The translations under genes were made by a program, and so were the position numbers. Shown here piece by piece: positions 1 to 64,000 of a DNA stretch of 64,000 bases. The notes under the pieces were generated by a model. The model ran no database searches. It was given only the letters and a program-made list of their open reading frames with translations, and was not told the DNA's origin. The DNA lies in the sequence record OR142618.1; one strand, given 5' to 3'. The stretch's first letter is position 1. Each line of letters begins with the position of its first letter.

Positions 1-762
1 AAAAATGGGGTAATAGGATTATTTGTAGATGGTGTTAGACTAGCCCAGGTAAACGAGGCAAGGCCACTATGGAATAGTCAAATACCTATTAGAAACACAT
101 GGACTGCGCCAGCAGATGGTTATGCATTAGCAGAACGCTGGAATATAAGATGTATTTCTAAAGCAATGTATGATATAAACGGTTTCGTTCCACCGGTTCG
201 TTTACCTACATTTCCCAATTTATTAACAAATACAGGTAGTTATTCGCGCTCTGTATTGTCTGGCACAACTACTACAGCAGATGTTATGGGAAATATTATA
301 CAATTTAATTCCTCCGGACAAACATCCGGCGGCGGCTACCAAAAATATTTTATATATGGTTCTAAAAAAGTAGAAATAATAGGAAATACCATATCTTCAG
401 ATTCAACACAACAAATGAGATATGGTTTAACAAACACAACTCCTACCACATTTGCAGAGTCAGAATCTGATTTTAATTCCGGTACATTCCCATATGCGTA
501 TGCCGATAGAATTAACAGTGTCATTCAAATAGTTAAACAAGGTAGTGTTATAGGTAGTTTGCCTCATTCTACTGCCAACCACACCTTTAAAATAACGTAT
601 GATTTCGAAAATAATCAGTTTACTTATGCAGTTACTTCTGGCACTGCACAAGGACAATCTGTTACTACAAGTCTAGATTCTACAATAACACAGAATACTA
701 AGTTTGCAGTATGTGGGTCCAAATCTAATATACAAATAACTTCTGTAAAAATACAACAATAA
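1..762 (+). CDS. 5'-truncated virion/tail-associated protein, probable LamG/ConA-like domain
   Basis: Frame 1 is open from base 1 into the listed 166..762 ORF (KNGVIGLFVDGVRLAQ...WNIRCISKAMYDINGFVPP resembles a LamG C-terminal segment). The rest is Ser/Thr/Gly-rich and looks beta-rich. Confidence 0.5.
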   Translation, partial: KNGVIGLFVDGVRLAQVNEARPLWNSQIPIRNTWTAPADGYALAERWNIRCISKAMYDINGFVPPVRLPTFPNLLTNTGSYSRSVLSGTTTTADVMGNIIQFNSSGQTSGGGYQKYFIYGSKKVEIIGNTISSDSTQQMRYGLTNTTPTTFAESESDFNSGTFPYAYADRINSVIQIVKQGSVIGSLPHSTANHTFKITYDFENNQFTYAVTSGTAQGQSVTTSLDSTITQNTKFAVCGSKSNIQITSVKIQQ

Positions 763-787
763 GTCCTTTAAATTAGGAAAAATTTCA

Positions 788-816
788 TTGACTAACTCCG
801 TTTACACTAGTATAAT
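788..816 (+). promoter_or_regulatory. sigma70-like promoter
   Basis: TTGACT-N17-TATAAT. Confidence 0.8.
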
Positions 817-842
817 ATATGCAATGTTTAACGGAGTTAACA

Positions 843-1118
843 ATGACTGACATTAATCCAAATTCTCGCCACTACTCTGCTGAAGACGTCCGGCGAATTA
901 AACAGTTAGTTTCTGAAGGCATGCAAGTCATGCAAGAAATTGAAGATTTAAAAACTGGACTAGCAGAAACAGTTAAAGCAATTGCAGAAGAAGTAAATGT
1001 TAAGCCTTCCCAGCTTAATAAAGTTATTAAAATCGCACATAAACGTTCTTTAAACGAAGAACTAGATAAGATTAATGAAGTAGAAGAGATTCTAGACGCA
1101 ATTAAAGAAGGTCGTTAA
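843..1118 (+). CDS. small dsDNA-binding protein / transcriptional regulator (T4 DsbA-like)
   Basis: GGAG RBS before ATG 843; helical pattern EIEDLK..L...VKAIAEE..VKPSQLNKVIKIAHK. Confidence 0.55.
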   Translation: MTDINPNSRHYSAEDVRRIKQLVSEGMQVMQEIEDLKTGLAETVKAIAEEVNVKPSQLNKVIKIAHKRSLNEELDKINEVEEILDAIKEGR

Positions 1119-1130
1119 TATTTTCAAAAC

Positions 1131-1160
1131 AAGCCGTGCTTTTGCGCGGCTTTTTATTTT
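1131..1160 (+). terminator. intrinsic terminator
   Basis: aagccgtgc-tttt-gcgcggctt followed by a T-tract. Confidence 0.7.
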
Positions 1161-1171
1161 GTAGGACAACT

Positions 1172-3583
1172 ATGTACATCGATATTTTCGAAGATAAAAA
1201 AAATGAAATACTTCTAGTTGCAGAACGATCTGCAGGCAAACGAATATACAAACAATACCCTATAGATCATACGTATTACATATTAGATGCAAACGGACCG
1301 TATAAGGATATATTCGGTAATAATGCTAAAGCCATTAAGCCATCTAGCATAAATGAAAAAATGACTCAAATGAAAATGCTAGATTTTTCGCAAACGTGCG
1401 AAATAGACGTCAGGCCAGAATTTAGATGCCTGGAAGTAAACTATAAGAATGCACCTATGCCAGATTTGCATGTTGCATTCTTCGATATCGAGACCGCGTT
1501 TGATCAAAAACGCGGTTATGCCGACCCAGCTGATCCTTTTAATCCCATTATATCAATATCTGTATATTTGCAATGGATGCAGCAAATGGTTTGCTTAGCA
1601 TTAGCACCAGAGACTATATTGCCAGAAGATGCACAACGCATAGCATCAGAAGTAGGCGAAACAATTATATGTAAAAATGAAAAAGAAATGCTAAGTATGT
1701 TTATTGACTTAGTAGAAGATGCAGACATTTTATCAGGTTGGAACTCAGAACGTTTCGATATTCCTTATACTTTTAACAGAATTGTAAAATTATTAGGTAA
1801 GAATGAACTAAGAAAATTATGCCTTTGGAATCTTATGCCCAAGAAGCGCAATATTGAACAAGAAGGCGGCAGTAGTTTTGTTACATTCGAAACATTTGGT
1901 AGAATACATTTAGATTATCTCCAATTGTATAAAAAATATAATTACGAAGAACGTCATAGTTACTCGTTAGATTCTATTTCGGAAATCGAACTAGGTGAAC
2001 GAAAAGTTCCATACAACGGAACGTTAGACAAACTTTATAAATATGATTTTAAAAAGTTTTTAGAATATAACATTCAAGATACTCGACTCCTAGATAAGTT
2101 AGATAGAAAATTAAAATATATAGATCTAGCTTCCACTATTGCACATAGTAATTGCATTCCTATCCCTACTGTTATGGGTGCAGTAGCTACAACCGAACAA
2201 GCAATTATAATCGAAGCACATAATAACGGCATGGTAGTGCCATCTAGGCAACGTTTTAAAAACAATGATACACTTAAAGCTGCGGGCGGTTGGGTAGCAT
2301 ATCCTAAAGTAGGACTGCATAGAGATATTGGCTCCAGTGACTTAAATTCTCTGTATCCTTCTGTGTTAAGGGCACTAAACATGAGCCCAGAAACTATTAT
2401 CGGACAAGTTCGATTAACGCTTACTAACCCTGCAATCGAAGAATGGTGTGCAAAAGGCGGAACAAAACATACATTTGCTGCATGGTGGAACGATAGGTTT
2501 ACCACTTTAGAAATGGAATATGTGTTAAACAAAGACAGGGGTACTATATTAACGTTAGATATGGCAGACGGGCGCTCGTTTGAACTGTCAGGTGCCGAAA
2601 TATACGAATTAGTATTCAACAGTGGTCAGAATTGGCATATCAGTGCTAACGGAACTATATTCACACAAGACAGAGCAGGTGTAATTCCGTTACTACTTAC
2701 AAGATGGTATGCAGAACGTAAAGGGATGCAGAAAATTGCATCAGATTATAATTCTTTAGATAAAGAACACCATAGCGACAAAACTGTATTTTTAGAAGAT
2801 AAATCAGTATTAGATGGAATATGCGTAGGCGAAGTTGAATTAGCAGACCATTATAATATTAATGATGTATATGTTGCAGCTACATTAAAAAATCTTGTCG
2901 AATCAAAAAATTGGCAAGAAGTAGCAATATATATGAAAAAGTATGGTCTAGAAGTGTCGTCTGACAATTCAATTGTTATGTCAGATTCCCATATGCAAAA
3001 CGAATATTACGAATATTGGGATAAAGCCCAGTTAGTTCGTAAAATTGGATTGAACAGCTTATATGGCGGACTACTTAACGAACATTCTAGATTCTACGAT
3101 AAAAGACTAGGACAGAGTACTACACTAACAGGGCGCTGTATCACTAGACATATGGCTTCTAAAACAAACGAAATGTTCACTGGCATTTATGATCACGAAG
3201 GCGATTGTGTAATTTATGGCGATACAGATAGTGTAGATGGATCAACTATCCTAAATACTTCTCTAGGTAAAATAACTATAGAAGAATTGTTTAATGTGTC
3301 TGACAAGCATGTAGTCCATGCAGAAAAAGAATTTGCTTCGAATGAAGATGTTATGGTAATGTCGTGGGACAATTCTGCAAAACAACCATATATGGGGCAT
3401 ATAAACTATGTGTACCGCCACGAAGTAGAAAAAGAGTTATTCGAAATAGAAGACAACAACGGAAATAAAGTTATAGTAACCGAAGATCATTCTATTATGG
3501 TTATACGTAATGCAGAACTACTAGAGGTTAAACCAACAGATTTAACAGACAGTGATATAATATTATCTATTGTATATGAATAA
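1172..3583 (+). CDS. family B DNA polymerase, N-terminal fragment fused to split-intein N-half
   Basis: ExoI FFDIET, ExoII WNSERFD, ExoIII YNIQD, motif A DLNSLYPS, motif B KIGLNSLYG; motif C YGDTD is followed directly by the intein. Likely start is ATG 1172 after an AGGA RBS. Confidence 0.95.
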   Translation: MYIDIFEDKKNEILLVAERSAGKRIYKQYPIDHTYYILDANGPYKDIFGNNAKAIKPSSINEKMTQMKMLDFSQTCEIDVRPEFRCLEVNYKNAPMPDLHVAFFDIETAFDQKRGYADPADPFNPIISISVYLQWMQQMVCLALAPETILPEDAQRIASEVGETIICKNEKEMLSMFIDLVEDADILSGWNSERFDIPYTFNRIVKLLGKNELRKLCLWNLMPKKRNIEQEGGSSFVTFETFGRIHLDYLQLYKKYNYEERHSYSLDSISEIELGERKVPYNGTLDKLYKYDFKKFLEYNIQDTRLLDKLDRKLKYIDLASTIAHSNCIPIPTVMGAVATTEQAIIIEAHNNGMVVPSRQRFKNNDTLKAAGGWVAYPKVGLHRDIGSSDLNSLYPSVLRALNMSPETIIGQVRLTLTNPAIEEWCAKGGTKHTFAAWWNDRFTTLEMEYVLNKDRGTILTLDMADGRSFELSGAEIYELVFNSGQNWHISANGTIFTQDRAGVIPLLLTRWYAERKGMQKIASDYNSLDKEHHSDKTVFLEDKSVLDGICVGEVELADHYNINDVYVAATLKNLVESKNWQEVAIYMKKYGLEVSSDNSIVMSDSHMQNEYYEYWDKAQLVRKIGLNSLYGGLLNEHSRFYDKRLGQSTTLTGRCITRHMASKTNEMFTGIYDHEGDCVIYGDTDSVDGSTILNTSLGKITIEELFNVSDKHVVHAEKEFASNEDVMVMSWDNSAKQPYMGHINYVYRHEVEKELFEIEDNNGNKVIVTEDHSIMVIRNAELLEVKPTDLTDSDIILSIVYE
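3230..3580 (+). mobile_element. split intein N-half (IntN, ~117 aa)
   Basis: Begins SVDGSTIL (block A) right after YGDTD; block B VTEDHSIM; ends at a stop with no block F/G. Confidence 0.92.
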
Positions 3584-5258
3584 AGAATATTATCAGTCAT
3601 ACGCAAAAGAATTAAAAAAGAATAATAAGAAAGAATACAATCGTATTCTTTCTTTGTATGAGCCTGTATTCGATAAATGGGTTGCATTCAAGTATTATAT
3701 AGAAGGAATATCGCCGCCTGTATGTAAAGAATGTGGTAATAGAATAACTGTTTCGGCAAAACAAGCAGAATATCACACAGAATGCAAATATAATAAACAC
3801 AAGTATTCATTTGATAAATTTATAAAATGCATAGATGATGACCAATACATATATTGTGTGTGGAATGGATATATTCCGACATCTGACAATATAACATACA
3901 GATGCACTAAACACGGCATAATTGTTCAAAAACTTAGTTCTAGACTAAAAGGTCACAAATGCCAAAAATGTTCAGCTGAGCGTAAAGTAAGTCTAGATAA
4001 CTTTAATAACTGGAAAACGCAGTGTTCTAAAATACATAATAATTTTTATGATTATTCTGTATCTACTGATTTTACATTCTTAACAAAAGATGTATCTATT
4101 AAATGTCCAATACATGGAATATTTAAACAAAAAGCAAACGTCCATCAATCAGGTCACGGTTGTAAACAATGCTCGTTCGAAGCCATCGGTCATAGATTAT
4201 CATATGACACAGATTCTTTTATAGAAAGAAGTAACAATGTTCATAATAATTTTTATGACTATACCAAAACTATATACACTAACATTAGAGATAAAGTTAT
4301 TATAACATGTCCGATACACGGCGACTTTAATCAGATAGCATATTATCATACTGCCGGACACGGTTGTCAGAAATGCGATTTAGATAAAGTAGCAGAAACT
4401 ACCTATAGATCTAAGGCAGAAATAGAAATATTTGATTTAGTTAAATCTTATTGCTCAGATACAATTCATTCATACAATAAATTCGGGTTCGAATTAGACA
4501 TATATGTTCCTAGTAAAAATCTTGCAATAGAATATAATGGACTTTATTGGCATTCTTCTAAACATATAGAAACTGATCAAAAGTATAAAACATACCATCT
4601 TGATAAAACCACTACATGCGAACAAAATAATATCCAATTATTACACATTTTCGACAACGAATGGCATACTAAAAAAGATATATGGATCTCGGTGATAAAA
4701 AATAAACTAGGTTTATCTAATAAAATATATGCAAGAAAAACAGAAATTAAAGAAGTTAATTTCGATGATGCAAAGCAATTCGCCGAAACGAATCATTTGC
4801 AGGGTCATGCACAATTTCGGCATGCATACGGATTGTATTATTCGGATCAATTAGTTTCTTTATTAACAATTGCAAAGCCCAGGTTTAATAAAAATGCAAA
4901 CTGGGAAATAGTAAGATTTTGTAACCTAAATAACACAAGTGTAATAGGTGGGTTTTCTAAATTATTAAAGGTAGTTTCTTGTAATTTTACAGGCAAGATA
5001 GTATCATATGCAAATAGGCGCTGGTCCGCAGGAAACGTTTATGAAAAAAACGGATTTGCCAAAACTTCAATAATAGCTCCTGGATTTTATTATACTGACT
5101 TCAAAGATACATATAATAGATTATCTTTCTCTAAAGACAAGGCAAAAGTTAAATTAAAAAATTATAATAATTCAGTTAGCGTAGTAGAAAATATTTACGC
5201 AAACGGATATGGCAGGATTTGGGATTCAGGAAATATTGTTTATACAAAGGATTTATAA
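3576..5258 (+). mobile_element. free-standing homing endonuclease (Zn-ribbon repeats + Vsr/Hef-like nuclease + GNAT-like C-terminal domain)
   Basis: Repeated CPIHG.F.Q....H..GHGC..C modules; nuclease SKAEIEI...ELDIYVP..NLAIEYNGLYWH; C-terminal NHLQG...EIVRF...GGFSKLL...YANRRW...IWDSG. Lies between the intein halves. Confidence 0.85.
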
Positions 5259-5513
5259 ATGCATAATCTAACAAAACACCTTTTAGGTGTATTTTCTGCA
5301 AAAACAGAAGACGAAGAATATAACAGTGCAAAAAGAGCGTTAGAAGAATTAAACAAAAATATAAAAGAAAGAGATCCTAATAAATTTAATGTGTCTTTAG
5401 GAAAGGTATCTAAAGTAACTAATTTAGGAAAAAAGAAACAATATGTATACGATATAGGGATGAAAAATCCCGATAATCCGTATTTCTTTGGAAATAATAT
5501 ATTAGTTCACAAT
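5259..5513 (+). mobile_element. split intein C-half (IntC, 85 aa)
   Basis: Ends His-Asn (cac aat 5508-5513); +1 residue is Ser. Confidence 0.92.
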
Positions 5514-6398
5514 TCTTGCTATTTTACTGCATGGCCTGCAGTAAAAGACCTTGTAGAATCCGGCGAAATGGAATGGGATAAAGATACTGTCATTAAATTA
5601 TACGACAACGTTTCGTCGCAAGTAAGTGATACATTTCCAGAATTTTTAAAACAAACATTTAATGTTCCATATAAAAACTCAGAAGGTGTTATTAAGTCAG
5701 GTAGGGAAATTGTAGCTACTTCCGGTCTTTTTATTAAAAAGAAACGTTATGCTGCTATGATGTATGATAAAGAAGGTACTAGATACGACGACGAAAACAG
5801 CCCAGGAAAAGTAAAAGCAATGGGTTTGGACCTACGTCGGTCAGATACGCCTAAATTTGTCCAAACATTCCTTATGGAAATTCTAGTTATGGTGCTAACA
5901 CATAAAACAGAAGATGAAGTAATAGAATATATTAGAGAATTTAAAAAAGAATTTAATAAAATGAAACCGTGGGAAAAGGGAATGCCAAAAGGCGTCAACG
6001 GTATCAGTACATATGAAGATAAATTAGAAGAACACATGAATAAAAAGTTAGCAGGAAGAGAGTCTAGAATCACTGTCCCTGGTCACGTGTCTGCTGCGAT
6101 GAATTGGAATAAACTAAAGCTTATCAATAAAGACCTACATACTCCTAAAATCTCAGATGGTCAAAAATGTGTTGTTTGTTATTTAAAAGAAACAGCAGAC
6201 AATCATTTTACTAGTATAGCATATCCTGTAGATGAATTGCACTTACCAGAATGGTTTACGTCTTTGCCATTTGATGAAGATTTAATGAGAGAAAAAGTAG
6301 TAGATAACAAAGTTAAGAACCTTTTAGGTATTCTAAAATGGGATTTTAGTAAAACAGAAGAAGCTGCTGCACACTTCGATTCGCTGTTTGGTTGGTAA
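5259..6398 (+). CDS. split-intein C-half fused to family B DNA polymerase C-terminal fragment
   Basis: Block F VYDIGM and block G ILVHN|S, then SCYF restoring YGDTDSCYF; later KKRYA and KAMGLD..RSDTP polymerase motifs. Confidence 0.95.
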   Translation: MHNLTKHLLGVFSAKTEDEEYNSAKRALEELNKNIKERDPNKFNVSLGKVSKVTNLGKKKQYVYDIGMKNPDNPYFFGNNILVHNSCYFTAWPAVKDLVESGEMEWDKDTVIKLYDNVSSQVSDTFPEFLKQTFNVPYKNSEGVIKSGREIVATSGLFIKKKRYAAMMYDKEGTRYDDENSPGKVKAMGLDLRRSDTPKFVQTFLMEILVMVLTHKTEDEVIEYIREFKKEFNKMKPWEKGMPKGVNGISTYEDKLEEHMNKKLAGRESRITVPGHVSAAMNWNKLKLINKDLHTPKISDGQKCVVCYLKETADNHFTSIAYPVDELHLPEWFTSLPFDEDLMREKVVDNKVKNLLGILKWDFSKTEEAAAHFDSLFGW

Positions 6399-6420
6399 TC
6401 AAAAACTATACTTTGTACAC

Positions 6421-6449
6421 TTGCATTATGAAAATATTTAATGTATAAT
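6421..6449 (+). promoter_or_regulatory. sigma70-like promoter
   Basis: TTGCAT-N17-TATAAT. Confidence 0.7.
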
Positions 6450-6478
6450 TCACACACATCTTAGGAGAATAATAAGTA

Positions 6479-7225
6479 ATGATTGTAGACAATTTAAAGG
6501 ACGTAGTTCGTAACACTCACGGTTTGGGTTTTATAGATACTGTTAAAATTATTGGTTCTGTAAATGAAACTAAATTAGAAGCTATGTCAACCAATAAAAC
6601 TGTAGTTATGTACGGTTCTTTAAAAAAATCCATTCCGGGGTTAGACGATACTGTAGGTTTAAGTAGAATGTCTGTACTGAGCGGTATGTTAAATTTCCCA
6701 CCATATTCGGGAGATGATGCTGAAGTTTCTATTAAGAAACAAGAACGTAACGGTGAAGAAATTCCTGCAGAAATTGTATTTTCTTCTTCGACGGGTCATA
6801 AATCGTCGTACCGGTTTATGGCACGAGATACAGTAGACGAAGTGCTAAAAGTTCCGCCGTTTAGAGGAGTTGTGTGGGATATAGTTATTCAACCTACTAA
6901 ACAAGCGATGAAGGATCTTCAATATTTTAGTGCTGTATTGGGTTCTTATGAATCTAACTTTTTAGTTAAAGTAACAGACGGTGTTTTAGAATTCCACATA
7001 GGTACCGGTGCTACTAGCGACCGCACCGTTGTACCATTTGCAAAAGATGTAAAGAGCACATTACGCAATAACTGGTCCTGGCCATTACCAGAAGTGTTAG
7101 CAATTCTAAAAAACGCAGATAGTGGCAAATGTACTATGTCTATTTCTAGCCAGGGTGCATTAATGATTGAACTCGATACTGGGTTAATAGAAGTTCAATA
7201 TATTCTTCCTGCAAAAAGTGCATAA
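6479..7225 (+). CDS. probable sliding clamp / polymerase processivity factor (gp45/PCNA-like)
   Basis: 248 aa with a clamp-like alternating alpha/beta pattern, directly downstream of the polymerase; ends YILPA. Confidence 0.6.
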   Translation: MIVDNLKDVVRNTHGLGFIDTVKIIGSVNETKLEAMSTNKTVVMYGSLKKSIPGLDDTVGLSRMSVLSGMLNFPPYSGDDAEVSIKKQERNGEEIPAEIVFSSSTGHKSSYRFMARDTVDEVLKVPPFRGVVWDIVIQPTKQAMKDLQYFSAVLGSYESNFLVKVTDGVLEFHIGTGATSDRTVVPFAKDVKSTLRNNWSWPLPEVLAILKNADSGKCTMSISSQGALMIELDTGLIEVQYILPAKSA

Positions 7226-7228
7226 ATA

Positions 7229-7489
7229 ATGATCTTACCTGCTCGTAAATTAGTTAAATTGCAATACTATATTGTACAGGAATCTTACAATTCTATAGGT
7301 AGACCAATAACTACAGTTACTCTTGTATACAGAAAATATATATTTTTTACAAAGAAAGAAAAAATTATATTCGAGCGTATTAAGAAAACAGACAATTTGT
7401 ATTATAAACAAGAATCCGAAAAAGAGTTGTGTGAACAACTAAGTGTATGGGCAAAAAGAACATTAAAAATATATGATATAGGGCAATAA
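7229..7489 (+). CDS. hypothetical protein
   Basis: ORF coupled to the upstream stop and followed by a terminator. Confidence 0.55.
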   Translation: MILPARKLVKLQYYIVQESYNSIGRPITTVTLVYRKYIFFTKKEKIIFERIKKTDNLYYKQESEKELCEQLSVWAKRTLKIYDIGQ

Positions 7490-7504
7490 TTGCCCTATAT
7501 TTTT
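7476..7504 (+). terminator. intrinsic terminator
   Basis: atatagggca-ataat-tgccctatat + T-tract. Confidence 0.7.
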
Positions 7505-7561
7505 CATTTATAAATAAATTAACCTAAATACGTATGCACTAAAGAATAATTAAGGAATATA

Positions 7562-9184
7562 ATGAAAAATTTATCAAACAGTCAAAAAGATTATGCGATC
7601 TATTTGCCTGCAATTAGTGGGTTTTACACAAAACAATTAGACAGTTCCATTAACGATCCGTCTACAAGAAAAATACCTAGCTTTCCTAATGGATATAATA
7701 CTCTTAATTTTTTAGATCCATCTAGCGATACTTTCTTTTACGGGTATGGGTTATATTCTGCAGGCCATGCAGAACTGTCTTTATCTAGAACTGATGCAAA
7801 AGAATGGATGATCCAAGCCAGGGACAAAACACAAACAACAGTTATTGCAGATTCGGGTGGTTTCCAGGTAGCTACTGGTGTAATTAAATTAAACTGGGAT
7901 GATTTTAAAGGAGCTAGCGGAGATAAAATAAGAAATGAAATTTTAAAATGGTGTGAACATACCGCCGACTGGTCAATGACACTAGATGTTCCTGCGTTTG
8001 CTGCTACTCCTCCGTACAGTTCAAAAACCGGTCTTAATAAATTTGAAGATACATTAGATTATTCTCTTCATAATTTACATTATTACATGAAGAACAGAAC
8101 TCCCGGCGCAACTAAATTCCTTAGTGTATTATCAGGATCAGATGTAGATACATCTAAAATTTGGTACGACAACGTAAAAGCATTTAGTGACCCCGCTAAA
8201 GTAGTAGAAATGGGATATCCAGCTAGTCATACACTTGAAGGGTATGCATTTGCTGGTATAAACATGAGAAATATGTATTGTGCTCTTTCTCGATTCTTAG
8301 ATCTAATAGATGATAATATTATTTCAGATAAAAACTGGATACACTTTCTTGGATTAGGCAGGACTGATTGGGCTTGTTTCTTAACATCTATTCAGCGAAA
8401 TATAAGAAAACATTATAATCCCAATATTAACATAAGTTTTGACGCGGCTTCTCCGTTTGTTTCTGTGGCATACGGTCTTGCATATAACTATAATTATTTT
8501 AATCCCAAACGGTGGGGATATAATATGGATTCTGCCCCAGACAGCAGAGAGTTTAGTGATAAGGATATTCCTATGCCGTTTATGAGTCCTATTATGGAAA
8601 AATTATCATTAAAAGACATATGTCCATATCACAATGGTTATGGTATAATAAATGGCGTTAAAAATGCAAACTTTACAAAAGAAGATGTAGAAACTGCTCT
8701 TAAAGAAGGAAAAGATGCAGAATACGTGCCGCCTAGCGCAAATAAAAATGGTAAAGTAGGTAAAACCAGTTGGGATTCACTTAGTTACTTATTAATAATG
8801 AATCACAATGTTTACAACCATATAGCTGCAATCCAAGAATCTAATAGATTAGTCGATATAGAACGGTTGCGAGTTAAAGTAGATTACCGAGATTGGACTA
8901 GAGATAAAAAGAAAGGTACTATAGAAGTAAGTAATCACGTCCCTAGTTCGATTTTATATTTTGACCATTTCGTAGAAGTATTGCTAGATCCGAGTACTCC
9001 TAATAAGCGACAATTACTAGAAGATTATAGACCTATGCTAGACAGCATTAGTTTCGGTAATTATAACTCAAACTCATTTAACAGTCTTTTTGATGTAGAT
9101 GCTACTGCAATTGAAGATGAAAATAAGTTTGCAGACATAAACGACGAAAAACTAACTGAATTAGAACAAGGATTAGACAATTAA
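7562..9184 (+). CDS. tRNA-guanine transglycosylase-fold protein, probable DNA 7-deazaguanine insertase (DpdA-like)
   Basis: TGT signature ADSGGFQ, MTLDVP, HFLG, SFDAASP; clustered with QueE and QueD-like genes. Confidence 0.75.
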   Translation: MKNLSNSQKDYAIYLPAISGFYTKQLDSSINDPSTRKIPSFPNGYNTLNFLDPSSDTFFYGYGLYSAGHAELSLSRTDAKEWMIQARDKTQTTVIADSGGFQVATGVIKLNWDDFKGASGDKIRNEILKWCEHTADWSMTLDVPAFAATPPYSSKTGLNKFEDTLDYSLHNLHYYMKNRTPGATKFLSVLSGSDVDTSKIWYDNVKAFSDPAKVVEMGYPASHTLEGYAFAGINMRNMYCALSRFLDLIDDNIISDKNWIHFLGLGRTDWACFLTSIQRNIRKHYNPNINISFDAASPFVSVAYGLAYNYNYFNPKRWGYNMDSAPDSREFSDKDIPMPFMSPIMEKLSLKDICPYHNGYGIINGVKNANFTKEDVETALKEGKDAEYVPPSANKNGKVGKTSWDSLSYLLIMNHNVYNHIAAIQESNRLVDIERLRVKVDYRDWTRDKKKGTIEVSNHVPSSILYFDHFVEVLLDPSTPNKRQLLEDYRPMLDSISFGNYNSNSFNSLFDVDATAIEDENKFADINDEKLTELEQGLDN

Positions 9185-10245
9185 TGAAAGTTATAATAAT
9201 CCCAATCGAATCAATAGAAACTCGGTATACGTCAGAATGGAATACGTTTCTTAAACCGCAACTAGAAAAGTATATAAACGAATCCGGTCTCGATGCAGAA
9301 ATAGTTCAAATCGATGTAGATTATGTTGACGAAGGCACCTCTGCGGGCGCCTTCCTTAACTTTGCAAATACAAACATATTCAAAAGCAATCAATTCATTA
9401 AGTTAGCAAGTATAATAGAAACTTTAAACGATAACGATGTTGTTCTCTATACAGACGCATGGAATCCCACAGTAGTTCAACTAAATTACATGCGATCGTT
9501 AATGAATAAAAAATTTAAAATAATGGGGTTGTGGCACGCCGGTTCGTATGATCCGCATGATTTTTTAGGAAGGCACTTTGATAAAAATTGGTCATATGAA
9601 TTTGAAAGATCATTATATAATATATATGATGTAAATTTCTATGCAACTAATTTTAGTAAAGATCTCATGATAGATAACCTTTTTGGTAAAACAGCTAACG
9701 TAAACAGACACGATATAGTAGGTTGGCCAATGGAATATTTAGTTGACCAACTTACGCCTTCTCCTAACAAGACAGATACTATATTATTTCCTCATCGAAT
9801 TTCTCCTGAAAAACAACCAAATATATTCAAAAAATTAAGATCATTACTTCCTAACTACGAGTTTGTTTTTGCACAAGAAACTAAATTATCAAAGGCAGAA
9901 TATCATACACTTCTTAAACGTTCTAAAATTGTCTTTTCGGCTTCGTTGCAGGAAACATTGGGTATAGGTTTCTACGAAGGTGCATTAGTCGGTGCAATTC
10001 CGTTATTGCCTGACCGATTGTCTTATAAAGAAATGACAGAAAATGTAAAAAACAGAAATTTATATGTATATCCAAATGAATGGACTATTTCAGAAAATCT
10101 GGCAGACCTAAAAAATTTAGTTACCCTAATAGATTATACTATGCGTAATTATAATTTTATAGTAGAAGAAATGAAACTTAATTTACTGCCCGAATTAAAC
10201 AAATATTATAACGGAACAGAGTTGTATAAAAGAATTTTAAAATAA
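9184..10245 (+). CDS. glycosyltransferase (GT-B fold)
   Basis: FPHRISPEKQP, SASLQETLGIGFYEGALVGAIPLLPDRLSY donor-binding motif; start overlaps the TGT-like stop. Confidence 0.8.
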   Translation: MKVIIIPIESIETRYTSEWNTFLKPQLEKYINESGLDAEIVQIDVDYVDEGTSAGAFLNFANTNIFKSNQFIKLASIIETLNDNDVVLYTDAWNPTVVQLNYMRSLMNKKFKIMGLWHAGSYDPHDFLGRHFDKNWSYEFERSLYNIYDVNFYATNFSKDLMIDNLFGKTANVNRHDIVGWPMEYLVDQLTPSPNKTDTILFPHRISPEKQPNIFKKLRSLLPNYEFVFAQETKLSKAEYHTLLKRSKIVFSASLQETLGIGFYEGALVGAIPLLPDRLSYKEMTENVKNRNLYVYPNEWTISENLADLKNLVTLIDYTMRNYNFIVEEMKLNLLPELNKYYNGTELYKRILK

Positions 10246-10329
10246 TTTCCATTTAATATTCTGCATGCAATTTACATTTTAATACGAAAACATTATAATA
10301 TTACAAAATTAAAAATAAGGATTATTTTT

Positions 10330-10707
10330 ATGGGAATTAAACGATGGATCGAAGTTCCTTTTCAAAAAGAAGGAATTCACATGTACCCGGGTGCAGATAA
10401 TAACCCTGCACTAGCTACAAATGATTGGAAAGATGTATCTTTTTTAGGATATCCTCATTTTCATTATTTTTATTTTACTGTTAAAATTGAAGTTTTTCAT
10501 AATGAACGAGATATCGAATTTATTCAATTTAGACGGTTCTTAGAAAGACTATATAGTGAATCTCTGCTAAAACTAGATGGTAAATCTTGTGAAACAATGG
10601 CAGAAGAATTATATGAACAAATTAACATTGTATATCCTAACAGGGACGTTGTGATTACAGTGGCAGAAGACAATATTAATAAAGCTGTTTTAGAATTTTT
10701 CAAATAA
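10330..10707 (+). CDS. QueD-like T-fold protein (DpdL-like variant)
   Basis: EGIH.YP, LGYPHFHYF (LxxxHxHxF instead of QueD CxxxHGH), DIEFIQF, SCETMAE, VAED. Confidence 0.7.
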   Translation: MGIKRWIEVPFQKEGIHMYPGADNNPALATNDWKDVSFLGYPHFHYFYFTVKIEVFHNERDIEFIQFRRFLERLYSESLLKLDGKSCETMAEELYEQINIVYPNRDVVITVAEDNINKAVLEFFK

Positions 10708-10721
10708 GCAAGGATGCTATT

Positions 10722-10982
10722 ATGTATAATAAACAACTGTCAGGAATATATACTACTACAACGATAAACTCTATGCCAGCTAGCTACTCCGGATTAACGG
10801 ATCTAGGCATGTATGATACAGAACTTTCGGTATTGAGGAAAAAGATAGAACAGATAGAAAAAATGTTGTGCATGTTAGAAGTAGATAAATTACTTTCAGA
10901 AAAATATCCTGCATTAAAATCTGCATATGACGAATACGAAGTCATATTATCTATCATAAACGGTACGGAGAAAAAAGAGTAA
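10722..10982 (+). CDS. hypothetical protein
   Basis: Operonic ORF with RBS; KYPALKSAYDEY segment. Confidence 0.65.
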   Translation: MYNKQLSGIYTTTTINSMPASYSGLTDLGMYDTELSVLRKKIEQIEKMLCMLEVDKLLSEKYPALKSAYDEYEVILSIINGTEKKE

Positions 10983-11501
10983 ATGGCAATGCGTGTCATT
11001 ATTACTGGTTGTAACGGTTATGTTGGTAAAACAGTAAGCAAATACTACTATACATTAGGATATAATGTAGTGGGATTTGATTTAATTAATTCAAAAAATA
11101 GTTACATAACTAATTTTTATCAAACTAGCTATGCATCTAGTATCGCAGAAGATATAATACTCGAGTCTGATGCAGACACGCTTATTCATTGTGCTGTAGA
11201 AAAAAGCAATACATTACAACAACATTTCTACCACAATAGTATTCAATTTATAAACTTATTATCAGTATTAAAAAATACTTCTATAAAAGAAATAATAGTA
11301 TTTAGAAATAAAAGTGCAGAAAATAATGATGCCCTTTTAAAACTCTCTAATAACACTAATAAAGACTATTTAGAAGAATTTTCTAAATCGACAGGAATTA
11401 ATTCAAAAATATATAATTTGTTAGATAAGAATAATGAACAACACATTATAGAATTAGTACAACCGTATTTAGAATTAAGTAAACACTTTTATATATTTTA
11501 A
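10983..11501 (+). CDS. truncated NAD-dependent epimerase/dehydratase-like protein
   Basis: Rossmann motif IITGCNGYVG, D.LIHCA; only 172 aa and no YxxxK seen. Confidence 0.6.
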   Translation: MAMRVIITGCNGYVGKTVSKYYYTLGYNVVGFDLINSKNSYITNFYQTSYASSIAEDIILESDADTLIHCAVEKSNTLQQHFYHNSIQFINLLSVLKNTSIKEIIVFRNKSAENNDALLKLSNNTNKDYLEEFSKSTGINSKIYNLLDKNNEQHIIELVQPYLELSKHFYIF

Positions 11502-11512
11502 GGAGATATTAT

Positions 11513-11947
11513 ATGTACGATAAAAATTTTGTATCAATGGATCAAATGCCAGTTATTGTCAGTGACTTGGTTAGTGATATAGACGAAGCAGGAATTTCTC
11601 CTAAAGTTATTATTGCTATTAGCAAAGGTGGACTAATTCCTGCCACTATGATTAGCTATTATTATGATTGCCCTATTGTAACATACGATCCGGTAGAAGA
11701 TTGTTTTAGTACAAATAATGACATAAGTTCTGAATGCATTATCGTAGATGATGTTATTGACACCGGTAATACTGTAAATTCTGTTATTTCTTTGTTAGAA
11801 GACGAATTCTTTTTTACGAAAGAAGACATTAGTAGAATTAGAGTAGCATCAATATTTGCAACAAGAAATAATACAATTGTAGATTTTTATCATGATGAAA
11901 TAAGTTACCATGATTCGGTAAGTTTTGAATTTAAACAATTTATTTAA
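11513..11947 (+). CDS. type I phosphoribosyltransferase (purine PRTase-like)
   Basis: IAISKGGLIPA and PRPP-binding IIVDDVIDTGNT. Confidence 0.85.
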   Translation: MYDKNFVSMDQMPVIVSDLVSDIDEAGISPKVIIAISKGGLIPATMISYYYDCPIVTYDPVEDCFSTNNDISSECIIVDDVIDTGNTVNSVISLLEDEFFFTKEDISRIRVASIFATRNNTIVDFYHDEISYHDSVSFEFKQFI

Positions 11948-12017
11948 TATAAAGTTATTCTTTACTTTTAGTATGATTGCGTTTATAATGTATATTATAA
12001 AATAAAGCGGATTATGT

Positions 12018-12890
12018 ATGAAACACAGATATACTGAAAAGTTTTTCTCAGTCCAGGGAGAAAGCCTACATACCGGAAAATTATGCACTTGGCTTAGATT
12101 TTTCGGATGTTCGTTGCAATGTAGGGGCTTTGGACAAAAAGAACCTGGAAATCCCGAAACATGGGTAGAACAACGACCGGATTTAATAGATGTAACAAAC
12201 ATTACAGATTATAAACAATTACCGACTCCTAAGTATGGATGTGATTCAGACTATTCTGTATTTGCTAAATTTAAACATCTTGCAACAGAAGTCGATCCTG
12301 TTGTAGTTGCAAATGAAATAAAACAATTAATTCCTAGTAAAACATTTGGTAAAAAAATAGGTCATGTATTTACGGGCGGAGAACCGTTAGTAAACCAAGA
12401 ATCTATAGTAGATATAGTAAATTATTGGATAGATACTAATGATTATCCTGCATGGATAGGAATAGAAACAAATACAACTAGACCGTTAGAAAAATGCTTA
12501 ATCGATTTAGTTAACAGATGCAAATCGATCGGTGTGCAATTTTATTTTTCTATGTCACCTAAACTACTTCATGTAGCAGGTGAACAACCCAAACGAGCTA
12601 TCCATATAAATTTAATGAAGGAATATATAGATATTGCACCGGATAGCTATCTAAAATTTGTAGTAAATGAAGATCAGCGATCGTGGGATCAAGCAAAAAG
12701 TATAGTAGACACATTAAATGCTGATGGGTATTTACCGGATGTGTGGGTTATGCCAGTCGGAGGCATTTATTCCCAACAAACAGACCCTGTAATTGGAAGA
12801 CTTGCAGATAAAGCTATCTTCGAATACGAATGGAATGTTAGTTTGCGTGTTCACGTATTAACCTGGGGTGACGATCAACTAGGTAGGTAA
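12018..12890 (+). CDS. queE: 7-carboxy-7-deazaguanine synthase (radical SAM)
   Basis: EKFFSVQGE...G....LRFFGCSLQC...CDS, FTGGEPL, IETN, SPKL, LKFVV, V.VMP.G, RVHV..WG. Confidence 0.85.
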   Translation: MKHRYTEKFFSVQGESLHTGKLCTWLRFFGCSLQCRGFGQKEPGNPETWVEQRPDLIDVTNITDYKQLPTPKYGCDSDYSVFAKFKHLATEVDPVVVANEIKQLIPSKTFGKKIGHVFTGGEPLVNQESIVDIVNYWIDTNDYPAWIGIETNTTRPLEKCLIDLVNRCKSIGVQFYFSMSPKLLHVAGEQPKRAIHINLMKEYIDIAPDSYLKFVVNEDQRSWDQAKSIVDTLNADGYLPDVWVMPVGGIYSQQTDPVIGRLADKAIFEYEWNVSLRVHVLTWGDDQLGR

Positions 12891-12894
12891 AATC

Positions 12895-13314
12895 ATGAAC
12901 CGTATTATCCTTTCTGTAGCGTTTAGTTTAATATCGTTGCATGCAGTATGCGGAGAAAATAAATCCCATATAAATCCGTATCTTCATGGAAAATGCGTCG
13001 GGATGGTTACTAAACTCTCTGAATACGCAAATACCGAAGTATTAACTTTAAAATTGTATAATATAGGTCAGGTACTTCATGCATACGGCAAATACACTGC
13101 ACTAAAATCGAATAATGCAGATACAGCACTGTATGATCAAGGATTAGTTGACGGAAGAGAAACAGTTTCTAAAAATATAGAAAATAACAATTTTAATGTT
13201 TTAGTAAAATATTATGAAGATAATTGTCTAGAAATATTTTACAAATCTGCAGACTGGTTATATCATAATAACATACATCAGTTCAATAAATTAACGGATA
13301 TTTTTAATAAATGA
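12895..13314 (+). CDS. hypothetical protein with N-terminal signal-like segment
   Basis: Hydrophobic N-terminus, operonic. Confidence 0.55.
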   Translation: MNRIILSVAFSLISLHAVCGENKSHINPYLHGKCVGMVTKLSEYANTEVLTLKLYNIGQVLHAYGKYTALKSNNADTALYDQGLVDGRETVSKNIENNNFNVLVKYYEDNCLEIFYKSADWLYHNNIHQFNKLTDIFNK

Positions 13315-13922
13315 AAAAAAGATTATTTCCATTTTGGTTATGGCCATATAGCTGGGGATTACCTGCTAAACAGAAAGCTATTGCAAAAGCAGAGTATTAT
13401 CTCGAAGGAGAAGAATTAGATAGGGAATTAGTAGCACTATCGAATACAACAAGCAAAGCCAAAGAAATTGAATTATTACATATTGATTTTAAATATGGTA
13501 AAATAACAGAATACGAATACGATGTTGCTTTAGCTAAAACTCAATACGATCCGGGTCTGGCTTTAGACTTAAAATTAGCTGATATAGATTTAAAGCATCA
13601 TAAAATAAATGAAAGGGAACATAGCAAACGAATTGCTACCTTAAGAAAGTTACCTTGGGTAGATATAATAAAGATAGGCTTGTCTTCTTCTGATATTTCG
13701 ACAGGAGAAATGGAATTAGACTGGAATGAATATTTTATAGAAGAATTGCACGAATACGGATATGTAGGTAGGACTGATGAAGAAGTAGTAAATTTATGGT
13801 TATCTACTTTATGTAAAAATATCGCATTAGACGAATTTGGTGGAATGGGATCTGTAGACGATCTTTCAGAAGATAATGACAAAATAGATAGCAAAGAAAA
13901 CTATAAAAGGGAATTTAAGTAA
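13311..13922 (+). CDS. conserved hypothetical protein
   Basis: ATGA overlap; acidic C-terminus ELDWNEYFIEEL..GY.G. Confidence 0.75.
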   Translation: MKKRLFPFWLWPYSWGLPAKQKAIAKAEYYLEGEELDRELVALSNTTSKAKEIELLHIDFKYGKITEYEYDVALAKTQYDPGLALDLKLADIDLKHHKINEREHSKRIATLRKLPWVDIIKIGLSSSDISTGEMELDWNEYFIEELHEYGYVGRTDEEVVNLWLSTLCKNIALDEFGGMGSVDDLSEDNDKIDSKENYKREFK

Positions 13923-14908
13923 TGTCTAAAACTTATATTTTAATCGATACATTCAACATGTTTCATAGAGCAAAACATGTAATCAGGTCCTCCTCATTAG
14001 ATGAAAAAGTAGGCATGTGTCTTCATGTAATGTTTAACAGTATACGCAAAGTATACAGAGACCATTCTGCAGATCATGCTGTGTTTTGCATAGAAGGCAA
14101 ATCTTGGCGGAAGGACTTTTATAAAGAATATAAGTTCAACCGAACAGCAGCTAGAATGGCAAGAACAGAAGCTGAAATCGAAGAAGATGCTGCTTTAATG
14201 GAAGCATATAACGATTTAATTACGTTCATTAATGATAAAACAAATTCTAGCGTACTACATCACCATAAAGCAGAAGCAGATGATATGATAGCTACTTGGA
14301 TTCAAAATAATCCAAATGATAATCATATTATTGTTAGTTCAGACAGCGATTTTTTCCAGCTATTAGCACCTAACGTTAAAATATATAATGGAATTACAGA
14401 ACAACTAATTACATTAGAAGGTTTCTTTGATAATAAAGGCAAACCTGTAATTGATAATAAAACAAAGAAACCAAAAGTGGCTCCTGATCCTAAATGGTTA
14501 TTATTTGAAAAATGCATTAGGGGAGATAAATCTGATTTTATTTTTGCGGCGTATCCAGGTGCAAGAGAAACTAGTTCTAAAAATAAAGTAGGCATGCGTG
14601 AAGTATTTGCCGATATGGATAATAAAGGTTACGCATGGAATAATTTTATGTTGACAAAAATTACAGATTCTGCTGGTAATGAATTTGTTGTTCACGATAA
14701 GTACGAATTTAACAAAACATTAATTGACTTAACTTGTCAGCCAGATGATCTAAAAACAGAATTTAAAACAGTCGCAGATGTGGCTCGTAATAAACCTCCC
14801 GTATCTAACGTAGGCATCCATTTTTTAAAATTCTGTAATAGATGGGCACTAGAGCAAATCTCTAAATATCCGGACGAATTTGCAAAACTTCTTAATGCTA
14901 AACCATAA
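13922..14908 (+). CDS. rnh: 5'-3' exonuclease / T4 RNase H (FEN family)
   Basis: LID..N, EG.SWRK..Y.EYK.NR, AEADD, SSDSDFFQL, IRGDKSD. Confidence 0.9.
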   Translation: MSKTYILIDTFNMFHRAKHVIRSSSLDEKVGMCLHVMFNSIRKVYRDHSADHAVFCIEGKSWRKDFYKEYKFNRTAARMARTEAEIEEDAALMEAYNDLITFINDKTNSSVLHHHKAEADDMIATWIQNNPNDNHIIVSSDSDFFQLLAPNVKIYNGITEQLITLEGFFDNKGKPVIDNKTKKPKVAPDPKWLLFEKCIRGDKSDFIFAAYPGARETSSKNKVGMREVFADMDNKGYAWNNFMLTKITDSAGNEFVVHDKYEFNKTLIDLTCQPDDLKTEFKTVADVARNKPPVSNVGIHFLKFCNRWALEQISKYPDEFAKLLNAKP

Positions 14909-14910
14909 TT

Positions 14911-15369
14911 ATGAAATTAAAATCATTAACTGAAACTTCGTGGATTGTGTTAGACAACCAGGGCGATAAAGTAGGTATACTTACTAGAACCAAAGAAAAG
15001 CTCAATCTAATGACTCCTGGCGGATCTATGTTATTCGATACGCAAGATGATGCAAATACATTCTTCGGTGAAGATATATTCAGTAATATAGTATATGTTA
15101 GCAAAACAGAAGAAGTGTTCGAATTAGATGGATGGCCAGTATCTACTGCTAACCCTGTTAGGGCACAATCAGTAAATAATCTTCCTTGTTACACTAAAAC
15201 AGAGGGAGGAAAATCAATACACTGTGCCGGATATTATAGTATTAAATTTCCTGGATCATATATAAACAGTTTTTGTCCTAAACTTTCTACATTAGAAAAA
15301 TACGAGTTTAGTGGACCTTTCAAAACTGAACTCGAAGCAAGAGCAACAACCAGTATTAATAAAAAATAA
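14911..15369 (+). CDS. conserved hypothetical protein
   Basis: Operonic ORF; CAGYY.IKF....FCPKL..LE.Y. Confidence 0.7.
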   Translation: MKLKSLTETSWIVLDNQGDKVGILTRTKEKLNLMTPGGSMLFDTQDDANTFFGEDIFSNIVYVSKTEEVFELDGWPVSTANPVRAQSVNNLPCYTKTEGGKSIHCAGYYSIKFPGSYINSFCPKLSTLEKYEFSGPFKTELEARATTSINKK

Positions 15370-15380
15370 GGAAAATAAAA

Positions 15381-15671
15381 ATGCTCGATAACTATGAACT
15401 ATTAGCAAAACAAGAATTAGAATCTATGTATAAAAACGTAGTATATGATTTAGGTGCCGACATTCCCACGACATTCTTTAATATTAAGTTATCCGAGCAC
15501 ATAGTTCCTAACTCAGAAGCAAATAGAACATTTATAAACAAATATACTAACTTAGTGCATGGTGAATGTATGGAATTAGTTTGGTATAGGGCAGTTTGTA
15601 CAACAGATTCCAAAACAAATAATCTAGTTGTATTAAAATTAGAACGTTGCAGTTCTTATCAGGAAATTTAA
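15381..15671 (+). CDS. hypothetical protein
   Basis: AAGGA RBS, operonic. Confidence 0.6.
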   Translation: MLDNYELLAKQELESMYKNVVYDLGADIPTTFFNIKLSEHIVPNSEANRTFINKYTNLVHGECMELVWYRAVCTTDSKTNNLVVLKLERCSSYQEI

Positions 15672-15673
15672 TT

Positions 15674-16219
15674 ATGAACAGAAGAAGTTATGATCCCGAT
15701 TTGTTTAAACAAATAGAAGAAGACGTAGACTGTTATGTGTTTAAACACGAAATATTTAAAGATATCTATTTGTTTATGGATGGTTGGGGTCAAAGTCACA
15801 GAACAAACGGTCCTGCTCTTATAATTCCTAATGTATGCGAAGTTTGGTATAATCATGGAAAGATACACAGGGATAACGGTCCTGCATTTTTTGAAATTAC
15901 AAAAGACAATGAAGTTAGATATTGTTGGGTTTTAGATAACAATATAATTTCATGCAAGGATCAATACGATAACGTATTAGGCACAGAAGCATATGGTGCT
16001 TGGGTAGAAGCAACATTAATAAATCATCCTAATTTTTTGGTATTTAATACTAACTATGTAACTCATGATTATGTATCTACTGCAAAGAATAAGTATATGC
16101 TCGGAGCTACTGATATGAAAGAAGATAATTCTAAATGGGCACAGTTGGGTTCGCAACACGATATATATAAAAATTTTAAACCAATTTGGATGTCGGAAGA
16201 AGAATGGATCAATAGCTAA
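15674..16219 (+). CDS. hypothetical protein with HRx(D/N)GPA repeats
   Basis: HRTNGPALI and HRDNGPAFF repeats. Confidence 0.65.
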   Translation: MNRRSYDPDLFKQIEEDVDCYVFKHEIFKDIYLFMDGWGQSHRTNGPALIIPNVCEVWYNHGKIHRDNGPAFFEITKDNEVRYCWVLDNNIISCKDQYDNVLGTEAYGAWVEATLINHPNFLVFNTNYVTHDYVSTAKNKYMLGATDMKEDNSKWAQLGSQHDIYKNFKPIWMSEEEWINS

Positions 16220-16221
16220 TA

Positions 16222-16422
16222 ATGACGTTAGTAGTATTGTACATAATAATCCAATCTATTTTAGTAGGTATACTGCATCATTTAGCTATAAGAAATCTTG
16301 TATTAAAAGAAAATTGGTTATGTGTATTTATACTATCGACTATATTATGGATATTATGGCCTATAGGTTATCTAATATCATGTATATACGCAATGTATAT
16401 TAAATATAAAAACCCTGTATAG
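16222..16422 (+). CDS. small membrane protein
   Basis: Two hydrophobic segments. Confidence 0.55.
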   Translation: MTLVVLYIIIQSILVGILHHLAIRNLVLKENWLCVFILSTILWILWPIGYLISCIYAMYIKYKNPV

Positions 16423-16438
16423 ACTATACAGGGTTTTT
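16408..16438. terminator. bidirectional intrinsic terminator
   Basis: aaaaaccctgtata-gac-tatacagggttttt. Confidence 0.75.
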
Positions 16439-16498
16439 ATATACCCAGTAAATTATAAAATCAGATAAATAATACGATGGCTATTACTGGAGATATAT

Positions 16499-16792
16499 AT
16501 GGCACGTCCAAAACCTACTATCCTTGTTGAACATGTAGATCCAAAAACATATAAATCTGAGCAAATACTCGAAGCTGAAGCTGTGTTTGCTGTATTTTAT
16601 AAAGGCGAGCCTATCAATATACGGTCACAGAGTGCATTGATAGATTATGCTCCTAAATATAAGAAATCTACATTTGTTAACCCGGGCCATGCACTTAATT
16701 TGGCTGAACGTTTAAATGAAATGTTTAAATGCACTGACTTTACTGTTCATAAATTAATTGCAGGAGAAAAATACACCGGTGAAGAATACTAA
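16499..16792 (+). CDS. conserved hypothetical protein (likely late)
   Basis: GGAG RBS; GATAAATA motif at 16464. Confidence 0.75.
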   Translation: MARPKPTILVEHVDPKTYKSEQILEAEAVFAVFYKGEPINIRSQSALIDYAPKYKKSTFVNPGHALNLAERLNEMFKCTDFTVHKLIAGEKYTGEEY

Positions 16793-17129
16793 GCTTAGAG
16801 ATTCAATTTTCTCTTATTTAAGAGAAAATAACGAATCTTTAACTGAGTTAACAGATATAGAACTTAATCGTTTTATATTTGCACACCCTTCTAGTTTTAG
16901 ACTGTCGTATGATGGTCTAAAACTATTTTCAAAACTATTCACTTCTTATACCTACCATATAGATTTTAAAATAACTTTCAGACAAAGATTGCTATTAGGT
17001 AGGCATCTAAAATTTCCTTATTATTTTAGTGATAAAAGATTAATATTGTTTTCATACGACGATTCTTTATATTTAAATTTAATAGGCGATATAAAGCTCT
17101 GGTTAGAATCGTTCGAACATAGTGTTTGA
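16758..17129 (+). CDS. hypothetical protein
   Basis: Operonic; the true start may be GTG near 16779. Confidence 0.65.
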   Translation: MQEKNTPVKNTKLRDSIFSYLRENNESLTELTDIELNRFIFAHPSSFRLSYDGLKLFSKLFTSYTYHIDFKITFRQRLLLGRHLKFPYYFSDKRLILFSYDDSLYLNLIGDIKLWLESFEHSV

Positions 17130-17154
17130 CATATTTTAAATACTTTTATAAAAT
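17126..17154 (+). promoter_or_regulatory. sigma70-like promoter
   Basis: TTGACA-N17-TAAAAT. Confidence 0.65.
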
Positions 17155-17183
17155 TACAGTATATAAAGTGCTGTAAAATTGTC

Positions 17184-17558
17184 ATGAAAAAATCTAAATC
17201 TATCACTAGAGCCGAAAACAAAAAACATCAACAATATATAACTAATATGAAATTAGGTGGCAATCCTAATAAGTACGGTAAATCTAATACTTATAAAAAA
17301 CCTAATATAGAACTAAGTCCTAGTATACCTGCATGGGCTACTACACTATCAGAATACAAAAGCATAGAAACAAATAAACCTATAAACAATGCTATTCCAG
17401 TCAAATATGAAGACGAATTTGCAATAAGAGAAGAAATTGCATTAAAAGAAAAAGAACGTAAAAAACAATTTGTTGCAGTAGCTTACAACAAGGGCGGATA
17501 TGTATATTTAGGTGAAAATCCACCCGATGAAATTGTTAAATCAATTGGCAAAAAGTAA
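17184..17558 (+). CDS. basic hypothetical protein
   Basis: ORF downstream of the promoter; C-terminal AVAYNKGGYVY. Confidence 0.65.
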   Translation: MKKSKSITRAENKKHQQYITNMKLGGNPNKYGKSNTYKKPNIELSPSIPAWATTLSEYKSIETNKPINNAIPVKYEDEFAIREEIALKEKERKKQFVAVAYNKGGYVYLGENPPDEIVKSIGKK

Positions 17559-17568
17559 AGGAACATTT

Positions 17569-17877
17569 ATGTTCTGCACACTACTAAACTTCTTTAAAAA
17601 AGATGTAAAGGTATATGCTGTAGTGGTACTTGCTCCTGGCTTAATTTGTTATCTAAGCAAGTTAAATAATTTCGATTTAAAGATGGCAACAAGAATTTCT
17701 GGTTCAAAATATAAATTAGACGAAAAATTAATCGAAATAATTACTAAAGAAGATGCCACATTAAAAATGATATCGGGAGAAATTACTAAAGATGGTAAAA
17801 ACTATGTTCGCTTTGTAGAAATACCAGATCGTCTTAGACAAGTATTAAAATACCATTACATCGCAAATGTGATTTAA
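17569..17877 (+). CDS. hypothetical protein
   Basis: AGGA RBS before ATG 17569. Confidence 0.6.
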   Translation: MFCTLLNFFKKDVKVYAVVVLAPGLICYLSKLNNFDLKMATRISGSKYKLDEKLIEIITKEDATLKMISGEITKDGKNYVRFVEIPDRLRQVLKYHYIANVI

Positions 17878-17900
17878 TAGAAAAATATCTAAAAAGGAAC

Positions 17901-18452
17901 ATGAATAGTATAAAAATGAAATATTACACTAAATGGTTTTTGATGACACACAGAAATAAAATGTATGATTTTAAGAATCTATCATTTTATATATTACTAG
18001 TAGGAAATGTAGTTTTTAATCCTATTATAGCGAGTTTCTTAATTATTCTCAAAATAATGCAATTATTGCAAAATAAACCAGAATATTTAGATACTATCCC
18101 TGTGCTTAATGAAGTATTTTATATGTTTGTTGCTGAGTTAGTTTCTATATCTTATCGGTTTATAAATAAAACACCCGATTATGAAATATTTCATTCTTCG
18201 TTTAACAAAAGAAAACCAAAACAACATAAAAATAATACATGCAAAAAAAGAAATGATTGTCTTAACGGGGGAGAAGAAATTAGCAATAAAAGATCATCAT
18301 TTTATAATACAGGTGTTAAACTATATAAAGACAGCAAAGATAAAAGAAAACGATATGCTTATCCTAGGCAATCCGGTCCGCATGGCTGCCGCTGGTATCC
18401 TACATTTAGACTTCCTAAATATTTTAAGAGAAAAAAGAAAAAAGGGCTATAA
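17901..18452 (+). CDS. membrane-anchored protein with basic C-terminus
   Basis: AAGGA RBS; hydrophobic residues ~28-55; Lys/Arg-rich tail; terminator 18438-18464. Confidence 0.55.
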   Translation: MNSIKMKYYTKWFLMTHRNKMYDFKNLSFYILLVGNVVFNPIIASFLIILKIMQLLQNKPEYLDTIPVLNEVFYMFVAELVSISYRFINKTPDYEIFHSSFNKRKPKQHKNNTCKKRNDCLNGGEEISNKRSSFYNTGVKLYKDSKDKRKRYAYPRQSGPHGCRWYPTFRLPKYFKRKKKKGL

Positions 18453-18655
18453 TTGCCCTTTTTTAATGATTAAAAAAATTACGTTTTACTATGTTGACTA
18501 ACTATATAGTTATTTGCTTTAATAACATCCTGCTTTGCAAAACAACAAATAATAGCATTCATAAAAATTGTTAATTATGTGTTGTTTTAAAAGCTACAAG
18601 CTGTAAAATGTAGGTGTTAAACAGCAAAACATATTCAACCACAGAGGCATTATAG

Positions 18656-19771
18656 ATGGCTAAAAAAGAAAACATCGTAGAAACGTATCTTCGTCCGACG
18701 GAGTGTGCTGCAATTATCCGCGGCATGTTCAAGGCGAAGCGTCCTGTGTTCCTCTGGGGTCCGCCGGGGGTAGGCAAGTCGGATATCATCGCCCAGTTGG
18801 GTTTCGAGGCTGACCGACCGGTCATCGACATGCGTCTGATCCTCATGGATCCCACTGATATCAAGGGCATTCCGTACTACGATCCGAAAACCAATACCAT
18901 GCGCTGGGCTATTCCGTCCGATCTTCCGCAACCCGGCGAAACTACCCTGGACAACGCCATCTTGTTCCTGGACGAAATGAACTCGGCGCCGGCGAGCGTT
19001 CAGGGCGCTGCATATCAGCTTATCCTGAACCGTGCCATCGGTTCGTATAAGCTGCCCGATGGCGTCGACATTGTCGCTGCTGGTAACCGCGATACCGACA
19101 AGGGCGTTACTTATCGTATGCCTAGTCCGTTGGCCAACCGTTTCGTTCACTTGCAGATCGAAACCAACTTCGAGGACTGGCAGCAGTGGGCGCTTAACAA
19201 CACGGTACACCCGGATGTAGTCGGCTACCTCACTCAGCACAAGCAGAACCTGTTCTGCTTCGATCCCCAAGATCGTAGCAAGGCGTTTGCTACTCCGCGA
19301 GCCTGGAAGTTCGTGTCCGACATCCTCCAGCTCGCAGGAATCAACAAGGACCACCTGCTACGTGCGACTATCGCAGGAACCGTCGGCGAAAGTCACAGCT
19401 ACTCCTTCATGCAGCACATGAAGTATGCTTCGCAGCTTCCGAAGCCGGAAGATGTACTAACCGGCCGGGTAACCGATCTCAAAGTCGAAGAGATCAGTGC
19501 TCGTTACTCGCTTGTGGTCAGTATGTGCTACACTTTAAAAGAGTGGCTGGCTGACGTAGCTGACGCTGACAAAAAGTACACTACCGAGGATTGGCACAAG
19601 TCGGTAAACTTGTTCTTCGAGTACATGATGAACAACTTTGCCCAAGAAATGGTCATCCTCGGCGCGCGTACTGCGTTGCGCGAATACCAACTGCCGATCA
19701 ACAGAAAGTTGATCCCTTGCTTCACTAAGTTCTTCCAAGAGTACGGCAAGTTTATTGTCGACTCGAACTAA
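18656..19771 (+). CDS. MoxR-family AAA+ ATPase
   Basis: WGPPGVGKS, LFLDEMN, AAGNR, M.SPLANRF, TPRAW; high-GC host-like codons. Confidence 0.9.
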   Translation: MAKKENIVETYLRPTECAAIIRGMFKAKRPVFLWGPPGVGKSDIIAQLGFEADRPVIDMRLILMDPTDIKGIPYYDPKTNTMRWAIPSDLPQPGETTLDNAILFLDEMNSAPASVQGAAYQLILNRAIGSYKLPDGVDIVAAGNRDTDKGVTYRMPSPLANRFVHLQIETNFEDWQQWALNNTVHPDVVGYLTQHKQNLFCFDPQDRSKAFATPRAWKFVSDILQLAGINKDHLLRATIAGTVGESHSYSFMQHMKYASQLPKPEDVLTGRVTDLKVEEISARYSLVVSMCYTLKEWLADVADADKKYTTEDWHKSVNLFFEYMMNNFAQEMVILGARTALREYQLPINRKLIPCFTKFFQEYGKFIVDSN

Positions 19772-19779
19772 GTAAGGGC

Positions 19780-19812
19780 AAAATAAAAGGGGCTTAAAGC
19801 CCCTTTTATTTT
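19780..19812. terminator. bidirectional intrinsic terminator
   Basis: aaaataaaaggggc-ttaaa-gccccttttatttt. Confidence 0.8.
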
Positions 19813-19840
19813 ATATATTAATAGGATACAGAATTATAGA

Positions 19841-20296
19841 ATGAGAACACTAACTTCATCTTTGTTTGTCATTATATTGACAATAGTAAATATCCTTTCT
19901 GTAATATATATGTATGTTACTAATGTGCCATTAATTTATATGCTTGTTGCATTTCCTAATCAGTGTATTATATCATTAATTTCCTGTGTATACAGAAAAA
20001 TCATAGCAGAATTTTTTTATATAAAGAGATTTAGTTTTTATAAACTAGAAGTCGTTTTAGATAAGCAAAGAGGGAGCTCAACAAAATATATTTTAAAATT
20101 AAATGTATTAGGCGAAACATATTATTTCGATTTTCATGACAATTCTTTTTGCTGTCTTCCTATTTATGCAAATTTATATACTAATTCAGAATCATTGGCA
20201 CTTAACACATTCCAAAGGTATGAAGACCAAGCTGAGCTATATAAAAAGAGCAGCGCCATTACTACTGTAATAAAATCTAGTAAAGGTACTAAGTAG
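19841..20296 (+). CDS. membrane protein (paralog family member 1)
   Basis: Two N-terminal TM segments and a soluble C-domain similar to 20298..20750. Confidence 0.6.
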   Translation: MRTLTSSLFVIILTIVNILSVIYMYVTNVPLIYMLVAFPNQCIISLISCVYRKIIAEFFYIKRFSFYKLEVVLDKQRGSSTKYILKLNVLGETYYFDFHDNSFCCLPIYANLYTNSESLALNTFQRYEDQAELYKKSSAITTVIKSSKGTK

Positions 20297-20297
20297 T

Positions 20298-20750
20298 ATG
20301 AGACTTCCGTTCAGTAACATATGTTTAATATTAATACCTTTATTTGCTGTATTGATTACTATATGTATTATTCTAGAATACCAAGAACATGTCGTACTGG
20401 CACTAGTAATAATACCTTTAATAGTATGTGTACTGTCTGTCAGTATATGCGGGATTGCGATATTGTTTTATTTGATGATTCTCTGCGAAATATCGGAAAA
20501 TAAATATTTTACTTCATTCGAAATAGAAGCTATAAAAAGAAAAGGTAAACCTACATTATATTTTATAAAAAAGATATGGCTGTCCGAAATATTTTATTTT
20601 AATATAAAACAAAATAGATTTTCTATAAGAAGACATATAGATAGTTCGTATGATTCATTGGAAGAAGCACTAAAAGAAATAGAACATATATATAAACAAT
20701 ACACAGAGACAGAATATAATAAAGTTGTGTTTAAAAAAGGAAAAAATTAA
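20298..20750 (+). CDS. membrane protein (paralog family member 2)
   Basis: Two N-terminal TM segments; YF.F...FS....Y.S.EEAL. Confidence 0.6.
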   Translation: MRLPFSNICLILIPLFAVLITICIILEYQEHVVLALVIIPLIVCVLSVSICGIAILFYLMILCEISENKYFTSFEIEAIKRKGKPTLYFIKKIWLSEIFYFNIKQNRFSIRRHIDSSYDSLEEALKEIEHIYKQYTETEYNKVVFKKGKN

Positions 20751-20751
20751 T

Positions 20752-21105
20752 ATGATCGTCAGCGAGATTATATATTCTATTTTCATAGCTGCATTAATAA
20801 CAGTTATGACTATACTATATATAAGTCTCAGAATAATAACATGTAAGATATTAAATAAGTCATTAAAGATTTCAACTAATGTAATTATATATGGTACCTC
20901 TAATATAGAATATGTATATATTCCTGAAATAAAATATAAATTTCTTTCTTTTAAAATAACACATTCTGGTTTAGTTATGTTTGACAAAGAGTTTGGATTT
21001 AGGACACTAAACGATGCCATAAATGCATTAAATATGTATGTAGACACCGATATTATAAAAATAGTATATAAAAAGGTACCCACATTTTATACTTGGCACG
21101 AATAA
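20752..21105 (+). CDS. membrane protein (possible member 3)
   Basis: One TM segment; GF.TLNDAINAL..Y. Confidence 0.55.
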   Translation: MIVSEIIYSIFIAALITVMTILYISLRIITCKILNKSLKISTNVIIYGTSNIEYVYIPEIKYKFLSFKITHSGLVMFDKEFGFRTLNDAINALNMYVDTDIIKIVYKKVPTFYTWHE

Positions 21106-22601
21106 TGGATAATTTTGATATAGAATTAAAAGAACTCATAAAAAATACAAATCCTAACGCATTAGGAAATGTAGTAAAAAGTAAAAAAGAAATATTTGAG
21201 GAATTAGTTCGTCGAACTAATTCCTTTCTTCGTGACGACGTTTCTGTAACAGAAAGGATTCATATATACTTAAATCCAGCTGATAATGTTTACTGTAAGT
21301 ATGATAACAAACGGACACTAAAGCGAAATAAAGATACAAAACAAACCCAATACGGATTTTGCGGAAATAAAAGTAAATGTAAATGTCATATGGAATGGTC
21401 TTTAAAAAATCATCCAGGTATGACACAATCCGGAAAAGAAAGTATGAAAACAAAGAGGATAAAAACTTGGATAGAAAAATACGGTGTCGATAATCCATCT
21501 AAGTCAAAAGATATTATTTCAAAACAGCAATTAAGTAAAAAACATATAAAGCCAGATCATAGAGCTATAAAGGAGTTGGGATATAAAAAAGTAGTAGAAC
21601 GACTTTCTAATATACTCACCCCTACGTTTAGTATAGACGAGTACGAAGGGTGCTTTAGAAAAAATGTGTATGACTGGGTATGCAATGCATGCGGAAATAT
21701 AGTTATCGGACACGTAGATTATGGGTCTACTCCGAGGTGCAATGTTTGTAATCCTATAACAAAGTCTGCCGGCGAGAATGAAATATCTAACTATATAGTA
21801 TCGCTAGGATTTGATGTGATTAACAATGACCGAACTATATTATCTAACAAAGAATTAGATATAGTAATTAAAGGTACAAACATAGCAATAGAATATAATG
21901 GTTGTTATTGGCATTCTACAAAACACAGAAAAAAATCATATCATGTAGATAAATTTATAGAATGCAGAGATAAAGGAATAAAGTTAATACAAATTTTAGA
22001 TGTAGATTGGATATCAAAACAAGACATAATAAAATCAAGGTTAAAATCTATTTTAGGTTGTAGTGATAGAATATATGCAAGGAATACAACTATAAAAGAA
22101 ATAACATTTAACGAATCTTTAACTTTTTTAGAAGAAACTCACATCCAAGGTTCTTGTCAATCATCTGTAAGACTAGGTCTATACGACAATGAGAATTTGT
22201 TAGTAGCCGTAATGACATTTGGGAAATCTAGATATACAAAAGAGGAATATGAGTTACTTAGGTATGCTAGCAAAAATACTGTTGTAGGAGGAGCCAGCAA
22301 ACTTCTTAAATATTTCATAAAAACCTATTCCCCCAAATCTATCATTACATACGCAGACAGGTGCTGGTCAGATGGAAATTTATATAAACAACTTGGGTTT
22401 ACAAATGTAACTAAGAATGACAGAAATACAGGATATTGGTATATAAAAGACAACATAAAATATCATAGATCTAATTTCATAAAATCTAAGATTTCTAATA
22501 AAAATAATTTACATCTAAGCGAATCGGAAATAATGGATAGTTTAGGTTATTTAAAATATTACGATTGCGGCAATTACAAATATACATTGCAGGTACGCTA
22601 G
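21105..22601 (+). mobile_element. free-standing homing endonuclease (Vsr/Hef-like nuclease + GNAT-like domain)
   Basis: KYGVDNPSKS motif, CxxC pairs, KSAGENEI...ELDI....AIEYNGCYWH, HIQG...ELLRY...GGASKLL...YADRCWS...YDCG. Confidence 0.85.
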
Positions 22602-22615
22602 CATAATGTTATACT
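22587..22615 (+). promoter_or_regulatory. sigma70-like promoter overlapping the endonuclease stop
   Basis: TTGCAG-N17-TATACT. Confidence 0.6.
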
Positions 22616-22656
22616 TGTAACGTAACACAAAACATATCATTTTAACGGAGCATTAT

Positions 22657-23841
22657 ATGTCCACTAAAACCCTAGAAGAACGCATCATCCGCGCCCGTGT
22701 TCAGTTGCTGTTGAACCATCCGTTTTTCGGGACCTTGGCGCTGCGCCTTAAACTAGTCGAGGCGAACGACTGGTGCCCTACTGCTGGTACTGATGGACGC
22801 CATCTTTATTATAATACCAAGTTCCTCGAAGACTTGGACGATAAGGAACTTATCTTCCTCATCGGTCATGAGGTAATGCACGTCGTCTACGACCACATGG
22901 GGCGGCGCGGCAGCAGAGAGCCTAAACTGTGGAACTGTGCTGCCGACTTTGTTATCAACCTCGAATTGCACGATATGAAGATCGGCAAGCTTATCCACCG
23001 TCCGGGTACTTGCGAGCCGTGCTTTGATGAAAAGTACCGCGGAATGTCCGCTGACCAGATCTATGAACTAATTAAGAAAGATCCGTCACTAAAAGATAAA
23101 GATAGCTTCGACGTTCACCTCGAACCCGGCGGCGCCGGGAATGAAGACGGCGATGCTTCTGGCAAATCCGGTCCTATCCCTATGTCTGCAGATGAGCAAG
23201 CTGCTCTTCGGGACGAGATCACTGAAGCTGTTCTTCAGGCTGCTAAAGCTGCTGGTGTCGGCAACACTCCGGCAGGTGTGCGTCAGATGATCAGTGACAT
23301 CACTGAACCTAAACTAGATTGGCGCGAATTGCTAAACCAGACTATTCCGTCGCACATTAAATCCGACTATATGTGGACTCGTCCGTCGCGGAAGAGTTGG
23401 GGAACTGGTGCGACTCTGCCGGGTCAGATTGTTGATGACAAAATCGATGTTATCCTGGCACTAGACGCCTCTGGTTCGATTAGCTCTTCTCAGCTAAGGG
23501 ATTTCTTAGGGGAAGTGTTAGGAATTATGGAACAGTTTAGTGACTTTTCCATACAAGTGCTAACGTTTGATACTAGAGTGTATGAATTCCGAAAATATAC
23601 TCCCGACAATGCAGACGAAATCTATGAGTATCCCCTTAAAGGCGGCGGTGGTACCGATTTTGTGGCTGTGTTTAACTTCCTTAAAGATACGCTCACTGAA
23701 CCGCCGCATCAGTTAGTATTCTTCACTGACATGGAAGTGTACGACTACGGCGATCCTAACTATTGCGATACTGTGTTTATAAACCACGGTCGCAAAGGTG
23801 TAACTGCACCGTTTGGCATCACCATCGACTACGACGAATAA
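22657..23841 (+). CDS. metallopeptidase-like + von Willebrand factor A protein (DUF2201-type), partner of the MoxR ATPase
   Basis: TAGTDG, HEVMH zincin motif, MIDAS DASGS, GGGGTDF, FFTD. Confidence 0.88.
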   Translation: MSTKTLEERIIRARVQLLLNHPFFGTLALRLKLVEANDWCPTAGTDGRHLYYNTKFLEDLDDKELIFLIGHEVMHVVYDHMGRRGSREPKLWNCAADFVINLELHDMKIGKLIHRPGTCEPCFDEKYRGMSADQIYELIKKDPSLKDKDSFDVHLEPGGAGNEDGDASGKSGPIPMSADEQAALRDEITEAVLQAAKAAGVGNTPAGVRQMISDITEPKLDWRELLNQTIPSHIKSDYMWTRPSRKSWGTGATLPGQIVDDKIDVILALDASGSISSSQLRDFLGEVLGIMEQFSDFSIQVLTFDTRVYEFRKYTPDNADEIYEYPLKGGGGTDFVAVFNFLKDTLTEPPHQLVFFTDMEVYDYGDPNYCDTVFINHGRKGVTAPFGITIDYDE

Positions 23842-23855
23842 TCGTAGGTTAAAAC

Positions 23856-23883
23856 AAAAAAGGGGCTTATAAGCCCCTTTTTT
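23856..23883. terminator. bidirectional intrinsic terminator
   Basis: aaaaaaggggc-ttataa-gccccttttt. Confidence 0.8.
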
Positions 23884-23888
23884 GTTGA

Positions 23889-24074
23889 CTAGTTTTAACT
23901 ACTTAAAGCGCTGTAGCATAGCTGTACATAAGCGCTAAATTAGCGCAAATTTGCGTGTTTTTATGCGTTACAATACATAGCTAATACTACGCATGCAAAA
24001 CGCGCTATAGCGCAAATTTGCGTGTTTTAAGCACATCTACTATGCTTTTTATTTTGCATTGTATTTAATGCACA
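23889..24074. repeat. GA/TC/GG/CC-depleted tract with a 21-bp direct repeat
   Basis: One TC in ~186 bp; tagcgcaaatttgcgtgtttt at 23941 and 24008; TTGCGT-N17-TATGCT at 24018-24046. Confidence 0.8.
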
Positions 24075-24122
24075 GGGACAGTATTGTATGCTTGTTTGTG
24101 TCATATAAGACAATAAAATGTT

Positions 24123-24365
24123 ATGTTACATTATCTTCCAGTTATACTATTCGTTTATGTTATAGGAAACATATTATCATTGTTTTTATACAATGTAGTA
24201 TCATACAGCACACTATTTCCGTATAGTATGTTACACAAACAAAACCACAAGCAAACTCTGTTTCATAAATTTATAAAAATGTGGTGGTTTTCTTACTTAA
24301 ATGTTATTGTACTCAGTTGTGCTTGCATATATGTAATAGGCAAAAAATATATAAAGAGAATTTGA
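24123..24365 (+). CDS. small membrane protein
   Basis: Two hydrophobic segments. Confidence 0.5.
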   Translation: MLHYLPVILFVYVIGNILSLFLYNVVSYSTLFPYSMLHKQNHKQTLFHKFIKMWWFSYLNVIVLSCACIYVIGKKYIKRI

Positions 24366-24420
24366 AATATTATAAAGATTTTATTAAGATTATGATAAAT
24401 TTAATATAGAACTAATTTAC

Positions 24421-24451
24421 AAAATAAAAGGGCGTTAAGCCCTTTTATTTT
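24421..24451. terminator. bidirectional terminator between convergent genes
   Basis: aaaataaaagggc-gttaa-gcccttttatttt. Confidence 0.8.
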
Positions 24452-24457
24452 AATCAA

Positions 24458-24778
24458 TTATTCTATTTTTGCATGAATAGTACATAGCATATTGTGATAT
24501 GCTTCCTGGTATTCAGATTCTAGTTTAATCATATCTAAGTAGATAAAAATAGCCTCTATTTTGCCTAACTTAGACAACCGTTCATCTTTTTTGCTCTTAA
24601 TTAGATTTCCTATAAACTGTCTGTCAAATTTATTAACAGAACCGTTTTCACAAATAACTTCTACATAATCTACATAAGAAAGATGTAAATCGTCTAAGCT
24701 TATGCTAGGCAGAAATTCTTCTATATCAAACGAAATCCCCTCCTGTTCGGGGAGTTTTTTAAGATAGATTTTGGCCAT
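24458..24778 (-). CDS. conserved hypothetical protein
   Basis: Minus-strand ORF with GGAG RBS, acidic, ends at the terminator. Confidence 0.7.
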   Translation of the reverse strand: MAKIYLKKLPEQEGISFDIEEFLPSISLDDLHLSYVDYVEVICENGSVNKFDRQFIGNLIKSKKDERLSKLGKIEAIFIYLDMIKLESEYQEAYHNMLCTIHAKIE

Positions 24779-24945
24779 ATATGCTACTCCGTTCTATGCA
24801 TATAGATATTTAGCAATTATACAAAAATGCATAGTTTTAATAGCACACACAAACACGATGCAGCGTATTAGTTAGTTTTATTACCAAGCAAAATTGTGCA
24901 TTTTTTGCCCAAAAAAAACAGCCCTAGCTAGGGCTGTTTTGTTAG

Positions 24946-25215
24946 TTAAAGCTTTTCTAAAACAAGTGTTAGCGCATCTTCTCCTATATTAAAGTGTTGT
25001 GTCGCACTAACATGACAAAACTTGCCATATATATCTAATGCAGATATTACAACATCTTCAATAACTTTTTCTATCATTTCACTAGTATCTTTACATCTAC
25101 ATTTTAGTGTAATGTTATCCATAGTTTCTTCAATGGATATAATATTAATGCCCTTTACTTCTAAAGCTTCTTTTATTTCTTGCATTTTACTCCGCGCGAG
25201 TGGAATCGCGCTCAA
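24946..25215 (-). CDS. hypothetical protein
   Basis: Last gene of the minus-strand operon; terminator 24915-24940. Confidence 0.6.
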   Translation of the reverse strand: MSAIPLARSKMQEIKEALEVKGINIISIEETMDNITLKCRCKDTSEMIEKVIEDVVISALDIYGKFCHVSATQHFNIGEDALTLVLEKL

Positions 25216-25927
25216 GTTTTTGAGAAACCTTAAGTTCTAATTCCTCAACGGCCTTAGCTTTGCTTTCTTCTAGTAAAGCTCTAGCCTTTTCTTCTTCTCG
25301 TTTCTGCCTAGCTTCCCTGCGCTTTTCCTTACGTTTTTCTAGGCGCTCTTTGTAACGTTCTTCTAGTTCTTCTTCTGTAAGTTCACGCTGACGACCCGGA
25401 GCTGGTTTTAGTTCAGGACATAAAGAATATGCAAGCTCTAACTTTGCATCAGCCTCTTCTTTAAGCAACCGTGCTTGAACTATAAGACCTTCTGCTCGTT
25501 GTTTATCAGTAATAGATTCTTCAACTACAGGTACTGATGCGGTTTCTGTATGTACAGGGTCGGCACCTGCTAATGCAGCTTCACGTATCTGAGAATTAAT
25601 AAGTTCTAAAGCAACATTAGTACCTGGGTACGGTTGCATAAAAACCTGTCTAACTTCCACTTTGCGTAAAAAAGACCGATCGTGCATTGTACGAAGTGCA
25701 GGCAATCCGTCACCTAAAAGTTTATTATTTAGGACAGTATACAAATCGACAGAATTTTGTCCTTCTCTACTTTCAACTATAGTTTTTAGGTTATCTTGGT
25801 ACATGTCTGGTAGTCTATCTATTTCAACTACTAAACAATGAGTAGGATCATCGGGTAATTCCCGGAACACGACATACACACGTGTTCCGGTATTAGCGAT
25901 TTTCCCTATGTGGCGCTTAAGACTCAT
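25187..25927 (-). CDS. conserved hypothetical protein with charged coiled-coil C-terminus
   Basis: 246 aa ORF with biased codons and an RBS. Confidence 0.8.
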   Translation of the reverse strand: MSLKRHIGKIANTGTRVYVVFRELPDDPTHCLVVEIDRLPDMYQDNLKTIVESREGQNSVDLYTVLNNKLLGDGLPALRTMHDRSFLRKVEVRQVFMQPYPGTNVALELINSQIREAALAGADPVHTETASVPVVEESITDKQRAEGLIVQARLLKEEADAKLELAYSLCPELKPAPGRQRELTEEELEERYKERLEKRKEKRREARQKREEEKARALLEESKAKAVEELELKVSQKLERDSTRAE

Positions 25928-25944
25928 TAGGAAATCTCCGTGTA

Positions 25945-26217
25945 TTATTTGGCTTCAGTTTCAGCTTCTTGCTCTTCTTGTTTAGGTTCAATTGCTGATA
26001 CAAAAGATTTAACTTTACTAAACACACCACCGACGCTGGCCATTTCTTCTGCGCGGAATGCTCCGCGTTGGCATGCAACATCAACTATGGTTAGTAAATC
26101 TTTAATGTCTTGTACACCTAGACGAGGTTCTTCGCTTGCTTGTTCAGTCATATTTTCTTGATCTACAACTTCTTTTTCTACAACTTCTTTTTCTACAGCT
26201 TTAGCTTTCTTAGCCAT
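25945..26217 (-). CDS. conserved small acidic protein
   Basis: IVDVACQRGAFRAEEM motif; GGAG RBS. Confidence 0.75.
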   Translation of the reverse strand: MAKKAKAVEKEVVEKEVVDQENMTEQASEEPRLGVQDIKDLLTIVDVACQRGAFRAEEMASVGGVFSKVKSFVSAIEPKQEEQEAETEAK

Positions 26218-26812
26218 TTAACATTTCTCCGTAATTGTGTGTCGGGCTCGATTCAATTTCTGATATACATTTTTTATCAGTAATAATTATTAAGTTTGAA
26301 TCCCACGGCAAATAAAATTTCCAATCACTATCTCTTATTAAAATAGGTAATTGTTGCCTACGAGAAACAAGTTCATAATAAGTAGGTCTATGTGGCATTT
26401 TAATGGGAATAATATTCTTGTTATCGCCTTTTTTGTTATTACAAACTTTACATGCAGTGCATATATTAGTCCAATTTGTCTTACCACCGTATCTCTTAGG
26501 TAAAACATGATCAAGTGTTAGTTGTTTAACAGGAAACGTTCTAAAACAAAACTGACACTGATAGTTATCCCTTAAATATACGTTGTTTCTGGAAAACTTT
26601 GTTTTATGATTCCATTTAATGTATTCAGTTGACATTACAATAGACGGAACCTTCATAGTAATACTGGGAGAATTAACTTCCCAATTGTCGTAATTTTTTA
26701 AAATTTCGACCTTGCCAAGCGATACTAATTTAATACTAGTTTGCCAGTCTACAACAGATAATGGTAACATGCATAACGGATTACCGTCTTTGTTAAGTAT
26801 CAAAGTATCCAT
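26210..26812 (-). CDS. HNH endonuclease
   Basis: RDNYQCQFC...LTLDHVLPKRYGGKTNWTNICTACKVCNNKKG. Confidence 0.9.
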   Translation of the reverse strand: MDTLILNKDGNPLCMLPLSVVDWQTSIKLVSLGKVEILKNYDNWEVNSPSITMKVPSIVMSTEYIKWNHKTKFSRNNVYLRDNYQCQFCFRTFPVKQLTLDHVLPKRYGGKTNWTNICTACKVCNNKKGDNKNIIPIKMPHRPTYYELVSRRQQLPILIRDSDWKFYLPWDSNLIIITDKKCISEIESSPTHNYGEMLNG

Positions 26813-26839
26813 TTATAAACTACACAGTTATTTATCTTT

Positions 26840-27317
26840 TTATTTCATGTATTTCTTTAATTCTTCCGGAAAACCTTTTAATGTTACAAACACTTGATCT
26901 TCCTGTTTTTCGAAATCAATGTTATAAAAAATTTCATTTTTTGTAGGTTGTATTTCTTCTAAAATAGTATACTTTCCATCACAATTAGAGTCTAGCCATA
27001 CACCTAAGTAAAGCTTAAATACTTCTCCTAACCCGTTAGCAGATCGTTGTACACTAAACCTAGTCATATTAACAAAATCCACTTAATATTCCTGGGTCTA
27101 CATATTGTGAAAAGTATACAGTAGATATACTATCTTGTATTTTTATATACCAAGGGTATTTTATATTGGTACTAATAACTGTAATGAGTTTTTCTACTTC
27201 ATCCTTAGAAATATGAACTACATATTTGTTATAAAGTAAATTAGAATATAGAGTAGTGCCTTTTAATGAATAAAATTCGTCTTCTGTTAATCTATATTCC
27301 CGTGTGACAGAAATCAT
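26840..27317 (-). CDS. two small hypothetical proteins (26840..27082, 27069..27317)
   Basis: Overlapping operonic ORFs; GGAG RBS; GATAAATA at 27341-27348 (-). Confidence 0.6.
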
Positions 27318-27401
27318 ATACGTTTCTCCTTTTATTAAAGTATTTATCTACGTATATATTTCCTAAGAAGGGAAACAACGCCTTCCCTAGCTAGTGTGCA
27401 T

Positions 27402-27430
27402 ATTATATAACAGCATATTACCGTTGTCAA
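27402..27430 (-). promoter_or_regulatory. sigma70-like promoter
   Basis: TTGACA-N17-TATAAT on the minus strand. Confidence 0.8.
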
Positions 27431-27437
27431 TATATTT

Positions 27438-27863
27438 TTAACTAGTCTTTGTCAGAAGGTAAGTATGTTCATTATTGGTATTTTTGTTTGACTGTATTGT
27501 GTAACCATATTGAGTAGCCATTTTTGTTGCGAGTCTGTTGTATAATTTAACTCTAGATGGCTCGGATAGATCGGCAGTAAAATATATTTGGTTAGGTTTT
27601 AATTCAGAAATAGCACGTTTGGTAATATCTAATATAGTAGAAAATACTTTAAATTCATTGCCAGTTCCAGTGACCGCAGCATCATAATAATAATCGTCAG
27701 CATCGACTTCCTTTGCAGTAAACGATATTAATAGTCTTCCATTAACCATAGTTTCTATGACTCTATATTTCATATTACCAACAATAAAATATGCATTAAC
27801 GGTTCCATTAGTGTTGGTATATTGATATTTTTCAATCTGATCAAATAGTTCAAATAAGTGCAT
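27438..27863 (-). CDS. probable internal virion protein
   Basis: N-terminus MHLFELF; GATAAATA upstream (27885-27892); ..TGTGNEFKVFSTI..SRVKLY.. Confidence 0.55.
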   Translation of the reverse strand: MHLFELFDQIEKYQYTNTNGTVNAYFIVGNMKYRVIETMVNGRLLISFTAKEVDADDYYYDAAVTGTGNEFKVFSTILDITKRAISELKPNQIYFTADLSEPSRVKLYNRLATKMATQYGYTIQSNKNTNNEHTYLLTKTS

Positions 27864-27905
27864 AAAAATAGTCCTTAATATGGATATTTATCTTATATAT
27901 AAATT

Positions 27906-27929
27906 AAAAGGGGAATTAAATTCCCCTTT
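27906..27929. terminator. intrinsic terminator
   Basis: aaaagggga-attaaa-ttccccttt. Confidence 0.7.
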
Positions 27930-27933
27930 AGCA

Positions 27934-28680
27934 TTACTTACCTTTTCTTACTAAAATTGACATACAATGTGCTAGTTCGTCATAGTAATTTGGAAATAAT
28001 TGCTTTACTTTTTTATGAAAACTCATAGGCATTGTTTTATTTTTATCTGCTATATGGTAATATTCGGGATCAACTTTCATTAATCTAATAGCATCAGTGC
28101 CAGTTAATTGTATTTTATTCAATAATGTTTCAGTTTCCCTAGATTTAGGCAATTTATTATTACATATTTCAGAAATTACAAGGCAAGGTTTAATGTTATC
28201 TATATTGTTATTTGCTACAAATTCGATAAATTTTGTTCTAAACGAAATTTTAAATAATTGTTCAGGAATAGGTGTATTATATACTATTGAGTTTAAATCT
28301 AAATCTGTTAATATTTTTGCCATACGTTTTATACAGTCTTTAGAATTATAATAAATTACACGATAGTATGGAGTATTATGCCATACTTGTATATACTTCA
28401 TTAACACTTTGGGGTGAATACTAACAATAGTTTTTAACCGCTCGGTTGGAATAACATCACCGAATGTGTGTATATGTCTAGCAACAAACTTGTCTGACAT
28501 TTTAGAAACTAATCTAGTTTTTGCTGCTGTAGATGCATCTACAGCAGCATGATACAGTAGTTCGTCGTCATTAGAATAATTATTCTCTATTAGTTTTACG
28601 ATGTTATGTTTTTTGCAATTATACGTATTTAATAAGATTTCTTTCAAATCTTCTTTTTCTATATAAATTTTATTATTCAT
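27934..28680 (-). CDS. hypothetical alpha-helical protein
   Basis: Third gene of the coupled trio. Confidence 0.7.
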   Translation of the reverse strand: MNNKIYIEKEDLKEILLNTYNCKKHNIVKLIENNYSNDDELLYHAAVDASTAAKTRLVSKMSDKFVARHIHTFGDVIPTERLKTIVSIHPKVLMKYIQVWHNTPYYRVIYYNSKDCIKRMAKILTDLDLNSIVYNTPIPEQLFKISFRTKFIEFVANNNIDNIKPCLVISEICNNKLPKSRETETLLNKIQLTGTDAIRLMKVDPEYYHIADKNKTMPMSFHKKVKQLFPNYYDELAHCMSILVRKGK

Positions 28681-29632
28681 TTGTTTTTCTTTTTCCTTTG
28701 CCTGTAGATAAAATATACATAAAATATTCTTCGTTATTTTTTAATTCGGGATACATCTTAAACATTTCTGACCAACTAGTTTTTGTTAATTTTTCGAGAT
28801 GCTTAGGTACTATAGGCTTAAAGGTTGTCGTATATTTCTTAGCAAATGCTACTAGGTTAGCACCTGTAAACGGAGTGCCGTGTACAAATTCTTTAGAAGA
28901 AAGTTCATCCGATATATCGTTTTCGTTAATTTCAAAAAAGTTAACAATATTGTATACATCAGATTTAGAAATGTACCTATTTTTTATTATATCGTTTTTT
29001 ATTGTATCTAAAGTAAATATTTGCTTAAGATCGTTTACTGTATCTAAAGCATATTTAGGACACAATTTATTAGACTTATTAAAGTCAGATACTGTATGTT
29101 TAATTGCTGGCGGCAAATGGTAATAATACGAAAATGAATTATAAGTAAATACGAGATTTGCCATACTACACAGACGTTTAATATGTTTATCTATTACATT
29201 GGCATATAATTTATCATAATTTTTATATGTTTTTAAATTATGTAAATCAGACACATCTATTTTATTTAAACACAGCATCAATGGAATACAGTCACTGTAC
29301 CTAGCTGCCACATTATTTACAATAGGTTTACTGTTGAATTTAGATTTAAACTCATTAATTATTTTTTCATTAAACAAAATAGAAATGTCTTTTATAAGAA
29401 ATTCATGCAATGCTCTGCATAACCCATCAAACTGTGTACTATTCTTAAATGCATAAAGACTAGTAGATAAACTATCATTGTTAAAAAACGATGATAATGC
29501 ACGGTGTGCATCTGATGAATGCGCTAGCGGTATGTCATATCTAATAGAACTTTCTAATATATATTCTATATCATTTCGTTCTACTGAATTCCAGTCAATT
29601 TGTGATAACATTTGTGATACTGATTTTTTCAT
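28673..29632 (-). CDS. hypothetical alpha-helical protein
   Basis: Overlaps its neighbours by 1-8 nt. Confidence 0.7.
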   Translation of the reverse strand: MKKSVSQMLSQIDWNSVERNDIEYILESSIRYDIPLAHSSDAHRALSSFFNNDSLSTSLYAFKNSTQFDGLCRALHEFLIKDISILFNEKIINEFKSKFNSKPIVNNVAARYSDCIPLMLCLNKIDVSDLHNLKTYKNYDKLYANVIDKHIKRLCSMANLVFTYNSFSYYYHLPPAIKHTVSDFNKSNKLCPKYALDTVNDLKQIFTLDTIKNDIIKNRYISKSDVYNIVNFFEINENDISDELSSKEFVHGTPFTGANLVAFAKKYTTTFKPIVPKHLEKLTKTSWSEMFKMYPELKNNEEYFMYILSTGKGKRKTNE

Positions 29633-30525
29633 TAGTTTCGGGGACCTTTAAGTTTTGCTAGTACATGTTGTTCTGACCCAGACAAATGAGGGAAGATCTT
29701 TATAAGTTTGTTCCAGTACGAATACGGCAAAAAATCGAGATTTATATGATCTAAATATTTTATATAATTACTATGCAACCTATTCCTCGAAAATATAGTC
29801 AATATATGTCGTCCTGCTATATAAGACCAATCTATATTTTTAAGAAATTTAATACAACTGTCAGTAGACATTGTCTGACCATTTGCTTTATGCATATAGA
29901 ATAGCGAAGACATCCTTTCAAAAAGAAACCAGTGATATTGTTTATTTTTAGAAATAGTATCAAACCCTACAAATTTTACATATTCTTCAAAAACAGAATA
30001 TCTTTTACTACAAAAAAAATTAAATACTCTTTTATCTAACAAAACGTTATGTCGTTTTAATTCTTTTAAAATAAGTCTTACTATGTTTAAATCAGGTAAA
30101 GATTGTATGGTACACAATTGCGTTATTATATCTTTAGATAATGCTTTTCTCGGTTTTAAATTCTTTAAAACAACATAAAATAATTTATGACATGTTATAG
30201 GAACTTTCATAGGAAACATTGAATTTGAAAATTTTCCAATACATTGCCTGACAAGATATAAATCTTCTTTACTTATAGATCTGTTATATTCACTAATAGA
30301 AGATGAATAATTACTTGATATAAAGTTTACTAATTTGGGACTTTTAATTTCCATAAGAACATTCAATACAGTAGCATTGAACGGTATATATTCAACATCA
30401 ATAGAATTACAGACTGCAATTAGTGCATCTTTAGCTGAATTATTAGCAATTGTTATTTCTTTATTTTTTCTAAATTTAATGAAATATTCTAATTCACTTA
30501 AAGCTTTAATGTAACTAATATCCAT
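29632..30525 (-). CDS. hypothetical alpha-helical protein
   Basis: First gene after the minus-strand promoter. Confidence 0.7.
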   Translation of the reverse strand: MDISYIKALSELEYFIKFRKNKEITIANNSAKDALIAVCNSIDVEYIPFNATVLNVLMEIKSPKLVNFISSNYSSSISEYNRSISKEDLYLVRQCIGKFSNSMFPMKVPITCHKLFYVVLKNLKPRKALSKDIITQLCTIQSLPDLNIVRLILKELKRHNVLLDKRVFNFFCSKRYSVFEEYVKFVGFDTISKNKQYHWFLFERMSSLFYMHKANGQTMSTDSCIKFLKNIDWSYIAGRHILTIFSRNRLHSNYIKYLDHINLDFLPYSYWNKLIKIFPHLSGSEQHVLAKLKGPRN

Positions 30526-30551
30526 ACATATACCGTAAAAATTTTTACCAT

Positions 30552-30580
30552 ACTATAAAATATGTATATTCAATAGTCAA
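30552..30580 (-). promoter_or_regulatory. sigma70-like promoter (leftward)
   Basis: TTGACT-N17-TATAGT on the minus strand. Confidence 0.7.
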
Positions 30581-30614
30581 CTGTGTTTGGTAACAAAATG
30601 TGGTAATTAGGCAC

Positions 30615-30643
30615 TTGACATTGGTATTGTCTTTTAGTAAACT
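30615..30643 (+). promoter_or_regulatory. sigma70-like promoter (rightward, no ORF downstream)
   Basis: TTGACA-N17-TAAACT. Confidence 0.75.
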
Positions 30644-30649
30644 GTGCGC

Positions 30650-31280
30650 TTGCGTAAGAAATGTATATACGATAGTGCTATATGTATATACAGACAAGTG
30701 GCTCTGTTCCATTATTGGATATTGGTAGTAGAAACTATCCCCATCGTGCTGTTATTGTAGTTCCGATAGTGTCGGGTTAACGTTTTAACAGTTATTTAAA
30801 TTATGATTTTGGGTGCCACAGAGATTGTACTTACTAAAAGGACTTAGTAAGAACCGCATATAATCTCGAAACTTGGGTAGGATGTTGGTCTAACCACGGC
30901 ATAGAATATATGCCTCAACTACTACACGGAAAGGATGATGCTCTGGTTGAAACAGAGTTTCTATAAATCTTTCAGTATAGATTCCGTATGGCTGAAAGTT
31001 GAAACACCAACATCAATAGACTATAGTTTTTGTTAGTGTGGCTATAGTTTATTCCGGCATTGAAAGTATATACAGTGATGCGAGACAGTAAGCATTAGTA
31101 GCAACTGTATATATGAGTAAGAGGATGCGTTTACAATGAGGAATTACCTATCGGTGCCCGCCTCGGGGATTGCACTTCCCAACGTACACTAAACTTCGTA
31201 CCATACCGAAACATACGTTTCTGTTATTACGATTTCCTTCCCAAACGGGGAGGAAATCTTCTCCGCCCGAATATCATAAG
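30650..31280 (+). ncRNA. large structured non-coding RNA candidate (~630 nt)
   Basis: No ORF, GC above the flanks, promoter at the 5' end, more than 10 complementary helices including long-range pairs 30801-30815/31264-31279 and 30881-30889/31006-31014. Confidence 0.75.
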
Positions 31281-31320
31281 ATCAAAAGCATTAATAATTA
31301 ATACATAAAATTCATTTAAT

Positions 31321-32330
31321 TAGTTATTAAGTATATGAGTTGTAGTTTACGAAAACGAATATACTTAATAACTACCAGTGAAGCTTGCTTCGCTGTTTAA
31401 AATTGCAATTTGTATTTTCAATTTTATATTTCGAAATGTGTTTTTGAAAATCAATCTATAAAATATAATTTTAAATATTATTTTTAAATGTCATTTTGTG
31501 ATTTTAATTTAAAATACTATTTCATAATTTAAAATGGAAATATATTAAACAATATCATTTTGTGATTTTAATTTAAACAATTCCATATAAAACTATTTTG
31601 TCTATTTCTTTTATAATCTTAAAGTCATTAAAAACCCTACAAACGTAGGGTTTTTATTTGATTATATTGTATTCGGTTCAAGACATTTAGATTATTATAA
31701 TTAATAATATCTGCATGATAATTTTATTTTATAGAAATACATTTACTAATTACATTTATCAATGAATGGTTATTTTCTTTATATTTAATGCGTCTCAGGG
31801 TATATAGCAAATATGATAAATCAAGACACATAATATTTGTGTCTATATTTTTAGTTTCATTACTCTACATAATCTATTATTGATGTATACAGTTATATAC
31901 GCTATGATGTAATAACAAACCAAATTATATAGAGAATATACATTAAACTCTGTTTTGTGTTAAATCGACACTACATATATTATTATATATTGATACCTGC
32001 TGTATATAAAACTAATTAGTTATTATGTGCTTTAGAAGAATTCCATTATAATTAGTTTTCTGTGTCATACTCAAATGATGAAAGAATATAATTCTTTCAT
32101 CTTTTTTATTATATGTTATTCAAGATTTATAATATAATTTTATAATGTTTGCAATTTATGACACAAGCTATTTTAATAGAATTATACTATTCAAAGTTTT
32201 GACTTATTTTGTGTGTAAAACGACAAAAATAGGCATATATAAAAAGCACACCTGTTTCCTGTATGAAACAAAATAGTATTTTATTAAAAATAGTGTATAG
32301 TAGTAAAAAACATCATTAATCATGCACGCA
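31321..32330. other. AT-rich non-coding region with inverted and direct repeats (origin-like)
   Basis: 16-bp perfect inverted repeat 31321-31336/31359-31374; direct repeat tcattttgtgattttaatttaaa at ~31491 and ~31555; hairpin terminator 31630-31655; lies at the gene-strand switch. Confidence 0.5.
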
Positions 32331-32334
32331 ATTT

Positions 32335-32771
32335 ATGGCAAACGTAATTAAAGAACTTCATCCCATTAAAGGATATTGCATAGTTGTGCGTCATCCGGGC
32401 GATACTAGATTTAGCTGGGTATCGCTAGACAATCAATATATTTTGGTAGACAATCCAGTACTTTTAAATGATGAATTTGATAATTGTAAAAACGAATGGC
32501 CAGATGCTGAAATAAAAATAGTAGAAGTGTATGTTGTCCCGGAGAAGGTGTTATGAATGCTATATCCAAAATATCTCCGTCTAAATGTTACACTGTCGTA
32601 GTTACAGATAATAATTGGAAATCATGCACGTGGATAAATTATAATGATTCTCCGGTTGTAGAATATGATATTTCTAAAATATCATCTATATTGGAATCTT
32701 GTAAGAAAAAGTTTGGCGATAGTAATGTAAAAGTAATGGAAATATATTTAGTACCGGAAAACTTTTTATGA
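32335..32771 (+). CDS. two paralogous small proteins (32335..32556, 32553..32771)
   Basis: Shared pattern Y..VV.......W.......V......C...KI.E.Y.VPE..L; ATGA overlap. Confidence 0.65.
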
Positions 32772-32977
32772 AAATTCGTTATATATTACTATTAATATTA
32801 TCAGACTTACAAACACTAGTAAAGGTACAGGCATTTTTATTTGCATTGCTTCCCTGTGTTATTTTATTTCTTCCTGCATCGTTCTTTATTACATTAGTTA
32901 TAACAATTGCTATAGTATGGATAATAAGTTTACTATCTTATTTGCTTATTAATAAACTGATACAAACGAGGAGCTAA
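32768..32977 (+). CDS. small membrane protein
   Basis: Highly hydrophobic. Confidence 0.55.
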   Translation: MKIRYILLLILSDLQTLVKVQAFLFALLPCVILFLPASFFITLVITIAIVWIISLLSYLLINKLIQTRS

Positions 32978-32979
32978 AA

Positions 32980-33177
32980 ATGGCAGGTCTAAGAAAATGC
33001 ATTGATGAATTCTGCAAAGGATGTATTTATGATCCTGAGTCTTCCGGCAGTTGGCGACAACAAGTAGAAAATTGTAGTGCTAAATCATGTGAACTATGGG
33101 AAGTTCGACCTGTTTCGGTAGGAACTAAACAAGAAAGAATTATTGCAAAACAAAAAAGTTCACAAGAACTTGCGTAA
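32980..33177 (+). CDS. small Cys-rich (Zn-binding) protein
   Basis: GAGGAG RBS; CxxCxxD...C....C.LW..RP. Confidence 0.7.
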   Translation: MAGLRKCIDEFCKGCIYDPESSGSWRQQVENCSAKSCELWEVRPVSVGTKQERIIAKQKSSQELA

Positions 33178-33212
33178 GACAGCTAACCAACCTAACTCTA
33201 GGTTAACCCTAG

Positions 33213-33243
33213 GTTGACTCATTTGTTGGATAGCACTATACTT
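33213..33243 (+). promoter_or_regulatory. sigma70-like promoter
   Basis: TTGACT-N17-TATACT. Confidence 0.7.
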
Positions 33244-33281
33244 GTAGCATGTTTAAAAAAACATAGCTAGGAGTAGCATTT

Positions 33282-34436
33282 ATGAGTCAGATGTACGTAA
33301 CTATCACTAACGGAATGTACCGTAACCAGCAAGTAAACGGCACATTCCTTTTACTTGAAGATGTGAAAGTTACTGGGTCGGGAAAACGAGTTATTAACGT
33401 ATTAGGTGCATTGCCGGAATGGTCTCAACATAAATGTAGAGTTACACTCGGTAATGACGCAACAGTACAATATTCGAACGAACAAGGAGAGGTTTTAGAT
33501 TTGCCTAATGTTATACGTCCGTTTGTGGGCGAAAATAATAATAATGTTCCTGCATCTAGTCGCGGTACAGTGTATGAAGGCACCGCAGTAGAAATTGACT
33601 ACGAAAAGCAATACCAACAACTAGAATCCGAAAACGATGCAATGAATCGTATCAAACGGACCTTTGAGATTGTAAATGAACTAACAGAAGCTGCCGCAGC
33701 AGGCGAAATCCGTTCTATGATCATCTCCGGTCCTCCCGGAATCGGAAAAAGTTTCGGTGTAGAAGAAACACTAAACAGGTGTTTCTTGTTGGATAAAATT
33801 AAAGATAATAAAGAACCGTTTGAGATCGTAAAGGGCGCGGCAAGTGCAATTGGTGTTTACCAAAAGCTTTACGAATTTAAAGATAAAGGTAAAATCCTTA
33901 TTTTCGATGATTGCGACCGCGTACTATTTGACGAAGATAGTCTAAATCTCCTTAAAGGTGCATTAGATACTACTAAGCGTAGAACTATTTACTGGCTTAG
34001 TGAGTCCCGTGTTTTAAAAGAAAATGATATTCCACCTAAATTCGATTTCGAAGGTAGTGTAATTTTCCTTACTAACCTTAACTTCGAGGATACAAAGTCC
34101 CGAATCGGAAGGCACCTAGAAGCAATTATGTCCCGGTGTCATTATTTAGACATGGAAATTAGTAGTACGAGAGACCAGATCCTTCGTATTAAACAAGTTG
34201 TGCGCGACGGGATGCTTAGTAAATATGAATTTAATAACGGAGAAGATGAAGAAATCCTAGAATATATTATTGATAATCAGAATGATCTGCGAGAACTTAG
34301 CTTGCGTATGGTAATTAAAATTGCCGATCTGATTAAATTCAAAAAAGATGGTTGGCGAGAATATGCAGAGACAACTGTACTGAAACGGAATGCAAAATTC
34401 CGGCGGCTGTATAACGAAAAGTACAGTGATATTTAA
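33282..34436 (+). CDS. AAA+ ATPase
   Basis: Walker A ISGPPGIGKS, Walker B LIFDDCD, IFLTN, AIMSR. Confidence 0.85.
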   Translation: MSQMYVTITNGMYRNQQVNGTFLLLEDVKVTGSGKRVINVLGALPEWSQHKCRVTLGNDATVQYSNEQGEVLDLPNVIRPFVGENNNNVPASSRGTVYEGTAVEIDYEKQYQQLESENDAMNRIKRTFEIVNELTEAAAAGEIRSMIISGPPGIGKSFGVEETLNRCFLLDKIKDNKEPFEIVKGAASAIGVYQKLYEFKDKGKILIFDDCDRVLFDEDSLNLLKGALDTTKRRTIYWLSESRVLKENDIPPKFDFEGSVIFLTNLNFEDTKSRIGRHLEAIMSRCHYLDMEISSTRDQILRIKQVVRDGMLSKYEFNNGEDEEILEYIIDNQNDLRELSLRMVIKIADLIKFKKDGWREYAETTVLKRNAKFRRLYNEKYSDI

Positions 34437-34479
34437 TACACAATAAAGTAGCAAGGATGCTACTTTCCGGAGATACGGT

Positions 34480-35413
34480 ATGAATCATTGTGTTAGGTTT
34501 GCTTTTTTAGATAGAAATATAAAAAGTTCTATAACAACGTTTATAGTTATACCTTTAATTCTTACTTCTGTAATATATTTCCTTTTTTCAGAACAAAATG
34601 TGTGGCCAGCGTGTTTTTATTTTGTCACTATGCTTATAATTTTGTTTATTGCAGAACTAGCAGCGTGTTCATCTGGAAATTTTTTTAATTGTGCTTTAAG
34701 TATATTCTCTATTTTTAGAAATATTGGTCACTTTGATACAACTTGGAAAATAACAAATGATGGTTTTATTTATTCTTTAAAAGATAACGAAACTATACAC
34801 ATCTTTGTAAATAAAAACGGTGTATATTTACATAATAATGGAAAATTTATTTATGTAGATAATGTTAAAAATACTAAAATAGATTTATCTAAACTGTCTC
34901 ACCCGGTATTTATATTAATAACATTTTACCTAAAACATAAACTCAAAGAAGATATGATACTGGCAGATTTATACGGATCAGTAAGTTCTAGTGTATTCAT
35001 GAATGATGAAGATTTTCAAAAATTATACAGACGCTAAAAAATATCTAAATACGTTTGTTTCTTGTAAACCAGAACAAACAGATATGCATAGTGTATTAAA
35101 TGGATATCAAAATTATTGTATATTCTCGTGTTTAATAGATTCTGCACAAAATTTAATAACAACTAAATTTTCTGATACTAATACTAATTCATACGAATGG
35201 ATTATTTCGTACAAAGAAAATAATAAAAATATAACATATTCTGTTGAAAACAAACCAGACATCCTAAAGAATAACGGGTTGTCTGTTGCCTTTATTGTAT
35301 GTAGGGCAAAAATAGTGTATACTAATAAATTAACAGAATTTGGTAAAACTAAATTAAAAGAAAAAAGAAATATTCTGTTAATAGACAGAGATAAAGAAAA
35401 ACTAAAAATATAA
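34480..35413 (+). CDS. two hypothetical proteins (34480..35037 membrane; 35003..35413)
   Basis: Operonic ORFs. Confidence 0.55.
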
Positions 35414-35415
35414 CC

Positions 35416-36282
35416 ATGAATAGCATAATTATAAAAACAAAAAAAGATCTTTTATACGAAACAACACTGTCGAATTTAGGATTTATAACAACTACTATAC
35501 AAGTAGGTGATATAGTAGAGTTCGATAAAATAGAAGAAGAACTTAATTCTAAAGATTTCTTTACTGCTTATGTACGTACATCTACTCATTTTCAATACGA
35601 GATAGCAAAACTTTGTGCTTCGAGATGTAAAATTGTTTTCATAGACATAAATGGTTTTAGATCGGCACAAGAATGGGAAGATATTAAAAAAGAATTTCCG
35701 TATACTAGATTTATTTTATTAAAAAATAATATGTGGAATTCTAATATTTCTGATTTTAAAAAATTAATGCCAGATACAAAAGCAATTAATATAAAATGTC
35801 TTAATAAAAACAAATTAAATTCTTTAGATTACTGGAACACAATTAAGGGTTTTTCGTTCGGCGGAACAAGCAGAGATATATTGCCTCATTTACTAAGTAT
35901 ATTTGTTTCATTAAATGATGATTTTGCAGAATCTGTAGCAACAGAGACAATATTAAAACGTAATTTGTCATTATCAGATATAAAAAAATATATACCGGGT
36001 CCTGGTTTAATTTATGATGTAGACGATTATTTTAATGTGTCGTATCAATCTAAAATAATATGTAATTTAGAAGCTGACTGGAAAAGTAATAAAACTGATG
36101 TAAAAAATATAGAATTCATTTTAAATGACGATACTAGTAGTTTATTCGATATAGATTATAATGAAGAATCATCATATTCTCGGATGATATCTAACTGTGT
36201 ACAAAATTTAAGTAACGAAGGATTTTGGAGTTATCATTATTTAATAGATGAATGGATACTTAAACAAATAGAGAATTTATAA
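35416..36282 (+). CDS. degenerate Gfo/Idh/MocA-like oxidoreductase
   Basis: Y..T..HFQYEIAK.CA..CKIVFID, RDILPHLLS, DVDD, L.ADWKS; canonical EKP is replaced by DIN. Confidence 0.45.
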   Translation: MNSIIIKTKKDLLYETTLSNLGFITTTIQVGDIVEFDKIEEELNSKDFFTAYVRTSTHFQYEIAKLCASRCKIVFIDINGFRSAQEWEDIKKEFPYTRFILLKNNMWNSNISDFKKLMPDTKAINIKCLNKNKLNSLDYWNTIKGFSFGGTSRDILPHLLSIFVSLNDDFAESVATETILKRNLSLSDIKKYIPGPGLIYDVDDYFNVSYQSKIICNLEADWKSNKTDVKNIEFILNDDTSSLFDIDYNEESSYSRMISNCVQNLSNEGFWSYHYLIDEWILKQIENL

Positions 36283-37184
36283 TGAAGGTCCGTTATTTTC
36301 ATCCCATAAACAATGTATTCGAAGAAACAGTATGGGATAAGCCCGATATAAAAAATACAGAAATTGAAGTCAAAACAAAATATGTAGGTGTTTCCAATAA
36401 TGATTTAAATGTAATTTATAACCAAACACCTTATGCTAGTAACAAATATGGTTGTGAAAGTGTAGGTATAGTAACAAAAGTTGGATCTAAAATTACTGAT
36501 GTAAAAGTGGGAGATTTTGTAGCCACAACTACGAATCATTTATATTCAGATTTTTATAATTGTAAAACAGAAGAATATGTAAAAATTCCTAAATGTTCTC
36601 CTAGATATATTTTAGAACCAATTGCTCGATCATTAAATTTAATAACACAAAATTGGAACAAATTTGTAGAGTTAAATAGAAACGAAGGTAAAATACTTAT
36701 TCTAGGATCTGGTTTTGTTGCATCTGTACTGTATACTGTCTTAACAAAAGAACACGATGTTGATCCTAATAGAATATATGTTGTTGGATCTCATAATAAA
36801 TCTATCTTTAATAAATCGTTGTATAATACTCTACCGATTCACTTGTATGACATAGTGTTTGATCTGCAGGGCATGAACACACCCTTAACAAATAATATAT
36901 TGAATACGAATTCCTTATTAATAATAGGTGCCGCAGGTAAACCGACTTTAATAGATTTAAATCTATTGGCACATAAATCTGTTACAATAAATTTCCCTAG
37001 TCCCGATAATAATAAATTTTACGAATCATTAAATGATGCATGTAGAATAGTAGAAACTAAAATCTTTGATCCTAATAAATTTTGGACTAAGGGATATAAA
37101 AGAGACACTGAATGGAAAAGTGCATTCAGTACAGGGATTAATCGCCCGAAACATTATAATTATGGTTATATTATTTGGAACTAA
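36282..37184 (+). CDS. medium-chain (GroES-like/Zn) dehydrogenase-like protein
   Basis: EIEVK..YVGV...D, GCESVG.V.KVG..IT.VKVGD.V, LEP, ILG.GF. Confidence 0.65.
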   Translation: MKVRYFHPINNVFEETVWDKPDIKNTEIEVKTKYVGVSNNDLNVIYNQTPYASNKYGCESVGIVTKVGSKITDVKVGDFVATTTNHLYSDFYNCKTEEYVKIPKCSPRYILEPIARSLNLITQNWNKFVELNRNEGKILILGSGFVASVLYTVLTKEHDVDPNRIYVVGSHNKSIFNKSLYNTLPIHLYDIVFDLQGMNTPLTNNILNTNSLLIIGAAGKPTLIDLNLLAHKSVTINFPSPDNNKFYESLNDACRIVETKIFDPNKFWTKGYKRDTEWKSAFSTGINRPKHYNYGYIIWN

Positions 37185-37186
37185 CA

Positions 37187-37693
37187 ATGGATAGAAAAGA
37201 AGTAATTTATTTTATAGGAACAGAAGTCGAACATACTCCAGTATACGGTGAAAAAACACTTTTTGTTGCTGGTCCACAAGACGGCGACGAAGTAGTAAGT
37301 AATGCATTGAAACATAACTGTAAACATATATATTTCGGTGCTAATCAAAGTTTCCCTCTACACAAAATAGATATAACAGAAGTAATTAAATGGAAACAAA
37401 TGATACTGCATTGCTTAAATAAAGGATTTTGGTGTACTTTAGATTTCGATATATGCAATTCTTCTGTAATTTTAGAAATGGATTTATCTAAGTATGATAA
37501 ATTTATTCCTATTATAAGTGCAAAAATACCAAATATATCCGAATACAATAAAAACACTATAATAAAGATAGATGATATAGGTTTTAATGAAACTAACGAA
37601 GGAGTATGGTGTCATAAGTTAAACGATTTAAAAGATAATACCGTACATACTAGCTGGGACAAATATACAGGAGATATTTCAATTGACGAATAA
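37187..37693 (+). CDS. conserved phage hypothetical protein
   Basis: F.G.EVEHTP.YG.KTLFV.G, HIYFGANQSF, KIDD.GF..TN.GVW.H. Confidence 0.7.
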   Translation: MDRKEVIYFIGTEVEHTPVYGEKTLFVAGPQDGDEVVSNALKHNCKHIYFGANQSFPLHKIDITEVIKWKQMILHCLNKGFWCTLDFDICNSSVILEMDLSKYDKFIPIISAKIPNISEYNKNTIIKIDDIGFNETNEGVWCHKLNDLKDNTVHTSWDKYTGDISIDE

Positions 37694-37988
37694 AATTAAT
37701 TATAGCAAAGTATATGAACCGAAAGGCGCACTATATAGAATTCGTCGCATTTCTGACGGTGCATTTAGCACAGGGTCTTCCAGTCCGGTGTTTGTAACTT
37801 CTGGTCCAGGAAAAGTATTCAATACCTTAGGTAAACTTAGGTCTCATCTTACTACTATTCGTAATAACCCGGTTTTACAAGACATATACAACGAATGTGA
37901 AATTGTTCAGTATGTAGAAGCTGACCAGTCAACATACACTCTAGCTGAACACACAGAATTACTTATACTTAAAAAGTTAACACAATAA
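37683..37988 (+). CDS. hypothetical protein
   Basis: Operonic ORF. Confidence 0.65.
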   Translation: MTNKINYSKVYEPKGALYRIRRISDGAFSTGSSSPVFVTSGPGKVFNTLGKLRSHLTTIRNNPVLQDIYNECEIVQYVEADQSTYTLAEHTELLILKKLTQ

Positions 37989-38092
37989 CGCGCTTTACTG
38001 CGCGTTAATTTGCGCGTATGCTGCAAAAACACGTAACACTAGAGCTTATATACGCTTATGCTTAAAAAGCTGTATAACGCAATTTATGCGTT
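37958..38092. repeat. GA/TC/GG/CC-depleted tract
   Basis: One GA in ~135 bp; palindromic cgcg/gcgc motifs. Confidence 0.7.
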
Positions 38093-38727
38093 CCTTAACG
38101 AACTTGCTTATATAAAATATATAAGATTCTATGTCTTCTTTAAATGTGTTCATAAGCATCATTTATCGGAAATACTTCTGTTAAGTAATTTAGCAGGTAC
38201 AACCATAGGAGCGTATAGATTTGAACGTCTCTTAAACATGGATTATTGCACTATATCGATTGACATGCCGCTCGACGACGATTATTTTATTGCCTGTAAT
38301 ACAAAAGGAATTATTTCTGTAGCAAAATGTAATCTCATATCAATGAATTTTTATTGTCTTGATATGCAATTATCAAACTATTATCTTTTTAAATACAACA
38401 ATACACTGAATGGTTCGTTTTTTGCGTATCCATCTAAAAATTATTTGGTACATCCAGAAGTAATATCCTATATAAAGAAATATAATAATGAGAGTTTATA
38501 TAAAAGAGCAACGTATTTGCCGGGGTAATGCCGAAATATATGATATAGTTATCAGACAGGAAGGTTATTTGGAATTTCTAGAAGAAACAGAAACAGAATA
38601 CACAGGATTTCTAACTGTTGTTAAAATATACAAATGTTCTGATGGGTATCAAAAACGAATTCATACAACAAAACAGAAGTTTTCTTTTCCGAAAGATTCT
38701 GACGAAATACTTATAATAGAATTATAG
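38058..38727 (+). CDS. two hypothetical proteins (38058..38528, 38488..38727)
   Basis: ORF track; starts uncertain. Confidence 0.45.
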
Positions 38728-38737
38728 GAATTTCTGC

Positions 38738-39304
38738 ATGACTACAACTGAGGCAACTCTACTTAGTCTCGCTATCGCTGCAAGTTGTATGGTAGCAGAC
38801 ATAATGTATTCTAAAGAATTTGAATACATTACTAACCTTAAAATAAAAGAAGAAAAACTAAAAGAAGAATTTGCTATAAATGATGAAGATAAAATAAAAT
38901 CATACATAGCATTGTGTAAAAGAAGAAAGAATTGCAGGGCAATAGCAGAAGCAATATATTATGAAGCGCGTAGTGAATCTAGGATCGGAATGCAAGGTGT
39001 AGCATTTACGATATTAAATAGAGCCATGAATCCTACTAGATGGCCCAACACCCCGTACAGTGTGGTTTACTATAAATGCCAATTTAGTTATACTTGCGAC
39101 GGCAGTAGAAAACAAGGTTTTAAAGAAAAAGATAAATGGGATTTAGCTAATATAGTAGCATATAGGGCTATAAATAGACTATCTAGCGATCCCACCAACG
39201 GCGCTGATCATTATTATGCACCGCACAGAGTAAGCAAACCGTATTGGGCAAAGAAAATGAGAAAAACTGCCAAATTAGGTAATCATGTGTTTTATAAATC
39301 GTAA
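38738..39304 (+). CDS. cell wall hydrolase, SleB/Hydrolase_2 family (lytic transglycosylase)
   Basis: AIYYEARSE...GM..VA..ILNR....WPNT...VVY...QFS, DPTNGADHY. Confidence 0.9.
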   Translation: MTTTEATLLSLAIAASCMVADIMYSKEFEYITNLKIKEEKLKEEFAINDEDKIKSYIALCKRRKNCRAIAEAIYYEARSESRIGMQGVAFTILNRAMNPTRWPNTPYSVVYYKCQFSYTCDGSRKQGFKEKDKWDLANIVAYRAINRLSSDPTNGADHYYAPHRVSKPYWAKKMRKTAKLGNHVFYKS

Positions 39305-39319
39305 TGAGGGGATTATACT

Positions 39320-39830
39320 ATGGTATGCAAAACAATAACAAAAGAAATGTTTGAAATGCAATATAATATAAGAAACTATTCTACCGTTGCTCATATATAT
39401 ATTAGCACAAGAGCAAATATAATAGAAATATATTATAAAACCCCGTTTAACCAGGGCATAGTATTGCAAAATTATTACGTTAACGAAGAATGCGACCAAT
39501 ATATACAGTCTTGTAGATTATATAGGGAATATGAAAAAAATAGAATATAAAATAAATCTTTTAATCGAAGAAATAAAAGAGTTTAAAAGAACAAAAAAAG
39601 AACTCAATGAAGACCTAATGCAACATTATACAAAGTTCTATTCAGAACAAGTTAAAGATGTTTATTTTAGATCTTTAAATTTTAGACGAAATTCTGTAAA
39701 ACAACTTATTAAACAATTGCATACAGTATGTAAACAAGCTAAAATAAAATTACTTTATATTAAAGCTAAGTCTTCAACTAAACAGCAGAGGCAAAAATGT
39801 AATAAAGTAAACGTAACTAGACGAACATAA
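39320..39830 (+). CDS. two hypothetical proteins (39320..39550, 39531..39830)
   Basis: GAGG RBS, operonic. Confidence 0.55.
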
Positions 39831-39904
39831 TATTTTGCGCTATACTGTATATCAAGCTAAGAAGCTTAACAAACAACATTAATACAACCGAGAGGTAATT
39901 TGCA

Positions 39905-40264
39905 ATGGCAAAAAGCTACGAAGAAGCATGGGCACTGGCAGAATTTCCCGAGCACTCGAAGGTCGTCGATGGTCAAGTCGGCGGCGTAACCGAATACGTT
40001 CTCCAGGAAATCGACTCCTACTGCATCGTCGACAAGGACGGCAACAAGGTGTGGCTGAACATTCAGGGCAACATGCACCGCTTGCTCGGTCCGGCCACCC
40101 ACATCAACGGGAAAAAGAAAAACGCCTGGGCAGTGGACGGTGACATCATCCGCACCTGGGATGAATACGAAAAAGCCGTCGGCGACCGGGTGCCGAAAGA
40201 GCACATTATGATGCTCAAGCTTCAACACGGCGACGATCAGTTCGAGTTCGACACCGACGACTAA
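39905..40264 (+). CDS. high-GC hypothetical protein with an HRLxGPA motif
   Basis: GAGG RBS, promoter TAGACG-N17-TATACT at 39818, host-like codons, terminator 40289-40325. Confidence 0.8.
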   Translation: MAKSYEEAWALAEFPEHSKVVDGQVGGVTEYVLQEIDSYCIVDKDGNKVWLNIQGNMHRLLGPATHINGKKKNAWAVDGDIIRTWDEYEKAVGDRVPKEHIMMLKLQHGDDQFEFDTDD

Positions 40265-40450
40265 ACCGGCGGCGAGTGCGCTCGGTTTATATAAAATAAG
40301 GGACTTTATGTCCCTTATTTTATATAAGAAATAAACAATAAATGACATTTTTAGTTGAATGTTGCTTGCAATCATGTATTTTTGAATATAATAATTAATG
40401 TAAAATATTAGTCGTTTCTGTAATTATATTTTCATAATAGGATATATAGT

Positions 40451-43400
40451 GTGTTCAAAAATGAATGTTTATTAGTAGGTGTGACTGAAGTTATTGCGAA
40501 TATATTTTTATTTTCTAAATGTGTTTCTGAATGCAAACCAGCTGGCACATATGTAAGTAATCAATCTATAATCTTACGATGGTACTCAACTGGTATAGTA
40601 AGTGAGGTTGTATATAATATCAAAATAGTGCCTTCTGTAAATAATAAATTATTTTTAAATATGATAGCATGTAGCGATAGTCATTATGGCTATAAAAAAC
40701 CGACCAAAGTATCAGATATATTACATACTAACAAATATGAAACTTCGTTTGCTATCCATTTTAAAAACATATCGTTTGATATGTTTATTCCTTTTATAGT
40801 AAAGGAAGTAAGAGGATGTCAATTTATAATACATGATCTACGGTACATAACAGCGATTCCCACAGGATTGCGAAATACCAATTATAAAATAATATCGTAT
40901 GTAAATGATACAGATTTATGTAATGTACATTTTAGTGCCAGGAATTACCTGTACTTGTCATTGACCACATATAATTATAATACTATATATAAACACACAT
41001 TCAAAATATCAGAACAGTTTAGTATATGGGATATTGATGAAATATGTTAAATTTAAAAGAAATCAGAAAGTCTGAATACGGGAATATATTCGGAGTTAGC
41101 TATCTTATATGTAACTGCAGACTTTCTAGTTTCGATGTAGTTAGAGATTCGTGCATAATAAGTTTTGAGAGCAATTTTTATAATTGCATAATTCATTCGT
41201 GCGAATTGGATTTATTTTATTATAAATACGGATCATTAAATGACGATCCAGAAAATAATATCTATCCTACTGAAATTAAATTATTAAATTCAAACAAATT
41301 AAAGAAGAATAGAATTTTCTATTCTTATATATCTATAATATCCAAAGCAAACGAGTTATATAAATATATTCCTTATATACTATCTAGGATTGCATCTGAT
41401 TCTATCATACTTCATAGTTGCAAAAACTTGAATATAGGTGATCGTGACGATTTTATACGTGTATGGACATACTGGACTAGTACACATATACTCGGGGGAC
41501 CTAATGTAAGTGTAAATGGTTCTGCTATAACTGTTATATTTCCTAAGATCAATAAAACAGATTACAGCATACCTGTAATAGAATCCTATAATTTGGTATT
41601 AGAAATAGATAAAAACTCTAATATAATTTTTCCGGTATTAATAAATGAATGAAACAATACAATCCCTCCGAAGAGAAATAGAATTATTAAAAGATCAAGG
41701 TCTAAAATTAAGACATATAAAAAATCCTTGTAAAAAATGTATGGGCTACGGAATTATTTGTTATGGATCTACTGCTATGTGGAACAGAGGTGCAGTCGGA
41801 GGGAATGCTATAACACCCGGCCGGTGCGATTCTTGCTGGGGTTCTGGTGATGAAGATAACCCGTGGGAAAATTTATTAGAATTAACAATTCAAAAAAGAA
41901 CAATAGATACAATCTACAACTCTCTTAAATTGGATGGTTGGATAGAAGTAACGTCCGATACTGTATTTTTTAAAGGAAGTAACAGAGTTGTTACTAAATC
42001 TGGAAATATTTTATATGGATATAGAAGTTATTATAATGACAAACAATTAATCTGCTACATCGAAGAACCTAATACTTCAATTAATTTAAAAATAACTAGT
42101 TGTGTTTTTATACAAAAGTGTTAAAATGTAATATATTTAAAAACTTTTGAGATTACCAATGTATAATTTCGAAAAGTTTATAACCGAGTATCTGTATAAT
42201 AAAAAAGAGACAGAGCATTACGGGTATTTCTCTATATATAATTCTATTATTTTAAAGTGTATTTCTGGATGTTCAGATGAGCACTACGAATTTATTTCTA
42301 ATTCTTTTATATCATATAAATGTAAAAAGAAATTAATAATAGAATTTTCTGTTAAATCGAAAGATAACACATACCATTCCATTAAACTTGCAGCAAAATA
42401 TCACACCAAAACAAAAGAAAAATTAGACACTATTACTAATGTGGATAATTTATTTTTGTTTGAAACAAAAATAGGAATTATAGGTAATAATTTGTCTGTA
42501 TATGTAGATTTAGGCGAAGTGGAATATATGGCATGATATATAGTTCGCATGCAAACATATTTAGGTCTGTTGCAAATTCTCTTATTTTAGAAATTTATAA
42601 AATAAACATCTCTTTAGAAAAAATGATAGACGATGGACACGGTGACATATTAGATAGACAAGTAGTTTGCAGGAAAGGAACTTGGTTTTCTAAAAATTAT
42701 TATATAATTTCTTCTTCTGCAAAAGAATTAGTTTCTCTTTCGCCTGCATTTATAGAAATATCAAACATTACTGTATCTGCATATACTTCCAGTGCATTAA
42801 AAAATAACCCTTTATCTAAAATGAAGGGATTCGACAAATACATTTATAATGTAGGTGACGCACTAACTGCAATTAATTCGTCTAAGCTTGCAAACAAACT
42901 ATTTAAATCTATAGAAGAACAAAATATAATTGTTGATAAAGGCAGGGAAGAATATGCGTTATCGCAAAGTTTAATAAAAGAAAATTGTCATACAAACAAA
43001 GGAATGCAATATAAACAATTAGAAGAAATAATTAATACCTATATACGTCAATTACCAGAACACTTACAACACGAAGCAAGAAACAGAATAAGAAAATCCG
43101 ATAAGAAACTTAAATCTTTAATTAGTTACGCACAAGAACATAACATAACTTTTATATAGTGGAAATATAATGAAAAATATAATTAAACATATTTTAGATT
43201 TTTATAACGGATTTTCCTATATAGTTCTGTCAAACGTTATATTTCTTTTTAGTTGTATAGTAACTACAGTATTTCTGTGTTATGTGTCTAAATTAAATAA
43301 TGTACAAAATTTGGTATCCGACTCGGTTTATACAACTATAGTAGTTTTGTATTGTATTATAGGTCTTCTGTGTGGATTAAAAAGTAGTAAAATAGTAGAA

Positions 43401-43499
43401 TTGATAAAACCGGAAAAAAATATTGCAACTACTGTAGGTGTTATAACCGGCATCACTGTAGTGTTAGTTGCTATGTTGGGATGGATATATGCGGCGTAA
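40451..43499 (+). CDS. run of hypothetical proteins (40451..41050, 41044..41652, 41645..42124, 42147..42536, 42533..43159, 43170..43499)
   Basis: Coupled ORFs; 41645..42124 has a DnaJ-type CxxCxGxG...CxxCxGxG Zn finger; 43170..43499 has three TM segments. Confidence 0.55.
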
Positions 43500-44916
43500 T
43501 AGAAATCTTTCATCTTATAATAGATTGATATCAAAAGTAGCAGTTAAGATTAAAATTCCCCATATGATGAGCGGGAAATTAAATGGAGCATTTGATCACT
43601 ATTTTACAAAGAATATAATAGCAGAGGATGCTGCTATCTGTAGTTGGGCAGGAGATAGCAAATATGCAGGAAGATCGTCGATATATTCTGACGATATACC
43701 CTGTCAATTAATACGCAACACTGCAGGAAATGTTTCAGGTTGCACATCTTACACTAACAAAGTTATTATGAATTATAAAGAGGATGCCGGAATGACTCAA
43801 GTTAACAGAACTTACACACGTAATAGCAACGATATTGAGTTTTCTCTGGAAGAAGAATTCTCTAATGTCTTTAATGAATCGCCTATAAGAAAAACGTGGG
43901 TAGCATTTATAGATTGTAACACAAAGGCAGTAGAAGAAGCATTTAAAACTTGCCTAAGTAAAGAATCGTTTGATATAATCTCCAAAAAATATACAAATAT
44001 AACATCTTATTCGTCATCTGATGCAGAGCGAGATGCAGACGTCGCATCTGAGGAAATTTGGGTAATAGGAAACGAAAAAGCAGCTATTTCTAGAATTACA
44101 GATATTTACGATAGTGTACGATTTATGGTAATTTCTGCAAATGATAGTTGCAATGTAGCCAGGTTTGTAGAAGAATTTGGAAAAGTATATGCAAATGCAT
44201 ATCCTAAGGTAAAAGAAGAAAAACCGGAAATTAATATTATTGTAGCTGATTCCCACGGCTATGATTTGGAGTCGTTTGACATGACTCCTCTGCAAAACAT
44301 AGATGCCTTTATTGAAGAAAATTATAACGATGATTTTAAAGACACATCTGAATATATAGTAGAAAAAATTATTAGTTCTAGTAAAGGTATAACACTCCTT
44401 CATGGCGAACGAGGAACTGGTAAAACTAATTTCATCCGATACATTGCAAATAAAGCTAAAAAGAAGAAACTCATATATGTTCCTTCTGATATGGCTCCGG
44501 AGTTAGCCAGACCTCAGTTTGTCTCGTTTGTTATGAACCACAAAGATAGTGTGTTTATAGTAGAAGACGCAGAAAATATTCTCCGTCCTCGGGAAGGCGG
44601 CGGCAGTTCAGCAGTGTCTAACCTTCTTAACATGAGTGACGGTATCCTAGGTGATGCTGTTCGGTGTCAGTTTATTTGTACGTTTAACTGTAAAATTTCA
44701 GAAATTGACAGTGCATTGACTCGTAAAGGTCGGTTAAATGCAGAGTATGAATTTAACAAATTAACAAAAGAAAAATCCCAAAATCTTTTAGACAAAAAAT
44801 ACGGAACAGGAACATATGTAGCAAAAGGCGAAATGACGCTAGCAGACATTTACAATATGGATAATCCTGACTTTAAAGTCCAACTTAAGAAACAAAAAAT
44901 TGGTTTCGGGAACTAA
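43468..44916 (+). CDS. AAA ATPase (BCS1-like C-terminal domain)
   Basis: LLHGERGTGKT, FIVEDAE, LLN.SDG.LG, TFN, DSALTRKGRL. Confidence 0.85.
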   Translation: MLCWDGYMRRNRNLSSYNRLISKVAVKIKIPHMMSGKLNGAFDHYFTKNIIAEDAAICSWAGDSKYAGRSSIYSDDIPCQLIRNTAGNVSGCTSYTNKVIMNYKEDAGMTQVNRTYTRNSNDIEFSLEEEFSNVFNESPIRKTWVAFIDCNTKAVEEAFKTCLSKESFDIISKKYTNITSYSSSDAERDADVASEEIWVIGNEKAAISRITDIYDSVRFMVISANDSCNVARFVEEFGKVYANAYPKVKEEKPEINIIVADSHGYDLESFDMTPLQNIDAFIEENYNDDFKDTSEYIVEKIISSSKGITLLHGERGTGKTNFIRYIANKAKKKKLIYVPSDMAPELARPQFVSFVMNHKDSVFIVEDAENILRPREGGGSSAVSNLLNMSDGILGDAVRCQFICTFNCKISEIDSALTRKGRLNAEYEFNKLTKEKSQNLLDKKYGTGTYVAKGEMTLADIYNMDNPDFKVQLKKQKIGFGN

Positions 44917-44921
44917 ACAAT

Positions 44922-45185
44922 ATGCGTAGATATTTCATTGCATATTTTTCACTGGTATTCATATTAGCTATATCCGGAATTATATATGCGTTGACATATG
45001 GATTTATATTTGCCGGAAAAGAAAACTCTCCGGGGTATTCTAATAGTAGGGATAATCTTATTAAAAATATGAATGAATTATTGGAACAACAAAAAGCACT
45101 AAATTTGGAAATAAAGGAATTAAACAAAGAAATTAATTCTACTAAAACTGAAATATCAACAAAATTACAAAATGTAGACACCTAA
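44922..45185 (+). CDS. membrane-anchored coiled-coil protein
   Basis: N-terminal TM, heptad C-terminus; bidirectional terminator 45201-45233. Confidence 0.55.
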   Translation: MRRYFIAYFSLVFILAISGIIYALTYGFIFAGKENSPGYSNSRDNLIKNMNELLEQQKALNLEIKELNKEINSTKTEISTKLQNVDT

Positions 45186-45215
45186 CAGTAGTTTCTATAT
45201 AATAAAACAGGAGCA

Positions 45216-45968
45216 TTAGGCTCCTGTTTTATTTTTTGAAATTTTAGTCATTATAGTATTATATAAATCATAAGCACGTTTGATTATACGTTTATATGCT
45301 CTGGGGTTTTCATTTTTAAGAAACATAATATAATTTATGTGTGCATTTTCTATAAATGCATTTATAAATTCTTCTTTTGTTAAGACAGTTCCTTTTTTGT
45401 ATAAAAAACTAAATTGATCTACAGTTTGTTCTAAAGCTTGACTTATTCTTGCATTTATTTCGTATGATTGTCTATAATATGTATCTGAAGATGCCGGATC
45501 GTATCTTTTTATTTTTTCATTCTTAAACGGTTGTCCTTTATTTTTATCTAGTGCATGCCTTAACTCATGTACTATAGTTGAAACTACACTCTTGTTATTA
45601 CTAAAAGAATTACCATAATAATGAGTATAAACATATATAGTATTAGATACTAAGTTGTATTCTCCTTTCTTTGCACCGTGTTGTCCGGAAATGTCAAACA
45701 CTACCTGTATATCTTTAAATTCATTGTATAGATCATCGAATATATCATCAGGAATTATATTTTTTAAAACAACAGTATAGGTACTTAACATTAATTGTAC
45801 AGTCGGCCAATCGTAGTTTTTCAACAACAATTGATCTTCTATTTCTTCTCTGTGTTGCTTTAAATTGTTGAAATATGATATAGCGTTTGCTACACACATT
45901 TTTGCAATATTTTGAATAATCAGTTCTTCGTCTGAAGTTTCGATTAAATTAATTTCGTTTAGTCGCAC
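45216..45968 (-). CDS. zincin-like metalloprotease, probable internal head protein
   Basis: VHELRHALD + YEINAR; N-terminus MRLNEINLIE. Confidence 0.65.
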   Translation of the reverse strand: MRLNEINLIETSDEELIIQNIAKMCVANAISYFNNLKQHREEIEDQLLLKNYDWPTVQLMLSTYTVVLKNIIPDDIFDDLYNEFKDIQVVFDISGQHGAKKGEYNLVSNTIYVYTHYYGNSFSNNKSVVSTIVHELRHALDKNKGQPFKNEKIKRYDPASSDTYYRQSYEINARISQALEQTVDQFSFLYKKGTVLTKEEFINAFIENAHINYIMFLKNENPRAYKRIIKRAYDLYNTIMTKISKNKTGA

Positions 45969-46638
45969 GATTTTCTGCCCTTATCTTTAATGTAACATAC
46001 AATTCGTAACATCTAGATACTATTCGTTTCCATACTTTTGGATTTTCTTTCTTTAAGTATGTAAGCTGATGACCTTTTGCGAATTTTTCTATATTATCTA
46101 GAAACCATTCTTTGGATGGTATTTCTTTTGAAGATCCCCAATACTGCAAAAATATAACCTTAAGATCATTTAATAATTCGGCTATTCTTGCATTTATTTC
46201 GTATTTTTGATTTAAATATTCTTTATGTTTATCTGAATTGTTTGTATGTTTATATAATAACGGATTACCCTTAGAACTATCTAATGCATGTTGTAATTCA
46301 TGAACTAAGGTATTTGTGTATGTTATATTATTTTTATATGAATCTGGACCTATATCAAAAAGTGCTATGAGATTTTTGCCATCGGTTCTTTGAATAAAAG
46401 CACCGTTGTATTGTTCTGGATGCTCATTCGCATACGGACGTATTATTAAATCGGAAATGTTATTTAAAACAGGATACTTATCGAAATATTCTTGTTTTAT
46501 TAAATCTTTTAGTTTGTATGAATTGTATATTTTATTTTCTGCATTCTTTTCTATAACAAACCATATTATTTTTGCAATAGTAGATAATATTATACTTTCG
46601 CTTGCCTTTTCCGTTAGATTAAATTCTAAAATTTTCAT
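45949..46638 (-). CDS. zincin-like metalloprotease (paralog), probable internal head protein
   Basis: VHELQHALD + YEINAR; N-terminus MKILEFNLTE. Confidence 0.65.
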   Translation of the reverse strand: MKILEFNLTEKASESIILSTIAKIIWFVIEKNAENKIYNSYKLKDLIKQEYFDKYPVLNNISDLIIRPYANEHPEQYNGAFIQRTDGKNLIALFDIGPDSYKNNITYTNTLVHELQHALDSSKGNPLLYKHTNNSDKHKEYLNQKYEINARIAELLNDLKVIFLQYWGSSKEIPSKEWFLDNIEKFAKGHQLTYLKKENPKVWKRIVSRCYELYVTLKIRAENRATKRN

Positions 46639-46644
46639 TATATC

Positions 46645-46839
46645 CTATCCGTTATGTTTCCAATACTGGATAGATTTTTCTTGTTTAGAAACCCAGTCTT
46701 TAGAAGGTTTTCCTTTACCCTCGTAATATCTAAGGGGCTTACCTGTCTTTTTAGAAACAAGTGCCCATTTTCCATTTATATGTTTTAATTCTTCGTCTAA
46801 TTCTGACGATTCTAGTATGCATATTTCGGAAAGTTTCAT
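46645..46839 (-). CDS. small probable internal head protein
   Basis: MKLSEICILE; GATAAATA at 46871-46878 (-). Confidence 0.6.
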   Translation of the reverse strand: MKLSEICILESSELDEELKHINGKWALVSKKTGKPLRYYEGKGKPSKDWVSKQEKSIQYWKHNG

Positions 46840-46924
46840 AATCTTTAATCCTGTATTATATGTATATGCTTATTTATCGCATTATATAACTAAATAGTGT
46901 TATCTTGTAAAGGAGGAGTTTTCC

Positions 46925-47905
46925 ATGGGAAGACCTATTAAAAGCGATTGGTTTGGTGAAAGCGAAACGGGCCAACCTAAGTTAAGCATATATGCTAAGT
47001 TACCTGGTATGACTAATGCTGCTGAGGGTTTTATAATAGCACAAAAAGGTACTCGTAAATATAAAGTAAACGTTAACGACACTATAGGCGATGTCTTTCT
47101 AGTTAATTCTAAATTAGCTGATTTAAACGAAGGCGAAGGGGTTATATTCGTAGGCGAAGTAGATAGTGACATAACTGTTTCTAAAATACAACAATACGGA
47201 TTAGTAGCAGTTAATTCCACTGGCGAAATTCAATTCGGCGGACAAACACAATGGGTAGTAGACGAAGAAACAGGATTACAACCTGATACTAGTTCTGTCC
47301 CGCAACCAAGTAATCAAACGTTGCTTGCAAATGCCAGTACTGCATTTAAGAAAGAAAACGGAACATTATGGACTGGTTCGGGAATACCGGCATCAGGAAT
47401 GTTAGTATCTAAAAATAATATAATTGAACTTGCATTGTCTGCACACTTGCGCGGTTCTGTTATTAACAGAAAAATAAACGACGACGGTTCGTATGATATA
47501 TCTCTAACTTCTTCAACACAAGATTGGGCGTTTGACTATTGTGTAGGTATTGTATCGCCGGCAGTAACAGATATAACTACAGAATACGACGTTGTTCTTA
47601 CTGCATATTGCAATTCAGAAGGTAAAGAACAAAACCCAGCTGTATTTACTTTAGCAAAAGAAGATACATATGTATGGAAAAATACAGTTCTAGACGGAGA
47701 TATTACTGACAGTGCATCCGATCCCGATAATCGGTGTGTTCAAAATACTCTTAGATATACGTTCTTTAAAGATAATGTTGTGCCTCCAGTAGGTGAAGAA
47801 GATCCTATAGTAGGTACATTTATTATCAAATTAGAAGCAACCCATAAAACTAACTTTAATACTGTTAGTGCAAAAATGATAGTTCGTGTAACAAAAGATT
47901 TTTAA
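46925..47905 (+). CDS. probable virion structural protein
   Basis: GGAGG RBS, CTAAATA upstream, MGRP.K..IIAQKGTRKY; terminator 47918-47950. Confidence 0.6.
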   Translation: MGRPIKSDWFGESETGQPKLSIYAKLPGMTNAAEGFIIAQKGTRKYKVNVNDTIGDVFLVNSKLADLNEGEGVIFVGEVDSDITVSKIQQYGLVAVNSTGEIQFGGQTQWVVDEETGLQPDTSSVPQPSNQTLLANASTAFKKENGTLWTGSGIPASGMLVSKNNIIELALSAHLRGSVINRKINDDGSYDISLTSSTQDWAFDYCVGIVSPAVTDITTEYDVVLTAYCNSEGKEQNPAVFTLAKEDTYVWKNTVLDGDITDSASDPDNRCVQNTLRYTFFKDNVVPPVGEEDPIVGTFIIKLEATHKTNFNTVSAKMIVRVTKDF

Positions 47906-48008
47906 TAAAATCTAAACAAAGAAAAGCGCTTTTATATGCGCTTTTCTTTTGACACAGTTACTGTTTAATTGTATTATGCAACAACAAACCGTACAGTAGG
48001 ATACTATC

Positions 48009-48251
48009 ATGCAAGAAATTATAGTGTACAGAAATCCGGTAGAAGCAGCGTTTTGGTCGAGCATGCAAGACGGAAATATTGTACTTTTTCTTGTGACATT
48101 TATGATTATGGCAGTATCATTAGTGGTAATGTTAGTAGCTCTGTATAACACATTTGTTGTTAATAAACGGGTTCGCAATAAATGGATTTATGTTCCTGTT
48201 GTGTTAGGAATTTTAATTTCTATGATAATATGCTACAATCTATTTTTGTAG
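48009..48251 (+). CDS. small membrane protein
   Basis: TTGACA-N17-TATTAT promoter at 47949; two TM segments; terminator 48262-48290. Confidence 0.65.
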   Translation: MQEIIVYRNPVEAAFWSSMQDGNIVLFLVTFMIMAVSLVVMLVALYNTFVVNKRVRNKWIYVPVVLGILISMIICYNLFL

Positions 48252-48367
48252 AACGAAAATCAATAAAAAGGGCTTAAAGCCCTTTTTATTTGTCTACACA
48301 TACCTTTAGCACAAAAATATTGTTTTATGCTACAATGTCCTTACTATAATGTATTGAGAATATATCT

Positions 48368-49453
48368 ATGAATATTAATATATGGTATACTAACGTAGAA
48401 CTACAAACAAAAACAAAGAAACAAGTACAGATTTGGCCTAAAAAAATTACTAGTCCCGAACCTTCCTACAGTTTTACAAATTGTGTAAGAAATGTACAAA
48501 ACGTATTTGACGAAATACATATTTTAAAGGATATATCTATTAGACACGGAAGTGCGAAAGTAATGCAAGCAGCAATATATATAAAAGAGATAGATATGTA
48601 TGGCAGATTTGATCTGAGGGCAGAATCTCTTGTAGAACTTTTACATACAAAAAACATTTCTGTTTCGGAAGGTGTAATTAAAGGTAAGTTTTCATTTGAT
48701 TTTAGTTCTAGTAGTTATAGAATTATTCCAGCAGATAATGTAATTTCTGCCAGTGCAAAGAAAACTGCAAAAGAACTAATTCCATTTAGGGCATATAAAG
48801 ATAAAGTAGGAAATTCCGTTATATACTTAGGGAAGGCATCAACTGAATGCGGCAAGCAATTATTTTTGACAATCGGCTTGCCTGATCATCAAGAAGAAAA
48901 AGGTCTAGCAAAAATGGCAGTAGATCTTGTAGGCGGAAGATATGCATGGTATATAAATTCTGATCATAATGTGTATAAGAACGAATTTGAAAAACTAAAA
49001 TCATATGACGAAGACATGTACAATGTTATACTAAAATTAAAACAATTAGATGTAGGTGATCTATCAAGTATATATGAAAAGTATTTCTTAAAGGCGTTTT
49101 ATTATTGCACAAAAGAAGGACATCGTGTATTTGACTGCAGATTTGATGTAGCAACCGGGCGGACGCTAGGCACCGGAAGTTATCTATATAGACTGCAATA
49201 CACAGTAGGTGTTCCTCCGTTGTATCAAGAAATTGACGATATTAGCGAAATGTTTGTTAGTAGCGGAATTCCCGGAACATATGTAGCTATTCCCAAGAAA
49301 TGGCTATCTTACAAATATATCAGTGCTAGCAACGCATTACCCTTATACGTAGACTTTAAAAATAAAATCGTCCGTAAAACAACTGTAACTGATGAAATTA
49401 ACCCATATGAATACGATGATAGTTTTATAAATGAAGTATTAAATCATATATAA
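48368..49453 (+). CDS. hypothetical protein
   Basis: 361 aa ORF, no motif recognised. Confidence 0.7.
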   Translation: MNINIWYTNVELQTKTKKQVQIWPKKITSPEPSYSFTNCVRNVQNVFDEIHILKDISIRHGSAKVMQAAIYIKEIDMYGRFDLRAESLVELLHTKNISVSEGVIKGKFSFDFSSSSYRIIPADNVISASAKKTAKELIPFRAYKDKVGNSVIYLGKASTECGKQLFLTIGLPDHQEEKGLAKMAVDLVGGRYAWYINSDHNVYKNEFEKLKSYDEDMYNVILKLKQLDVGDLSSIYEKYFLKAFYYCTKEGHRVFDCRFDVATGRTLGTGSYLYRLQYTVGVPPLYQEIDDISEMFVSSGIPGTYVAIPKKWLSYKYISASNALPLYVDFKNKIVRKTTVTDEINPYEYDDSFINEVLNHI

Positions 49454-49536
49454 TTTATTTAATACGATACTAGACTATATATGGTATTTTTTGTATGATA
49501 TACAATGACAGTTGGGAATTTAAATGCTTTTTACGG

Positions 49537-49675
49537 TTGCTGCAAAGCATGCAAAATAACGCATACGTAAACAGCACAAAACACGCGCATAATGCGTTGT
49601 TTGTGTGCTTTGTGTATACTGCACTACTATGCAAACTAGCATGCAAAATAACGCATTTTTGCAGCTATAACGCTA
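49537..49675. repeat. GA/TC/GG/CC-free tract with a 19-bp direct repeat
   Basis: Zero such dinucleotides in 139 bp at ~40% GC; agcatgcaaaataacgcat at 49546 and 49638. Confidence 0.85.
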
Positions 49676-49894
49676 GGGGTACGTATTCTTACAAATATAA
49701 TAATTCGCTAGAATAATGTATATTTTTAAATTCTAAATTTAACCTATCTTATAATATACATTACGGAAATGTTACAATTAAAAATTTATTATCTCAGACT
49801 TTATGCACATTCAATCTTATAATACTATATTAAATACAAGTAAAAATATATTTATTGATTTGCAAGTAACATTTAACAAACGGAGTATATTTTA

Positions 49895-51799
49895 ATGGTC
49901 TCTGTTAATATACCGTTAATTGTATCTAATAAAATATATAAAATGGAATTTGAATATGGCAAGGATGATGTGTTATATTTGTGTATGTATAGTGACAAAA
50001 ATACATATCTACATAATATAATAGTCAACACAGAATTCTCTATGCTTTTTGTTCAATGTATGGGTAAAACTATACCACTAGAATCAATATTATATATCCA
50101 GTCAAATATAAAAACAATAAGTGTGACTGATGACTATGGCTGTATAACCCTACATAACGATACATTTTGTTTATGTACTGGATATTTTCAGGAAAAAGTT
50201 AAATTTTTTGCAGATTAAATATGAATGAACAAATTATATTATGTTTCCAAGCATGCGTTAATAAATTTGCCTACTTAGGAAACCCAAAAATAAGATTATT
50301 TGGAATCGGTAAAAGTGTCAAGATATCTGCACGGAATTATAACAATATGGATATAGGTTCGTTTAGCAGTAATTTGAAATTTTTATTATATATCGATAGT
50401 ATCCAAGATATTGGAATATATGATGAAAATTTTATATTTTATATATCAATAAATTCAGACGAAATATCATTTTTGGGTTCTACAGGTACAGCACAAGTAG
50501 ATACCGATCTTGGAATTACCATATTCTTTACCCGCCCCAAAACATAATCCTAAATTATGATATTCATTGTACAACGACTATTATATAACATAACATATAA
50601 TAAAAATACAATACTGTTCGGTTGTTTTAACAGTGGATATTTTTTAATTAATAGAAGAAGTGGTATTGGATTCTTATTTACAGATATATGTATGAAACGA
50701 ATAAAATGCATTTATTTCATATTATATATTTCGCGTAATACCAATACTATAGGCAAAGATGCAATCTATATTAAAGATTTAGAACTATTAAGAGTAATGC
50801 ACATACTTCGATGAATATAAATTTAATACTGATACTTCAACGATGTACGTCTGTAATAGGAGGATTCCAACGCGGCAGCGCAACACTTATTCATATTTAT
50901 AGTGATTTTAATTTATCTGCTATAATGACGTTATACAAAAGAAGATGCAAATGCATTGTATTTACTGACATTTTGTTTAACGACATTAAAGACGGTTCTA
51001 TAGATATCATTATCTATATAAGTAAGAATGCAAACCTAATACACGATAAATTTGCCTACATAGACACATCTGTTACAGATGAATCTTCTGTTCCTTTACA
51101 CGATATGACAGGAATATGAATAATCCTATATATAATTTTATACTTGCAAGACGAATATGCAAACGGTATAGAATAAAATTCAATCCATTTGTAAAATTAG
51201 ATACAGGAAGTTTACAAATAGATAACGCAGATAAAATAACAGTTAGCGTAAATGTATTTAATAGTAATTTTATACCTATATTTTGGCACGAAATAGGGCA
51301 TTATATTCATCATACATTAGTTAATTATAAAATTTATTTAGATTACTATACTCCTATTTGTCCTACACACGGGTATCTTTTATATAATAAGACACAAGAT
51401 TTTTATAAATGTCTTTATTCTGAAATGTTTGCTAGTAGATTTGCACTAAAGGTGTGCGGAGCAAAACATAAGAAATACCTCATAAAATGTTTTCACACAT
51501 ACACTTCTGCTGCATTTAAAACCAACATCGCCAGCCAATCTAAATTTACAAGATTTGTAGATTTTGTAGAAAAACTTTCTAGAAAATTAGATAGATATTA
51601 ATATATGAACACTTATGATTATATAAGACAGAATAACGACAAAATAGTTACATTTGAAACCATATTACATATAAGCAGTAGAAGTAGAGTAATAAGACTG
51701 CATTACAATTTTAGTTATATTTTACAACGAATGTCTCTAATTCTACCAGATAAACGTGGGAACCTGGTAATTAAATACTTTTATTACCGAAGTGTATGA
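49895..51799 (+). CDS. array of six small orphan ORFs (49895, 50221, 50557, 50811, 51116, 51605)
   Basis: Tandem coupled ORFs; 51116..51601 has a WHEIGH zincin motif. Confidence 0.5.
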
Positions 51800-51887
51800 A
51801 ATATATTTCGTGTATATTATATAACTTTCTGTTCACTACTTATATAAAAGTACATTCCAAAAATATTGTAAATATAGTATAGTTTTC

Positions 51888-52087
51888 ATATAAAAGTATG
51901 CGTATAATTTGCACATATAACGCAATAACGCAGCAACAAACAAAACGTAATAAAAAAATGTTGCAATAGCTTAAAAGTTTTAGTATAATAAGCACATAAC
52001 AACGCAATACAGTTTACAAACAAAACGTAATAAAAAATGTTGCAATAGCTTAAAAGTTTTAGTATAATAAGCGTATAATGCAGCATA
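51888..52087 (+). promoter_or_regulatory. duplicated tRNA-operon promoter inside a 200-bp GA/TC/GG/CC-free tract
   Basis: ~57-bp direct repeat (51936-51993, 52016-52072), each copy containing TTGCAA-N17-TATAAT. Confidence 0.85.
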
Positions 52088-52103
52088 GATAACAAGTTAA
52101 AAC

Positions 52104-52180
52104 CCCTCGGTAGCTCAGTTGGTTAGAGCGCGCGACTCATAATCGCTAGGTCACTGGTTCGAATCCAGTTCGAGGGACCA
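52104..52180 (+). tRNA. tRNA-Ile2(CAU)
   Basis: Cloverleaf with CCA; anticodon arm GCGA-CUCAUAA-UCGC like E. coli ileX. Confidence 0.85.
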
Positions 52181-52202
52181 ATTTTAAGATGTTGTGCTTT
52201 TA

Positions 52203-52287
52203 GCCCGAGTGGTGAAATTGGTAGACACAGGAGACTTAAAATCTCCCGCTTCGCAGCGTACCGGTTCGAGTCCGGTCTCGGGTACCA
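52203..52287 (+). tRNA. tRNA-Leu(UAA)
   Basis: ggaga-cttaaaa-tctcc, long variable arm, CCA. Confidence 0.95.
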
Positions 52288-52337
52288 AACAAAAGATATA
52301 AATACTTAACAAGATAGGAAACTATTCTAAAATTAAA

Positions 52338-52413
52338 TGGCTAGTAGCTCAGTTGGTAGAGCAAATGACTGTTAATCATTGGGTCGTAGGTTCGAGTCCT
52401 ACCTAGCCAGCCA
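52338..52413 (+). tRNA. tRNA-Asn(GUU)
   Basis: aatga-ctgttaa-tcatt, CCA. Confidence 0.95.
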
Positions 52414-52439
52414 ATTACACTTTGTTGTATATTCAATAT

Positions 52440-52515
<76 letters not shown>

Positions 52516-52584
52516 ATTTTAAATAACAGTTGTATCTAAAGAGATACAATAGTCTAAATAAAATATTCATATAATGTTTCAAAC

Positions 52585-52661
52585 GGGACTTTAGCTCAGT
52601 TGGTTAGAGCGCGCGACTCATAATCGCTAGGTCACTGGTTCGAATCCAGTAAGTCCCACCA
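52585..52661 (+). tRNA. tRNA-Ile2(CAU), second copy
   Basis: Body identical to 52104 copy, different acceptor stem gggactt/aagtccc. Confidence 0.85.
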
Positions 52662-52711
52662 ATTTTTATATACAAATCAAACTATACTTAAACTATATAA
52701 TGAATGAATAT

Positions 52712-52796
52712 GCCCGGTTGGTGAAATCGGTAGACACAGGAGACTTAAAATCTCCCGACGAAAGTCGTGCCAGTTCGAGTCTGGCACCGGGCACCA
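52712..52796 (+). tRNA. tRNA-Leu(UAA), second copy
   Basis: ggaga-cttaaaa-tctcc, CCA. Confidence 0.95.
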
Positions 52797-52824
52797 AACT
52801 CCTACAAAAGGAACATATTATAGT

Positions 52825-53649
52825 ATGTTCCTTTTTTATTATGATATTTTTATTATGAATGAAATAATGCATATATCTGCCAACACATACGTAATAGAAT
52901 ATCGCGTATTAAACAAGTTAGTAGTCACTATAAAAAATAATAGATCTTTTACATTATGGGTACATTTTGATATCGGTACATTTTCTATGGCATGGAAATA
53001 CAATGCAATATAGAATTAAAAAATGAAATACATTATTAATTTACAATACTCAACAGAAGTAATATATATGCCGTGTTTCAACATAATATCGTTATGCGAT
53101 AATAGATATGTTACTATCCTTTCTATTACTATGATATTTAAGATAAGATACTATTTGCATCCGATGTTCCGTTATATTCTATAATACATAATATTTTTAT
53201 TGTAACATATACCAGAAGTGCTTAGATAATATATAGCAATTCTGTTTATTATCGATATTGCGGTATACTTAGCAAAAAATATTTATTTCTTATTAATTGT
53301 ATTACATAGAATAAAGAATGGAAAGAATTTTAACTATTTCACATAAAACATTAATATGTGAACTGTCGTTATTAAAATGGTCGGAATCCATAGTTTGTGC
53401 ATATTCTGGCGAAATAATATGGTATGTTCGGCTGCATAAGAATTGTTATGTAGTACAGCTAAGATGATAATGAACTGTATTTTTTCCTATTCGTACTATT
53501 TAGAACGCATCGTATGTCATGCAAAAATCTACAAAGGGTTTGTAGTCAGTAAAAATACTTTTTGTGAGAAATCCGTAATAGCTTTATACTTAATAAATAG
53601 TGGTAGTTATTTTCATAAATGTTACGTCGATCATTACTTAATTGTATAG
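52825..53649 (+). CDS. small orphan ORFs between tRNAs (52825..53013, 53023..53184, 53443..53649)
   Basis: Short Ile/Tyr-rich ORFs. Confidence 0.35.
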
Positions 53650-53671
53650 ATATATATTTTAATAAAAATAG

Positions 53672-53700
53672 TTGACCAAACGCACAAAACAGTATATAAT
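53672..53700 (+). promoter_or_regulatory. sigma70-like promoter
   Basis: TTGACC-N17-TATAAT. Confidence 0.75.
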
Positions 53701-53751
53701 GTTACGCATACAAAGCATTATTACAAAGCTATCATTAGTTGCACAAGATAT

Positions 53752-53828
53752 GCGCTCGTAGCTCAGCTGGATAGAGCATCCGCCTTCTAAGCGGATGGTC
53801 GGGGGTTCGAATCCCTCCGGGCGCGCCA
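53752..53828 (+). tRNA. tRNA-Arg(UCU)
   Basis: tccgc-cttctaa-gcgga, CCA. Confidence 0.95.
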
Positions 53829-53849
53829 ATTTTTAAAGAGTGTTGTGTT

Positions 53850-54699
53850 ATGCAAACAATAAGATTTGACATAAGACTTCTTCGTTATAGTATGAAACAA
53901 GGTTTCTGCTGTATAGGTAAAGATATATTTGAAGTGTGCAGAAAAACTCAGATCAGTCCAGGTCAGCTAAACTTACGAAAAAATTATATAGGACGAGTAT
54001 TAATCGGAATTGATTCAAACTACAATCTGCACAATACCTGTTTAGTAGGATGGACTCGCTATAAAAATATTATAGTATAAAAATTTATATTAATAATATG
54101 AATAGATGCAAAGAACATCTACAATACAGAACAATCAAAAAGCATACATTAACTTGTAGGAAATGCAAAGAGTTATCGTTACAAATAAAATTATTTTGGC
54201 TTCAACAACAAGCATTCAGTATTAGAACCGATACTAGCGGAATATACATATTCGATATTAAATATAATTCTATTTACGTATACTCTGTAGCTTGGTATAA
54301 TACAGAATTATACGGTAAAGGGAAAATAATTTTAGAATAAACATGTATATAAGAGTACCTCAATTAATGAATAATTATTCTAATGATACAGATATTCTAA
54401 AATGGATAAAGCGTAACAATAGAAAAAATGCACGTCTAATTTCATATATAGACGGAATATATAATATTGTTTATTTCGATGGCGGAAAAGCAAGAGTTGG
54501 CATAGTAAAAGACAATATGCACTGCAGATACGGAATACATAGTCGTGGATCTATGTATTCGAAAGATATAATGAGCCTGTGGCAATCTAGTACAGGTTCG
54601 TGTTCGCCTGATGATGTAAAGATTATGCAAGATTATCTAGACGATAAATGTGTGCTTCCGGAATTTGATTTTTCTCAGATTAAAAATTTAAAATGGTAA
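53850..54699 (+). CDS. three hypothetical proteins (53850..54080, 54098..54340, 54343..54699)
   Basis: Tandem ORFs. Confidence 0.5.
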
Positions 54700-54722
54700 A
54701 TAATATAACAATATAGTTTTAT

Positions 54723-54799
54723 CGCAGGGTATGCAAGAGGTCTAAGCAGAAAGGCTCATAACCTTTTTATCGTGGGTTCGAATCCCACCCCTGCAACCA
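54723..54799 (+). tRNA. tRNA-fMet(CAU), atypical
   Basis: C1:A72 mismatch (initiator determinant); anticodon stem aaagg/ccttt. Confidence 0.8.
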
Positions 54800-54808
54800 G
54801 TTTTATAT

Positions 54809-54885
54809 CTAGGCATAGCTCAAGTAGGTAGAGCACTTGCTTTGGGAGCAAGAGGTTGGGGATTCGAGGTCTCCTGCCTAGACCA
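54809..54885 (+). tRNA. tRNA-Pro(UGG)
   Basis: cttgc-tttggga-gcaag, CCA. Confidence 0.92.
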
Positions 54886-54894
54886 ATTTACTAT

Positions 54895-54967
54895 GCAGTC
54901 CTAGCTCAATTGGTAGAGCACTGTCCTTCCAAGTCAGATGTTACGGGTTCGAGTCCCGTGGGCTGCT
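54895..54967 (+). tRNA. tRNA-Gly(UCC)
   Basis: ctgtc-cttccaa-gtcag; followed by CAA rather than CCA. Confidence 0.85.
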
Positions 54968-55784
54968 CAATATTCTAATATAATTTATTAGTATATCTAA
55001 TCGATGGTTAGTGTAGTGGATGCATATGGAAATATAGAAGTATTAGTTATGCCATCTAACATAACGGTACTAGAATTACAGGCATATACAACAGAGCTAT
55101 TGTATGTAAGAAAATCTCATTGTTTATGTTTATACCTTCCTGATATAGGAAATTATGCTTTATGGTTTTTTTAGACAGATAGGATAAAAATATAAATTGA
55201 TATTATTCTGTTTAAGGAACTAGCATTAAATGGCAGGTTGCATATTTAGACTCGATTTGTCTATTTTTCGTGAAAATGTATATAGTATTTCTAGGTTGTC
55301 TTATACAAAATCTATATGTGTTTCAATAAAAACTAAACCGACAAGCAATAGAAAACAATTAGAAATATATGTTGTAGATAAAACAACTGATTTTTTAGTT
55401 GCATGCAAGTATTTTTAGCTTATCTATTTTGACTTGCCTTTAAAATAAATAACCATTATATATTTGATATAACAACCATTCTAAATAGAAATAAAACCAT
55501 AAATACACATAATAACGGTGTGGATTTATGGAAAACATATTTAGGATATCTATTAATGCTAACGAAGGTATTATACGAATATCCCCTACTTACTTTTTTA
55601 ATGGTGTTTTTTATTCAAAGCATTTGAATATTTTTATAATAGATCCCGACGGATATCTAATAAGAAAAATATATACTTGTAGTACATTCTTATGATGATT
55701 TCTTTTAAATATACAAAATAGCATTTGACACAAGTATAATTATTTCGTATAATAAGCGTATAAAACAACAAAAGAGAATTTTAA

Positions 55785-56144
55785 ATGATTTCCAAAATTC
55801 AAATTGTATACGGAATATATCTTCCTACTGCCGATGCAAAAATTATATACGAAGACTCGGAATACGAATCTAATAAAATAAATAAAAATATTAGATTATT
55901 TGCAAATGATGCATATTTAGAAGATAAGATTTTAGAAAATAAGGAATTTGAAGATAATCCCTATGTTCCGCACTTTTATGGTATCTTTTGTAAAGAATTC
56001 GATAATGACCAAAGTGCATACTTATATAATGTTCCTAAATCTTTTATAGATGAATATAATAATGTAGCTCCAGCTATTTTAGCTAGACTCGGTTATTTAG
56101 ATAGAGTTGCAGGAAAACAACATTGTAGAATAATTTACGAATAG
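55785..56144 (+). CDS. hypothetical protein
   Basis: 119 aa ORF. Confidence 0.6.
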   Translation: MISKIQIVYGIYLPTADAKIIYEDSEYESNKINKNIRLFANDAYLEDKILENKEFEDNPYVPHFYGIFCKEFDNDQSAYLYNVPKSFIDEYNNVAPAILARLGYLDRVAGKQHCRIIYE

Positions 56145-56158
56145 AATTAACTAGTTTT

Positions 56159-56248
56159 GGAGAGGTGATAGAGTCTGGTTTATTATACTAGTCTTGAAAA
56201 CTAGCGGATCGAAAGGTCCCGTGGGTTCGAATCCCACCCTCTCCGCCA
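56159..56248 (+). tRNA. tRNA-Ser(UGA)
   Basis: ctagt-cttgaaa-actag, long variable arm, CCA. Confidence 0.95.
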
Positions 56249-56253
56249 AATAT

Positions 56254-56343
56254 AGATACTTGACCGAGTGGCTTAAGGTGCTTCCCTGCTAAGGAAGTGA
56301 GTTTGAAAAAGCTCCGTAGGTTCGAATCCTACAGTATCTGCCA
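56254..56343 (+). tRNA. tRNA-Ser(GCU)
   Basis: cttcc-ctgctaa-ggaag, long variable arm, CCA; terminator 56350-56374. Confidence 0.95.
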
Positions 56344-56679
56344 ACACACAAGCGGAACAATTGTTCCGCTTTTTATTAACCTAATAAATGTTGTTTTATA
56401 ATGTTACTCATTATAAAACATATCTTTCGAAATTTCTAAAATAATTTGCAATAATATTTGTTTTAGTTATTATATAGAAAAAGATTACTAGACAAAGTAT
56501 TATTGCAGATGTCAAATGCAATCAACTAATATTATTATCTAATTTAGCAAAATCAGAAAATACTCATTTAAATCAGTATAGTATTACATTCTGGTATTTT
56601 CCATTAAAACAATAAATTTACAATTTTATTAATACACCGAGTATAGTATATTAAATATAAATCACACGAGGTCACAGTT

Positions 56680-58275
56680 ATGAACAAACATTTCGATATA
56701 ATTGCCGAACTCGAATATCCTACTTATACTGTACAAGTAAGGAAATATCGCGACGATGGTAGATATGAGGTTGGCCAACAACCTAACGAGGGCGAGTATG
56801 TTGCACGCCACGAAAATTGCACTGCCGACGACGCAATCCGCGTACTATCTCACTACTGCACAGCAGCCCTTTATAAAATAAAGAAACAATACTAATTAAA
56901 TGAGAATATTTGTTATGTGTACAGATGCCGGTCTTTCGCCGGCATTTTGGCAAGAACCAAACTGTGGAATAACCTATGACACTAAAGATGCGTATGGCGA
57001 TTTCAGTGTTAATGACATATTCAATGTATTAGTAAACAAAGTAAACATAGTGTTATGTGCGAATGTGTCCAACTACGAGATATTAAGCTATTCTAGGTTC
57101 TTAAAATCATGCACATAATTAAACTATGTTCCATGTATCAATATCTCGAAATCATCATAGAAAATCTGCAGGACAAAACAACATCAATTATAATTAGATT
57201 CGAAGTACCGACAGAGTATGGTAGTATTTCATCTTTCATATTTCATTTTAAAATACATAAGAAAACAACTAAAATAACTAATAATCTAAATGATTATTCT
57301 ATTAGAATAAATTATTTACATAACAGTTATATCAGATGGATTAATAACCCAAGAATGAAACTTTATAAATGATAAACATATTTAAAATACAGATGCACTT
57401 AGCACATATGATATATTATCATTTATCTATATATACTATAGATTCATCGTCATCACCCATCGTTTTTATTAATTTAAATAATCCTAAACCCATATGGAAC
57501 AGTCATTATGAAATTAAAGAGTATAATGAATGAACTTTGAGTATGTATTTAAATTAATCAATCTACTAAAAGTTTCTAGTTCGATAGAATGTATTTCGTT
57601 ATCTAAATTTTATAACGACTACGGCGTATATATAGAATACAAAAATAATAAAAAACTGCATCGCTTGTTAGACCATAACATTACTAGCCCAATCAACATT
57701 ATAGAAGAAGAACTAGAACGCATAATTAGAATTTCTGCATCTAATGTGAAAATATCACCAGTGTACAATCGTGCTACCCAGAAAGAAATATTAAATATGT
57801 GGATAAATTATACATTAATTTGGCGAAGAACATTTTATTCCAGTGCATATACAATGCAACCGTATTTGAAGGTAAAGTAAATGACAATAGACGAATTTCT
57901 AGAACAATTAGATTGTGCATGTACTGATGGCAATTGTATATTTCGCCCATCGCATTGGAAAGGAATGGTAACTAACGGCGGTTGTAAGTGTCTGGCAGAC
58001 AGAAATAAACACACTAATGTACTGAGGTATATTAATTTCTTAAAATCTAAAATAAAATGATAGATTACATCTTTAAATTAAGTTCCTATTGTTTAATTTT
58101 TATAGATTCATCACGCCATTATGGTGTACACTATGATCTGGCAGAATATTTTTCAGACGGTTCTATATGGTATAAATGGTCTTATGAGACCACTTCGCAC
58201 AACGATACTCAGTATAATAAAGGAAAATACACAAAAAGTTTTATATACTTAATGGAAGGAAAATATTCAGCATGA
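56680..58275 (+). CDS. run of small hypothetical proteins (56680, 56900, 57109, 57530, 57881, 58057)
   Basis: Includes an unlisted 59-aa Cys-rich ORF 57881..58060 (CACTDGNC...GMVTNGGCKC). Confidence 0.55.
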
Positions 58276-58790
58276 AAGGGTATGATTTAATTAAAGAATA
58301 TTATGGTACCCGGGTTGCTAAACGTTCCGGGATTCCGTTAATGAACCATATAGATGAAGGTCTAAAAATTTTAGATACAATAAATTCTTCATACGAAGTA
58401 AAAGAAGCATTTTGTTTACATCCTTTGCTCCAAAATAACGAAGAATTTGAAAATAACTATGATTTAGTAGTAAGCACAGGCGGTCTGGTAACAAAAAGTA
58501 TTCTTCTTGCTATGGAATATAGACATAAAGCAAATACATATTTGTGTAAAAAAGAAACAGATCATTGGACAGTTGAATATGCATCTAAAAAAATAGGTCA
58601 TATTATTCATCCTGTAAAAGAAATGCTAATAGCAGATAAGGTTCAAAATTTCAAAGATTTTAAAATATATCATAAAGACACCCACAAAAGATCTCATCAG
58701 TTATCTAAATATTTTAAAAATTGGTTAACAATCTTAGAAATATCCGACGTCGACGCTAAAGATTTAGAACAAGTGTGTTATAAAGATTAA
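58272..58790 (+). CDS. HD-domain-like protein resembling (p)ppGpp hydrolases, HD changed to HP
   Basis: R.AKRSGIP.MNH...G..IL...EAFCLHPLLQ...IADKVQN. Confidence 0.5.
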   Translation: MKGYDLIKEYYGTRVAKRSGIPLMNHIDEGLKILDTINSSYEVKEAFCLHPLLQNNEEFENNYDLVVSTGGLVTKSILLAMEYRHKANTYLCKKETDHWTVEYASKKIGHIIHPVKEMLIADKVQNFKDFKIYHKDTHKRSHQLSKYFKNWLTILEISDVDAKDLEQVCYKD

Positions 58791-58851
58791 CACACATTAG
58801 ATTTATAAATGCAATGCCACTAAATATCTTTAATTATGTAGGAGATATATT

Positions 58852-59490
58852 ATGTGGCAACAGCGTTGGGCATTAGTTGGAGACTCTATCCAGGCATGGG
58901 TATTAGAAAATAGTAATAGTGGTATTATTCCGAGGGCAGATAAACTCACTGCATCTATGATACCGTTTAAAGTAAACGCATCTATACAGAACGTGTCTGT
59001 CCCGGGTATGCGTTTAGCAAAAGGAACTGATCCTAGTGATCCGTTTGATATTTCTTCATTAAGCAAATTACATGGATTTTTCGGGTTAAACGGAGTTGTG
59101 TGTACATTAGGTACAAACGACTACGGAAGTCCATACGTAACTACAGTCGATTATTTTTATGCTTTAACTGATTTTTTGAATGCAGCAATATCGTTAACCA
59201 TACCTGTTGTAATTGTTTCGCCTATATGGCGACAAGATAAGGATACATCTGTATTAAAATACGACGGAACGACTAATGTACTTGCAGATTTTCAAAATAC
59301 AGCACAATGGGTTACTTCACTTGTTTCTGCTAATAATAGTAATGTCTATTTTATAGATGGGAAACAAGCACCTGTCCAAAATGCAACATATTTTGGCGAT
59401 GGATTGCATTTAAATGCTGCCGGGCATGCTAAATTTTGCACATGGTTAGTAAATGAAATGAAATCCAAAAATCTTTGGCAACAATATTAA
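58852..59490 (+). CDS. SGNH/GDSL hydrolase (esterase/deacetylase)
   Basis: GDSI, GTND, DGLHLN; CTAAATA upstream; terminator 59488-59526. Confidence 0.85.
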   Translation: MWQQRWALVGDSIQAWVLENSNSGIIPRADKLTASMIPFKVNASIQNVSVPGMRLAKGTDPSDPFDISSLSKLHGFFGLNGVVCTLGTNDYGSPYVTTVDYFYALTDFLNAAISLTIPVVIVSPIWRQDKDTSVLKYDGTTNVLADFQNTAQWVTSLVSANNSNVYFIDGKQAPVQNATYFGDGLHLNAAGHAKFCTWLVNEMKSKNLWQQY

Positions 59491-59596
59491 TAAAACATTG
59501 CCCGCTAATGCGGGCAATGTTTTATTGTATTTTTATTTTTCTTATGCTATTATACAAATAATAAATAATGGACGTTTAATAACAAGGAAATGTTTT

Positions 59597-59827
59597 ATGA
59601 GTTCAGAATTTGATATAGATGACAGCGGACTTGCTGAAACCCACGAACAAATTGTAGAAAAAGCTGTAAGTAAAATACGAAAAGAAATGGCAAGAAATTC
59701 TGGCTATACCGAATGTATAGATTGCGGAGAAGAAATAGGAGAAGAAAGAAAACGTATACTACCAAGTGCAACAAAATGTGTGGAATGCCAGTCGTTGTTT
59801 GATCTGAGAAATAAGTTATACAAATGA
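59597..59827 (+). CDS. TraR/DksA C4-type zinc finger protein
   Basis: AAGGA RBS; CIDCGEEI...R...LP....CVECQ. Confidence 0.85.
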   Translation: MSSEFDIDDSGLAETHEQIVEKAVSKIRKEMARNSGYTECIDCGEEIGEERKRILPSATKCVECQSLFDLRNKLYK

Positions 59828-60579
59828 ATCTATCATTATTATGTAAATTATCTAGAGTAGTTAGAAATAGTACAATCGTTGTTTCTATTAAATATTCTAA
59901 TTTTTTTATTTCCATTTTTAATAAAATATATAGTTTAATAAGAATTGACATTGTTTCTAATTTAGCTACATGTTGCTTACTACCAACTGTTATAAACCTA
60001 TTATCGTTTTGTATAGAAGAAAGAAATGAAAATAAATCTAAAAAAGATAATAACACTAAACAAACTTAGTGAGATTATATTTAGAAAACAAATATAACCT
60101 GAATGTCTCTGAATTACATTATAACGTATTAATAGATATAATATATTAAGAATCTAAGCAATAAATATTTGCATATAAGAAGGATTCTAATATGTCATAT
60201 AATCCAAATTTCAATACCTCTATTATAGGATTATCGTATAATTCTATAAAATTACATATAGTAGAACATGTACAAAAAGACATAAAAGGTAATACAGTTT
60301 ACATTATATCATTTGTAAATGATTTTGGATTTATTTTTGCTAAGGTAAAAACTAAATATGATCCTAAAACTGTCTTATAATGCACGCGAAATATGCATAG
60401 AACTAAGTACCATATATACATGTATATGGATCCGGAGAGAAAAAGGGATAGTTTTGTATAGACGTATGATTTATGATACAAAATCGATGAGTATAGGTAA
60501 TTATGATTATACAACTTATATTTCGCATGAAATAGGAGGCTTAGGCTGGACCAGTTATAAGAATTTAAAAAAATGCTAG
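59824..60579 (+). CDS. small hypothetical proteins (59824, 60192, 60358)
   Basis: ORF track. Confidence 0.4.
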
Positions 60580-60638
60580 ATTTCGTTGTTATAAAACAGT
60601 ATACTAAACACTCAACACATTAACTAGCAGAGGTAAAC

Positions 60639-60788
60639 GTGGATAATATCAAATCGTGCAAATGCGCACATGATTTCCAGGACAGTGTGTACGGCAAAGG
60701 TAATCGTGTGCATAACGTGTTTACTAAGGGCTATCGTTGCACTGTTTGCGGTAAAGAAATTATTACTTCTTCCACTGGCAAGAAGTAA
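60639..60788 (+). CDS. 49-aa Zn-finger-like protein (missed by the ORF track)
   Basis: GAGG RBS + GTG; CKCAHDFQDSVYGKGNRVHN...RCTVCG; host-like codons; terminator 60794-60821. Confidence 0.75.
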   Translation: MDNIKSCKCAHDFQDSVYGKGNRVHNVFTKGYRCTVCGKEIITSSTGKK

Positions 60789-60911
60789 AATATAAAAAAA
60801 GGGCACATTGTGCCCTTTTTTAATAGTAAGAAACAAAGTAAGTCATGCATTCAACTATCTATAATATACACTGTGCATTCTAATACACAGTGTATTGTTG
60901 CGAGTAATTAA

Positions 60912-61133
60912 ATGTCAACAACGCCTAGGGGAAAGAAAACTAAAATAACATGCAATAATATAGAATGTAATAATGTATTCGAAGTAAGAATTGCCGATGT
61001 TAAAAGAGGTTGGGGACTATATTGTTCTAAGTCTTGTAAACAAACTGCACAAGAGCAGCAACGGCAAATGATAAAAAAATTATCCGGGGAACATTTGTTA
61101 CCGAAGAATAAACGAAGAAAAAAGTATTGGTAA
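60912..61133 (+). CDS. small Zn-ribbon protein
   Basis: CxxxxC...F.V....G.G.YCSKSC. Confidence 0.65.
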   Translation: MSTTPRGKKTKITCNNIECNNVFEVRIADVKRGWGLYCSKSCKQTAQEQQRQMIKKLSGEHLLPKNKRRKKYW

Positions 61134-61307
61134 GAGGTATAGTATGAGTTTAATACTAAACTATTCAATTTGTGCAAATACTACAACCATAACTTTTTAT
61201 ATTTTCGGATTAAACATTAAAAAGGCATGGGTATACGTTACAAAGTCAGATAAGTATGGTAGGTATTTGTACGTATCTCAAGACGGATGTATGGGTGTCT
61301 TTCCTGA

Positions 61308-61604
61308 ATGGCAAATATAATTAAAATGAAACCGATATTGTATTATGTAGGTGATAATCCCGAAGGGGCATTTTTGTGCGAAATTTATGGCAAGGAATAC
61401 CCATTTATCAATAATGAAACTAGATTTATTAAAGTTAATTCTATTTTTTATATATCTTTTATATCTGTTAAGTATACATATATAAAATTTCTAGTTAGAT
61501 ATAGATTTGTTGTATGGAGGTTATACGACACTGACATTTATATTTCCTTTAGTAGAGCTATGACATCCGTTGAGCGGGAAATTAATAAAATAAGAGGAAT
61601 TTAA
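61308..61604 (+). CDS. hypothetical protein
   Basis: ORF track. Confidence 0.45.
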   Translation: MANIIKMKPILYYVGDNPEGAFLCEIYGKEYPFINNETRFIKVNSIFYISFISVKYTYIKFLVRYRFVVWRLYDTDIYISFSRAMTSVEREINKIRGI

Positions 61605-61740
61605 AAAATGCGTTATTTTGCACGTTTGCATTATGCTATACGCAAGTTTGCAATAACGTGCAAACGCATGTATAACGCTAATACAGCTAACAATACAGTG
61701 CATAAAAACATGTACAGCATACTAGCGTTACAACGCATAT
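61598..61740. repeat. GA/TC/GG/CC-free tract
   Basis: Zero such dinucleotides in 143 bp; contains atgcgttattttgca, the reverse complement of the 49.5-kb repeat core. Confidence 0.85.
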
Positions 61741-61909
61741 CGTTGAACTATAAATGTATATATATCTGGAGCAATATGGTATTCTTGTCAGTTACTACTG
61801 ATGATACCTTAACTACATATCATATATATAGAAAAAGTTTAAGAACTGGTTTAGAATCGTGTAATTTTTCTTATGTACTTGGATTAGTTATGAAGGAAGG
61901 ATATTAGGT

Positions 61910-62521
61910 TTGATTAAGTTAGTAAAACCCATTGCATATTATGGACAGAAATTTGGTATCGCTGTTTCGGGCGGTATTGATTCTATGGTTGCATTGTCCT
62001 TCTTAAAGAAATATCCACAAAATAACTTCGATGTCTTTCATGTAAACCACGGATCGGAGTATGATATCAAAGCAGAGCAATTTGTGAGAGATTATTGCAG
62101 CGACAATAAAATAAATTGCCATGTATACTGCATTAACACAAAAAAACCAAAAGGTTGCAGTTGGGAAGAACATTGGCGAAACGAACGATATAAATTTCTG
62201 CACTCTCATGAATTAGAAATCATGACTGCACATACACTAGACGACAACGTAGAGACGTGGTTGTTTTATAGTATGCACGGTTCGCCTCGTATCATTCCGT
62301 ATCGGAAAAAAAATGTCATCCGACCGTTTATGCTTACTACAAAAAACGAATTTAAAAAATATGCGAAAAGTAATGGTGTACAATGGTTAGAAGATCCTAG
62401 TAACCGAGACACTAATTTTAATAGAAATCAAATTCGACATAATATAATTCCTCAAGCACTTAAAGTAAATCCAGGATTGTTTAAAGTGATTGCAAAAAAA
62501 GTAAGAGAAGAGAATGGCTAA
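61910..62521 (+). CDS. tilS: tRNA(Ile2)-lysidine synthase, catalytic domain only
   Basis: SGGIDS, HVNHG, R.ERY, TAHTLDDNVET, RPF, EDPSN...RN.IR. Confidence 0.88.
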   Translation: MIKLVKPIAYYGQKFGIAVSGGIDSMVALSFLKKYPQNNFDVFHVNHGSEYDIKAEQFVRDYCSDNKINCHVYCINTKKPKGCSWEEHWRNERYKFLHSHELEIMTAHTLDDNVETWLFYSMHGSPRIIPYRKKNVIRPFMLTTKNEFKKYAKSNGVQWLEDPSNRDTNFNRNQIRHNIIPQALKVNPGLFKVIAKKVREENG

Positions 62522-62629
62522 ACACTCACTTTTAACAATGCTTGTTATTTCTATTCAAGCAAGGAATTATCATATAATACCGTATGTCGGTGTTAAACAT
62601 AAACTTGTGTTTATTTTATCTAGTAGCAA

Positions 62630-63911
62630 ATGAATACTATAATAACGCTAAGTGCTTTGCAGGAAACAATACAAGCAGACGAATGGTCATACCGCTATAA
62701 TTTTATTATCAAAGATAAACGTGGTAGTAATATATTTTATTGTGTAGAAATCGAAAATTCATTACAGTCGTGGTTTGTAGACTATACATATAACAATAGT
62801 TTGATATACTTAGATATATTTAAGATTCAGCTATTAACACAAAAAATATCATCTTATATTATTAATAGAATAGTAGTAGTATTGACAGACAGTAACTCAA
62901 GTACAATTTTATACAATGAAATGGAAAATGATAGTATTAGTAGTAAAAATTATTCATCTAAAATAGTATTAGCATAAATGAATGTATTTTAGCATAAGAC
63001 CATAACGCACTATTTGCATTAAATTCCAAACTAAAAATGTAACTTCTTTATGTATATTCTTATTATTGCAATTCTAGTAAAATCTGTACAACTATTACTG
63101 AGTTAGATGTACAGGACAAAGAACCGCAAAATGCTTGACTATCCATTCGTGTTGGGTTAATTTAACAAAATTATATAAGGTATTTTAAGTGTTTATCATT
63201 AAATTACAAAGCAATTGTGACAAAATAGAAATAGATAACTCAAAATACAATTACGGGTTTTTTATTGTTAACTCAGAAAACATGAAAGTATTCCATTACA
63301 GTAACAAAGAATCGTCTTTGTATTCTATGTTTGCAAAAAATCTACATATCAATGTATTTTTGGTGTCTACCTTGTGTTGTATTATATGTTTCGACTATCC
63401 TACTTTATACTTAGAAATGGAATCAAACCGTGCAGTGACATTAGGTATAAATCCATGTTTCTTAAATATAGATATACAAGGTTCTCGGTTCCATAATTGG
63501 GATCCGGTGTGTTTTGTATAAACATGTGATATAATTTATGTTTAGTTATTTCTTAAATAAGGTATTGAAATGAAGGAAAACAATATACTAGAAATGCAAG
63601 CAGGATGCTCAAACGTGGCTGTTATAGGTAACAGTGTTATAAGTATAGAAGGATTATATGACAAACCAACAAAAACATTAAACTTCTTTGTAAGATATAA
63701 TTTAAACCATGATTCAGAGTACTTATCATACATTTACACATTTAAAAATGATATATGTGTACTGTCTTTATCTAGTAAATGTTTTATGATTAAAATGGCC
63801 TCAGAGATGTACTATAAAACCAGATCTGTATGTATTATTAATAATAAAGGAAACGGATTGTTATATAGTTACAAAAATCACACATGGGCTCGGACATGCA
63901 TTCTAATATAG
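62630..63911 (+). CDS. small orphan ORFs (62630, 63189, 63570)
   Basis: ~110-aa Ile/Asn/Tyr-rich ORFs. Confidence 0.45.
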
Positions 63912-64000
63912 AAAAAATTTATTATATTTCTAAAAATACACGAAGTATAAAGGTAATGGACCATACAATTACTATATGGTCGTTATATATTTCACCTAAT

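Follow-up and report, generated by a model that had tools for sequence, protein, structure and literature searches.

The analysed window, a 64,000-nucleotide stretch of the genome of Pseudomonas phage Callisto, a PA5oct-like jumbo phage, contains a DNA polymerase gene that is most probably (we estimate roughly 85%) a fractured polB: its two parts would be joined by a trans-splicing split intein, and a homing endonuclease gene is located between the intein halves. This polB is the only T4-type replicative polymerase gene of the phage. The three ORFs of the locus, which all lie on the plus strand, are each annotated as 'hypothetical protein' in the Callisto record.

The first ORF encodes the polB N-extein (1172..3229, 686 aa), which comprises the exonuclease, palm motif A, and the fingers and extends to the YGDTD of motif C, followed directly by IntN (3230..3580, 117 aa) with its Ser1 codon at 3230 (...VIYGDTD^SVDGSTILNT...) and a stop at 3581-3583. 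The ORF list also contains GTG 1136 as an alternative start, and ATG 1172 is the likely one because a terminator-like hairpin lies at 1131-1152. Rfam scanning at E<=1 gave only sub-threshold leader-like matches, which fall on this hairpin. The free-standing homing endonuclease gene (3576..5258, 560 aa, stop 5256-5258) begins within the end of the first ORF; in ATGAATAA at 3576-3583, its ATG is located 5 nt ahead of the polB-N stop, and the two ORFs overlap by 8 nt. At its other end, TAAATG (5256-5261) places the ATG of the third ORF against the endonuclease stop. The third ORF runs from ATG 5259 to a stop at 6396-6398 (379 aa) and comprises an IntC N-terminal extension (5259..5387, 43 aa, MHNLTKH...DPNKF), the IntC core (5388..5513, 42 aa), and the polB C-extein (5514..6398, 294 aa plus stop), which starts with Ser+1 at 5514 (...NNILVHN^SCYF) and contains the rest of the palm and the thumb. 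Each intein half is therefore carried on a separate ORF in frame with its own extein. The original prediction of a polB ending at YGDTD plus a Ser1 IntN, a 560-aa endonuclease ORF overlapping that stop, and an IntC plus SCYF directly after the endonuclease stop was thus borne out by the ORFs and the junctions.

Both exteins belong to a family B polymerase of the T4 gp43 type, and their motifs are collinear with those of RB69 gp43 after removal of the intein. The N-extein matched Pfam DNA_pol_B_exo1 and DNA_pol_B as well as PHROG 262 (DNA polymerase, E 1e-142), and the C-extein matched PHROG 262 and 1918. In the alignment with RB69 gp43, the N-extein covered residues 175-437 and 555-627, its end corresponding to YGDTDS (RB69 621-626), and the C-extein covered residues 698-849.

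The sequence motifs of the intein identify it as a class 1, cysteine-less (Ser1/Ser+1) mini-intein located within motif C (YGDTD^S). The class 1 nucleophile, Ser1, immediately follows YGDTD; IntN contains block A (SVDGSTILNT), the NX motif YRHE, and block B (VTEDHS, the TxxH motif) and ends directly past block N4, and the IntC core contains block F (YVYDIGM) and block G (NNILVHN). VTEDHS and YRHE are conserved over 9 alleles including that of Aes123, and an (R/K)H NX motif has been described for Ser1 inteins (PMC10189870). The terminal His and Asn and the following nucleophile (ILVHN^SCYF; H84, N85, S86) are invariant in 20 relatives. No cysteine occurs in the 117 + 85 aa of the two halves, and the extein residue at +2 is a cysteine. 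The net charge is -14 for IntN and +4 for the IntC core. In the Pfam Intein_splicing profile of 155 positions, the N piece (aa 693-798) matched positions 2-93 and the C piece (aa 23-85) matched positions 100-155; because the two matches are complementary, they represent a single HINT domain, interrupted where endonucleases are usually inserted. IntN scored above the curated cut-offs (PF14890, 37.5 vs 35.8 bits; TIGR01445, 32.1 vs 24.5 bits), and IntC alone scored below them (PF14890, 22.2 vs 35.8 bits; TIGR01443, 15.4 vs 15.6 bits), as expected for a 42-aa piece. IntN, which was aligned with Aes123, PTm1, CP21, SCTP-2, and metagenomic alleles, also matched the Aes123 PolB1 intein structure (PDB 9HTH, E 1.5e-13). 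The Aes123 PolB1 split intein is experimentally active (PMC11923092), and this homology suggests that the Callisto intein is active in trans-splicing as well. Its efficiency cannot be assumed, because wild-type Aes123 reaches only about 30% in vitro.

The same 5401-bp layout was found in 10 Wroclawvirus genomes isolated independently in Poland, the UK, Switzerland, Japan, Spain, and elsewhere, with zero indels, both junction strings unchanged, and each intein half in frame with its own extein on a separate ORF. The variable sites among these genomes comprised 71 synonymous and 13 nonsynonymous sites in the N-extein, 19 and 4 in IntN, 48 and 31 in the endonuclease (whose ORF is intact in all 10), and 31 and 0 in the C-extein. 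Purifying selection acts on all of these parts, exteins, intein, and endonuclease alike. Together with the domain matches and the Aes123 homology, these population data favor a split intein at motif C whose trans-splicing would be needed for YGDTDS, as originally predicted. We consider it improbable that splicing is dead and that the intein halves merely hold the polymerase fragments together non-covalently, as in Aeromonas phages whose gp43 is divided into 43A and 43B with no intein involved. It is true that gp43 of T4-like phages can be split without an intein, that Aes123 gp43A and gp43B1 are separate ORFs, and that three relatives (L018, L019, and L021) show extra splits; however, the break in Callisto falls between the catalytic DTD and the next Ser of motif C, where an unspliced 200-aa HINT domain would stand in the active site. 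Moreover, Ser1, RH, TxxH, HN, and Ser+1 are all kept under the constraint evident in IntN, and the homologous Aes123 intein splices.

Profile comparison places the endonuclease in the EDxHD/Vsr-like (Hef-type) family, not among HNH enzymes, which agrees with the Vsr/Hef-like nature initially proposed. The endonuclease has more than 5000 homologues and matched PHROG 559 and 3339. A 46-member family profile matched PDB 3R3P, the I-Bth0305I catalytic domain (E 7.3e-6, aa 278-370), with the D and WH motifs aligned; the nuclease domain spans 4407..4706 (aa 278-377). The single endonuclease sequence had no match in PDB by phmmer, and NCBIfam returned nothing useful. The invariant residues of this domain are E282, D308 (ELDIY), E319 (AIEYNG), and H326 (LYWHS). 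In the HMMER alignment, the column of I-Bth0305I Asp222, the last Asp of EDxHD, is occupied by the invariant His341, with a partly conserved Asp335 nearby; the active site is thus an imperfect match to EDxHD. Relatives carry precomputed Pfam Vsr or MTES_1575 matches, and Taylor et al. (2011) put Hef-type enzymes in the I-Bth0305I/EDxHD family (PMC3239194). The HNH label used in the MIJ3 record and PHROG 559 was rejected: the Pfam and NCBIfam scans revealed no HNH family, and the nuclease core is Vsr-like. A VSR signature has likewise been found in PHROG 559 (PMC11878797).

The endonuclease was also modelled with AF2 (mean pLDDT 91.7). The N-terminal region (3576..4400), which is presumably the DNA-binding part, comprises a helical segment and repeated C-H-C-C zinc-ribbon modules of the DUF723/DUF4379 type (Pfam DUF723 at aa 152-201), which appear in the model as repeated strand-strand-helix units. 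The ligands are C110/H113/C129/C132, C177/H180/C196/C199, and C245/H248/C264/C267, and the Cys/His columns are invariant in the family alignment. The C-terminal domain (4713..5255, aa 380-560) has a GNAT fold according to Foldseek, with phage Mu Mom (8BV8, E 4e-6) as the best match followed by many GNATs, and a weak profile match to 2BSW (E 0.02). Because this domain dominated the Foldseek search with the whole model, the search gave no independent support for the nuclease fold. A literature search on Mom/GNAT domains in homing endonucleases yielded nothing relevant. The endonuclease ATG has no Shine-Dalgarno sequence, and a perfect 12-bp RNA hairpin (3627..3654), identified by its palindrome and folding energy (region MFE -22.1 kcal/mol, z -4.25), lies in the 5' end of the ORF. 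The hairpin is invariant in the 10 genomes and hence offers no covariation evidence; it may dampen endonuclease expression.

No intein-free polB allele was present among 11 close database relatives. Aes123, PTm1, and CP21 carry the same cassette in other polB backgrounds, annotated as 'intein-containing split DNA polymerase' and 'VSR endonuclease', and the cassette was also found in 56 IMG/VR loci. At the same split, some relatives have another Vsr-type endonuclease and others lack one, which indicates that different endonuclease lineages cycle through a single split site. This turnover bears on a further alternative, namely that the cassette is fixed and domesticated and that the endonuclease no longer homes but has another role, such as the exclusion of co-infecting phages or a GNAT/Mom-like function. 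All 11 relatives carry the cassette, leaving no empty sites for invasion; the endonuclease remains under purifying selection, its C-terminal domain is similar to Mom, an enzyme that modifies DNA, and the Callisto genome contains 5 copies of the family. The exchange of type A, type B, and no endonuclease at one site nevertheless fits the normal gain-and-loss homing cycle, and we found no evidence for another endonuclease activity; the probability of domestication is small.

The junctions themselves argue against recoding, in which a +1 shift at ATGAATAA and readthrough of TAA 5256 would produce one polypeptide with a large intein and a nested endonuclease. The endonuclease and IntC ORFs do share one frame with a lone TAA between them, as they do in relative L014. 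However, two separate events would be required, the junctions vary freely among relatives (a 28-nt overlap, a 12-nt gap, 8-59-nt overlaps, and differing frames), many relatives have both halves with the endonuclease absent, and EDxHD enzymes are known from free-standing genes or introns rather than from within inteins (PMC2677866, PMC3239194), which makes recoding very improbable. Although group I introns are frequent in phage polB genes (PMC11878797), an assembly artefact or an RNA intron that renders the gene contiguous at the mRNA level is highly improbable, because the layout is identical in ten independent genomes, no Rfam intron family was found at E<=1 across 900-7600, and in-frame intein blocks exactly flank the insert.

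Under the favored reading of a fractured polB with a trans-splicing intein, the intein would have been broken by a free-standing homing endonuclease gene, at the loop where endonucleases are canonically inserted. Co-transcription of the three ORFs is probable because no terminator occurs between 1152 and 7475, and the endonuclease is probably kept at a low level by a start lacking an RBS, translational coupling, and the 5' hairpin. IntN, which is acidic, and the basic core of IntC would capture each other to form a single HINT domain, and trans-splicing via oxyester intermediates would join D687 to S86, yielding YGDTDSCYF and a 980-aa polymerase. We infer that the endonuclease cuts the intein-free polB of co-infecting relatives, which would spread the whole cassette.

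The 85-aa IntC with a charged helical extension, another feature noted at the outset, was confirmed. Of the 43 residues of the extension, 16 are charged, with a net charge of 0 and no intein motif, and two helices were predicted at 2-13 and 19-37 (AF2, pLDDT 50-69). The extension is missing from Aes123, PTm1, CP21, and the cis alleles, and its two-helix pattern is conserved in at least 13 distinct metagenomic loci. A tie to the presence or type of the endonuclease was rejected, since long and short IntC each occur among relatives with type A, with type B, and without an endonuclease. The extension is thus a conserved, endonuclease-independent trait of one clade. We also rejected the possibility that it is untranslated and that the true start is GTG 5391: the ORF is open in at least 13 divergent loci, 43 open codons at the local base composition have a chance of about 2.6% per locus, and ATG 5259 has the better RBS (AAGGA 7 nt upstream). 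A small hairpin at 5276-5290 was not significant (z -0.75). Tentatively, and at less than even odds, the extension may have a function as an accessory module in a distinct clade of PolB split inteins; it could, for example, solubilise a disordered IntC precursor or tune capture and thereby determine how fast or when the polymerase matures. If so, the extension and the reversed charges would mark out a subtype of cysteine-less split inteins that is naturally orthogonal.

This class of mechanism is well established, and the biology has been published for MIJ3. The suggestion that this split-intein pair is new was not supported, as the IntN and IntC proteins are 100% identical to those of MIJ3, published in 2019 (PMC6892783). 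The intein belongs, as an allele, to the cysteine-less PolB split inteins (Aes123 PolB1, CP21, LCGC14), for which trans-splicing has been demonstrated, and its layout has been known since 2019; inteins of this kind at the same site are already a source of biotechnological tools (PMC12707363, PMC11923092). Polymerase, inteins, and homing endonucleases go unmentioned in the omics study of PA5oct, and the transcriptome study of P. aeruginosa phages contains nothing on a split polymerase. Our analysis adds the family and domains of the endonuclease (for which 'HNH' is the wrong label), its turnover, the IntC extension as a clade trait, and the charge reversal. The locus clearly illustrates an essential replication enzyme whose function would require protein trans-splicing, and phages of this group are being considered for Pseudomonas therapy. 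Inteins that are naturally split, mesophilic, and free of cysteine are uncommon and in demand. Fragment charges opposite to those of Aes123 suggest orthogonality, and the Callisto allele is worth considering for the intein toolbox because of these charges, its identity of about 34% to Aes123 PolB1, and its unusual IntC extension.

Compared with known systems, the closest is MIJ3/PA5oct (Imam et al. 2019, Front Microbiol, PMC6892783), which carries the same element, MIJ3 DNA being 98.8% identical over 5.4 kb. The blocks (A, N2, B, N4, F, and G) and the layout (orf153/154/155) given in the MIJ3 paper are those of Callisto, but that paper calls the endonuclease HNH and leaves aside the lack of cysteine, the extension of IntC, the pattern of charges, and the turnover of endonucleases. 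The Aes123 PolB1 family (CP21 PolB1, LCGC14 PolB2, and GOM-OPS-1 PolB2; PMC11923092, PMC12707363; PDB 9HTH) shares the host protein, the insertion point DTD^S, Ser1/Ser+1, the lack of cysteine, the split at the endonuclease loop, an IntN of about 115-120 aa, and an endonuclease between the halves. The two IntN sequences are 34% identical. Callisto IntC has 85 aa as opposed to 38-46 aa in the Aes123 family, owing to the 43-aa helical extension, and the charges are reversed (IntN -14 and IntC core +4 in Callisto; +8 and -11 in Aes123). The 560-aa Callisto endonuclease is of another lineage than the Vsr type of about 330-350 aa in the Aes123 family (blastp E only about 1e-3), and Callisto polB lacks the added 43A/43B split of Aes123.

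The 'fractured genes' of Dassa et al. (2009, PMC2677866) have the same order on one strand (N-part plus IntN, free-standing endonuclease, IntC plus C-part), a Vsr-like endonuclease, a phage setting, and a hairpin close to the endonuclease start, whereas PolB is outside their eight enzyme types and their inteins are Cys1. The predicted match to this arrangement therefore stood for gene order but not for the spacer of 27-51 nt, which is non-coding with control elements in their cases; Callisto has none because the ORFs overlap by 8 nt, and its hairpin is inside the ORF. A spacer with a hairpin is present in relatives L016 and L022. The I-Bth0305I/EDxHD enzymes, including phage Hef (PMC3239194; 3R3P), share the conserved E, D, E, and H positions and the arrangement of a DNA-binding N-terminus with a nuclease; the Callisto endonuclease differs in that its N-terminus has zinc-ribbon DUF723 repeats where those enzymes have NUMOD/HTH, in that a GNAT/Mom-like domain of 180 aa is added at the C-terminus, and in having His341 at the Asp222 position. 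Finally, the PolB mini-intein of Salicola phage SCTP-2 is homologous (37.6% identity over the IntN part) and resides in a related jumbo-phage polB, but it is contiguous (cis), ends in KN with Thr+1, has no endonuclease, and is inserted two residues upstream (YGD^TDS). The comparison shows that motif C of phage PolB has two intein insertion points, two residues apart.

Positions 1100-6500 of the window matched Pseudomonas phage Callisto (OR142618.1) at 100% identity and ten other records of PA5oct-like jumbo phages (genus Wroclawvirus) at 98.5-99.1%, among them PA5oct, MIJ3, PAC2, Ettore, Paride, Deifobo, Cassandra, 30-2, and 30-3. The Callisto record labels all three ORFs of the locus as hypothetical proteins; in PA5oct they are labelled, in order, DNA polymerase, putative Hef-like homing endonuclease, and DNA polymerase. 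All three lie on the plus strand. ORF 1, encoding polB-N and IntN, extends from a likely ATG at 1172, placed just 3' of a terminator-like hairpin (1131-1152), to 3583. ORF 2, encoding the 560-aa endonuclease, runs from an ATG at 3576, within ATGAATAA, to a TAA at 5256-5258, and ORF 3, encoding IntC and polB-C, begins at 5259, the base adjoining that stop (TAAATG). The N-extein ends in VIYGDTD and is followed by SVDGSTILNT of IntN, whose Ser codon is at 3230; IntC occupies the first 85 residues of ORF 3, ending in NNILVHN before the SCYF of the C-extein. ORF 1 spans positions 2-93 and ORF 3 positions 100-155 of the Pfam profile Intein_splicing, and TIGR01445 likewise matched above its cut-off; the two pieces make up a single HINT domain, broken at the usual endonuclease-insertion loop. 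The exteins aligned collinearly with RB69 gp43: the N-extein alignment stops exactly at YGDTDS (RB69 621-626), and that of the C-extein picks up again in the palm and thumb. Every element described in the original prediction, namely a split intein at motif C and a free-standing endonuclease between its halves, was thus confirmed at the coordinates given there. Directly 3' of polB, a 248-aa ORF (6479-7225, plus strand) is annotated as proliferating cell nuclear antigen in PAC2 and as structural protein (ESI-MS/MS) in PA5oct; a Pfam scan of it returned no match, and metagenomic relatives keep counterparts of 243-247 aa in this place beside polB.

Ten independent isolates from several countries shared the 5401-bp layout without indels, and in all of their genomes the three ORFs were intact and the two junction strings did not vary. 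Synonymous and nonsynonymous variable sites in these genomes numbered 71:13 in polB-N, 19:4 in IntN, 48:31 in the endonuclease, 2:1 in IntC, and 31:0 in polB-C. Purifying selection acts on every part of the cassette, and constraint is strongest on the exteins and weakest on the endonuclease. An Rfam search returned no intron family at E<=1. The endonuclease and IntC ORFs share one frame with only a TAA between them, as they would if a frameshift plus readthrough produced one large intein; this recoding is very unlikely, because the junction geometry of relatives varies freely and many of them lack the endonuclease altogether.

The endonuclease family is very large (>5000 matches). A 46-member profile matched the catalytic domain of I-Bth0305I (PDB 3R3P, E 7.3e-6), the prototype of the EDxHD/Vsr-like homing endonucleases (Taylor et al. 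2011, PMC3239194), and aligned ELD308IY with the Asp196 motif and AIE319YNGLYWH326S with the His213 motif. Because Taylor et al. (2011) had already assigned Hef-type phage enzymes to this family, the Vsr/Hef-like label proposed for the endonuclease is right. The active-site match to EDxHD appears incomplete, since an invariant His341 fills the column aligned with the last Asp. The label HNH (MIJ3 record, PHROG 559) is a misnomer; Pfam and NCBIfam scans returned no HNH family, and the nuclease core is Vsr-like. The AF2 model (pLDDT 91.7) comprised three parts: N-terminal zinc-ribbon repeats of the DUF723 type (three or four, C-H-C-C), a middle nuclease, and a GNAT fold (aa 380-560, window 4713-5255). 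The best PDB match of the GNAT-fold domain was phage Mu Mom, a DNA-modifying protein (8BV8, E 4e-6); our literature search found no paper on a Mom-like domain in homing endonucleases.

The endonuclease start codon lacks a Shine-Dalgarno sequence and lies 5 nt 5' of the upstream stop. Located 50 nt into the ORF, a perfect 12-bp hairpin (3627-3654; AAGAAAGAATAC-AATC-GTATTCTTTCTT; z -4.25) was invariant among 10 genomes; two related loci (L016 and L022) instead contain a hairpin in a short spacer 5' of the endonuclease start. The start context and the hairpin are consistent with tight, coupled, low-level expression. The Callisto genome matched this endonuclease family in 5 places. One member is a 502-aa ORF (21093-22601, plus strand; PHROG 3339, E 4e-115), which shares 37.5% identity with aa 272-557 of the enzyme embedded in polB and is directly followed by an ORF (22657-23841, plus strand) with the PHROG label HNH endonuclease (phrog_1314).

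Across metagenomic relatives and 56 IMG/VR loci, the intein lineage occurred in four states. In one it is contiguous; in a second it is split and only about 110-170 nt separate its halves; in the other two the split halves flank either an Aes123-type Vsr endonuclease (about 320-375 aa) or a Callisto-type endonuclease. The Callisto-type state includes L063, L065, and L014; the last is a syntenic relative from a gut metagenome and has a 560-aa endonuclease with 42% identity. Because the two endonuclease types are barely similar (blastp E about 1e-3, nuclease core only), different endonuclease lineages have occupied one split site. Inteins are inserted in motif C at two points, YGD^TDS and YGDTD^S, which lie two residues from each other. 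The JGI metagenome protein P0141 (957 aa), a polB N-fragment, carries tandem inteins there, a contiguous (cis) mini-intein at YGD^TDS, ending in VHN before TD, and a split-intein IntN two residues on, at DTD^S; the two points are thus distinct and can be filled together. Homologous inteins use YGD^TDS with Thr+1 in further relatives (loci L053, L056, L062, L066, and L004, which is SCTP-2; proteins P0134, P0137, and P0158), and the SCTP-2 intein terminates in KN rather than HN. Three metagenomic loci (L018, L019, L021) and Aes123 (L002) have an extra upstream polB break, giving a 538-563-aa piece and a 181-235-aa IntN-bearing piece, with small ORFs or a 326-aa ORF between them in some loci; this break resembles the 43A/43B split of Aeromonas phages, which involves no intein. 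On the metagenomic contig of P0135 (JGI 3300059473), the fractured polB is followed, after about 1.4 kb, by a downstream 422-aa ORF with a Cas12f1-like TNB (TnpB-type) domain.

Other alleles have an IntC of 38-47 aa, which aligned with the last 42 residues of the Callisto IntC; for its first 43 residues (5259-5387), Aes123, PTm1, CP21, and cis alleles have no equivalent. An IntC of 75-88 aa is encoded at a minimum of 13 distinct loci and has a common two-helix pattern, in which a hydrophobic LKxxLxxLL, an acidic turn, and an amphipathic second helix lead into the conserved SLxRxKVKxV core; the extension is therefore not confined to PA5oct-like phages. Because long and short IntC both occur with either endonuclease type and without any, the extension is a trait of the intein clade rather than a remnant of the endonuclease. 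AF2 predicted helices at residues 2-13 and 19-37 with low-to-moderate confidence and a disordered IntC core, as is expected of a split-intein fragment without its partner.

We propose that the three ORFs are co-transcribed, with abundant translation of both polymerase precursors and sparse translation of the endonuclease. Electrostatic capture between acidic IntN and basic IntC would be followed by their folding into the HINT domain. Class 1 splicing would then proceed through oxyesters (N-O shift at Ser1, transesterification to Ser+1, Asn85 cyclisation, and O-N shift), yielding a 980-aa polymerase with YGDTDS intact. The endonuclease may cut the intein-free polB of co-infecting relatives, and recombinational repair would copy the cassette.

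The interpretation as a split intein with an intervening endonuclease is supported, yet it had already been published as a computational prediction, because Imam et al. (2019, PMC6892783) listed identical block sequences for phage MIJ3, whose IntN and IntC match those of the window at 100% protein identity. The suggestion of a possible new split-intein pair is therefore not supported. Our literature search found no paper reporting experiments on the Callisto/MIJ3 allele. IntN (117 aa) matched the sequence of PDB 9HTH, the Aes123 PolB1 intein (E 1.5e-13), and was 34-38% identical to polB motif-C inteins of Aeromonas phages Aes123, Aes508, and AS-gz, Tenacibaculum PTm1, Campylobacter CP21, Salicola SCTP-2, and Lak megaphages. 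The three-ORF cassette recurs in Aes123, PTm1, and CP21, whose records already read intein-containing split DNA polymerase precursor and VSR endonuclease. Aes123 PolB1, a naturally split and cysteine-less intein, trans-splices in vitro and was the parent from which CL and CLm were engineered; other alleles being studied are CP21 PolB1, LCGC14 PolB2, and GOM-OPS-1 PolB2 (PMC11923092, PMC12707363). The Callisto intein retains all residues expected of this group, namely Ser1, the NX motif YRHE (counted as Ser1-specific), TxxH (TEDH), HN, and Ser+1, and cysteine is absent from both halves. The element is ordinary for the fractured-gene, cysteine-less PolB split-intein class, and its remaining interest lies in the clade-specific IntC extension, the GNAT/Mom-like domain of the endonuclease, and a charge reversal. 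The fragment charges are -14 for IntN and +4 for the IntC core in Callisto and +8 and -11, respectively, in Aes123; under the capture-and-collapse model, this reversal predicts that the Callisto intein is orthogonal to the Aes123 group.

Follow-up and report, generated by a model that had tools for sequence, protein, structure and literature searches.

The window analysed here is a 64,000-nucleotide stretch of sequence record OR142618.1, read on one strand, in which a gene cluster at positions 7562-12890 matches Pseudomonas phage Callisto exactly, a phage of the PA5oct group of Pseudomonas jumbo phages. An earlier note had read this run as a 7-deazaguanine DNA-modification cluster and had named six genes within it, all of which lie where it had placed them, on the plus strand. 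The features of the locus are as follows.

7475..7501, plus strand: terminator-like hairpin, a 12-bp stem and then a T-rich tail, shortly before the start of the cluster
7562..9184, plus strand: 540-aa protein of the tRNA-guanine transglycosylase (TGT) fold, P0001, a candidate DNA guanine transglycosylase (DpdA-like, in a family of its own)
9184..10245, plus strand: 353-aa GT4-type glycosyltransferase of GT-B fold, P0002, which has the motif E257-x7-E265
10330..10707, plus strand: 125-aa DpdL homologue, P0003, of QueD-like T-fold, a proposed 7-carboxy-7-deazaguanine decarboxylase, with the motif LGYPHFHYF
10722..10982, plus strand: 86-aa protein of no assigned function, with homologues within the module in 26 related loci
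10983..11501, plus strand: 172-aa truncated SDR, in which the NAD-binding half with TGxxGxxG is kept
11513..11947, plus strand: 144-aa type I phosphoribosyltransferase (PRTase) with an intact PRPP motif
12018..12890, plus strand: 290-aa QueE-like radical SAM enzyme (7-carboxy-7-deazaguanine synthase), named queE in annotated records

The preceding transcription unit probably ends at the hairpin. Within the cluster, the stop codon of the TGT-like gene (9182-9184) overlaps the start codon of the glycosyltransferase gene (9184-9186) by 1 nt, such that the overlap previously described is real and the glycosyltransferase starts inside the stop, in the sequence TAATG (...gacaatTAATGaaa). It had also been said that FolE, QueD and QueC are missing from the window, which is true, and a search of the rest of the genome had been proposed; in the whole Callisto record this search finds no QueC, whereas FolE and two PTPS/QueD paralogues are located ca 46 kb upstream of the window.

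The first gene product, P0001, has no match in Pfam, PHROG or NCBIfam. The lack of a match to PF01702 in particular is uninformative, since the validated DpdA of phage 9g, used as a control, likewise matches neither PF01702 nor, by HMMER, any TGT in the PDB. Structure prediction is more telling. The best 50 matches of the AlphaFold model (pLDDT 87.6) in a Foldseek search of the PDB are all tRNA-guanine transglycosylases, with E about 2e-6, and alignment with VIA-align gives Z 19.1 and an rmsd of 4.5 Å over 313/360 residues for the Thermotoga maritima enzyme (T. maritima TGT) and Z 18-19 for the archaeosine, human and Z. mobilis enzymes; the ESM Atlas independently assigns the same fold. As judged from these models, therefore, P0001 has the tRNA-guanine-transglycosylase fold, as the earlier note had proposed from the DSGGFQ motif. 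This motif spans residues 97-102, and the 35 members of the P0001 family share the motifs D97-S-G-G-F-Q, H261-F-L-G-L-G and S292-F-D294-A-A-S-P, in which D97, S98, G100, Q102, H261, L263, G264, G266 and D294 are invariant. From what is known of Z. mobilis TGT, rather than from a residue-level superposition, we take these residues to correspond to the catalytic residues of the TGTs, with the Asp of the F-D motif presumably standing where the TGTs have their nucleophile. The canonical TGT zinc site, CxCxxC...H, is absent from P0001, which has four Cys in its 540 residues, C272 and C354 being nearly invariant across the 35 sequences.

Similarity of P0001 to the DNA transglycosylases DpdA1 and DpdA3 is not significant at the profile level (hhalign probability 0.2% and 3%, respectively), and in BLASTP the sole match to the DpdA3 of phiST is the HFLG-G motif. 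There is a weak similarity to gp123 of Acidovorax phage ACP17 (E 3e-4; 12.8 bits vs at most 2.3 bits among some 200 decoy ORFs), a protein that itself shares 38% identity with one of Xanthomonas phage X1 whose annotation is queuine tRNA-ribosyltransferase. Both P0001 (pI 5.4) and the glycosyltransferase (pI 5.65; one value each) are acidic and hence give no hint of DNA binding. As regards context, P0001 is encoded together with QueE and DpdL in the Callisto cluster, and the TGT-like gene occurs throughout the 58 related metagenomic loci that were counted, in each of which 8 kb or more is available downstream; FolE and QueE accompany it in related loci, and in Vibrio phage 2.275.O a homologue adjoins QueF, a YhhQ-type transporter, QueC and FolE. 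The fold and the company that it keeps make P0001 a candidate DpdA-type DNA guanine transglycosylase, which would carry out base exchange in DNA.

Evidence for modified DNA in this group of phages comes from a 2025 preprint, in which PA5oct DNA is sequence-selectively resistant to restriction, with ten enzymes resisted and BsgI, FspI, HindIII, NdeI and DraI not among them, and in which the phage is targeted by nucleases that sense modified G; a modified G was proposed, the base itself not being identified (PMC12191111). These published restriction data support the reading of the locus as a 7-deazaguanine DNA-modification cluster. They also bear on whether the TGT-like enzyme might modify tRNA rather than DNA, be it that of the host or the phage's own, for example tRNA-Asn GUU. 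The fold, that of the tRNA-guanine transglycosylases, would suit such a target, as would the 12 tRNAs of the window, tRNA-Asn(GTT) among them, but a role in tRNA is very improbable: there are several restriction enzymes that PA5oct DNA resists and modified-G-specific nucleases that sense it (PMC12191111), DpdL is tied to dDG in DNA, and the TGT-like gene is found with replication genes, like the DpdA of phage 9g.

The second element of the system is the QueD-like protein P0003, which is 33% identical to the DpdL of phiST (CGPG_00067; E 6e-16) and 47% identical to the DpdL homologue of ACP17. By its sequence it belongs to the DpdL family, in line with the kinship suggested earlier. The signature LxxxHRHxF, given in the earlier note, is confirmed as that of DpdL (PMC10516641), where it replaces the CxxxHGH of QueD. 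In P0003 the corresponding residues 40-48 read LGYPHFHYF, with Leu, both His and Phe kept and Arg changed to Phe; most relatives of P0003 have the exact signature, and the Phe variant is found again in loci L024, L061 and L062. Leu occupies the position of the catalytic Cys of QueD, which is absent, while of the three His and two Glu in common with QueD, H44 and H46 (HxH) and H17 (GIH) are kept in the alignment and E88 and E113 are invariant. The gene context is also that of DpdL, with FolE, QueD, QueE and a TGT-type enzyme present and QueC absent. The decarboxylase activity of DpdL is a proposal, unproven even for the founding member of the family, and dDG was not reconstituted from the dpdA plus dpdL genes of either phiST or ACP17 (Cui et al., PMC10516641).

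The last gene of the run encodes a QueE-like protein, in that the 290-aa product matches the QueE-like phrog_2076 over its full length (6.6e-49) and annotated records name it queE; NCBIfam QueE models match the N-terminus alone, far below their cut-offs. With respect to the Cys triad of radical SAM enzymes, its pattern is, in our reading, C31-x3-C35 ... C75-D-S-D-Y, the third Cys being preceded by an insert of 39 residues. The PRTase is borne out, with a Pribosyltran score of 43.6 bits, above the cut-off of 26.3, an intact PRPP-binding acidic-hydrophobic-DTG motif (IIVDDVIDTGNT) and xanthine/purine PRTases as its closest models. The protein described as epimerase-like is so in part: it is the Rossmann N-terminal half of an SDR (Pfam Epimerase, 29.6 bits) and contains TGCNGYVG, but Phe stands where the catalytic Tyr belongs, and it ends after ca 172 residues, compared with 329 in relatives, such that the C-terminal substrate domain is missing. 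It is probably the remnant of an epimerase/dehydratase that is full-length, at 329 aa, in relatives. As a truncated remnant it cannot tailor a sugar in Callisto. Genes for sugar tailoring, namely those of full-length epimerases/dehydratases, cytidylyltransferase-like proteins and PIG-L deacetylases, are present in the modules of relatives, which speaks for a sugar on the base; that the sugar-tailoring SDR is a remnant in Callisto's PA5oct group speaks against it.

Taken together, the genes suggest a pathway in which FolE, QueD and QueE would convert GTP into 7-carboxy-7-deazaguanine (CDG), the carboxyl group of which would be removed by DpdL to give 7-deazaguanine. After replication, the TGT-like enzyme would swap guanine for 7-deazaguanine in selected contexts of the phage DNA, an exchange that would protect this DNA from restriction enzymes. 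The glycosyltransferase would use a nucleotide-sugar to glycosylate the deazaguanine, either as the free base before insertion, small-molecule acceptors being those of its nearest structures, BshA and MshA, or as the base in DNA. The PRTase would most likely salvage the released guanine, or else turn a deazapurine base into a nucleotide.

This last function leads to a different order of events, in which the PRTase makes a nucleotide of CDG or 7-deazaguanine that, once reduced and phosphorylated, serves the phage polymerase as a substrate, such that the base enters the DNA before or during replication and the TGT-like enzyme is secondary. TubE of tubercidin biosynthesis is an analogue of a PRTase acting in this way. 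Here, the PRTase with its intact motif lies between DpdL and QueE, PRTases are found in 36 of the 58 related loci and in phiST, a ribonucleotide reductase is encoded by the phage, and a deazaguanine nucleoside in CP220-infected Campylobacter cells was noted by Cui et al. (PMC10516641). Nevertheless, the nucleotide route is improbable: every member of the group has the TGT-like gene but not every one has the PRTase, and the resistance of PA5oct DNA is sequence-selective, as would be expected of an exchange enzyme with site specificity more than of nucleotides replaced in bulk.

The glycosyltransferase is the component that sets the further question of a sugar. P0002 scores 19.9 bits against Glycos_transf_1, below the gathering cut-off of 26.4 that its relatives pass (27.6 in locus L020, 42.0 in Burkholderia phage BCSR5 and 45.5 in X1), and E257 and E265 of the EX7E motif are invariant among 30 glycosyltransferase sequences. 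The structural model (pLDDT 90.8) finds BshA, MshA, PglA and HepE as its best matches (for BshA and MshA, E between 9e-10 and 6e-9 and TM about 0.6), from which P0002 is assigned as a GT4-type GT-B enzyme, nearest to BshA and MshA; no T4-type alpha-GT or beta-GT is among the best 50 matches. The UDP-glucose:tetrahydrobiopterin glucosyltransferase 5zes does appear among the GT4 structures. By analogy with the biopterin glucoside of cyanobacteria, the glycosyltransferase, SDR and T-fold genes might, with FolE, make a glycosylated pterin and have no action on deazaguanine, and the group does possess FolE, PTPS-type proteins and an SDR. Such a product is the least probable of those considered here, given that 5zes ranks 36th and is not set apart from other GT4 enzymes, that the T-fold protein is DpdL and not a PTPS with its catalytic Cys, and that QueE and a TGT-fold enzyme have no role in it.

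What connects the glycosyltransferase with deazaguanine is inheritance: it is co-inherited with DpdL. DpdL is present in all 58 related loci and the glycosyltransferase in 57, and the two lie within 4 kb of each other in all 64 loci that hold both. Beyond the PA5oct group, four further lineages of isolated phages have the glycosyltransferase no more than 4 kb from DpdL, and their transglycosylases are either only distantly related to P0001 or far from DpdL: in ACP17 an orthologue (39% identity, E 4e-62) follows the TGT-like gene and precedes DpdL, in Phosso it adjoins DpdL, and in Xanthomonas X1 and Burkholderia BCSR5 it is a few kb away. It is absent from the Vibrio phage that has the TGT-like gene without DpdL. 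A point on the other side is that immediate adjacency to the TGT-like gene is found in the window alone and in 0/64 other glycosyltransferase-bearing loci. Translational coupling of the two genes is found in the window and in ACP17.

Against a sugar on the base stands the reading in which the DNA carries plain dDG or dCDG, as in phiST, with the glycosyltransferase acting, for example, on a protein, the host envelope or another metabolite. There are phages with DpdL and no such glycosyltransferase (phiST, in which dDG was measured, Ahp1, RHph_I1_18 and others), the nearest structures of P0002 act on small molecules or glycans and not on DNA, and 7-deazaguanine offers no obvious acceptor atom, having no hydroxyl for ordinary O-glycosylation. 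This reading is unlikely, though the most serious of the alternatives, as it leaves aside the near-universal presence of the glycosyltransferase in the related loci, its tracking of DpdL through five isolated-phage lineages, its absence where the TGT-like gene lacks DpdL, and its coupling to the TGT-like gene. It is this tracking across lineages that strengthens the part of the earlier note that proposed a glycosylated deazaguanine; that product is still one that we infer. The overall picture, in which the cluster forms the heart of a 7-deazaguanine DNA-modification system in PA5oct-type jumbo phages and works by the pathway outlined above, has a probability of roughly 60%. Within it, a deazaguanine in the phage DNA is well supported and very probable, and the chances for and against a sugar on that deazaguanine are evenly balanced. 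No report of a sugar-bearing 7-deazaguanine DNA modification was found in the literature, such that this product, if true, would be a DNA modification of a kind for which we found no precedent there.

With respect to known systems, P0001 shares with the tRNA-guanine transglycosylases (Z. mobilis and T. maritima TGT, QTRT1) a fold over ca 310 residues and an identical DSGGFQ, but has ca 14-15% identity to them, no zinc site and ca 180 extra residues that include a conserved C-terminal helical region; the genes around it suggest DNA, not tRNA, as the substrate. With phage 9g and its DpdA1 the locus shares the order DNA polymerase, clamp, transglycosylase, along with deazaguanine genes, and the invariant DSGAF, HGFG and CDSSS of 9g DpdA parallel DSGGFQ, HFLGLG and SFDAASP of P0001, a common triad of DSG-x-F, H-x-x-G and x-D-S/A-S/A-S, even though hhalign finds no significant similarity. 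Phage 9g uses QueC or Gat-QueC and a preQ0-derived base and has neither DpdL nor the glycosyltransferase, both of which are in Callisto. The alpha-GT and beta-GT of T4, which act on 5-hydroxymethylcytosine, are also phage GT-B enzymes that place a sugar on a base as armour against restriction, as is proposed for Callisto, but they belong to a different glycosyltransferase family from P0002, and the Callisto base is a purine analogue without a hydroxymethyl acceptor. BshA and MshA, retaining GT4 enzymes that transfer from UDP-GlcNAc to malate or inositol phosphate, are the best structural matches to P0002 and have the EX7E motif in common with it at 11-13% identity; BCSR5 pairs its glycosyltransferase with a PIG-L-family deacetylase, echoing BshA/BshB and MshA/MshB, while the PA5oct cluster has no deacetylase. 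With phiST and ACP17, Callisto shares FolE, QueD, QueE, DpdL, an enzyme of the TGT superfamily and the absence of QueC (PMC10516641). The DpdA3 of phiST, at 259 aa, has no significant sequence or profile similarity to the 540-aa P0001, to which ACP17 gp123 is weakly similar, and the Callisto DpdL motif has Phe for Arg. Moreover, the Callisto module contains a GT4 glycosyltransferase, of which no mention was found in the text of PMC10516641, whereas phiST has no such enzyme and carries plain dDG. In ACP17 the order transglycosylase, glycosyltransferase, DpdL, QueE is the same as in the Callisto cluster.

Across positions 7000-13500 the window matches Pseudomonas phage Callisto (OR142618.1) at 100% identity. 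Identity to PA5oct, MIJ3, Paride, PAC2 and further phages of Wroclawvirus, a genus of jumbo phages of ~287 kb, is 98.6-99.4%. Translation with genetic code table 11 throughout recovers, in one run on the + strand, what the earlier note had described there: a gene with a DSGGFQ motif, a glycosyltransferase (GT) gene overlapping it by 1 nt, a gene for a protein reading LGYPHFHYF, a PRTase gene and a QueE gene. In window coordinates (record coordinate minus 124000) the features are as follows.

7475-7501, strong hairpin with a T-rich tail, 5' of the cluster
7562-9184, + strand, TGT-like ORF (540 aa), DSGGFQ at residues 97-102
9184-10245, + strand, GT ORF, weak Glycos_transf_1 match
10330-10707, + strand, DpdL ORF (125 aa), LGYPHFHYF; family scans give an unnamed PHROG only
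10722-10982, + strand, ORF
10983-11501, + strand, SDR ORF, Epimerase match in the N-terminal half only
11513-11947, + strand, PRTase ORF, Pribosyltran match
12018-12890, + strand, QueE ORF, QueE-like phrog_2076 (6.6e-49)

The start of the GT gene shares one base with the stop of the TGT-like gene (TAATG). Contigs from RNA libraries span 8755-13000, such coverage being no proof of transcription. Immediately 3' of QueE, a 139-aa ORF (12895-13314, +) has an N-terminal hydrophobic, signal-like segment; homologues of it are absent from all 81 related loci compared (80 from IMG/VR and one NCBI assembly).

The 540-aa protein belongs to a family with over 1,600 clusters (90% identity level), ~50% identical to the Callisto protein and found on contigs of up to 390 kb, in which D97-S-G-G-F-Q102, H261-F-L-G-L-G266 and S292-F-D294-A-A-S-P are invariant across a 35-member alignment. 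No Pfam domain is present in any of these clusters, and family scans of the protein itself give no Pfam, PHROG or NCBIfam match; PF01702 finds nothing in the whole Callisto record, HMMER searches of PDB sequences are blank with either the single protein or the family profile, and profile-profile comparisons with DpdA1 and DpdA3 are not significant. IMG/VR scans with ACP17 gp123 or phiST DpdA3 as single query returned too few relatives for bridging profiles. The blank sequence searches with the 540-aa protein carry no weight, since the validated DpdA of phage 9g likewise fails the PF01702 and HMMER-PDB tests.

In this regard, it is the predicted structure which settles the question. The AlphaFold model (pLDDT 87.6, pTM 0.87) has tRNA-guanine transglycosylases (TGTs) as all of its top 50 Foldseek matches in the PDB, and VIA-align superposes it on the T. 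maritima TGT with Z 19.1 (rmsd 4.5 Å, 313/360 residues) and on archaeosine TGT, human QTRT1 and Z. mobilis TGT with Z 18-19, spanning model residues 5-470; the ESM Atlas gives the same lead. The protein is thus, on its model, of the TGT fold, as the earlier note had proposed from the sequence. The CxCxxC zinc motif was not found in it, and it differs in an extra conserved C-terminal region. Its isoelectric point (5.4) and that of the GT (5.65) are acidic, offering no clue to DNA binding. ACP17 gp123 bears a weak but specific similarity to the family (12.8 bits, against at most 2.3 for ~200 decoy ORFs), and itself shares 38% identity with a protein of Xanthomonas phage X1 that was deposited under the annotation queuine tRNA-ribosyltransferase.

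DNA polymerase B and the clamp precede the TGT-like gene, in that order, in 80 of the 81 related loci, and phage 9g has the identical order with its own DpdA as the transglycosylase. In Callisto the polymerase gene is split (window 3570-6398, +; 173-5399 of locus L001), with a 562-aa ORF (3570-5258), annotated in PAC2 as a Hef-like homing endonuclease, between the two parts; metagenomic relatives L007 and L090 each encode the polymerase in one gene. Vibrio phage 2.275.O encodes a 596-aa homologue of the TGT-like protein (E 1e-26) which shares its motifs and adjoins QueF, a YhhQ-type transporter, QueC, a Gat domain and FolE; this gives the family an independent deazaguanine context. The next gene there (L093, 9723-10835) is not a GT; its 370-aa product matches Amidoligase_2 weakly, which suggests a different decoration in this preQ1-type context. 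A further gene, for the 172-aa protein P0370 (window 37175-37693, +), lies in Callisto 28 kb downstream beside a Zn-ADH-like gene, while homologues of ~174 aa (41% identity) occur shortly 3' of the TGT-like gene in 72 related loci (median gap ~310 nt), among them 57 of the 58 whose flanks are long enough. This family, for which no Pfam or PDB match was found, may belong to the module as a partner so far overlooked. Elsewhere in the window (52104-56343, +) are 12 tRNA genes, including a duplicated Met-Leu pair, three tRNA-Met(CAT) and one tRNA-Asn(GTT), the last being of a class normally given queuosine.

The motif given for DpdL in the earlier note, LxxxHRHxF, is indeed the published one, where it stands in place of the CxxxHGH of QueD, and the signature context of DpdL is FolE, QueD and QueE without QueC (PMC10516641). 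That the 125-aa protein is a DpdL-like variant is upheld by its 33% identity (E 6e-16) to phiST CGPG_00067, the founding DpdL, with Phe in the motif (HFHYF) and the His and Glu residues shared with QueD kept in the alignment. The exact motif is present in most metagenomic DpdL homologues, with HFHYF in its stead in the PA5oct group and at three further loci. FolE, QueD and QueC had been placed outside the window, and the genome search then proposed locates FolE, a QueD with the canonical motif (CRHLHGH) and another PTPS paralogue ~46 kb upstream of it, with QueC not found in the whole Callisto record. The second paralogue, P0006 (record 80073-80543; L006 8074-8544), reads CSRIHGY against CxxxHGH and has FolE and that QueD 2 kb away, with ClpX, ClpS and IbpB-like genes around it.

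The GT family comprises at least 8,000 clusters, many of marine origin, and E257-x7-E265 is invariant in the 30 sequences compared; the model (pLDDT 90.8) best matches the GT4 retaining enzymes BshA, MshA, PglA and HepE. All 58 related loci with 8 kb or more of downstream sequence have DpdL and 57 of them the GT, and wherever both occur (64 loci) they lie less than 4 kb apart, and in 51 less than 1.5 kb. Among isolated phages, the PA5oct group, Phosso, ACP17, Xanthomonas X1/BUDD and Burkholderia BCSR5 have GT and DpdL within 4 kb. The ACP17 order is transglycosylase, GT (39% identical, E 4e-62), DpdL, QueE, and the transglycosylases of ACP17, X1 and BCSR5 are distant relatives of the 540-aa protein; in Phosso the transglycosylase is ~170 kb from DpdL and GT. 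The Vibrio phage, with the TGT-like gene and no DpdL, yielded no such GT. In other words, co-occurrence across lineages indicates that the GT follows the 7-deazaguanine (DpdL) branch rather than the transglycosylase, and it is from co-inheritance that we infer that it may glycosylate deazaguanine. A pterin glycoside as its product, with FolE and PTPS-type genes in the record to speak for it, and with the T-fold protein being a DpdL and QueE and the TGT-fold enzyme having no part in such a pathway to speak against it, is very improbable. Plain 7-deazaguanine nucleoside (dDG) in the DNA, the GT being unrelated, is the less remote alternative: phiST, Ahp1 and RHph_I1_18 have DpdL and no such GT, and the linkage counts stand on the other side; we consider this unlikely.

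Published work bears on the DNA itself. PA5oct DNA is reported to resist restriction enzymes in a sequence-selective way: of the ten enzymes listed, five (BsgI, FspI, HindIII, NdeI and DraI) are not named as resisted. Nucleases sensing modified G target the phage, and the study, which points to QueE and a PTPS, proposes a modified G whose base it did not identify (PMC12191111). DNA modification goes unmentioned in the first PA5oct paper, and our literature search found no paper on a glycosylated deazaguanine in DNA. In the proposed pathway, 7-carboxy-7-deazaguanine (CDG) would be made by FolE, QueD and QueE and probably decarboxylated by DpdL to 7-deazaguanine, which the TGT-fold enzyme would exchange for DNA guanine at selected contexts, a step to which the fold, the genomic context and the digests together point. 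That tRNA is the target, as the fold relatives might suggest and as the polymerase neighbourhood and the digests do not, seems highly improbable. The GT would attach a sugar either while the base is still free or once it is in DNA, with C7, freed by decarboxylation, as a speculative attachment atom. A role in guanine salvage or in activating a deazapurine is possible for the PRTase; a nucleotide-level route for the modified base, to which a PRTase could belong, in which the TGT-fold enzyme would play a secondary part, and which suits the selectivity of the digests less well, is improbable. The boldest reading, at a probability of roughly 0.4, is that glycosylated 7-deazaguanine occurs in the DNA of PA5oct-type phages and of a very abundant group of uncultured large phages from marine and fresh waters, the sugar perhaps being C-linked at C7 after DpdL action. 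A branch of the TGT superfamily not classified before (540 aa) would install it together with a GT4 enzyme.

Cui et al. describe dDG as a nucleoside of 267 Da whose base ion is at m/z 151. In their hands, expression of ACP17 or phiST dpdA with dpdL in E. coli gave no dDG, and they considered that further enzymes might be required (PMC10516641). In the text of that paper no mention was found of the ACP17 GT orthologue, which, lying between dpdA and dpdL, is an obvious candidate for the missing factor; a glycosylated base, if real, could explain the failure. The gene set is a concrete, testable proposal for the base in PA5oct DNA. PA5oct-type phages, Paride included, are under study for therapy against P. 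aeruginosa, and DNA modification decides which restriction systems and modification-sensing (END) nucleases stop them. Both the 540-aa and GT families, on contigs of up to 400 kb, are without functional annotation, and the module's product is probably among the commoner DNA modifications of environmental large phages. To our knowledge a sugar-bearing purine analogue in DNA would be the first of its kind, and a sugar-bearing 7-deazapurine would be of interest for DNA-labelling chemistry.

Relatives carry richer modules. The epimerase-like protein reported earlier does have an Epimerase match, although the PA5oct-group SDR is cut to the NAD-binding half, with Phe at the catalytic Tyr position; a full-length epimerase/dehydratase is present in 49 of 58 related loci, and further sugar-tailoring genes include a cytidylyltransferase-like gene. 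Contig L090, from an abundant marine relative, has two 2OG-Fe(II) oxygenase genes (7989-8594 and 11822-12454) and a HIT-family gene within the module, where an oxygenase could be the source of a hydroxyl acceptor for the GT; the 2OG oxygenase of the PA5oct group is ~45 kb outside its module (PAC2 258959-259477). Phage X1 (L105 2152-8256) encodes FolE, a PAPS-reductase-family protein, GT, an annotated TGT, DpdL and QueE, and BCSR5 (L104 8403-15802) QueD, DpdL, AAA_28, a PAPS-reductase-like protein, a PIG-L deacetylase, GT, a 446-aa DSGGFQ protein and QueE. This BCSR5 pairing of GT4 enzyme and PIG-L deacetylase recalls the transfer of GlcNAc and its deacetylation in bacillithiol and mycothiol synthesis.

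Follow-up and report, generated by a model that had tools for sequence, protein, structure and literature searches.

The plus-strand segment 30651-31280 of a 64,000-nt stretch of DNA from Pseudomonas phage Callisto (OR142618; the whole stretch is hereafter the window) is very probably a non-coding RNA gene, being neither a coding region nor a DNA-level feature. There is good support for its being transcribed independently from a host-type promoter, with a product that is most abundant early, and for selection having targeted an elaborate fold together with particular single-stranded sequences and not a peptide. Equally well supported is the pattern of change: compensatory substitutions maintain the helices, and several loops and single strands are invariant. 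Judged by its sequence, the gene is the orthologue of PA5oct ncRNA004, with which it agrees in locus, strand and extent, so the transcript as such was already known. What is new here is the assignment of a promoter, a second lineage that carries the RNA, its conserved multi-domain and possibly pseudoknotted fold, and its absence from existing RNA families.

The locus, its promoter and its transcript

Window positions 30550-31400 matched phage Callisto at 100% identity, and ten further records of the genus Wroclawvirus (jumbo phages of the PA5oct group, ~287 kb in size) at 98.6-99.8%. The initial annotation had called the RNA unannotated, which is true of the Callisto record, where no feature is annotated across 30651-31280, but not of the species: the PA5oct reference record marks an ncRNA feature at 246116..246734 ("putative lncRNA; ncRNA004; annotation based on RNA-Seq data"; EST35_0353). 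This feature corresponds to window positions 30662..31280 on the same strand, and Callisto and PA5oct are 99.3% identical over 851 nt at the locus. Lood et al. (2020, PMC7318152) described ncRNA004 as one of four transcribed ORF-free regions, which they characterized as "lacking known promoters", and its share of phage reads was 0.08, 0.03 and 0.02% at 5, 15 and 25 min, respectively. Neither that study nor the PA5oct record gives a promoter, fold, function, family or extra-species homologue for ncRNA004 (PMC7318152), and no mention of it was found in the later papers searched. The other PA5oct ncRNAs (001-003) have no similarity to it.

The promoter from which the RNA had been proposed to start, TTGACA-N17-TAAACT, is present, and transcription from it is expected to begin at ~30650-30652. 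PA5oct relies on host RNA polymerase (PMC7318152), and the host sigma-70 enzyme most likely starts at ~30651; in PA5oct the product is a discrete RNA of ~620 nt, with its highest abundance early in infection. The transcription unit comprises two features, the transcript ends being inferred from RNA-seq coverage only:

30615..30643, + strand: sigma-70-type promoter TTGACA-17-TAAACT, the region's best plus-strand match (10/12)
30651..31280, + strand: transcript (fold z -6.6), orthologous to PA5oct ncRNA004, whose annotation spans window 30662-31280

The gene upstream of the RNA lies on the opposite strand, placing the RNA at a divergent gene junction. The RNA segment forms a GC island (36-42%) between flanks of 20-27% GC, with a downstream spacer of 13-20% GC. 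The segment had been read as free of ORFs, and this held: no ORF longer than 55 aa overlaps 30545-31301, plus-strand ORFs are at most 43 aa long, and none is common to the Callisto RNA and the diverged homologue described below. Because a 33-aa ORF that starts in the most conserved, invariant block is stopped at its fifth codon in that homologue, a peptide is not what selection acts on. Two to four tiny "hypothetical proteins" are called inside the RNA stretch in five other Wroclawvirus records; they are probably spurious, and one ncRNA feature should replace them.

A diverged homologue and conservation of the fold

The AAA ATPase encoded 2 kb downstream of the RNA, a T4 NrdC.10-like protein mis-named thioredoxin, has a 65%-identical relative in the Logan assemblies. 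One member of this protein cluster is encoded on a 5.5-kb metagenomic contig from SRR32006999 (L014), which extends upstream and contains a 1.1-kb gene-free gap flanked by a homologue of gp351 and by an oppositely oriented ORF of 214 aa. The gap is collinear with the Callisto RNA, with blocks that are 75-91% identical and an overall RNA identity of 59%; gp352, which adjoins the RNA in Callisto, is missing. A 12/12 promoter match, TTGACA-18-TATAAT, lies at 1230-1259 of L014 and ends 22 nt before the first conserved block, while a terminator-like hairpin at 1741-1760 is the counterpart of the Callisto hairpin P9. The core common to both lineages spans 30694-31262. Promoters in both lineages, together with the PA5oct RNA-seq annotation, agree with the original reading of an independently transcribed, structured plus-strand RNA of ~600 nt. 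Since the RNA has a terminator-like end and is followed in L014 by the convergent 214-aa gene, it is not a leader of downstream genes.

The two lineages are far apart: four-fold degenerate sites in the flanking genes are 32-37% identical between Callisto and L014, which corresponds to saturation, and the gp351 proteins share 31% identity. Among Wroclawvirus genomes, variable columns number 3-9 per 200 nt in the RNA, as conserved as the coding flanks, compared to 29-43 in the spacer just downstream. The 59% identity of the RNA against saturated four-fold sites, and its low within-genus variation relative to the spacer, thus indicate that the RNA is under purifying selection.

Folding energies pointed to the plus strand. 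The MFE of the Callisto RNA was -185 kcal/mol compared to -151 +/- 5 kcal/mol for dinucleotide shuffles (z -6.6), a comparison that had been named beforehand as a check, whereas the minus strand gave z -2.4; the corresponding values for L014 were -3.1 and -0.65. The model built from both lineages has the following elements, in Callisto coordinates:

30662..30692, + strand: lineage-specific 5' hairpin UGUAUAUAC/GUAUAUACA, absent from L014, whose promoter occupies the equivalent place
30698..30819, + strand: 5' domain, closed by P1 (30698-702/30815-19)
30708-11/30716-19 and 30724-29/30734-39, + strand: 5' domain helices P1a and P1b, with double-side changes
30739-46, + strand: invariant strand CCCCAUCG, in the 5' domain
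30748-54/30786-92, + strand: P1d of the 5' domain, forming with the apical hairpin 30762-67/30771-76 the P1d/e arm
30801-17, + strand: invariant strand UUAUGAUUUUGGGUGCC, in the 5' domain
30821..30867, + strand: P2, a two-tier hairpin with upper stem 30830-37/30844-51
30876..30925, + strand: P3c/P3d hairpin domain from segment folds, with a GUAG/CUAC base and a GGCAUA/UAUGCC tip
30934..30958, + strand: P3a hairpin and the most conserved block, GAUGAUGCUCUG-GUNGAAA-CAGAGU (91% identical)
30959..31005, + strand: P3b, a two-tier hairpin with upper stem CUUUCAG/CUGAAAG (30969-75/30992-98) and lower stem UUC/GAA
31003..31015, + strand: invariant strand AC(A/G)CCAACAUCA, with alternative pairings of similar energy
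31015..31053, + strand: P4, a long hairpin of 14 bp in Callisto and 17 bp in L014, largely different in sequence
31056..31186, + strand: 3' core with P5 (31056-61/31153-58), P6 (31126-30/31182-86) and P7 (31137-41/31161-65)
31231..31258, + strand: P9, a GC-rich 3' hairpin, followed by a conserved UUCUCC
31264..31279, + strand: 3' strand of the closing helix, pairing with 30801-30815; supported in the Wroclawvirus lineage only

Almost all helices listed in the initial annotation are present where it had placed them. These comprise 30821-29/30859-67 around 30830-37/30844-51, 30881-89/31006-14, 30898-903/30909-14, 30940-45/30953-58, 30969-75/30992-98, 31015-28/31040-53, 31066-76/31104-14, 31208-12/31217-21, 31231-42/31247-58 and 30662-70/30684-92. 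Several of the proposed pairings are nevertheless not conserved: gatgttggt/accaacatc keeps 5 of its 9 pairs in L014, gtgc/gcac is not conserved there, and actatc/gatagt finds no support in L014, with ACUAUC pairing with GGUAGU instead. At the place equivalent to the 5' hairpin 30662-92, L014 has promoter DNA, and the hairpins at 31066-31114 and 31208-21 are insertions of the Callisto lineage. More generally, the lineages differ in length by whole hairpins, L014 lacking 31066-31114 and 31208-21, having a shorter 30748-92 arm and carrying an extra hairpin in P2.

The 15-bp helix thought to close the structure (30801-15/31264-79) does pair, although with 14 pairs, one mismatch and one bulge. Its duplex energy of -17.0 kcal/mol in Callisto was equalled by 1 of 500 shuffled tails, its 3' edge coincides with the end of the PA5oct annotation, and an A/G variant at 31273 opposite U30807 keeps the pair. 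The helix was not significant in L014, where the 30801-15 strand pairs with the 3' tail, CCCCAUCG or CCAACAUCA at similar energies. Several long-range pairings in the model are best regarded as ambiguous: the closing helix, P1c and whichever strand pairs with CCAACAUCA.

In the 5' domain, P1, P1a, P1b and P1d have changes on both sides between the lineages, and independent folds of the two sequences agree on them. L014 retains all 8 pairs of the P2 upper stem, with both partners altered in 4 of them; the lower stem of P2 goes from GAGAU/AUCUC in Callisto to GAAAU/AUUUC in L014, and its hexaloop A(A/U)GGAC is conserved. P3c/P3d has a GUAGGG/UCCUAC helix with a CAGC/GCUG tip in L014; because its base is invariant, this helix is tentative. 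The pairs of P3a (30940-58) are invariant, GAUGAU lies just before them, and loop position 30948 varies. At the site of P3b, L014 has AAGGUU/GACCUU over GUAUGCA/UGCAUAC. The ctttcag/ctgaaag hairpin proposed originally for this site fits better than the helices predicted by ViennaRNA (30922-31/30982-91), which within-genus substitutions break; the variable sites 30982, 30987 and 30991 all fall in the P3b loop. In P4, positions 31018 and 31046, each opposite U, vary between A and G within the genus. In the 3' core, which encloses the Callisto-specific hairpin 31066-31114, P5, P6 and P7 have changes on both sides between the lineages, and a G/A variant at 31165 keeps its pair in P7. P5 crosses P6 and P7 in the model, making this a candidate pseudoknot. 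P9 looks like a terminator or a hairpin that would protect the 3' end.

The least biased of our structure tests took the MFE structure predicted from the Callisto sequence by itself and aligned L014 to it with MAFFT on sequence only. Among the pairs changed on both sides in L014, 21 were kept and 11 broken (permutation of 3' partners, p=0.006). The two-sequence consensus fold gave z scores of -7.4 for the plus strand and -5.6 for the minus strand against column shuffles. RNAalifold predicted 175 pairs from five sequences, 29 with changes on both sides, compared to 5.7 +/- 2.1 in shuffles and 3-6 when 3' partners were slid by 1-3 columns, although this test is somewhat favoured because the structure was derived from the same alignment. 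In the curated helix set, for which the inter-anchor segments of each sequence were folded separately and the helices chosen with both sequences in view, 49 of 81 pairs were the same in both lineages, 29 differed at both positions and 3 at one, and no pair was broken. Covariation among homologues had also been named as a check in advance, and compensatory changes were found in many helices; since two lineages are known, this covariation represents one deep comparison plus near-identical genomes.

Substitutions within the genus followed the same pattern. Across ten Wroclawvirus genomes, 18 positions of the RNA vary, 10 of them unpaired in the model and 8 paired. Each of the 8 paired positions alternates between A and G opposite a U that does not vary, and no pair is broken; pairing is thus kept as G-U on the plus strand and would be a C-A mismatch on the other strand. 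These data bear on whether the segment encodes a functional structured RNA at all, since it could instead be a by-product transcript or a DNA-level element such as operator palindromes or mobile hairpins. Low abundance would fit this explanation, as would the clustering of GTATATAC palindromes in the RNA stretch (3 found vs 0.0 expected) and the lineage-specificity of some hairpins. Against it stand conservation far above that of saturated neutral sites, the compensatory changes in many helices, and a plus-strand fold z better than that of the minus strand in both lineages; moreover, the substitutions that give G-U pairs on the plus strand would produce C-A mismatches in the opposite strand or a DNA cruciform. 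We therefore consider a lack of function highly improbable and treat the segment as a gene for a folded RNA.

Relation to known RNA families and distribution

The covariance-model scan that had been asked for gave no match to the RNA, consistent with its absence from known families. At the gathering score, Rfam 15 matched only 12 tRNAs (52104-56340) in the whole 64-kb window, and at E<=10 over 30400-31700 nothing was found inside 30650-31280 on either strand, weak terminator-like matches lying outside the RNA. ARAGORN detected no tRNA or tmRNA-like element within 30000-32500. GOLLD (RF01998), OLE (RF01071), HEARO and raiA are among the families of Rfam 15. As far as covariance models tell, the lack of a match means that the RNA is not ROOL, GOLLD, OLE or another listed family. 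HEARO, raiA, RNase P, tmRNA, 6S RNA, group I/II introns and known self-cleaving ribozymes were rejected for want of a model match; for group I/II introns, there are also no flanking exons, and the gene upstream of the RNA runs in the other direction.

A catalytic role, as a novel ribozyme for self-cleavage or processing, would be compatible with the invariant internal strands and the possibly pseudoknotted core among covarying helices. No ribozyme, RNase P or group I/II intron model matched at Rfam E<=10, however, and there are no flanking exons, no tRNA-like element and nothing that suggests a substrate, making a catalytic RNA a quite unlikely explanation.

The initial annotation had suggested a ROOL/GOLLD-class RNA. 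Understood as membership, this does not stand: no model matched at E<=10 and the nearest tRNA gene is ~21 kb downstream, so that for ROOL (RF03087) and GOLLD (RF01998) the model match, the tRNA neighbourhood and, as reported, the abundance all fail. In kind, the RNA belongs with the large ornate phage ncRNAs. Like ROOL and GOLLD, it is phage-encoded, ORF-free, in the ~600-800 nt range and multi-domain, with covarying helices and pseudoknots, the last being a candidate only in the Callisto RNA. Unlike them, it comes from a lytic jumbo phage of a Gram-negative host and lies away from the tRNA island at 52104-56340, whereas ROOL and GOLLD are usually beside such islands. Levels of GOLLD reportedly increase as infected cells lyse, in contrast with the low-abundance, early PA5oct ncRNA004.

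ROOL and GOLLD form 8-mer and 14-mer RNA-only homo-oligomeric cages (PMC12286853), and the Callisto RNA might similarly be an architectural particle that assembles through loop-loop and A-minor contacts without protein. Its size of ~600 nt, phage origin, many conserved-loop hairpins and possible pseudoknot resemble ROOL and GOLLD (PMC12286853), and sequence inspection revealed a possible contact between the P2-loop GGAC and GUC(U/C) at 30888-91, in which the U/C difference keeps the pair. In contrast, no ROOL, GOLLD or OLE model matched, no conserved self-complementary loop was found, the tRNA island is not nearby, and the read share is low against a ROOL abundance reported at the level of 16S rRNA (PMC12286853). 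A particle made of RNA alone is accordingly a rather unlikely reading.

Searches for further homologues returned none beyond the two lineages. When the Callisto and L014 RNAs were compared by BLAST with 50,697 phage genomes, only 11 Wroclawvirus records matched, and searches of IMG/VR with a protein query and with DNA patterns from the RNA gave nothing or chance matches; one match of the IMG/VR scan, L016, is a P-loop gene. The invariant P3a block had 60 matches in JGI metagenomes and GTDB genomes, all by chance. Two 24-nt matches to this block lie in a capsule tyrosine-kinase-like gene. More distant relatives of the ATPase (L011-13, L078-81) showed neither synteny nor an nhmmer match to the RNA, and no paralogue of the RNA was found within the 64-kb window.

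The neighbouring genes were similarly restricted. Relatives of gp351 occur only in the Callisto-type and L014 lineages, and gp352 is an ORFan in the phage collection, IMG/VR and a 5.8-billion-protein set. None of nine neighbouring proteins reached Pfam's own cut-off; the ATPase had sub-threshold matches to AAA_16 (28.8 bits, cut-off 32.6) and, more weakly, nSTAND3. A specific function is not indicated by any protein partner, motif or linked gene.

Possible modes of action

We tentatively favour a scaffold or decoy RNA, made early by the host polymerase, that would bind a host or phage protein during early take-over. The RNA has a multi-domain fold, with its P1-closed 5' domain, P2, P3a, P3b, P4, the possibly pseudoknotted P5/P6/P7 and P9. 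As a folded RNA it would act in trans, and one or more host or phage proteins may be bound by it while the cell is being taken over. Action in trans, rather than as a leader, is suggested by the terminator-like P9, the convergent 214-aa ORF in L014 and the lack of complementarity in the window. Protein binding is favoured because invariant loops and junctions on covarying helices are typical of protein-recognised RNAs, and because no antisense target was seen in the 64-kb window. The PA5oct read share of at most 0.08% argues against likeness to an abundant scaffold, although structured RNAs can be under-sampled.

Pseudomonas has decoy RNAs with which this mode, protein sequestration, might be shared: RsmY/RsmZ (for RsmA), CrcZ (for Hfq) and 6S RNA (for RNA polymerase). 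None of the RsmY/RsmZ, CrcZ and 6S RNA families had an Rfam match. The P2 hexaloop A(A/U)GGAC resembles a single RsmA/CsrA site, and its GGA is the only one that is both conserved and in a loop. Unlike in RsmY/RsmZ, GGA is not enriched in the RNA (10 found vs 8.5 +/- 2.2 expected); AGGA occurred 6 times vs 2.4 expected, and the AANAANAA motif was found 0 times. An RsmA/CsrA sponge and an Hfq sponge were both rejected, the motif counts not being enriched in the RNA.

The conserved single strands, for example UUAUGAUUUUGGGUGCC and CCAACAUCA, could instead pair with host or phage RNAs, the RNA then being a base-pairing regulator or an RNA sponge. Its long invariant stretches go beyond what the covarying helices need, and it is expressed early, both of which would suit such a role. 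Yet a search that covered the 64-kb window found no extended complementarity between the RNA and other parts of it beyond chance, and the size of the RNA and the number of its covarying helices are far above the needs of a base-pairing sRNA. Regulation by base-pairing is thus an unlikely explanation.

Structured or promoter-proximal RNAs prime replication in the case of ColE1 RNA II and the T4 origin transcripts. The Callisto locus resembles these in that a promoter precedes a structured RNA of ~550-600 nt, with AT-rich DNA beyond it, but its RNA, unlike theirs, appears to end before the AT-rich DNA. A replication-origin pre-primer or R-loop RNA would require the transcript to enter that DNA and be processed to a primer. 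The position at a divergent gene junction, with 52-nt direct repeats in the 13-20% GC region that comes after the RNA, would be in keeping with this, as would a 64-nt AT-rich patch downstream that is kept in L014 and an RNase H-like protein reported in PA5oct (PMC7318152). Nevertheless, the annotated RNA ends at 31280, ahead of the AT-rich region, both lineages keep the terminator-like P9, no DNA in the neighbourhood varies more than the spacer, and cumulative GC skew dips only as the island of minus-strand genes predicts, with no global minimum. We give a pre-primer little credence and retain the protein-binding scaffold or decoy as the preferred reading.

A bolder reading, which we regard as doubtful, is that the RNA would be the first known representative of a hitherto undescribed class of large ornate RNAs in jumbo phages of Gram-negatives, with a pseudoknotted core, invariant strands and an RNA-centred mechanism, be it self-assembly into a higher-order particle, catalysis, or acting as a decoy for a target in host defence or take-over. 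Few large RNAs have complex conserved folds, and those that do have repeatedly proved to do unusual things. PA5oct and Callisto on PAO1 offer a culturable, genetically tractable phage-host pair in which to study one, and because the phage is lytic, grows on PAO1, a laboratory strain, and is considered for therapy, deletion, pull-down, probing and cryo-EM would be straightforward.

Genes on either side of the RNA

Immediately 5' of the RNA, the structured non-coding gene at 30651-31280 (+), lie two genes on the opposite strand:
28673-29632 (-), gp351, virion protein
29632-30525 (-), gp352, 297 aa, transcribed divergently from the RNA

gp352 is an ORFan confined to Wroclawvirus and is absent from L014, a metagenomic contig carrying a diverged homologue of the RNA; gp351 does have a homologue there, at just 31% identity, with conservation far below that of the adjacent RNA. 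The Cassandra, Deifobo, Paride, Ettore and PAC2 records place small "hypothetical protein" CDSs across the RNA and just 3' of its end:
30545-30697 (-), small annotated CDS
30682-30780 (+), small annotated CDS
30935-31036 (+), small annotated CDS
31170-31301 (+), small annotated CDS
31365-31454 (-), small annotated CDS

These CDSs, which have no counterparts in L014, are probably false gene calls.

Further downstream, two adjoining paralogous small proteins both end in ...Y(V/L)VPE(K/N)(V/F)L:
32335-32556, first paralogue
32553-32771, second paralogue

This family also occurs in the metagenomic relative (L014 2977-3288; L010 1-219), where a small membrane protein is likewise kept, as is a 65-66-aa Cys-rich protein; a Pfam match was found for none of the paralogues, the membrane protein or the Cys-rich protein. 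The product of the gene at 33282-34436, named "thioredoxin" in the PA5oct and PAC2 annotation, is a P-loop ATPase, and that name looks wrong. The protein has no thioredoxin-family match, a weak, sub-threshold match to AAA_16 (28.8 bits against a 32.6-bit cut-off), ~30% identity to T4-type nrdC.10, and thousands of metagenomic relatives.

ncRNA003 and the tRNA island

Two other RNA loci are described alongside the RNA and its PA5oct orthologue, ncRNA004:
PA5oct MK797984 103065..103668 (L082 366-969), ncRNA003, 604 nt in the GenBank record
52104-56340, tRNA island of 12 tRNA genes

The GenBank extent of ncRNA003 differs from that in Table 1 of the PA5oct paper (103065..103368), and an annotated CDS overlaps part of it. 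Like ncRNA004, it sits at a - to + gene junction; no similarity between the two was found, and ncRNA003 folds only modestly better than its shuffles (z -2.05). The tRNA gene count equals that reported for PA5oct, and the island is not linked to the RNA because its nearest tRNA gene starts ~21 kb downstream.

Spacer and repeated motifs around the RNA

The spacer after the RNA (31290-32330) is without ORFs, has a GC content of 13-24%, and is the most variable part of the neighbourhood, with 29-43 variable columns per 200 nt across ten genomes. It contains:
31321-31374, hairpin with 26-nt arms
31462-31513 and 31526-31577, 52-nt direct repeat
31629-31656, strong terminator

Within it, the 64 nt at 31442-31505 share 74% identity with L014 2010-2073. 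Possible roles for the spacer are as a cluster of promoters, as an origin or as a hot spot for recombination.

The palindrome GTATATAC is present in three copies within the RNA (0.0 expected). Copies of a 16-22-nt motif, ATGTATATNCNATAGT, spaced by 99 and 94 nt, straddle the promoter of the RNA, and the two Callisto-specific hairpins have a 10-mer, GTATATACAG, in common:
30563-30578, ATGTATATNCNATAGT copy (at 30563)
30662-30692, hairpin with GTATATACAG and a ATGTATATNCNATAGT copy (at 30662)
30756-30771, ATGTATATNCNATAGT copy (at 30756)
31066-31114, hairpin with GTATATACAG

None of the three elements occurs in L014. These palindromes and repeated motifs may serve as the operator of a regulator specific to the lineage, or may represent the insertion of a small palindromic element.
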